Assembly (NCBI RefSeq): GCF_018977255.1
Contig: NW_024704742.1
Coordinates: forward strand, 47,804,001-47,864,000
DNA: 60,000 nucleotides
DNA from: Callorhinchus milii
Taxonomy: Eukaryota
Reading direction: 5' to 3'
In this document: in pieces, positions 1 to 60,000 of the stretch
Layout of the letters: the number at the start of each line of letters is the position of its first letter
Position numbering within the stretch: the stretch's first letter is position 1
Position numbers and translations under genes: made by a program
Notes under the pieces: model-generated
What the model saw: only the letters and a program-made list of their open reading frames with translations
Told to the model about the DNA's origin: nothing
Database searches by the model: none

Positions 1-624
1 ACATAATTAGTAAGTGGAGGTTTCGTGTTTGTATTGGAGGTGCTGCACTCTCTTTCATTGCGTCATTCTTGTAATAACTGAAAAATTAGCACGATCAATT
101 TCTTTTGTTAAATATTTGTATAGCCTGCGTCACATCTTTGATCAATAATTACAGTTCATGGAACAGGTACTGCTCCCATCAGTGCATTCAGCAACAAGTA
201 GGCTAAATGAAAATAAGTGGCTGTATTGCGACAGTCTCTTTTTACTGTATTAAGAGACTTTTTGTGTGAATTTTTGTGCACTTCATAAAGGTGTATTGTA
301 TGAGTGTAGGGAATGGAACATTTTTGCCATTTCCAGCACCCAGTGTCAGCATTAAAAACTCCCAGGGTCAGATATTGTTCAGACAGATGCAGAGTAAAGT
401 TCCAGTCACTCTACTCTGCACCCAACTGTATGCCTCAGCCCGAAATTCCCCCCAACTCTCCCGCGTGCTTGCCTATATGTGTCAGTTTTTGTTCTATGGC
501 AAATAATGAATGGGTATAGAAAATGAGTTGTGGCAGGCTAAACTAAGTCCACACCAACAGAACGGACACCTCGTGCCATCAGTCTGCAACAGATTCAAAC
601 ACGGTCCTGAAAGTAACCAATTTT

Positions 625-970
625 GGAGTCCTCCAGCATATTGGTTAAAGCAATCGCCTCGCAAGCGAGAGGACCCAGGTTCGATTCCCGGGCAAGTTTC
701 CTTCCTCCACATGCCTCTGTTTACCTAGCAGTAAGAGAAATCCGTTTGTTGGTCGATTGGTGCATCGCTTTCCAGGGGTTATAATTCCTTCAAAAAATAA
801 TAATAATAATTTGGTCACTCAATCCACGACTGTTTGTGGGACACTTCTGTGCGCAATTAGCTGCCGCGTTTCTCCCACAAAATATGCAGTCAATTCACTT
901 TACAGTATATTTTGTGAAGTGCTTTGAGACGTCTTGACAACGTGATAAGGCACCATATTTTTGTTATTAT
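625..970 (+). mobile_element. Older, longer subfamily of the tRNA-derived SINE (similar copies ~5570-5926 and ~43410-43777)
   Basis: tRNA head, extra internal CTCTGTTTACCTAGCAGTAAG segment, shared core and tail. Confidence 0.8.
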
Positions 971-1818
971 CATATGTTTTGTACAGTACTTACCAGCTCC
1001 TAACCAGTAGTATCTTATCCGTCCTTCCTGCCCTGCCCTCTGAGGGGCTTAAAAGGAAAAATGAATTTAGGTATGAATGTGGGGGGTGGGGGGGGGGGGG
1101 TGTTGGACGGGAATGAAAAAACTTTCATTTTATTTAAATAAAATATTATTGTCTTTATTAAAAAAAAAGGCCATTTAACAAATATTTTTGTTTAAGGATG
1201 GAGAAGGGATATATTTCATTTTCATCACATTTCATTTGATTTTCAATGTGTTCACTCCATTGAGTGGTTTTAACTTGGACATTGATCAGAAACGATCATG
1301 CCAGGTCCCAACTGCAATTTTTTTTTAAAAAAATCATACAACAGCAGAGAAAAACCCTAATTTACAAATTATCTTTGGCCCTTTGGCCCATTTGACCCAT
1401 CACTTATTTTTGTTTCAAATTATCAATTTGAAACAAAACAAATAATCCCCTTCCCCTCTTTTAGATCACGCCTGAAGACCTTCCCCTTCGACCGTGCTTA
1501 CAGTCACCTCCTCCCTACACCGGGCTCGGTATCAGGCTCCGCCACTGTTAAGTGCTCTAAGACACTGCCCCGCGTGAAGGGCGCTGTATAGATGCAAGTT
1601 GTTGTTGTTACGAATAGATTATGTATTAATCTCAGTCACTCGCAGCGTGTGTGTGGCTGAGATTCGTCGTTAATGATCTACAACGTGTGATATAGATGTG
1701 TTCTCCAGTTATATCATCCTGGAGACTTTGCAGGTGATGAATTGTGACACACTTCTCTATCCCCAGTGCTATTGGAGTAGCAATGTTTGAGCAGCCCATG
1801 GTTTGATCTCCAGTTTGT

Positions 1819-1831
1819 GTTAATGATTGAC
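1819..1831 (+). promoter_or_regulatory. Candidate HNF1 site upstream of KLB
   Basis: GTTAATGATTGAC, one mismatch to GTTAATNATTAAC; weaker copy GTTAATGATCTAC at 1669-1681. Confidence 0.35.
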
Positions 1832-1976
1832 AGAGAATATTTCAACCACAAAGTGAGTGATAAATCCAGTCCAGCAGTTAGTTCACTTGGGAATGGAGGT
1901 GGACTGGGCTGCAGTGATGTCTCTGTACTGATGAGCTGAGCTGCCTTGAATCGGTTTTGTGGTTTAGGTTCACACA

Positions 1977-2720
1977 ATGACTGAGAGACTTGTAATCCTC
2001 CTGGCGCCACTCTGGATCAGTGGATGTGTCACTGTTGTCAATGGAGAACCGGGGGCAGGAAGGATCCTGTGGAAGAACAGATCAACACTGAATTATATGA
2101 ATGAAAGCGAACTTTTTCTCTATGACACTTTCCCCCAGAGCTTCATGTGGGGCGTGGGGAGTTCTGCCTTTGCTATTGAAGGGGGTTGGGAAAAGGATGG
2201 GAAAGGAGCTTCTGTCTGGGATGATTTGACGCACAGAGAATCCTCCAGGTTTGACAACACAACTGCAGACACTGCCAGTGACAGCTACACTTTCCTACAT
2301 AAAGATCTGGCTGCTCTGGAACACCTGGGAGTCAACTCCTACCTCTTCTCCATCTCGTGGCCCAGGCTGTTCCCAAAGGGAAAGGTAGAAGATGTCAATT
2401 TGAAAGGTCTCCAGTACTACAACAGGCTCATTAACTCCTTGATCCAGAGGCAAATCGAGCCCATAGTCACTCTCTACCATTGGGACCTGCCTTCAATACT
2501 GCAGCAGGAGTATGGAGGCTGGTTGAGTGAGGCTGTGGTTGATATATTTAATGAATACGCTAGATTTTGTTTCCAGAGTTTCGGGGATCGTGTTAGATTC
2601 TGGATTACAATCTACAATCCTCATCTGATCGCCTGGAATGGTTATGAAACAGGCCGGCACCCCCCTGGGGAGAGTGGGAATCGTGCTGCAATGTACACAG
2701 TGGGACACAACCTGATTCAG
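1977..2720 (+). CDS. KLB: Beta-klotho exon 1 (signal peptide, KL1 N-terminal part)
   Basis: MTERLVILL...[12 protein letters not shown]...YTVGHNLIQ; donor CAG|GTAAAG. Confidence 0.95.
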
Positions 2721-5700
2721 GTAAAGTAAACTGCTAAAATGATAGAAATCAAGTTGCAGAGTTTTAAGAATTAAGAAACAAAAAGAATTTTCAGTTTCCC
2801 TATTAATGAAGGAGAAAATGAGGAATGGATGATTTTATTCAGGTGTCCTCATTATAATAATATTAATAATAATATAATAATAATAAAACCAATCCTTGCA
2901 TTTGATATAGAGCCTCATCACGTCTTCGAGATGTCTCAAAGCACTTCATAAAGTATAACGTAAAGTTAATTGAATTGGGGAGGACAAGTTTGCAGGGCTA
3001 TGGGGACGGAGCGAGGGAGTGAGATTGATTTGGATAGTTCTTTTAAGAGAGCCAGCACAGACACGATGGGTCGAATGGCCTCCTTCAGTGCTGTATAATT
3101 CTATGATTCTATGACTGTATATTTGGTGGGCAAAACACGGCAGCCAATTGCGCGCAATGGTGTCCCACAAACAGTCGTAGATTGAGTGACCAAATTATTT
3201 TTTTTATTTTTATTTGGTCCTATTCTGTCTCTGAACCAGAAGGTTGTGGGTTCAAGCTTCCAATTTATATAGTCAAGGGGTGTACTGCATTAATGTATAC
3301 CCCTAGACTACATTTTCAAATGAGACATTAAAACTATTTGTTCAGGTGGACATTAAAGTTCCCATGGTGCTATTTGAAAAGAGAACAGAGTTTCTCCCAG
3401 TGTCCTGACCAGCAACCATTCTAGTAAACAGAATACTGCAGATGCTGGAAATCTGAAATACAAAACCAAAGTCGCTGAGAACACACAGCAAGTCAGGCAG
3501 CATCTATGGAAAGAGGAAAATGAGTTAACGTTTCAGGTCGATGATCTTATGTCAGAATTAGGGGATGTTGGAAGGGAGCAGATTATAAGGACCTTTCCCC
3601 CAGATGCTGCCCGACCTGCTGCGTGTTCCCAGCAACCTCTGCTTTTATTTCAATCCTTCTAGTAAAATTGGTCACTCACCTCATAGCAGTTTGTGGGCAT
3701 TGATATGCACAAATTGGCTGCGTCATTCACTCATCCTACAAAACTTACTGTTTACTGCACTTTACAGTAAATCCTGTGAAGTGCTTTGATATGTGAACGG
3801 TTTTATATTAATTGCTAGGATTATTATTATTACATTATTAAAATCAAAATTGATAGAAATGTTTTGAGATGCTTCGACCTGTTTTATGAAGTAAATGGTA
3901 GGAAACAAAGTCAACTTGTACAAATCATCCTTTAGTTCAATTAATTGAGCCTTGTACACAGAATATATCATGTTATACTGAAGTCCACTTCAGGACTTGA
4001 GGTTATCGACTTGGTTGACACTCCAGTCTAGTACTAGGGGAGCACTGCTTTGTCGGAGGCAACACTTTTCGAATGAAACATTAAAATGAAGTCCTGACAG
4101 TGGATATTGAACATTCCATGATACAATCTGAAATGAAAAGGAAGATCCTGCTAGGTAATCTGGCTGGGTTTTCTCTTCCTCAACTCTTGGAAGGTCAGGA
4201 ACAATTTTGCCTCCCCTCGCAGCCCCAGCTGGAAGCAGCAAACTCAGCACTGACCAACAATAACAATAATAATAATAATAATCCTTGCATTTGATATAGC
4301 GCTTTTCACATCTGGAGGACGTCCCAAAGCGCTTCACGGAACACACTGTAAAGTGAATTGACTGTATATTTGTGGGCGAACGCGGCAGCCAATTGCGCAC
4401 AGTAATGTCCCACAAACAGTCGTAGATTGAAAATGACCAATTTATTATTGTTTTTGGTTTTGGAGGTTATTATTATTAGGCATGTGGAGTAAGGAAACTT
4501 GCCCAAGGTTTCGCCCTGCCTGGAATTGAACTCAGGTCACTCTTGCAAAGCGAGTGCTTTTACCACTGAGCTACAGGACTCCACAATAACAACAACTTAC
4601 ACTTATATAGCTCCCTCCACACAGCCTAGCGTCTCAGAGTGTTCAACAGTGACCAGGATTTGAACCATTTCCAGTTCTTGAGCTGGTCATTAAATCTCAA
4701 AGCACTTCACATGAATTACTGTAAAATGGAGCGTCTTTATTTGTAGGCAAATGGAGCAGCCAGTTTGTACACAGCAATACCCCACAAACAACAACAACAT
4801 GTTGCATTTATGTAGGGCCCATCATGTGGGGTAGCTTCTCAGAGCGCTAAAATAGCTATGAAGTGAATGACCACTTTTATTTGGGAGAATTTGTTGGCCT
4901 GAACACGGGGAGAAACCTCATTCTCTTTTTGAATAGCATCTTGGGATGGTTAAGGTTCAGTTGATCAGGCAGACTGAGCCTTGATTTAACACCTCGTTTA
5001 AAGAATTTCATCTCTGACAATGCAGTGCTCCCCCAGTACTGCACTGGAGTGTCAGCCTAGACTGTGAGCTCAAAGTCCCAACTTGGGGCTAAACCTGACG
5101 CAGCTCAGAGATCGGTGTCATTTCTGAGCTTTGAGCTTCACGTATGCATGTTACTCTCCAGTTGCTTGCCCAAATGGTCAGACATTGCATCTTCAGGACT
5201 AGCCTCTTCCATGCCCAGAAGATTGATTGCGCATACATTCCTTTCTCAAATCCAGCACTGCTGGAACCCTTACGCCTTTATCATCTCTAGGATCAAATTT
5301 CTAATTTCTCTTTGCTGTTTTCCCAGCTCAATGTCATTTTAAACGTCAAGGTCAGGCACGCCCAAGAATTACAATTCTTGCCAAGTTATTACGTTTCACT
5401 GGCTCCCTGTTCCTCAGCAAATAGATTTTAATATCCTTATTCTTAGTTTCAATCTTTACAAAGCTGCATTCCCCCTATCTGTCGAAGCTTCTCCTACATC
5501 AGAGACCACACTTTGGCTGTGATGGCTCTGGCTCTGCACTGCTCATTCTGCTCCACCGTCGTGAGTTTCATAATGTAGTGGTTAGAGCACACACCTCACA
5601 AACGAGAGGACCTGGGTTCGATTCCTGGGCAGAGCAAAATCTTAGGCAAGTTTCCTTACTCCATACACCTCTGTTTATCTAGCAGTAAGTAGGAACCCAG

Positions 5701-8700
5701 TTGTTAGTCAATCGGCGCATGATTTTGCACGGGTGATAATCCTTGCCCCCAAAACAAATTGGTCACTCAATCCACGACTGTTTGTGGGACACTGCTGTGC
5801 ACAATTGGCTGCTATGTTTCACCCACAAAATATATAGTCAATTCACTTTATAATCTGTGAAGTGTTTTGAGACGTCTCAATGACATGATCAGGTGCTATA
5901 TCAAATGCAAGGACTATTATTATTATCAAAGGCCAAACCTTCTGCCACCACTTTGCTTTACTACTGTTCTATTTTCAAAAATTAAAGGTCTTTTTTTTTT
6001 TGCCGTGATCTCATGCCTCCAATTTCCTCAAGCACTCTGGGACGCTACCCCGCGTGAAGGGCACTATATAAATGCAAGTTGTTGTTGTTACGTCTTGCCT
6101 GACAACTCCTCAGCCTGCGTCCTCTTCCAAACCAGGAACTGTGCACACATCACCCCTCGTTCAGCTCCATTGGCTTCCTATCTCCCAGCATATCGAATTC
6201 AAATCCTCAATCTCACTTTCAAATCCCTCCACAGCCTTGCCCCTTTTGGAAGATCCTCTGACCCGACTGTCCCAGCCATTCCTTCTACTCAACAAACACC
6301 AGCCTCCTTTAACCATTCTACAACTGCTCTCTGAAACTCTTTCAAGGAAGTTTCTGCTCCCCTCTCCCCTCCCTTCCCTCCTCCCCACCATTAAAACTCA
6401 CCTTAAGATCTGTATTTTCTATTGTACTTTCGGACAACTTCCTGGTTTTCACAGGTGTTGGTTCACTTTTACTGCCCTTTCCATTTCATGTAATGTTATT
6501 CCTCCTTTTTGTAACGTGCAATTAGTGTGAAATTCAAAAGGGGAGTTTTAAAAGTCTGAAGAATAGTTACGGTAGAATAGTTGCATTTTATTTAAATGTA
6601 ACAACAAAGAATCAGTAATAATGACTGTATTTTAATGAATACAAATTTCCTAGCTGTCTGCTCAATTTAAATTGCAGTCATGTGCCACCTAGTGACAGAT
6701 CAGTCAAGACAAACTTCTCATTATATGATCTTCATAGGGATATGAAATGAATGGCATTTCTGAGTACACCCCAGTGCAGGGACTATTGAACATGAGCAAC
6801 CTACTTTGTGATTACTATGTGTCATAGACACAAGAGGTCTGGATATAATTCCACATATAGGAACTGCTACAATGTTAAAAGGAAAAAATTATATTGTGAA
6901 TTGAGAAAGAGAAATTATAGAGACGTATAAAACAATTAATTGTTGGGGGAAATTTGTTTCTTATATCTTGGAGTCTAAATTAAGGTGTTTTGAACAACAA
7001 CAAGTTGCCTTTATATAGTCCCTTTCACGTCAGGAGGACGTCCCAAGGAGGACGTCCCAAAGGAACTAAGGAATCTGGAAGTATGTCAAACTAGCTCATG
7101 GGAACTCTGCTCTGATGAAGTATTTCTAGTTACCAGTGTTAATTATCATATTGTATATCACATTGTTCACTGCTTTTTAAAAAATATATATTTGATAAAA
7201 GCAACTATCTGTGATGTTGCACTAAACAATAAAGACCAGGATCATTGCAGGATCGATACCTGGTCCGATCTGAATCAGCTGACTTTAGCTGAGATAGTCA
7301 AAGGGGGGAGGGCATTGCAATTGGTCTCGGTGTGTCTGAGCTGGGTGAAGAGTAAACATCAGTCAGTTCCTGCTCATGATCACATGCCGTAATCTCTGCT
7401 GGAATGTATTTATATGCATATTGATGACAAGATCAGACTCAGCTTGGCACTTGGCCTAAGAATGAGAGGACTGTCAGCCACTGTTGAATGGCATCCCAGA
7501 ATTTGACAGATTCTTAAATAAAGCCTTCATTTCTGAATCTGGTTTTCTGTAGGTTAAGAGTTTCAAAAAACTAATTTCAAAATTAGGACTGAGAATCCAA
7601 ACCAAGCTGAGATTTCAATGCATCCCACCGACACATGGAAATTACAGAGATAGGTTGTTGGAATGGAATGCGCACTCTCTCCCTGGAAGGACACATCCTG
7701 CTTACCTAACTCCGGAGACTATTAGGCGCAGGTTGGCAAGAGCCAAGGCTTGGGGACCCTAGACTGTGCGTTGGGAAACTGCTGGAGTCTAACCAACTAA
7801 AACCGTATAGCCAGGCGAGCAGGTCAAACCTACAGAGCCAGTTTTACAAAGCATTCGTGAGTGAGATAAATTCCACCAAAGTATTTGTTCAGGTGTGGCT
7901 CAGCTTCATAGTGATCCAAGAGGGGATGTTAATTTTCTCATGTGATTTGCAATGTTGTTTTGAAGGCTGACAGCTCTGTCTCGTTTATTTCAGGCACATG
8001 CTAAGGCATGGCACACCTATGACACTCATTTTCGCAAATCACAAAAAGGGTTTGTATCCTTGGTGCTGGGATCCCATTGGATCGAGCCAAAGACAGCAAG
8101 TGTCAGCTATGAACATTTCCAGACTTTGATGGACCAGGTGCTGGGATGGTTTGCCAAACCAATCTTTGTGGATGGTGATTACCCTGACAGTTTCAAGAAT
8201 GAAATCAACTCTCCTACTTTCACTGAAAAAGAAAGGAACTACATCAAAGGAACAGCGGACTTCTTTGCATTCTCTTTTGGGCCAGATAATTTCCGATCTC
8301 TGAACCACCTGGTCAGCCTAAGACATCATGCATCTCTCCACCTTGGTCGGGTCCTGAATTGGATAAAGTTAGAATACAATGACCCCAGGATTCTCATTGC
8401 TGAGAATGGCTGGTTTTCCAACAGCCATGTTAAAACAGAAGACACCACTGCTCTATACCTTATGAAAAAATTTGTAAATGAAGTGTTACGAGGTGAATAT
8501 AATTTATGTTTAATCTCTCTGGGTATCCATCACAATTTCTCTGTTTGTCCATTGCACCTTCTCTGTCTATTACATTGTCTGTTTCTGTCTTTCTGATTGT
8601 CCATTACAACCTCCGTCTATCAATTATAAACTGTCTGTCTGTTTGTCTGTCTGTCTCTCTGTCAGTCAGTCTCCCTGTCAGTCAGTCTCTTTGTCTGCCT

Positions 8701-11700
8701 GTTGTTTTACTTAAATGAAACAATTAAAATGACTATTGATGTCAACCAGTCAACCTGGCTCATCAGCAGGATTTGGAGGTTCCCACTGGGAACAGGGGTT
8801 CTTCCCACTTAGCACTTGTTACCCATATAAGACAAAGCCCTAATGGTTAGGGCAGTCCGAGTTGGCCATGCAAAGGGCAGCTTTCTCGATGTACTCAATG
8901 ATAATCAGTACTGTTTTAGCTGGTTAATGGTAAACCAAGCTGGAAAACCAAGTGTAACAATCGTACATAACACCCCAAAAGTCCACGAAACTTGCTTGTA
9001 AAATATTATGTTAAGAAATCTTTATGGGATGTTTTCTTGGGACTTGTCCTGAAGGAGGGAGGGGTGCAAAATTGGAGGAAGGCCTTCCGCACTTGTTAAA
9101 ATTCATGGTNAAAAAAAATCATGTTGTAATGTTCCTGTACTGCCATGTAAAAAAACTCGCCCAGAATCACAGTTGATCAGTGTTAATGGTAAATAATTAA
9201 GCATGTGACTAGGAAGCTGGTATATACAACAATGTTATATTTTCCGGTGCCTGATTCATCATTTATTCTGTTTTATTTATTTTCTTTCTGTTTAGCTATC
9301 CGCTTCAATGAAGTGAATGTATTTGGTTACACTGCCTGGTCGCTGCTGGATGGTTTTGAATGGCAGTACGGCTACAAGATTGCGAGGGGGTTGTTTTATG
9401 TGGACTTTAGCAGTAAAGAGAAGTCCAGGATCCCCAAATCCTCCGCTTTATTCTACAAACAGATTATAGAACAAAATGGTTTTCCGCTAACTGAGATCAC
9501 CCAGCATGTGCATGGAACATTTCCCTGTAACTTCTCATGGGGAATTGCAGACACAGTGCTGCAGGTGAGGAGATTGCCTCATTTTGGAATTATATACTGT
9601 ATCTTCTTAAATTGTTCCTAAATGTTTGATCACTCTCATGGACCTAGAGTTAGCAATTAATGTTTGTCTGGCGAGAGAAACTATAAGGACCTTTTGCAGA
9701 AGTAGAGATAATTTCAGTGCCATCAGTGGTGACAAGATAAACCCTCAGCCCTCCATTATCCTGTAGGAGAAAGTGAGAATGTGTGACATTTGTTTTACTA
9801 AGGTGATATAGCAGATGTCTCAAAGCGCCTCACAGGATATATTGTAAAGTAGATTGGCTATGTATATAGTGGATTAAGCGCTGTGGGACGCTATTCTGTG
9901 TGAAGAGTGCTATATAAATGCAAGTTGTTGTTGGCATTGTGAAACACAGCAGTCAATTTGCAACCAGTAACATCCCACAAATATGGAGTGATGATCAATT
10001 TTATTTTGGGGATTGTTGGCCAGGACAGCGGGAGAAACTCCCATCTCTTTTTGAATAGTGCCGTTTAACATTAACAGACAGAAGTCTTAGTTCAACGTCT
10101 CATCCGAAGGATGGGGTGAATTAGCCTGAATTCCTGCTCCTGATCACTATACAGTGCTCTTTGCTGAAAACTGCATCTAGTTTGCACCAAAAAATGGGTC
10201 ACTCACTCCATGGCTGTTTCTGAGACTCTGCTCTGCACAATTGGCTGCCGTGTTTCGCCCACAAAATACTCAGTCAATCCACTTTACAGTATATCCTTTT
10301 TGATTGAATGGATTGCTGACACTCATAGTCAAGACTCACAAATAAATAATGACTACTTGGCCACGGGGAATGGGGGTGGGGTGAGGGGGCAACTGGTGCC
10401 TGTGAAACTCCAGGATAATAAAACTGTAATCACAACATCATGCAGAGAGGAAGGGCAGGCAAGAAAATTTGGAAGCAAATCAAAAGCAAAAATTGAAATA
10501 TCTGAAAGGAGAAGCAAATTCAGGCTTAAAAAAACAAATGTGATAAGTGGATCCAAAACTCCAACTGATATGCTGTTTGTTTTTTGATTGTGGCAGGTAG
10601 AAATGTTGCCCAGCTCCCCTCAATTCATTGATCACAACCTTTACATGTGGAACGTGACAGGAAATGGGGCTTTACACAAAATCAAAGGAACGATGATCAA
10701 GCCTCGTCCATCTCAGTGCACTGACTTCAGCAGTCTGAAGCAACATGTGGCATTGGTGAGGAAACTGAAAGTGAGTCACTACAGCTTTGCCCTTAAGTGG
10801 TCCCAGATATTACCACATGGAGATCTGTCTACTGTCAACAGAGACGTTTTGAGGTATTACAGATGTGTTGTTAGTGAACTATTAAAACTGAACATCGTCT
10901 CTACCATTATTTTGTATCATCCAACGTATCAAGACATTGATTTGCCTGGGCCATTGCTGAGAAATGGAGGGTGGCTCAACAGATCTACCGCCCTCGCTTT
11001 CAATGATTACGGAAACTTGTGTTTCCAGGAATTTGGTAACTTGGTCAAATTCTGGATCACTATGAATGAACCCAACATAAATATTCAGAGGAGCCTCGAT
11101 GCCTATAGGGCAGCACACAACATGATCATTGCACATGCACTGACTTGGCATAAATATAACAAAGAGTATAGGCACCAGTATCATGGTCTTGTGTCCCTGG
11201 CATTACGTGCTGACTGGGCAGAAGCAGCAAATCCCTACTTTGGGACTCACATAACTGCTGCTGAGAGGTTCCTCCAATTCCAAATAGCTTGGTTTGCGGA
11301 CCCCATTTTCAAGACAGGCAACTATCCAGTTGTAATGAGAGAATATATCCTCCACAAATATAAGGAACATCTCTCGAGCTCTTCCTTGCCACACTTCACG
11401 GACGAAGAAAAGCAGATGATTAAAGGAACTGCTGACTTTTTTGCCATCAATCATTTTACCACAAGGCTCATCTTACACAAACCTAAAAATGGAAGCAAGT
11501 ATCAAACAGACCATGACGGAAGTTTGCTAAGAGACGCGACACTACTGAGATTCCACTCCCCCTCCCATTCCTCCTTCCCCTTCCTCTCCCACCCTGAGAT
11601 GACAATTGCACCCTGGGGAATACGTAAAGTGCTGAACTGGATCAAATCGAACTACGGGAATGTGGACATTTACATCACGGCAAATGGGGTGTCCGACAAA

Positions 11701-13140
11701 TCTACCCTGAAGGATGAACTCCGAATCTATTACCACAAAAATTATATCAATGAAGTTTTGAAAGGTGAGGCTTACTGCATATAAATTAAGTAATTAAGTG
11801 GAAATCCAGTTGTTAGTCGATTAGCAGATCGTTTTCTGGGGGTAATAATTCCTCAAAAAAAAATTTGGTCACTCAGTCCACGACTGTTTGTGGGAGACTG
11901 CTGTGCACAATTGGCTGCTGGGCTTCACCCACAAAATACACAGTCAATCCTCTTTACGATATATTCTGTGAAGCACTTTGAGACATCTCAATGACGTGAT
12001 AAGGCACTATATAATAATAATAATCCTTGCATTTGATATAGCACCTTATCACGTCTTCAAAGCCCTTCACAGAATATACTGTAAAGTGAATTGATAGTAT
12101 ATTTTGTGGGCGAAATGCATATATCAAATGCAAGGATTATTATTGTTACTATTAATAAGACGTATGATATATGATTTATTGCCCAAAAGTGAGCCAGATG
12201 TTTAAAATCAGATAGAATTAATTGGTGAAAATATGATTTTTCATTTGTTACATTACTCTCTGGTTCAAATGCAGTCTAAATTTTGCACTATATTACATTT
12301 TTAAGATGACTCTTACTGATGCTCTTGGGTGTGGCTGGAAGAGGGCAGGGAGTCACAGAGTGAGGATAATGCTCTTACTCATAAGGAAAGAGCAAGCAAA
12401 AATCAGAATGTGAGGGAAACCTGTGCTCTCTCGTACAATTTATAGAACCTATTTATAGACTACTATTGGCAAAGGACTGGAACAGACACGCGACTACCGT
12501 AGGAGCCTGGGAATGCTTTATGTCAGGTGGTCCAACCTTTTGGCTGCTGAGGGCCGGACGCCCTATTTGAGAAACGTCCGCGGGCCATTTGCAATACTTT
12601 TGTGTTTCCCTTCCAGAAACATAACACAACATTTATGGATTATAGAGGGAGAGGGTGGGCCAGATTAAATGGATGGAGGGGCCAGATGGATCACCCTGCT
12701 TTATGTGATCGGGAAAATGATAACAAAAATGAGTCAATTTATTATAAATATCTGTACAGTATTTATTGTGAAGCCAATGTTACTTTGTGTTCACAGCACA
12801 ACTATTCGACCAAGTCAATGTCAAGGGCTACTACGCTTGGAAATTAAAGGATACAGAGATACATGTGCCCTTGGTTGGATTCTTCATTGTTGCTAACTCT
12901 GGATTGAAACCCAAGACCTCAGTGGAGTTTTACAACAAACTTATCAGAAACAATGGCTTTCCTTCGGGAGATGCAGACAACCAATGTTCCACAGACAGAC
13001 AGATACATTGTGAATGGTGCATTCTTATCTTAAAGAAAAAACCTTTGATGTTCTTTGGAGTCTGTATCCTTTTCACCGCAGTAATGTTCGCTGCAATCAT
13101 CATCATTCACAAAAGAAAGCGAAGAAAAGCCTTTTGCTAA
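1977..13140 (+). CDS. KLB: Beta-klotho, 5 coding exons: 1977-2720, 7994-8492, 9296-9564, 10597-11764, 12797-13140 (3024 nt, 1007 aa)
   Basis: Signal peptide, two GH1-like domains (KL1 TIYNP/IAENG; KL2 TMNEP/ITANG, each lacking one catalytic Glu), C-terminal TM helix and short basic tail; all introns GT-AG with consistent phases; synteny with RPL9/LIAS/UGDH. Confidence 0.95.
2975..3115 (+). mobile_element. CR1-type 3' tail nested in a minus-strand SINE (another copy on - strand ~21670-21980)
   Basis: GATGGGTCGAATGGCCTCCTTC...(ATTCTATG)n end; SINE sequence resumes on both sides. Confidence 0.7.
4262..4583 (-). mobile_element. Full-length tRNA-derived SINE (same family)
   Basis: Reverse complement of family sequence. 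Confidence 0.9.
7994..8492 (+). CDS. KLB: Beta-klotho exon 2
   Basis: Acceptor [21 protein letters not shown]...IAENGWF...VNEVLR; donor G|GTGAAT. Confidence 0.95.
9296..9564 (+). CDS. KLB: Beta-klotho exon 3
   Basis: 269 nt; [22 protein letters not shown]...[13 protein letters not shown] boundaries. Confidence 0.95.
10597..11764 (+). CDS. KLB: Beta-klotho exon 4 (KL2)
   Basis: [10 protein letters not shown]...WITMNEPN...YITANG...INEVLK; donor G|GTGAGG. Confidence 0.95.
12524..12698. mobile_element. Non-autonomous hAT-type MITE in KLB intron 4
   Basis: TIRs CAGGTGGTCCA / TGGATCACCCTG; perfect 8-bp TSD CTTTATGT (12516-12523, 12699-12706). Confidence 0.8.
12797..13140 (+). CDS. KLB: Beta-klotho exon 5 (KL2 end, TM, tail)
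   Basis: Acceptor [19 protein letters not shown]...[34 protein letters not shown]. Confidence 0.93.
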
Positions 13141-14639
13141 ATTAGTCACCGTAACAGCAAAGTCCAACTGCAGAAAGGGACTTCTTCCCCCGGGGACTAG
13201 TTGCTGCAGCACCATCATGCAGAACGTTGTGCTTTCAGCTGTAAAACTACCTCTTTTCACAATTAGATTTCCAGCATGAAGTGTTAGAAAAAAGAGGGGA
13301 AATGTGGTTTTGCTGCAGCTTGATGCGTATATTAAAGATAAAATGAAGGGCTGACAGATTCAACAAATGCACTCCAGTTGTGGGATGTTGCTGGATTCTG
13401 AACTGTTTACTGGGATAAATGCATTTAAGAAGTTCCCAACAGAGCATCTTACCTGTGTACTGGTGGATTACGTTTAATATTTTATTGCTTTTTTTCCTCT
13501 GTTCTGTACATTCCTGTCACCACAAGCACCCATATCCAAGAACGGGGGTTGGGTGTGGGGGGTGGGGGGGTGGGGGGCAGATAGTTTGAGCTACAGATTT
13601 GTCCACAACCACTGTTCCATGCAGAAAATACAGACAGCAGAGGGACCCTAGAGATGACAGAATTTCAGTTTGTAGGCAGTTTCTCAGCAATCAAAAGAAA
13701 CGTGGTCTGAAATGCTATAATCACAAATCATAGTGGCTGATTGTAACTGCCTGTTTGCAAATATCATATTGCAAGATTTTCAAAATGACTAATCCCAAGA
13801 CACGAAAGTCTAAAAACAAACCTGACAAGTAAAATGGGATAAGGAAATTAAAGAATGAACCTGACAAACCATTCCCAATGTTTGGCTGGCATACAACAAC
13901 AACAACAGAGCATTTTATCTATGTACTAGTGGAATACTTTTAAGCTGGTTTGCAAGTATTGCATTTTTGAACCCAATGTGAACACTGGAAAGTAAATATA
14001 CTAACATTTAGAAAATATAAATAAGGACGTGAAGACAAAGACAGCACGTGAGACATAGAATTACAATTTATAATCTACCAATGGCTCAAGTGAAGTAATG
14101 TTTCCTATCCCCTCTCTACCCATTTTCTGTACTTATCACACTGACTGATAGAGCAGGTCTATTATACTATGTTGATAGAATATAACATGATAAAAAGAGT
14201 GATACGCAATATGATTTTTGTAATTATAAGATTCATTCTCTCTGATATGATAATCTTAAACTTTGATTGACATGGCAATCTTAAATTTTCATTGCCATGT
14301 GTGTCCGCCTAATTGATAGCTAGCACTCTCGCCTCTGAGAATACGTACAAATGAATCAGTATTTGGATACTTCAGGTTTGCTAATTACATGTAAACCCAA
14401 GACTTCAATTGAATTTTATAACAAATTTGTCAGTAACAACAGCTTTCCTGGGAGAGCATCAGATAAACAGTGTTCAACAGATGGAACATTGAACTGTCCT
14501 GGATGTGGTAGAAACCTTTGATGTTATTCAGATTGTGAGGTTGTGGTCGCATGGGTTGGAAGAGGTGCCCAAACCTGGACACAAGCCTCTAACTGAAGTC
14601 CAATGACTAATATAAGTTAGGTATTATCCTTTTGTTTTT

Positions 14640-15360
14640 ATATGCTAGATATTGTATAATATAATATATCCATATTTATATTATAAAATATAAGATCCCA
14701 TTAGCTTTCTTCAGTTAGTCCACTTACCTTCCCACCTTTAAAGATTGATGTGTTAATCCCTGGATCTTTCTGCTTTTAACATTTTACCATTTGGTAAATA
14801 CTTATTCTCCTTATTCTTCTTTACGAAATTAATAACCTCAAACTTTTCTAAATTCACTTTAATCTCTCATCTCTCTGCCCAATGTATTAGTTTATCAATA
14901 TCCTCCTGAAGTTGCTTATTCAGTTTTTTTTACTGCTAGTAACACTCCCTATTTTTGTGTCAATTGCAAATAGAAATTGTGCCCCTTATATCAGATCCCA
15001 AATCATGTATATAAATGGAGAAAAATAGTGATGCTAACACAGACCCTTGGGGAACGCCACCATTTATATCTTTCCATTCCAAATAACAATCTTCTATCCC
15101 CACTTTCTGTTTCCTATTCTTTAACCCACTTTCTAACCATGCTATCACATTTCCATTTATACTGTGCACCTCTTACCAAATGGTTTCTGAAAATCCATGT
15201 GTAGTTCATCAGCTCGCAATTATTTCAATGAACTGTCAAATCTGTCAAAGCAAGCCTCTTACAATCCGTGTTGATTGTCGTTCATCAACCCATGTCTTTC
15301 TAAGTGATTATCAATATTATCCTGTGTAATGATGGCTAAAACTTTGCTATTTTCATCATG
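14640..15360 (-). mobile_element. Decayed CR1-clade LINE RT fragment
   Basis: WLESGLKNRKQKV...[21 protein letters not shown]. Confidence 0.7.
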
Positions 15361-17950
15361 TATTTTTTCGTACTACTTCCGTTTTTTATAGATATCCCTC
15401 CAAATTTCTACACATCCTCTTGTATATGCTCAATTTATCACTGTCACATTCTTCTGTAAAACCTGAAACAAATATTCATTGTCTACTCCACACCTTCATT
15501 TCCATTAGATTTCACTTTGTGCCTCTAACTGACCCTATCTTTTCTTTCAACTATTGCTTTTCATAAAATCCTTTAGATATTTTCCTTGATATCTCTTCAA
15601 ATCTCCTTTGCTTCACCTTATTTTCTATACTCTGCCTAATTTTCTTATGTATTATAATCTTTAGTTTCTTTGGGTATCTCTTTCAAGTCTTATTTCGTTT
15701 TCATTTTACTAGTCATCCATAGGACACATCTCAGTCTATAAATATAACTTAATGAATCCGGCTTTAATGATATAGTAGCAGAGACTCTTGGAAAGAAATG
15801 TTTATGTACTGTACATACTTAGCTATTTACGTATATACAATAGTACACTGTATTTTGAAAACGCAATTTTTTAAAAAAGTTATTGTAAACTGTGGATGAT
15901 AAATTTCTTGAACATACGAAATCACATAATTTATTAATATAATCATTAAACATTCTGCATATTATATATTTTCATGTCAACTTATTTAAAGGGAATTTCC
16001 TAACTTTGACATTTTAAAGTTTTAAGAACCATTTTAATATTTATAATTTTTTTTCAGTGATCATCAGGCATCTAAACAACTAACATTCCAACTGTTCGAG
16101 TTATAGAATGCTCTAATAACAAAATAGAATAAAATATCTCTTTCCTACTCACTCATGAAGAACTTGTATTCATATTACCGCCCTTCATGTAGGAAAGGCC
16201 TCCGAGTATTATAAGAAAACCTCAAAATCACCAGAAGACAGTCATAAATGGGTTATGATAAATGTTCTTTGTAAGTGAATACATTTTTACAGACAAGAGC
16301 AAAGCCGATTTGGTCTTAGCAGTATAGAAATGTGGAACGGATATCTTGATTTATACCACTCGCTTGTGGCTTTGAATTGGGTCGGAAAAAAATAGCCATA
16401 ATTTTGAATTCAATGCATGTCCTTAGACCAGCTAAGAACAGTGCGATTGCCAATCACACAGGTAAGAATTACCCTCTTCCAAAACGGTGTCCTCCTAATG
16501 AAACCATTTGTACAGAATCTGTGACTTGCCATTAACATGCAGTACGCATGCCAATTCATAGAATCTATTGACGTTGACATTACGTACCTGGATATAAGCT
16601 GCTGCATCTTCCAAATTAAACAGAAGTGACTGGTTTTAAAATAAAAAGCAAAACAAATAAAATAGTGATGCTGCATATGAGTGGAGCATGGGAGAGGACA
16701 AAGCCCACTCACCCACTGCAGAATAAATCGCTGTCCAACTGCAAATCCAGATGGTGAGGATCTGTATAGAGGTGACGAGTAGATGTTTGATTGGCATCAG
16801 CTTCTGGGCTATCCTAAGAATCTCCATGAAAACATAAAACATTTGTAAGCATTTTTCCACTTAGAAATACGGCTTTATGTCAAGTTGTATGTGGCAATAT
16901 CATTACTAAAACCACTCCCCAAACATATGAACAAAGTGATTTGGGTGTTAAGCTCCTCATAAAATATTGTGCTGTTCAATTCAGGATAACTTCAAGATGA
17001 TTCACTGAACATTATCCCATTACTAAGTTTGGATGAGCATCAAACTTGGAACTAAAAGTTTCTAATTGTGTCATCCTGTCAGTCTACTCAGCACCTTTCA
17101 AAGTTAATAAAGTAAACTGTCTAAAAATATCCTCCATGGCCTTGCTCCTCCCTACCTCTGCTACCTTCTAACCCCCTATCAACCTGCCCACTCCCTGCAC
17201 TCAGAGGGCTCCAGTCTGCTTCACGTCAGCATCTACTTCCTTGGGTTTTCTTGAAAAGCCGTAAAGGTTACAATAAAGTAAAGAATTGTTAATCCCCACT
17301 GGCTCTTCAAATCCTTTAATGCCCTCACACCTCCTACTTCTCCAACCGATTTACTCCTCAATCCACTACCTCCACTCAATTGGCCTCCGTTCCACCATCA
17401 GAGACCTCACTTTCAGTCACTACACCTCGAAACTCTGTAACTCTTCCCTCAATCCCTCCACCTTGGCCCCTCCTACCGTACCTTCAAATCATGCCTGATC
17501 ATGCTTCGTCATATCCCCCATCCCTACAGGTCAGCATCGAGCTCTCTGGGAGACTACCCTATGTGAGAGGTGCTAATATAAATGTAAGTTACTGCTTTGG
17601 ATAGCTGACCAACATCTCTGGACTTGAGATTTGGAGGTAATTATTTTCAGTCTTGATAGGGCAGTCCAAGTAGGAATTATAGAATAAGATACATTTAAAA
17701 TTGACAAATAAAATTCAACTCAGACACTGCATCTTTAAAGTATATCCTGTGAAGTTCATTGAGATGGACTTGACTGTCATGAAAGGAGCCAAGGATTTCT
17801 TATTATACTTTGCATAAAATTTGATGTTAGACCTGCTGCCTGTGCAGCACACATCAAGTCACCTCTGTGCAAAACAAAATTACACTTGTATAGTCTTTCA
17901 CATCAGGAAGACATCCTCAGGCGCTTGGACAATCAGTGTTTTCGAACCCG

Positions 17951-18960
17951 AGCTATACACAGTGTGGTGACACAGCTCTATACACAGTGTGGTGACACAG
18001 CTCTATACACAGTGTGGTGACACAGCTCTATACACAGTGTGGTGATACAGCTCTATATACAGTGTGGTGACACAGCTCTATGTACACAGTGTGGTGACAC
18101 AGCTCTATACACAGTGTGGTGATACAGCTCTATATACAGTGTGGTGACACAGCTCTATACACAGTGTGGTGATACAGCTCTATACACAGTGTGGTGATAC
18201 AGCTCTATATACAGTGTGGTGATACAGCTCTATATACAGTGTGGTGACACAGCTCTATGTACAGTGTGGTGACACAGCTCTATACACAGTGTGGTGACAC
18301 AGCTCTATACATAGTGTGGTGATACAGCTCTATATACAGTGTGGTGACACAGCTCTATTACAATGTGGTGATACAGCTCTATATACAGTGTGGTGACACA
18401 GCTCTATACACAGTGCGGTGACGTAGCTCTATTACAATGTGGTGATACAGCTCTATACACAGTGTGGTGACACAGCTCTATATACAGTGTGGTGATACAG
18501 CTCTATACACAGTGTGGTGACACAGCTGTATACACAGTGTGGTGATACAGCTCTATACACAGTGTGTTGATACAGCTCTATATACACAGTGTGGTGACAC
18601 AGCTGTATACACAGTGTGGTGATACAGCTCTATGTACACAGTGTGGTGATACAGCTCTATACACAGTGTGGTGATACAGCTCTATATACAGTGTGGTGAC
18701 ACAGCTCTATACACAGTGCGGTGACACAGCTCTATACACAGTGCGGTGACGTAGCTCTATTACAATGTGGTGACACAGCTCTATACACAGTGTGTTGATA
18801 CAGCTCTATATACACAGTGTGGTGACACAGCTGTATACACAGTGTGGTGATACAGCTCTATGTACACAGTGTGGTGATACAGCTCCGTATACCCAGTGTG
18901 GTGATACAGCTCTATATACCCAGTGTAGTGACACAGCTCTATACACAGTGTGATGTACAC
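17951..18960. repeat. 25-bp minisatellite, ~40 copies (CACAGCTCTATACACAGTGTGGTGA)
   Basis: Direct period of 25 nt with point variants; no spacers. Confidence 0.95.
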
Positions 18961-20724
18961 ACTTTGAGACATTCTCCTGATGTGAAAAATGCTGTATGAA
19001 ATTACCATAATTTCAATATTTATTTATATTGCTCTTTGTATTGGTACAATGGTCAAACTTGTCATTGAGCACTGTCTCAGTCCTATCTGAATTTATTCTA
19101 CTTATATTAATTTCTTACAACATCTAACATAATTTCTGGTTTTCCTTCATTAATAATAGTTTATCAAAGCATTAGCTCCTATCTCTTAGATATCCAATTT
19201 AAATTAATCCTAGTATTTCTATTTTTGTATAACAGTTTAGTGAGTCGTTCATTATGGGCAGATGAGGGTGAGTTTCTTTAGTTTCCTATGTTTCCCCAGT
19301 TACCCAATGTAGCAACAAACCATTTAAAACACACTCATTAAAGTCAGTTACCCTTTTGATTATTTCAATCTTTTTCACATTGGAGTAAGATTACATTCAA
19401 CCTCAATCACAATCAATTGCTTATTCCTCTGCAATCTGATTTTAGCACCTACTCCTCTCCAAGTGAATGGAGATTGGAGATTAATGTAGGGATGGAATTT
19501 TTATTGTTTAAAATATTGTGTGAATTATGTCTCATTCTTAGGATGGTCATGATAAAATACATGTGTTATAAACTTTGAATATTTATTTATGTTCACCTCT
19601 TGCAAAAGCCCAGCAACAGTTCCTGTAAATAAAATCCATATAATCTCTGTATTCTTGGAATCTGTATTTATATTCATCAGTCTTACTGAGTATGTTCCTG
19701 AGAAATTAGCACTTACCTGTAATAGTTGTTAGGCATACTGGATTTTACATGGTACCATGCTACCAACCCTCTCCAAAAAGCAAATCTTACAACATCAGAC
19801 ATTGACAAGTTGAAATAATATACCCAATATATTTACATAAAGATAACAAATTAACTGTGCTATCGGCTCAATATGTTGCAATATCAAATAGAAAATACGT
19901 AATGTGTAATTTACCATTTCAACCGCCTGGTTCATTTGTCCTTTGAACACACCTGCTGCCTTCCTTTTATAAACACATTGAAAGTACTTTAAGTTTTTCA
20001 CCTCCTCACTCCTTTACATTCTTATAATTTAAGCCACTCCTCTTGTACTTATTAGATAGCAGTAGTCGATCAAGCTTGAATGATACATTACTGCTTTTCT
20101 AACATTAGAGCAATGGAACTCTAAAATTACCCTTTTCTTTCATTTAAAATAGATTACTGCCAAAATAAGGGGCTCCCTTTGAAGATAGAAATTTACTTTG
20201 ATCTTTACAAGATTTCTGAACTTTGGAAGTTTTGTCCTGACATATTCGCGTGAACAATAATACTTGTGTAGATTAGTTTGCTTCTTTGAAAAATTGGCAT
20301 ATCAGTGTTCACTCTACAGATTATATTCAACGCTAATGGCTAATCAATTAAACTATCAAAATCCATAAGACAGAAAATACTCTTTGATCTCACACAATAG
20401 AAACCACCACTCCATAAAAATCACAATAATCATACCTGCCGCAAAGAAAAATCGCCACAGACCCCAATGTTATGGACATTCTCAAAATATTTTTTTCATG
20501 CAGATTTTCCAGATATTGACCCTACTTGAAAACTGCCGAGGTGTCTTGAAATACATGTTTAGTCAGCCTGGCTCTGTTCTGACGAAAGGTCATTGACCTA
20601 AAAAGTTAACTCATCTCCCTCTCTCCGTTGGTGCTGTCTGACCTGTTGCGCGTTCCCAGCGACTTCTGTGTTTATACCAGATTTCCAGCATCTACAGTAC
20701 TTTGCCTTTGGCGCTGCATATTAA

Positions 20725-21125
20725 CCTGTCTCAGTTGGTAGCACTCTCACCACTGACTGAGAAGGTTGTGGGTTCAAGCACCATGTCGAGACTTTGAACT
20801 CACGTAGTCCAGGTTGACATTCCAATGCAGTTCTGGGGATGTGCTGCATTGTTGGAGGTACTGTCCTTCGGGTGAGACGTTAAATCCAGGATTCATCTGC
20901 CCATTCGGGTGAGTGTTAAATATCCCATGCCACTATTCGAGAAGAGAATGGAGTAAGGCAAACATACCCTCAGATAAAACTGGTCGATCACTTCGTGGTT
21001 GTTTGTAGGTCATAGTTTGCAAATTGGTTGTGGCATTCGCCTACAAATCACACAATCACGACACTTTGCAATATATTCCATGAAGCGTTTTGAGACAGCC
21101 TCCTGATATGAAAGGTGCTTAAATG
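20725..21125 (+). mobile_element. Old DeuSINE-like element (other decayed copies ~3225-3420, 4000-4150, 22810-23130, 23935-24230, 47850-48080, 54380-54700)
   Basis: tRNA-like head then GTGCTGCATTGTTGGAGGT...GAGACGTTAAA...ATCCCATGCCACTATT, resembling the Deu domain as recalled. Confidence 0.65.
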
Positions 21126-23462
21126 TAAAACTTCATTAACATTTAACAGGTGAGATTACAGAAACTGAGAATTTTAATACTAAAAAGAGAAAACTCAGAG
21201 GTGATCTTATTTAGGTATTCAAAACCCTCTTATATTTAGGATGACACAGAGTTTAAATATGGGATGGAGTAAACATTACTAGATTTACTGAATTTGGATT
21301 TATACTTCAGGGCAAAATGGATTGCTCTTCTATCTGCGGCAATAGAATTGAGTGTTGGAATTATTGGATTAAAGTACCTTTAGATGTCATCAATTTTTTT
21401 AATGTGTTATTTTGTAGATATTGCTATGCTGCAAATAAATTACAGTCATAATATATTTCACGCTTCCACACTGCCAGCTGTGCACCATCATTTGATTTAA
21501 TAAAGAGTTATAATAAATATCCTTTCTGCATATTAGATGAAGTCTATTTTCTTAGGATGGTAATAAAAAATAGACTTCAATGTAACAGGTAAATACAAAT
21601 ACATCATTTCAAAGGCATTCTATCTAGAACATAAATCTACAGAACTAGTTAGTTCAGACCAACATTGAATCATAGAATTATAGAATCGTACAGCACAGCA
21701 GGAGGCCATTCAGCCCATCATGTTTGTGCTGGCTCTTTGTAAGAGCTACCAACTAGCTCCACTCCCCCACTCTTACCCCATAGTCCTTTCCAAGTACATA
21801 TCCAATTCCCCGTTGAAAGCTTTCGTTGAATCTGTTTCCACACCTTTTCAGGCTGTGTATTCCAGATCATAATGACTCGCTGGATAAAAAAAACTCTCCT
21901 TGTCTCCCTTTTGGTTCATTTGACAATTATCTTAAATCTGTGTCCTTTGGTTACCAACCCATCTGCCTAAGAAAACATTTTCTCCTTATTTACTAAGTAC
22001 TTTTGTTTTGACCAATTCTTCTGCCTTTTCAACATGGTGAGTTTCTTCCTGCTGGCCAGACTGATGATAAGCAAATGTAAGATTGACACAGTGATTTAAT
22101 TTATCATCACCCCTGAATTTTGATAACTACGTATTGCAAGAAAATTTTAATTATCAACGCTAAATTGCTTCTATATCCACAATGAATTATTTGTGTCCTT
22201 GAATTTTTCATGCTGTGTCCAGTAGATTTTCCCCAGGAACGTCAGAAAAGTTATAATACATTTGAATAGTATTTTTACACTGAAAGCAAGCCAATAAAAC
22301 GATATATTGAATTTTATTGGTTTAAAAATAGCAAATGTTTTGAATTTTCAGATATTTCCTCAAAGTATTTCGAAACCCAGTTTAAAACCATGAATATTCA
22401 GTGAAATATTCAAAGAGAGAATAACAAGCAGAATGGTGAATCTGAGCATGGCATCCTGTCTTTGATTATTTTATTTGGTTGCATTGCTATCTACTAGACT
22501 ATTAAAGCTGAACAAAATGTTCAGTAAGTGAAATAAAACTGGGAGAAATGTATCATGAATAGTTCTTTCATTTACTGTTGTACATGTAGGATAACAATAG
22601 ATGACAACAATCAACCCAGGTTTTATTACATATTTATTACATAACAAGTTGTAAATACATAAAGGCAGTGCAAATAGCTTTTCACTTGCATTTCAACATA
22701 CTTTCGGAGCAGTACCAACATTCATTAACAATCCGTACAAACATTCCTCATTCCTTATATAATCATTTGGGATTCCTTATACCGTCCCACATCGGGACTA
22801 TCGACTCACAGTCCAGGCTGGCACCCAATACAGTGCTTGGGGGTGTGCTGCATTGTCAGAGGTGTCATCCTTTGGCTGAGACATTAAACCAAGCATAAAG
22901 ATCCCATAGCACTATTCAGAAAGAGAAGAAAGTTTCTTCTGGTGTCCTCTTTTACAAATCATTAAATGAAATTGGTTATTAATTTTTTTCATGGCTGCTT
23001 GTGGGATATTGTTGTGTGAAATTAGCCTCTGCAATAATCTGCAAAATACACAGTCATTACACTTTACAGTAAATACTGTGAAGTGCTTTAAGGCGTCCTC
23101 CTGACATGAAAGACATTATATCAAATATAAGGATTATTGTTATTATTTCTCACTCTCTATTGCTCTACATTACTCCTGCAATTTTTGTTGTTAAAAATCT
23201 ATCAAGCTTTCAAAGAAAAAAATGGCTCCTCATGAACTGAATCTGTACTACTTTAGCTTCTTTTGTACATGGGAGCTCAGATTGCTTTGTGCAAGATTCC
23301 TATGTGCAAAGGAATACCCTTAAGCCTTGCTAAACACAGGGACTTATCCAGTTCCTTTCGAACAATTCTATTGATCCAGTTTCTTGTGTAATTAATTCCA
23401 AACCCCAACAACTCTTTAAAAGAAGAATTACCTAAATTGCCTACAAAATACAGTCAGTACAC

Positions 23463-23780
23463 TTTACAACAACAACTTGTATTTATATAGCAGAGTAGCG
23501 TCTCAGAGCGCTTAACAGTGGCGGAGCCTGACTCCGAGCTGGGGGAGGGGAGAGGTGGCCATAAGCACGGTCGAACAGGAACGTTTTCAGGTGGGATTGG
23601 AAAAAGGGGAGAGAGGGGACAAGGTGGAGGGATTGAGGGAGAGTGTTCCAGAGCTTCGGGGCGTAGTGGCTGAAAGCGCGATCTCCAATGGTAGAGCGGT
23701 GCGAATGACAAGCAGGAGGCCGATGACAGTTGAGCGGAGGTGCCAGGTGGTAGATTAGGGCATGAGAAAGTTGGAGAGGT
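23463..23780 (-). mobile_element. L2 3'-end fragment
   Basis: RAFSHYAPKLWNTLP...LKTFLF on minus strand with (TTG)n tail. Confidence 0.75.
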
Positions 23781-24822
23781 AGTCCATATAAAATAGTTTT
23801 TGCCCATCTACCCAATCAAGACTTTTCTACCGCATTGCCCCTCAATCACCTCTGATCCAGTGGAGAAAGCTTCAACTTGGCCAGACACTTTACATTGTCT
23901 CACATCTGATATCTTAGCAATGAATCTGTGATATTTTCAGATGAAACGTTAACCCGAGGTCCTGCCTATCTATTCAGGTGGACGCCAAAGAATCCAAGGC
24001 ACTATTTGAAAAGAGAAGGGATCTCTCCTGGTGTCCTGGCCAACAACCCCCCCAAATAAAAATTGGTCACTTACTCTATGGCTGTTTGTGGGGCATTGCT
24101 GTGCGCAATTGGGCTGCCCTGTTCACCTACGAACATACAGTCACATCATTTTACAGTAAATCCTGAGAAGTGCTTTGAGACTTCTTTCCTACGAGCGGTG
24201 AAAGCGCTATCTATACCAAATACAAGGATCGGTACTATTAAGAGTTAAAAACAAGAGACCCAACGAGTGCACAAATATAAATTAAGTTGGTTCTCTGAAG
24301 CCCTGGATGGTATGTATGGATTCACACTAGTTGTGTGCTTGAGGGCAGGTCTGAATGACTGCATCAAAACTTTCACTGAGACCTTCAGCTTTTGTGTTGC
24401 ACATCACAGATCCTCTAACTCGCTTTCCCATCAGAAACCTGCGACTTCAACCCAGCAGCACATCCAACGTCAGTGTCTTGCTGCAGAGCTGAACACTTCA
24501 AACCTTACAACTAAACCTAGCCTTTACTCTGGAGTTTGCAAAATGATGGTTCTGTGAAAAAAAACGTAAAATTGATTTATATTTTTCGTTCCTGGACGCC
24601 AATATTCTTCTTTTTTTTGGTGTTTTAGTGATTTTGTTTTCCNAAAAAAAAGCAAAGCAGGACATTTCTGTCAATTTTACATGTCATGGATAAGACAGAC
24701 AAGACTGAAGGAAGTTGGCTGGGTGCAAAGGCGATGGATGGATAAGTCATTATAACAGGGCTGTGGCTGCCAAACTGCCAAACAGTAAAATATTCGCTGG
24801 ATTGAGTTTGTTTTTGTTTCAG

Positions 24823-26375
24823 ATTTGTATCAGACTGTGAGGATCTTTCTTTACTGCCTCCTGTTTATGCTGAGTGTGTTGGGCAATGTGCTGATCATCA
24901 CGGTGCTGCTGAGGAACAAGCGGCTGCGGACAGTGACCAACACTTTCCTGCTCTCCCTGGCGGTCAGCGACCTGATGCTGTGTTTCTTCTGTATCCCCTT
25001 CACCCTCATCTCCAACCTGCTCGAGGATTTCATCTTCGGGAGCGCCGTCTGCAAAGCTGTGCCTTACTTCATGGGTAAAAAAAATACACACACGCACACA
25101 AATAGCACGATCTGTAAAAAAAATTAAGCACATAATCTGTCAAAGCTGTTCCTCCTTTTAAATCCCAATTGTGATTATTCACTCGAGTGTAATTAGTTAA
25201 AGCAGGGAACCTTTTATATATAAAATATCTATTTTGCTGAATTTGGAGTTGGGAACAAATGGGACAGCCAGTGAAGCTTATTAAATCTAGATATCTGTTA
25301 CAATAATAATAATCCTTCACATTTGATATAGCGCCATTGAGACATCTCAAAGCATTTCGCAGAATATACTGTAGAGTCAATTGACTATATTTTGTGGGCA
25401 AAATACGGCGGCCAATTGCACACAGCAGTGTCCCACAAACAGTCATGGATTGATTGATCAAATTATTATTAATTTTGTCAGTGCTTGATGTGATTTGGAT
25501 ATAATTCAGCACTCTGGGACCTTACCCTGCGTGAAGGGCACTATATAAATGCGCGTTGTTGTTGATGTAATTTTGTTGTTGTTATAAAAACTCACTAATT
25601 GTCAAAATCGACACAACTTTACCCTTCATTTACATGCTTCTCTCAGCCTGTTTCTCTGTTAGCACAAACCAATTTTATTCTCCAAAAGGCAGGAGGAGAG
25701 AAGCTGAGAAGCATGGCATCTCTGGAATCTTTATTACAACTGGATATTTATTAGCAGTCAGGCTGAACCGAGAGGCAGTACACAGCAATACAAAATAGCT
25801 GTTAGTATTAATGAATTAGGTTTGCTCCTTGGCTCTTTGTTTACACGCGGAGCAAAATAGTTCTCATTCTGATTAATGTAATGCAGCCACTGAGATTGTT
25901 ATGTTGTTGTTGCCACATTTCTATTATGTTATTATGATATTATCACTATCCTGATAATAATAATAATGCTTGCATTTGATGTAGTGCCTTATCATGTCAT
26001 CGAGATTTCTGATTGGGGAAGTGCAGGATTTAAATCTTGTTAGATTTTTTGGGGGCTGCAATTTTAATAATTATCTTCGGCTTGCTGATTTGGATTCATA
26101 CTCAAAACGGTTGGCGAGCTTTTGATAAAGTTTCTGCGGGCAGAATTCTGTCTGGGACCGCAATTTCATTCATTCATCTGCTCTCCTACACCTCTGCCTG
26201 TGTAAATCCCATCATCTGCTGTTTCATGAACAAGCGATTCCGTATGGCTTTCCTGGCAACTTTTACTTGTGGCACCAAAAAGCAAGCACATATTCGGGAA
26301 ATAGAGGAGGAAGCGGGTACAACTGGTAGCTCTATCTCCAGGTGTACCAATGTCAGTGTGTCAGCTCCCTGTTGA
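24823..26375 (+). pseudogene. CCKAR: Internally deleted cholecystokinin A receptor-like locus: exon 2 equivalent 24823-25074 (TM1-TM2-start of TM3) plus 3' part of last exon ~26100-26375 (ECL3, TM7, tail)
   Basis: DLYQTVRIFLYCLLFMLSVLGN...RNKRLRTVTNTFLLSLAVSDLMLC...FIFGSAVCK (252-nt exon, AG/GT intact); NGWRAFD...SFIHLLSYTSACVNPIICCFMNKRFR...EEEAGTTGSSISR; no recognisable TM3-TM6 sequence in the ~1 kb between. Confidence 0.8.
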
Positions 26376-26754
26376 CTGCTAAATACTACATCTGCACATA
26401 GTCTTTAAGTAAGGAATTTACACAAGTAGGATGTGTTTGTTATTTAGTGCCCCTGCATCAGTTGTTTATATTTACATGGAATGTAACTTTTGAAGGTATA
26501 AAAGGTATTTTGGTCTATTGCCTAAGTGTTGCTTCAAATATTCTACAAATGGAGTAATGAGGGTGAGCAGATGGTCTACATGGGAGAAACATTTAGTGTT
26601 CAACAACATTTTAAGGAAGGTATCCTGGCACCATTTGACTATTCATGCAACATTCATCATTGTTATTTTCCATTTCCCATGAAGTAGACAGGATTGGACC
26701 ATTTATCAAGTGGTTTTGGTGCTGCATTGAAGAACATTAATAATAATCATTCAA

Positions 26755-27225
26755 AACTCCGCCACCCGTGTTCTCACCTGAACCAAACTTCGTACCCCAA
26801 TTACTCCAGTTCTTACCAAACTTCACTGGCTCCCCGTCACAGAGCAGATCGACTTCAAGATCCTCACTCTAGTGTTTACATCCCTTGGCACCCCCTATCT
26901 CTCAAATCTCCTCTCTCCCCACAGCAGTACCCTTGGCCTCCGCTCTACTGGCTCCGGCCTCCTCCGTGTCCCCCAAATACTTTGCTCCACAATCAGCGGC
27001 TGTGCCTTCAGCCACTATGCCCCGAAACTTTGGAACTCCCTCCCTCAACCCCTTCACCTCGCCCCCTCCTTCCCCATCTCAGGTCGCGGCTGCAGACCTT
27101 TCTCTTCGAGTGAGCCTATGGTCACCTTCCCCTCCCCCGGCTCGGCCTCGGGTTCCGCTACTGTTAAGTGCTCTGAGACGGCGCCCGGCATGGAGGGCAC
27201 TACATAAATGCAAGTCGTGTTGTTG
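26755..27225 (+). mobile_element. L2 3'-end fragment
   Basis: Same 3' sequence as 45715 copy; AFSHYAPKLWNSLP. Confidence 0.75.
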
Positions 27226-27364
27226 TCTGTGCTTCGTCCTGCTTCATCTTGCTGTAATGTTTCAACACTGTGTTAATGTGCTAAATTGGGAGGGAATTCA
27301 TGTTATCATTGTCTGAGATAAATTTTGCCATCGCAAGGAAGAGGATAAAATTACTGTTATGTTT

Positions 27365-27670
27365 GGAGTCCTGTAGCTCAGTGGTTAGAGCATTCACCTT
27401 GCAAGCGAGAGACCTGAGTTCAATTCCAGGCAGGGCGAAACCTTGGGCAAGTTTTCTTACTCCACACGCCTAATAATAATCCCTCCAAAACAAAATAATA
27501 AATTGGTCATTTTCAATCCACGACTGTCTGTGGGACACTGCTGTGCGCAATTGGCTGCCACGTTTCACCCACAAATATACAGTCAATTCACTTTACACAT
27601 AAATTCTGTGAAACACTTTGAGACTCGAAATGTGAAAAGCGTTATATCAAATGCAAGGATTATTATTATT
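27365..27670 (+). mobile_element. tRNA-derived SINE (same family)
   Basis: GGAGTCCTGTAGCTCAGTGG head to (ATT)n tail. Confidence 0.88.
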
Positions 27671-28159
27671 GTTGTAATCGTTGCATTTGATATACCTTAT
27701 CACATCCTCGAGACCCACAAATAGTTGTGGATTGTGTGACCAAATTATTATTACTCTTAGAATTTTTTTAAGGGATTATTATCCCCAGAAAAGTGATCCG
27801 CCAATAGACTAACAAAGGGGTTCATATTTACTGTTAGGTAAACAGAGGCTTGAGGAGAAAGGAAACTTGCCTACGGTCGAGTTAAAAACTTGCAGAAGCA
27901 TTTGAATTGTGTGTAATGCCTTTTTGGGGGTACTCTGGTGCTGCCATGGCAACCTTGGAGCTCACAAAACCATTTGCAACAGACACAAACAGGAAACATC
28001 TTCTCAGATGTCTTCTGAAGTTCTTTTGAGAAACATAAATTTGTAATTCAATCCTCCATCAGTCCAGTAGTGATTTGATTTATGTTGTACTTCTTAGCCA
28101 GTCTATGAACACAGAGAGCTTTACTTAATTGCTGGCAGATACAATTTTACATCTGCAAA

Positions 28160-28890
28160 AAAAATTGTCCTCTCCTGCACTAGGCTGCCCAACCCTATCA
28201 CCCCATCCTGGCCCAACTCCACTGGCTTCCCATCACACAGAGGATACAGTTCAAGATCCTGGTCCTCACCTTCAAAGCTCCACGGTGTTGCTCCCCCCTC
28301 CCATCCTGTTCGCTCCCTCCGCTCAGCAGAATCTGGCCTGCTTCACACCCCCCATCTCACTCACCCCACTATTGGCAGGCGGGCCTTCCACCACTCTGCC
28401 CCCACTGTGTAATTCCATCCTGCAGTCCCTATGCCTCAACCCCTCCCTTGCCTCTTTCAAGACCCATCTCAAAACCCTCCTCTTCAACCATACCTTTGAT
28501 CACTGCCCTTCCCCCCCCCCCCCCATCCAAACCTCAGCTCGGGTCAAAAACACTGTCTATCCAGCACCTTGGGATGTCCTCCCAACGTGAAAGGCGCTTT
28601 ACAAAGGTAAATTTGTTTTATTCTGTGATGGGAATTCAGTGGAGTTGGGCGAGGATGGGCGATAGGTGTCGCGGAGGAGAGGACACGGGCTGCAGAGTTC
28701 TGGATGATCTGCAGACTATGGAGAGAGGAGTTGGGGAGGCCAACAAACAGCGAGTTTGCGTAGTCCATTCTGGATGTCATGAATCGTGTACAAGGGTTTC
28801 GACGGCCTGCCGTGTGAGACAGTGGCAGAGCCGGGCAATGTAGCAGAGGTAGGGGAAGGCAGAGCAGGTCATGGTATGGATGTGGGGTAG
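28160..28890. mobile_element. Two L2 fragments in opposite orientation (+ ~28160-28620; - ~28625-28890)
   Basis: FKTHLKTLLF on + strand; SRMDYANSL...IQNSAARVL on - strand. Confidence 0.7.
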
Positions 28891-29349
28891 AAAGGATAGT
28901 TAAAAATAAATGTTTAATGGGAATTCATTTTATAATTTGGAAAAAATTGGAAATTATAACGAATGCCAATATTTGCTAAAAAAATTAGAAGCCAGCAAAT
29001 CTAGTTATACCTTAATTAGGTGGAATGTCCTAAACATCTTAGCAATTTAACATTTGCAAGAATTAAATTTATACCACATTCACAGGGAAATGCATGGCAG
29101 CCAAGACCTGGAGACAAGAATTTTAGGCCAAGCCTACATGCTGCAACTCTGTCAAGGCATCAAGGTGCAGCTATCAGAATAACAGGAATCCGTAATTTAT
29201 CTCCATTCAATTTTTTGAAAGAACTCTTCAATCATGTTGGATGTAATACAAACCCCAGGAATTGCGATGCTTTTGAAGATTTAGTCATTACAATCAGTTC
29301 CAGCCACACCACTAAAACACACTGAACACAACATTGAGTGCACAGAATA

Positions 29350-29355
29350 TTTATT
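29350..29355 (-). terminator. Polyadenylation signal for distal RPL9 exon
   Basis: AATAAA on minus strand ~35 nt after the TAA of exon b. Confidence 0.7.
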
Positions 29356-29389
29356 TCAGCCAGTGACTCGGTTCCAAGAGTTCACGGCT

Positions 29390-29521
<132 letters not shown>

Positions 29522-31326
29522 TTAGTACCGTAGTCTAGAGGTCCAGAAACAGTAAAGCACCAAGGAGGTAGTTTATCTGAAGGTTCAAAAAGCAATGTTA
29601 GTATAGAAAGCAAACAAAGCAATATTAGTACAACTTTGCAGATTCCAGGAAAGATGTTTGGTGATAGTTTCCCTTTAATAGTTGGTTCTACCACTAAAAA
29701 TGATGCTTAGAAGACCAACTCCAGGGTCTAGACCAATCGCAGCCAATAGGCTAGGGTAGGGTAGGGTAGGCCAATCGCAGCACTTTAGCTGCAGCTCTGT
29801 CTGAGAACTATCGTAGCACAAAATTAGGATTCAAACTAATGATCGACTCGTCTGTATAGATTGGAGGTGATGTGTTCTAATACACTGGCCCATCAAGGGA
29901 GCCCAGCTCTTCTAAGTACCTATATAGGTCTTTTTGCTTTGGGAGAAATGTACATAAAAACCTGAGATTTCTGGATTAAATAATGCCTAATATGACCAGT
30001 TTCTACATTTTTTCTCCTGTATATCTGTTTAGCCAAGTCACATCAATATTAAATAGATATTAACCATCAAGAGGAATTTCCCATGTTCTCTCATCAGAAT
30101 GGTCCAAAATGTAGATACTCCACAATGGAAACCAAGCAGGTAGAATGAACGCATGATTAAAATCGGTTTATCTTCTCGATACGTTATTCCCTAAGCACCT
30201 AACTACTCACAGCCTCTAACAAGGGACACTGAAGCAAAAGGCAACCATAATGCTGCCTTTATATTACAGCTTTACCAATAGCAGCATTACTGCCACTGTG
30301 GGCAAATCTTCAATGAAGGTGCAGCAAACTACCTGGAGGAGTCTGGAGCTTCAAACAGCAGTCAGTTGACTAAAAGATAGATTTTTATTTTATGCATATG
30401 CTAAGAATGGCATACATAAAACACCATTACAATTACTGCTAACTGGGCAAAAACTGGAACTTCCGGCAGGAAGCTGTAGTTCAAGCAGAAAGCTATCCTA
30501 ATTAAGAGACTGGCTTCATATATGAGAGAGAAGGAATTATAGAAGGGGTGTATGTACCCTCATGTGGCCCATTTCTGTGCTGTAACAACCTATAAATTAG
30601 TCAATTCACTTTACAGTTTATTCTGTGAAGCACTTTGAGATGGTCTCAAAGCGATAAGGAGGTATATCAAATTATTATTTTATTATAATTGTATAAAAAA
30701 GGCCAGGAGGAACTGTATTTAGACAAATCACCTGCCACCATCGGCAAACTCTTTTAGAAGTTTATTTCCATGATTGCAGTTATGAAATAAAAAGGGAGAG
30801 GTTCAACAAAAAGATTTTTTTAAAAAGCGAAAGAAGCAAGGTAACAACTGAGATGTATTTTGGTTTAGATCAGAAGTTAGTCTGCTATTGTAAATGCTAT
30901 TTTAAATTAGCTTGGGGAGGAAACTAAGTTTTTTTATTATTTTTTGCTAAGTGTTAATAAAGGTACATATTTTAATGTACAATTTGCTGTTTCATGCAGT
31001 TAGTAGTCACCTTACAAGAAGTTGATCACACACTTTAGAAAAACAAAGGATTACTGTTTGGTCGTTCTGGTGGTCAGAACAGACACACAACAGCAGTCCA
31101 GGTTGTTAAGGGATAAAATCCTTTTATGGGATCGGCTGATAGGACAAACCGAACAAACAGTAACTTAATATAATAAGGCACGTGTGTTAAACCTGGAAAA
31201 GAAAAATGAGCGGCACTGGACAGCTGGATCTGTCTATCCAAATGAAGACGTTCCCTCTTCATACAACTCCATGCATGCCCGTTCCAATGGAGAAGGGCAT
31301 TTTCTAACCTGGAATCCATTGCATCT

Positions 31327-35831
<4,505 letters not shown>

Positions 35832-36667
35832 TCTGAAATACAATGACAAACATGATTTAGGATAATTGATAAAACAATTCATTCAGCAACATTTTATATG
35901 CCTCAGACAATCACTAAAGATCTTAGCACTATTTGAAAAGGGAGTTTCTCTCTCCCTGTGTCTTGGTCAACAATCCTGAAATAAAATTGACCATTCACTT
36001 CATGGCTGTACGCAAACTCTGCCCACAAATGCAGGCACAATAAGCACCTGTGAAGTGCTTTGGGATGTCCTTCCCGACAATTATAGCCGCTATATACCAA
36101 ATGCCAGGATTATTGTACACAAACTCTAGAAAAGGATTACATTCTCAAAGCAGCAACAGCGAGAAGTTGAAGATTTCTGAATAATAAACCTTACTTTTGT
36201 TATAGCACCTTAGAACATTATCAAATCAGCTCAAACTGTTTGACCGCAAAGTGTAACACCTACAGGTAGTAAAACACAAACCAATTATGGACAGTAAATG
36301 CTCCGCAAATAGCCACAAAGTAAATAACCAATTTATCTGATGGATTGTTGGGGCCAGACCCTTTTTTATCCAAAGGACAGCATCACCAACAAGAAGAGTA
36401 GTCTTCAATCGTTGCAGTGGAGAGTGAGCCAAGACTACGAAGCTCGAATTCCCCCCGTAGGGGTCTGACCCCCAAATCTTCCAACTCAAGAGGCAAGAGC
36501 CCTATCAAGCGAGCCAGGCCGAATGTCAGGAAAGCAGGTGAAGTGATAATAACTGAAGAGACCACATCAATGCAGGTTTTTTTCCCCGAAAGTGCTAATA
36601 GAATATAAAGTCGATGGGTTTCCACAGGAACATTTTATTAATGGTCGCCGTTGAGCCCAGTGTTTTA

Positions 36668-37070
36668 CACACTCAGTCACACACACACACACTTGCAGTC
36701 ACACACATACACGCACACACTGACACACACTTGCACACAAGTCACACACACAGTCTCACACACACAGCCACACACTGACACACACTGACACACACACACA
36801 CTCACTGACACACACACACACACCACTCACTGACACACACACACACACTCACTGACACACACACACACACTCACTGACACTCAGTCCCTGACACACTCAG
36901 TCACTGACACACTCTCAGTCACACACACACACACCCACACACTCTCAGTCACACACACACAGCCCCACACACTCTCAGTCACACACAGCCCCACACACAC
37001 ACATACCCTCACACAGCCCCACACGCTCACACTCACACGCGCTCAGTCACAGTCACACACAGTCTCACAC
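36668..37070. repeat. Interrupted (CA)n / CACTGA-CAGTCA microsatellite in RPL9 intron 1
   Basis: Directly visible. Confidence 0.9.
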
Positions 37071-37366
37071 GCGCGGTGCGGTTCCTCCCGCTCCTCAGGC
37101 CGCCGCCGGGGCCCCACAGTGCGGCAGTGCCGGTGGGCGCGGGGCCGAGGCCCGGGGCCCGGGGGGGGGGCGGAGGGGGGGCAACAAAACCGGTGAATTT
37201 AACCCGTATCCGCGACCAGAACTCGGCCACGTTCGCATCGGACCACAGCGCCGAGCGGCGCCGCCTCGGTCTGTGCCGCGATGGCCGCCGCCGCGGAGAG
37301 CTCGGGGGAGGATGGCCGCGGATGGGACGGGACGGGATGGCGCGGCTCCGGGCCCCGCGGCCTCAC

Positions 37367-37396
37367 CTCGCGCTCAAGATGGAGGAAAGGAAGGAG
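37367..37396 (-). promoter_or_regulatory. RPL9: RPL9 non-coding exon 1 with 5'TOP/TCT-type pyrimidine start, within CpG island (~37060-37500)
   Basis: Minus strand CTCCTTCCTTTCCTCCATCTTGAGCGCGAG|GTGAGG; GC/CpG-rich surroundings with several YY1-like ATGGC motifs. Confidence 0.8.
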
Positions 37397-37896
37397 CGCG
37401 CCTCCACGCCCACAGTTGTAGGGCGACGTCGTGCGTCATCACGGGCCGAACGTCACCGCGCACGCGGCGTAAGGTCCGAGCAATCGATCCTCGATACATT
37501 ATATCGATCCACATGTCCCCCCCCCACCACCACATCCCTGAGGCGGTGATGTCTTGTTTGTGGTCCTCTCAGTGAAGCCCAATCTAATGTCCAATGTCCT
37601 TATTTAATGCAGCAATGGCCAACCTGTTTGGTTGGTTTCTGTTGATCACCTGTCCCGGGTTATTTTGTAAAGCCAACCTTTCTTTTTTGACCTTTCTGCT
37701 CGGCCGACAAAATAATCACAGGGATAGCAAAATAGCGCAGGTTCCGGGCCGTCCGTCGGGAAATATTTACTTTGTTCTGAACCGACGGCTTCTCTGCCTT
37801 TTGGCTGAGGTGGAGCGCAGCGCCTGCTGCGCTCAGCTGTGTCGCAATGTCACCTGCTGCTTAAGATAACCTGATTAAATGCTGTAACTTGCTCTT

Positions 37897-38223
37897 ATAA
37901 TAATAATAATAATAATCCTTGCATTTGATATAGCGCTGTTCACGTCGGGAGGACGTCCCAAAGCGCTTCACAGAACACACTGTAAAGTGAATTGACTGTA
38001 TATTTGTGGGCGAACGGGGCAGCCAATTGCGCACAGCAATGTCCCACAAACAGTCGTAGATTGAAAATGACCAATTTATTATTGTTTTTGGTTTTGGAGG
38101 GATTATTATGAGACTCTGTGTGGTGTAAGGAAACTTGCCCAAGGTTTCGCCCTCTGCCTGGAATTGAACCCATGTGTCTCGCTTGCAAGGCGTGTATTCT
38201 AACCACTGAGCTACAGGACTCCA
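37897..38223 (-). mobile_element. Full-length tRNA-derived SINE (same family)
   Basis: Reverse complement of family sequence. Confidence 0.9.
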
Positions 38224-38261
38224 CAAGTAGTATGAAATGTTTTAGAAACAGTAAAGATGCA

Positions 38262-39440
38262 ACAATAACAACAACAAAATTACATTTGTAAAGCGCTTTT
38301 TACGTCGGGAGGACGTCCCAAGGTGCTGGAAAATCAGTGTTTCAGACCCGAGCTGGGGGTTGGGGAGGATGGAGAGCAGTGGGGGGAAGGAGGGTGATCG
38401 AAGGCACTGTCGAAGAGGAGGGTCTTGAAGGAGGCAAGGGAGGGGGTGAGGTGGAGGGATTGCCAGATGGAGTTGCAGAGAGTGGGGGTAGAGTGGCTGA
38501 AGGCCTGCTTGCTAATGGTGGGGCGGGCAAGGCTGGACATGAAGCAAGCCAGAGTCCGCTGAGCGGAGGGAGCAGTCAGGTTGGTAGGGGGGAGCAAGGC
38601 CATGGAGGGCTTTGAAGGTGAGGACCAGGATCTTGAACTGTATCCTCCGTGTGATGGGAAGCCAGTGGAGTCGGGCGAGGATGGGGGTGATAGTGTCACC
38701 GAGCCTGGTGCGGGAGAGGACACGGGCTTCCGAGTTCTGGATGATCCGCAGCCTATGAAGGGAGGAGTTGGGAGGCCAACAAGCAGGGAGTTTACATAAT
38801 CAAGCCTGGATGTTATGAATGCATGTATGAGGGTTTCAGTGGCCTGCGGTGTGAGATAGTGGCAGAGCCGGCCGATGATGCGGAGATGGGGGAAGGCACA
38901 ACAGGTCATGGCACGGATGTGGGGTAGAAAGAACAGTTGAGGGTCAAACAAGACGCCAAATTTCTGGACTGGCTCAGTGAGGTGGAGTGTGCAACCATGG
39001 ATGGTGAATGTGGAGGTGCTGATAGGAGCCAATCACGAGGGCCCCGGTGTTGTTCACGTTCAACTGACAGACATTCTGTCAGGACAGCAGTGGTCCTGGA
39101 GTTCAGGGTGAGGGCAGAGAGATAGAGTTGGGTGTCATCCGCCTACATGTGGAAGTTGACCCCATGTCTGTGGATGATGTCACCAAGAGGGACCATATAG
39201 ATATTGAAGAGGAGGGTATCAAGGACAGAGCCCTGAGGAACGCCGCATGAGATGGTGCGGGGGCTGGAGGAGAAACTGTTTGGGGAGATGAAGTGGAGAC
39301 GGTGTGAAAGGTAGGATCTGAACCAATCAAGGACAGAACCGTGAAGGTTGAGGTGAGAGGAGAGACGGAGGAGGAGGAGGATAGAGTGGTCAACGGTATC
39401 GAAGGCAGCAGAGAGGTCAAGGAGGACGATAATCGGCAGT
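38262..39440 (-). mobile_element. 5'-truncated L2-clade LINE
   Basis: [36 protein letters not shown] on minus strand; stops and frameshifts; same tail type as the 48893 copy. Confidence 0.9.
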
Positions 39441-39737
39441 TCTTCAGGGCCTTTCACATCTCAAGAGTGCTTTAAAAAAGATTGGATCGGATCTGAGCAA
39501 GGGGGGAGTGACCAGCACATAATAATAATAATAAAAATAATAATAATAAAAATAATAACAATAATAATAATCCTTGCATTTGATACATAGCACCATATCG
39601 GGTCGTTTTTTTTTGAGGCAGGCATTACAGAAGGGAGCGAGAGAAGCAGAAGGAGTTCCAGAGGTGAGGGGTGTGGAAATTAAATCTTGGTCGTTGGTGG
39701 TGGCAAAGGCACCATCATCTGAGAGGGCAAAGGGACC

Positions 39738-41309
39738 TCACCCCCACCCCCCACACACCCCCCCCACACACCCCCACCGCCACACACACCCACACACACA
39801 CACACCCCCACACACCCCCACCGCCACACACACCCACACCCACCCCCACACACACACACCCCCACCCACCCCCACACACCACACCCCCCCCCCCCCCCCC
39901 CCCCCCCCCCCCACCACACCCCCACCCCCACACACACCCCCCCCCACCCCACACACACCCCCACACACACCACACACCCCCCCCACACACACCACACACC
40001 CCACACCACCCCACACACCCCCACACCCACCCCCCCACCCCCCCCCCCCCCCCCACACACACACCCACCCACCTCCACACACCCCACACCCACCCCCCCA
40101 CCCCCCCCACACACACACACACACACCCACCCACCCACCTCCACACACCCCCACACCCACCCCCCACCCCCCCCACACACACACACACACACCACCCACC
40201 CACCCACCTCCACACACCCCCACACACACACCCCCACCCCCCCCCCCCCCCACACCCACACCCCCCCCCCCCACACACACACACACCCACCCACCTCCAC
40301 ACACCCCCACACACACACCCCCACCCCCCCCCACACACACACACACACACCCACCCACCTACCTCCACACACACTCACCCACCCCCACACACACACACAC
40401 ACACACCCACCCACCTCCACTCACCCACACACCCACCCCCCCCCCCCCCACACACACACACACACACCCACCCACCCACCTCCACACACACACACACCCA
40501 CCCCCCCACCCCCACACACACACACACACCCACCCACCTCCACACACCCCCACACACACACCCCCACCCCCCCACACACACACACACACCACACCCACCC
40601 ACCTCCACACACCCCCCCCCCACCCCCCCCCACACACACACACACCCACCCACCCACCCACCTCCACACACCCCACACCCACCCCCCCCCCCCCCACACA
40701 CCCCCACACCACACCCCCACCCCCCACCCACACACACACACACCCACCCACCTCCACACACCCCCACACCCACCCCCCCACCCCCCCACACACACACACA
40801 CACCCACCCACCCACCTCCACACACCCCCACACCCACCCCCCCACCCCCCCCCCACACACACACACACACACCCACCCACCTCCACACACCCCCACACAC
40901 ACACCCCCACCCACACCACCCCCCACCCCCCCACCCACACACACACCCCCACCCACCTCCACACACCCCCACCCCCCCCCCACCCCCCCCACCCACACAC
41001 ACACACACCCACCCACCTCCACACACCCCCACACCCACCCCCCACCCCCCCCCCCCACACACACACACACACCCACCCACCCCCCCACACCCCCCACACA
41101 CACCCCCACCCCCACCCCCCCCCCACACACACACACACACACCCACCCACCCACCTCCACACACCCCCACACACACACCCCCACCCCCCCACACACCCCC
41201 ACACACACCCCCACCCCCCAACCCCCAGCCCCTACCCCCCAACCCCCACACCCCCCCCACACCCCTCCACACACCCCCACACACACACCCCCACCCCCCC
41301 ACACACACA
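39738..41309. repeat. 1.6-kb C/A-only low-complexity tandem array (CCCA/CA units, recurrent CACCCACCTCCACACACCCC)
   Basis: Directly visible; almost no G or T on + strand. Confidence 0.95.
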
Positions 41310-41486
41310 GCTCGCAATCTCCTGACAGTCACACGTGACACCAGGACCGGTGCTGTGGTGACGTGGCAGTGTGTCGGCTGGTGCTGGAGGCTGCAGTTTG
41401 CGGGGCGGCCGCGGGCGGCGCTGTGTGTGGAGCGCGGGCCCGGGCTGGGCTGGGCTGGGGCGGGCACTGTGTGCAGAGGTGGAGTC

Positions 41487-55082
<13,596 letters not shown>

Positions 55083-57167
55083 ACAACTCAGAAAACTGAC
55101 TGCCTGCATCAAGGAGCTTCTATTAAATCAGTGATATTTTTCCCTGAATATTGCAACTTATTTTAATGAAGAAAGACATTACTTATTAACCACTTGTTGT
55201 GATATAGCTGACAGGCTGCTTGAACCAAGTTGAACCTATTTCTTACAGATTCTCCTGAGGAAATACACTTTTTAAAACCAAAACTACAAATCATTCATCA
55301 TTTGCATTCCACAAAACATTTAGTGCTTTTTAACTGGTACTTGCACAAGTTGAGGAAGACTTTGATTTGGTCAGTGAATATAGTGAGTATATGTACTCGT
55401 CCTACGGGAGTTAGTTTAATGACAAGCCAGCATTCTACATACACACGTTCTGTGACTTGGACACAAAAAGTGAATTGTTTTCAATAACTGTACAAGTTGA
55501 TTAAGTTAGTTTTAGAAATTTGGAAGTAGGGATTAATAGCTACAAGTTTAAAATAAATTTGATGAAAAGGACTTTCTGGGTGAAAAAAGGGAAATAGAAT
55601 GCTAGACTGCTTAATTTACAGTATACTGACCTAAATCTTATCTGGTGCCTGAGCGAAAAGAAGATCTGTCTCCAACTATACTTATTGAAATTAGAGTTTG
55701 ACTGACTCATTTGTACAGTATTACGTTTGACAAATTCTTTATGCGGTGGGTAACAAAATGGCAGTAACTTTTCAGATGTACACTGGTTAATTAAATGTTG
55801 CACTTGTGTGGTATTCCAGGTGTCAAGTACGTGTACACCTGATAACCTTCCTACAGATTAAAATAATGAACTACTATATTACAAGCTTCAACCAGAAGAA
55901 AGTGTTGCGAGTGAGAGAATATTTGAATACAATGGAACTACATAGTCATTGTAGAGTCATAGGCGGGCAGGGCTTTAGCCACTCTACCCCTACCCTCTGG
56001 AACTCCATCCCGCAGTTCCTCTGCCCCGCACCCTCCCTTGCCTCTTTCAAGACCCATCTCAAAACCCTCCTCTTCGACCGTACCTTTGATCACCGTCCTT
56101 ACTCCCCTCCCCCTGCCCTCCCCAATCCAAACCCCAGCTTGGGTCCGAAATACTGACTGTGCAGCGCCTTGGAGCATCCTCCCGATGTGAAAAGCGCTTT
56201 ACAAATATAATTTTGTTGTAATAATCCTTGTATTTGATATAGCGCAATGCTGGCATTTCACACTGAGCCGTGCTGCTTACTTGGAAGCTTGCAGGAAGTT
56301 CAGTCCACTTAGTGAGACTTAAACCTGTGCTTGTCAGTCGTCAAGTGACCAACTAGTGACAATCCTCTTTGGAGTTGGAGGGAGGAGGGTAAGTGGGGTC
56401 TTTTTGGAGCTAGACTAGTGACATGCTTCTTATCGCAGTGTTAGAATTGGGTCAATCCTCTGTGGTGGGCTCAGTAGTCCAGTTCCTGAGCCATGCGGGT
56501 CCTCAGTATTCAAAGGCACTGCTGACGACAGACCAGCCAGCCTGGATCATCAGCAAGACTCCGACAGATCAGTCACTGGGAGGTTGGGATTTTGTCCCAC
56601 TCAGCTCCTGTTAACCAAAGCCCTAAAAGGTAGCTTGATCCTAGTTGGACAAGCAGCGGGAAGCTTGCCAGACAATGCTTCCAATGTTATGTGATTTTAC
56701 CTGATTAAACTCCAGCAGTACTTCAAGCCCTTTGAGATGTCCTGACGTGGATGGTGGGTGTCTGACAAATGCAGAAATCCATCATCACAATTCAATTCAC
56801 GACTGTTTGTGGGACATTGCTGTGCGCAATTGGCTGCCGCGTTTGCCCACAAATATACAGTCAATTCACTTTACAGTCTATTCTGTGAAGCGCTTTGGGA
56901 CGTCCTCCCGACGTGAAAAGCGCTATATCAAATGCAAGGATTATTATTATTATTATCACGTTTAAAGAGTATCCAAACCAGATAAGCGTTCCATGGATGC
57001 TACCCACACATGGCAATTCCCGTGTTTGGAATGGAATATGCACTCTCACCTCGGATTGACTGCTGGGGTACTCCAGAGATGCTCCAGCAGTGCCCTAAAG
57101 AAACGCTCTGGGGTTCCCTAGCCTTTGCTTTTGCCGACACATGCCTAATACACTAAGTATTAGGCAT

Positions 57168-57471
57168 GGAGTCCTGTAGCTCAGTGGTTAGAGCACTCGC
57201 TTTGCAAGCGGGAGACCTGAGTTCAATTCCAGGCAGGGCGAAACCTTGGGCAAGTTTCCTTACTCCACACAGAGCCTGATAATAATCCCTCCAAAACCAA
57301 AAACAATAATAAATTGGTCATTTTCAATCTACGACTGTTTGTGGGACATTGCTGTGCGCAATTGGCTGCCGCGTTCGCCCACAAATATACAGTCAATTCA
57401 CTTTACAGTGTGTTCTGTGAAGCGCTTTGGGACGTCCTCCCGACGTGAAAAGCGCTATATCAAATGCAAGG

Positions 57472-57509
<38 letters not shown>
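57168..57509 (+). mobile_element. Full-length tRNA-derived SINE with L2-like tail and (TTA)n end
   Basis: A box TAGCTCAGTGG, B box GTTCAATTCC, tRNA-Ala-like anticodon arm, core TGTTTGTGGGACATTGCTGTGCGCAATTGGCTGCC, tail GACGTGAAAAGCGCTATATCAAATGCAAGG(ATT)n. Confidence 0.9.
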
Positions 57510-57510
<1 letters not shown>

Positions 57511-58543
57511 AGCAGGGTGCGTCCCTCCGAGGAGAGAGTGCATTTTCCATTCCAGACACAAGGAAGGCATCCTTAATCTAAACCTCTCCTGTAATCTTGT
57601 TACAAAAAGATCTCGTTTGCCACTTGAGCTGTTCATTCAATTTTACCTTCCCTGATCATCTGTCATCCTTTGTGCAAAAATATATTCTGCCTAACTGCTT
57701 CTTGCTTCCTCATTTCCAACATTATTATTTGTCTCCTGGTATATGTGAACCTCTATCATAATGAACAATTTAACTAGATCAACTTTGTCAATCTATTACA
57801 ATCGACGAAAACTTTAATTCGATCACACTGGATGTTCAAGGGTGTTCAACTGGCGAATGGAGCAATTTTACAATATTTTCTTGAAACTTCAGTCAAATGT
57901 AGTTCAAAATAAAAGTGAAAACATCTGCCTGGCTTGATACCTTTTCACCACTAAGTCCCAAGTTTCAAAGCAGCCTAACTAATGTTCTCTCTGCTGAAAA
58001 TCACGTAAATTTGCGTTTACAATGCATGTTAATTTTTCGTTCCTATGACTAAACAAATGACACATTTAATTATTTGGTTATAAAGAGTATTGAGATTTAT
58101 TTAACATTGATGTCTACCACAAATAAGACATGACAAAAAGAGTTGATATTCAATTTTATACGTGATTGTTACATGTTCCCTGTGAATTGCACATTTCCTG
58201 AAATTTGAGAGACGTTTTACTAACCACAAGATGGTAGAATTCCTCTTCTGTCTCCATTTCTCAGTGGTTACAAGATCAACCTGGTTACTAGCTACACAAA
58301 ATCGTCCTGCTTGATACTTAAGATGAACCATTACAAGCAAACATCTGTGCAGCTGACATTAAACTGTGGTGGGTAAGATTGTGAAAACATCTTTCTGCAC
58401 CATAGAGTTACCTTCATAAAAATGATTTTTTTGTGATTTTGTTCATTAATCGTTAGGTATGAATGTTGATGTTCCTTCTGTGGAACTTTCACATAATTTT
58501 GCTTTCATTAAAAAAGACACATAGACATAATTCATCCAAAATT

Positions 58544-59949
58544 TTACACCTTGATTTTCTTTGGTGGAGGTTCCTGTAAACTCAGTTTAGCAACTTCTGC
58601 CCTGGATGTGAAAGGAACTCCCTGTCCAGCCACCTTCTTGCCAATAGTTTCGATCTAAAAATCACACAAATAAACATTTGTCACTGGTGATACGGGATAC
58701 TCTGAACTCAAATTCCCAGATACTTAAATCCTTTACAAGTCACCCAGCACATCCATTATGTTGAATATCTATCTTGTATAAATATAGTGTAGAACTACAT
58801 TCCTTCCTGAAGGATAATAAAGCCCTTTGTACCTGGAATCCCAGCTTCTGAAGTTTCGAATGCAGGCCATCTAGAACACGTCTACCATCAAACACAAAAG
58901 CTGGTTTTAACATGTTCTTATATATAACTCCATAATCCAGCACCTAGAAAAACAAACATAGATAAAACAAAGTCCAATCACAAATGATCTTTTTTGTTTG
59001 CAAAATAGTCTGCAATACCCCAGCAAAGTGCTTTTTTTAATACTAATGTGGGTCCATTTCCTTAAAAGATGTGCTGGAGTTTCATGGACCCCGACTACTG
59101 CCTTATAAAGCGCTCTGGGATGCTATCCTGCACTATATAAATGCAAGTTGTTGTTATAACAGGATCGTCCAGTAGTTTTTAAAGCATGTTAAGCATCTTC
59201 TAACCACTGTTTCTTGATAGATCTAATTTTCTCCCTTAGCCTTAGTGGGATCCTTCACTGTGGGTCATGGTCCTCCATATAGATTTCTCATGAACAAAAA
59301 AGCACCATATCTCTTAGCATTATCTCCCAGCAATAGCCTCATCCAGAATAGATCTAATGTTGGAATAACTGATTTGGAATTCTCTGATTTCCATCTCATT
59401 CCTGTTTTGAAAACTAAGCTACGATATTCCTCATCCAGTCCTCAATTACGGTCCTATTTAAGAAAGTTTTAAAAATATTAATGAGGGTTTGTTTATTTCG
59501 TTGAGTAGATAGGCTCCAGTGTTCAACCTGTCTACTCCAATGTATTCCAGATGCTGATAATAATAATCCTTGCATTTGGTACAGCACCTTATCACGTCTT
59601 TAAGATGTCTCATAGCGCTTCACAGAATATACTGTAAAGTGAATTGACGGTATATTTTGTGGGCAAAATGCAGCAACCAATTGCACACAGCAGTGTCCAC
59701 AAACAGTCATCAATTCAGTGAACAATTTAAGTTTAATTCCTGGATTTTTTTTAGAGGTGTGTTTTTTGCAGCTTTCGCTATATTTCTCTGAGGCCTGTTC
59801 AGGATGCTGCGAGGAAGTTGTGATTAATTCCTCAACTTTGATTGGATTTCCTCTTACCTGGAACTCATCCCACTCAGTGCAGATAATGATAGCGTGTGAT
59901 CCTTTACAGGCTTCATATGCATCAGTGCATACAGTGACCAAACACGACA
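58544..59949 (-). CDS. UGDH: UDP-glucose 6-dehydrogenase, last three coding exons (59858-59949, 58833-58943, 58544-58654); gene continues beyond the window
   Basis: [22 protein letters not shown] / [28 protein letters not shown]...GFQ / IETIGKKV...[15 protein letters not shown]; minus-strand AATAAA at 58096-58101. Confidence 0.95.
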
Positions 59950-60000
59950 CTGCAAATTTGGAAGCAAAAAGATTTATCTTAATTGTGCTACCTCCAACTA

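What the first reader, a model, noticed from the sequence alone, without database searches (positions are those of the whole stretch)
24823..26375. Internally deleted CCKAR-like receptor between KLB and RPL9
Seen: a clean 252-nt exon (TM1-TM2-start of TM3) and the 3' end of the last exon (ECL3-TM7-tail) are only ~1 kb apart, with SINE debris and no recognisable TM3-TM6 sequence between them. The class A activation motif NPxxY reads NPIIC, and two prolines recalled from CCKAR are replaced (IPNL to ISNL, GTPIS to GTAIS). Established: in human, KLB abuts RPL9 and CCKAR lies megabases away on the same chromosome arm. Inference: either unitary loss of CCK1 receptor signalling, notable if the host is a stomachless holocephalan, or a decayed duplicate that reveals an old CCKAR-KLB linkage.
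Basis: partly seen in the sequence, partly recalled or inferred. Interest (0 to 1): 0.7.

Follow-up and report, generated by a model that had tools for sequence, protein, structure and literature searches.

The report
Broken spare copy of CCK receptor
This is a dead, partial duplicate of the gut-hormone receptor gene CCKAR in the elephant shark, whose full-length copy is on record on the same chromosome, so it is an ordinary pseudogene and not a loss of the receptor.

Summary
A 252-nt CCKAR exon 2 (24823-25074) lies 1,031 bp from the 3' part of the last exon (26106-26375). Exon 1 and residues 116-330 have no trace between KLB and RPL9. Gene loss is not supported. The window is Callorhinchus milii or very close (KLB 0 of 1007 residues differ), and a full-length C. 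milii CCKAR (XP_007887370.1) is listed on a contig of the same length as KLB, about 49 protein models away. The fragment differs from it at 5 of 172 residues and at 8 of 52 intron-derived codons, so it is a paralog: a lineage-specific, unprocessed duplicate that later decayed. The two 'lost prolines' are shared with the intact gene; only NPxxY Y-to-C and three other changes are private. No ancient KLB-CCKAR adjacency is shown. The junction was not checked in reads. Side lead: the full-length receptor itself has rare changes at ligand-pocket sites (P101S, T118P, F330L). Five look-ups found no earlier scan note on this. Interest 0.17.

The parts
24351..24548 (+). Intron-1 DNA homologous to the intron upstream of exon 2 in the intact C. 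milii gene, but diverged. It shows that the copy was made at DNA level.
   Evidence: The N-terminus of model P0003 was read from intron DNA and aligns here; 8 of 52 intron-derived codons differ
24823..25074 (+). CCKAR exon 2 (TM1, TM2, start of TM3), 252 nt, open, splice sites intact. Private changes D40Y and L92F. Shared with the intact copy: M95I, P101S, T118P (human numbering).
25075..26105 (+). 1,031-bp stretch from the intron-2 donor to the break, with three repeat pieces (25298-25478, 25504-25564, 25929-26013; the SINE label is inferred). Exons 3, 4 and the 5' part of exon 5 are missing.
26042..26043 (+). Cryptic AG in the phase of exon 2, followed by an open hydrophobic stretch that runs into the last-exon piece. 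Probably chance; found after the fact.
   Evidence: an equally hydrophobic in-phase open stretch at 0.6% of 3000 random positions; some open in-phase AG at 51%
26106..26375 (+). 3' part of CCKAR exon 5 (end of TM6, ECL3, TM7, tail, stop), beginning in mid-exon at the N333 codon. Private change A334G. Shared with the intact copy: D344G, P351A.
26217..26219 (+). NPxxY tyrosine (Y370, 7.53) replaced by cysteine; private to this copy
   Evidence: Y in the intact C. milii protein, in 21 of 21 elasmobranchs and in 89 of 90 bony vertebrates; codon TGC
1977..13137 (+). Flanking gene KLB, five coding exons, identical in protein to C. milii XP_007887306.2
29390..35831 (-). Flanking gene RPL9, with two tandem last-exon copies

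Best explanation
The fragment is an unprocessed (duplicated) CCKAR pseudogene. Shown: it keeps intron DNA and splice sites, lacks exon 1 and residues 116-330, has lost the NPxxY tyrosine, and is the sister of a full-length C. milii CCKAR. Inferred history: in the Callorhinchus lineage, after CCKAR had already gained P101S, T118P, D344G and P351A, the gene was copied at DNA level from its usual site further up the chromosome into the KLB-RPL9 gap. Its exons probably stayed under some constraint for a time, because they diverged less than the intron did. It then lost exon 1 and the stretch from intron 2 to mid-exon 5 by deletion. It cannot make a seven-helix receptor and most likely does nothing. 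CCK1 receptor signalling rests on the intact copy.
For: Full-length C. milii CCKAR models exist, in a cluster of 5 of 5 C. milii members. XP_007887370.1 and KLB XP_007887306.2 are both listed on a 139,202,109-base contig. The window matches that KLB at 1007 of 1007 residues, including positions 455, 588 and 643, where two other C. milii records differ. In contrast the CCKAR pieces differ at 5 of 172 residues (Fisher p=7e-5 against 0 of 995) and the upstream intron at 8 of 52 codons, about 8% DNA divergence (95% range 4-14%): too much for alleles. In both trees the fragment is sister to the intact copy with 100% support; 4 of the 5 differences are on the fragment's branch, 3 of them at sites invariant in the 22 other species of the tree. 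In one source's numbering KLB is P005044, LIAS P005048 and CCKAR P004995, so the intact gene is not among the entries between KLB and LIAS and stands 49 entries on the other side (that this order is positional is inferred). Four samples of one study hold 0.52-0.68 of the stretch's words, more than the fifth expected from a 95%-identical paralog alone. If the copy had been dead from the start, about 15 exon changes are expected against 4 seen (p about 0.013).
Against: RefSeq numbers put CCKAR 64 above KLB, on the LIAS side, so the two numbering systems disagree on direction. The junction was not seen in reads, so a mis-join is not excluded. Both pieces are free of stops and frameshifts. The intron estimate rests on 52 codons of an automatic gene model from another record.
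Confidence: 0.86

Rival explanations
1. Assembly artefact: a second, longer CCKAR copy lies here and its middle was lost in a mis-join. It would still be a paralog, and still carry Y7.53C.
For: No read-level view of the junction was obtained. Word sharing with runs X1-X4 cannot see a single junction. Both pieces are open frames with intact splice sites and look constrained.
Against: Exon 1 is also missing from the 11.7 kb upstream to KLB, so two separate collapses are needed. There is no N run in the gap; the nearest N is at 24643. The break is sharp. Private changes hit invariant sites (L92F, A334G, Y370C). No second full-length C. milii CCKAR was among the 120 of 562 hits listed.
Confidence: 0.07
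2. Unitary loss: the window is from a close relative or individual in which this fragment is the only CCKAR.
For: The source genome could not be searched. Holocephalans lack a stomach (recalled, from no call).
Against: KLB is identical at 1007 of 1007 residues to the record that shares a contig length with the intact CCKAR, while the CCKAR intron differs by about 8%. An orthologous locus in a relative close enough to have an identical KLB would not differ so much. The LIAS exon is 100% identical to C. milii.
Confidence: 0.03
3. Living truncated product: exon 2 splices to the cryptic AG at 26042-26043 and gives an in-frame short membrane protein ending in TM7 and the tail, or a regulatory RNA.
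For: The AG is in phase, the frame is open, and the added stretch is more hydrophobic than at 99.4% of 3000 random positions. The exons look constrained.
Against: Found after the fact; some open in-phase AG occurs at 51% of random positions. There is no exon 1 or start codon and no AATAAA or ATTAAA in 26373-27500. The polypyrimidine tract is short. Fusing half of TM3 to the new stretch would invert ECL3 and TM7 (inference).
Confidence: 0.04

Closest known systems
Callorhinchus milii CCKAR, XP_007887370.1 / UniRef A0A4W3IDN1 (P0123, P0003)
   Same: 97% identical over 172 residues; same exon 2 boundary; homologous intron-1 DNA; shares M95I, P101S, T118P, D344G, P351A
   Different: The record is full length (419 aa) with NPxxY intact. 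The fragment lacks exon 1 and residues 116-330 and has D40Y, L92F, A334G, Y370C.
Human CCK1R (CCKAR; PDB 7mby, 7ezh; PMC8208569, PMC9174195)
   Same: Best solved-structure match for both pieces. N333, R336, L347, S348, I352 and Y360 are kept in the last-exon piece.
   Different: TM3-TM6 and ECL2 with R197 are absent, so there is no ligand pocket and no G-protein interface. Y370, which PMC8208569 describes as moving inwards on activation, is cysteine.
Unprocessed (duplicated) pseudogenes as a class (recalled definition)
   Same: Intron and splice-site retention, an intact parent on the same chromosome, disabling deletions
   Different: Nothing of kind. The remaining exons have no stops or frameshifts yet.

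Membership tests
CCKAR (CCK1R) gene lineage | Closer to CCKAR than to CCKBR | tested here: met
   118 against 87 bits; 94 against 70 bits
CCKAR (CCK1R) gene lineage | Groups with chondrichthyan CCKARs in a tree | tested here: met
   Sister to C. milii CCKAR (100, 100) inside the chondrichthyan clade (100, 95), 23 reference proteins. No CCKBR row was in the tree.
Functional CCK1 receptor | Seven transmembrane helices and ECL2 with R197 | tested here: not met
   Residues 116-330 and exon 1 are not found in the KLB-RPL9 interval
Functional CCK1 receptor | NPxxY tyrosine 7.53 | tested here: not met
   Cys in the window; Tyr in the intact copy, 21 of 21 elasmobranchs and 89 of 90 bony vertebrates
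CCKAR ortholog locus | Position between RBPJ and TBC1D19 (human order, recalled) | tested here: not met
   The fragment lies between KLB and RPL9. The neighbours of the intact copy could not be read.
Unitary pseudogene | No intact copy in the same genome | tested here: not met
   Full-length record on a contig of the same length as the KLB that the window matches; record-level evidence only
Unprocessed duplicated pseudogene | Intact parent gene present and diverged from the copy | tested here: met
   5 of 172 exon residues and 8 of 52 intron-derived codons differ; 0 of 1007 in KLB
Unprocessed duplicated pseudogene | Keeps intron DNA and splice sites | tested here: met
   AG and GT at exon 2; intron-1 homology at 24351-24548
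Unprocessed duplicated pseudogene | Disabling lesion real in the genome (reads span the junction) | not tested
   No read-level view of the junction was obtained; only word sharing with four samples
Unprocessed duplicated pseudogene | No functional transcript or protein | not testable with these tools
   No expression data were obtained
Processed (retro) pseudogene | Exons joined without introns, poly(A) tail | tested here: not met
   Splice sites and intron DNA are kept; the exons are not joined

The most novel reading that the evidence does not exclude
CCK1 receptor function has been relaxing in the stomachless Callorhinchus lineage. The full-length receptor carries P101S (Pro in 111 of 111 other species' proteins), T118P (Pro in none of 111) and F330L (Phe in 110 of 110 ungapped), all at CCK-8 contact or activation positions, plus P351A and F218S. 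P101S, T118P and P351A predate the duplication. The dead copy would then be one step in a slow decay, and the 'intact' gene may bind CCK weakly or prefer another ligand. Against this: the core contacts (M121, C196, R197, N333, R336, Y360, W326, Y229, Y370) are all kept, C. milii is the only holocephalan in the set so its private changes are inflated, and Narcine has nearly as many rare core residues (11 against 13).
Probability: 0.2. Interest if true: 0.5.

Novelty: new member of a known kind. Interest (0 to 1): 0.17.

Why it matters
As it stands it matters little. It is an ordinary duplicated pseudogene that none of seven literature searches turned up. It can mislead annotation and CCKAR read mapping in the elephant shark. 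Its one real use is as a time marker: substitutions shared by both copies are older than the duplication, which dates the pocket changes of the intact receptor. If those changes weaken CCK binding, a cartilaginous fish without a stomach would have remodelled the receptor that controls gall bladder, pancreas and satiety (roles recalled). That is testable in a cell assay. The agastric gene-loss papers read here do not mention CCKAR or chimaeras.

Tried and rejected
2) No read or contig alignment over the junction was obtained, so a mis-join stays open. 3) Sequencing-run search: no RNA holder listed. 4) Exon 1 candidates: the short look-alike at 21264-21296 and others scored at shuffle level; rejected. 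5) By eye, the DNA just left of 26106 resembled a decayed TM6. An anchored DNA-level test scored 0 against 80 for the positive control. An unanchored local test was marginal (34 against a 95th percentile of 32) and ended in a repeat piece, out of register. Rejected. 6) Repeat-mediated deletion: the last repeat piece ends 92 bp before the break; no support. 7) ISNL and GTAIS as decay marks: rejected, shared with the intact gene. 8) K105E and D344G as unusual: E is in 11 of 90 and G in 5 of 90 bony vertebrates; dropped from the novel case. 9) Accession adjacency in sharks: the nearest CCKAR-KLB gaps are 53, 60, 159 and 218, and the other 11 species are thousands apart or of different series (Hemitrygon KLB accession not seen); weak, since such numbers are not always positional. 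10) Earlier scan notes: none on CCKAR. 11) Rfam on 26400-38000 found only a tRNA-like repeat head at 27367-27438; the 29404/31338 repeat is not a snoRNA but an RPL9 exon pair. 12) Papers: PMC8208569, PMC9174195, PMC12372087, PMC10991444, PMC5207463 and PMC5126056 were read as term-search passages only; no supplements were opened. Supplementary gene tables of the agastric-fish papers, and subscription papers on CCK receptor evolution, could mention this locus.

Full report
Observation. The two pieces are as described. Exon 24823-25074 is 252 nt long, has an AG before and a GT after it, and is open. The second piece, 26106-26375, is open to a TGA stop. Both match human CCKAR better than CCKBR among solved structures: 118 against 87 bits and 94 against 70 bits. 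The 1,031 bp between them hold three pieces of repeats that recur in the window. tblastn with full-length C. milii CCKAR finds no other coding piece in the 60 kb. A frameshift-tolerant search of 13141-29400 on both strands scored exon 1 and three segments covering residues 116-330 at 33-44, within the maxima of 10 shuffles each (34-49), while exon 2 scored 480. Homology ends sharply at 26106, in the middle of exon 5: an anchored test to the left scored 0, against 80 inside the exon.

Host. The window's KLB equals C. milii XP_007887306.2 at every one of 1007 residues once exon-flank overhangs are set aside. This includes three positions where two other C. milii records differ. A LIAS exon is 100% identical to C. 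milii. Notes on other windows of this genome also call it elephant shark (unchecked AI notes). An unnamed KLB of the same cluster differs at 73 of 1007 residues and shark KLB at 286 of 1000, so an identical KLB points to this species or something very close.

An intact CCKAR exists. The best hit to exon 2 is a 440-aa C. milii protein (120 of 562 hits were listed). Its cluster has 5 of 5 C. milii members, among them XP_007887370.1, 419 aa from Met to stop, listed on a 139,202,109-base contig. KLB and LIAS are listed on a contig of the same length.

The fragment is a paralog, not an allele. The two pieces differ from the intact protein at 5 of 172 residues, against 0 in KLB (Fisher p=7e-5 using 0 of 995). 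One automatic model (P0003) reads its N-terminus from the intron before exon 2; that sequence aligns to 24351-24548 and 24807-24821 and differs at 8 of 52 codons. Simulation puts this at about 8% DNA divergence, 95% range 4-14%. In separate trees of the two pieces with 23 reference CCKARs, each piece is sister to the intact C. milii protein with 100% support (no CCKBR outgroup). Four differences are on the fragment's branch (D40Y, L92F, A334G, Y370C; human numbering through a primate protein that matched all 28 checked positions) and one on the intact branch (position 413).

Where the parent lies. In one source's numbering KLB is P005044, LIAS P005048 and CCKAR P004995. The intact gene is thus not between KLB and LIAS, and stands 49 entries on the far side if that order is positional (inferred). 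RefSeq numbers (306, 310, 370) also exclude the KLB-LIAS slot but point the other way, so the direction is not settled. Unchecked notes place SEL1L3 3.83 Mb and ZCCHC4-ANAPC4 3.94 Mb before this window; in the human order (recalled) CCKAR follows SEL1L3 and RBPJ. That fits an ancestral site a few Mb upstream. CCKAR and KLB are on contigs of equal length in 15 of 15 elasmobranch species for which both were listed, and in none are their accessions adjacent. So the linkage is ordinary conserved synteny, and the adjacency seen here is derived.

How it arose. Intron DNA and splice sites are kept, so this is a DNA-level copy and not a retrocopy. If it had been dead from birth, half of the intron divergence should have fallen on its exons: about 15 amino-acid changes, against 4 seen, with no stop (p about 0.013 after allowing for the uncertain intron estimate). 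The copy was therefore probably complete and constrained for a while, then lost exon 1 and its middle. This step is inferred from 52 codons and is the weakest part of the history. The last repeat piece ends 92 bp short of the break, so a repeat-mediated deletion is not shown.

Is the deletion real? Four samples of one study hold 0.52-0.68 of the sampled words of 24700-26700. A 95%-identical paralog alone would give about a fifth, so this copy's own sequence exists in those animals; one of them could be the source. Word sharing cannot see one junction, and no read-level view was obtained. A mis-join therefore stays possible (7%). Against it: exon 1 is missing too, there is no N run in the gap, and invariant residues are hit.

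A cryptic acceptor. An AG at 26042-26043 is in phase with exon 2 and opens a 21-residue hydrophobic stretch that runs into the last-exon piece. An equally hydrophobic case arose at 0.6% of 3000 random positions, and some open in-phase AG at 51%. It was found after the fact; there is no start exon and no poly(A) hexamer in 26373-27500. I give a living product 4%.

Side lead on the intact receptor. I compared it with 21 elasmobranch proteins and 90 of the 105 non-chondrichthyan proteins listed (those of 395-460 aa). At 28 positions named in PMC8208569 (23 CCK-8 contacts of its Table 1 and 5 activation residues; passages read), it has three rare residues: P101S, T118P and F330L. That ties for the most among 112 sequences; 96 have none. 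PMC9174195 puts P101 in the sulfotyrosine pocket and reports F330A as not activated by the agonist SR146131 (passages). F218S and P351A also hit near-invariant sites. Against relaxation: R197, N333, R336, M121, C196, Y360, W326, Y229 and Y370 are kept; K105E and D344G occur in 11 and 5 of 90 bony vertebrates; Narcine has 11 rare core residues against 13; and C. milii has no close relative in the set. No coding DNA was available for dN/dS. I give relaxed or altered function 20%.

Literature. Seven searches found no paper on this duplicate or on holocephalan CCKAR. PMC12372087 treats CCKBR in agastric species and has 0 mentions of CCKAR or chimaeras. PMC10991444 has 0 mentions of CCK. PMC5207463 and PMC5126056 gave nothing relevant. 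All were read as passages; no supplements were opened, and subscription journals are not covered. That holocephalans lack a stomach is recalled.

Verdict. A real but ordinary duplicated pseudogene (0.86). New member of a known kind. Interest 0.17, most of it from the side lead.

Noticed in passing
window 31445-31338 and 29510-29390, minus strand: RPL9 has two tandem copies of its last coding exon, about 1.9 kb apart and 74% identical in DNA. Both are open, both follow an AG with a pyrimidine tract, and they are nearly identical in protein but end differently. The distal copy has an AATAAA just after its stop. This looks like an old pair of alternative last exons under selection. One literature search listed nothing on it (listing only).
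   Followed up: partly
window 14363-14481, plus strand: Degenerate 74% copy of part of the KLB last exon (12875-12995), 1.5 kb downstream of it, with a short further match near 14510-14530.
   Followed up: no
protein P0123 (C. milii XP_007887370.1), outside the window: The full-length elephant shark CCKAR has rare residues at pocket or activation sites (P101S, T118P, F330L) and at other near-invariant sites (F218S, P351A, M95I).
   Followed up: partly
proteins P0003 and P0124: These automatic C. milii models read their first 51 or so residues from intron DNA in place of the true exon 1, and UniRef names them type B receptor although they are CCKAR.
   Followed up: yes
window 17873-18961: About 1.1 kb minisatellite of short imperfect units, grown from the tail of a repeat element.
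   Followed up: no
window about 39600-41870: C/A-rich low-complexity tract (GC skew -0.78 in 40001-42000) followed by a short tandem array, between RPL9 and LIAS exons.
   Followed up: no
window 27367-27438: tRNA-like head (Rfam RF00005, 44 bits) of an abundant repeat family in the window, probably a SINE.
   Followed up: no
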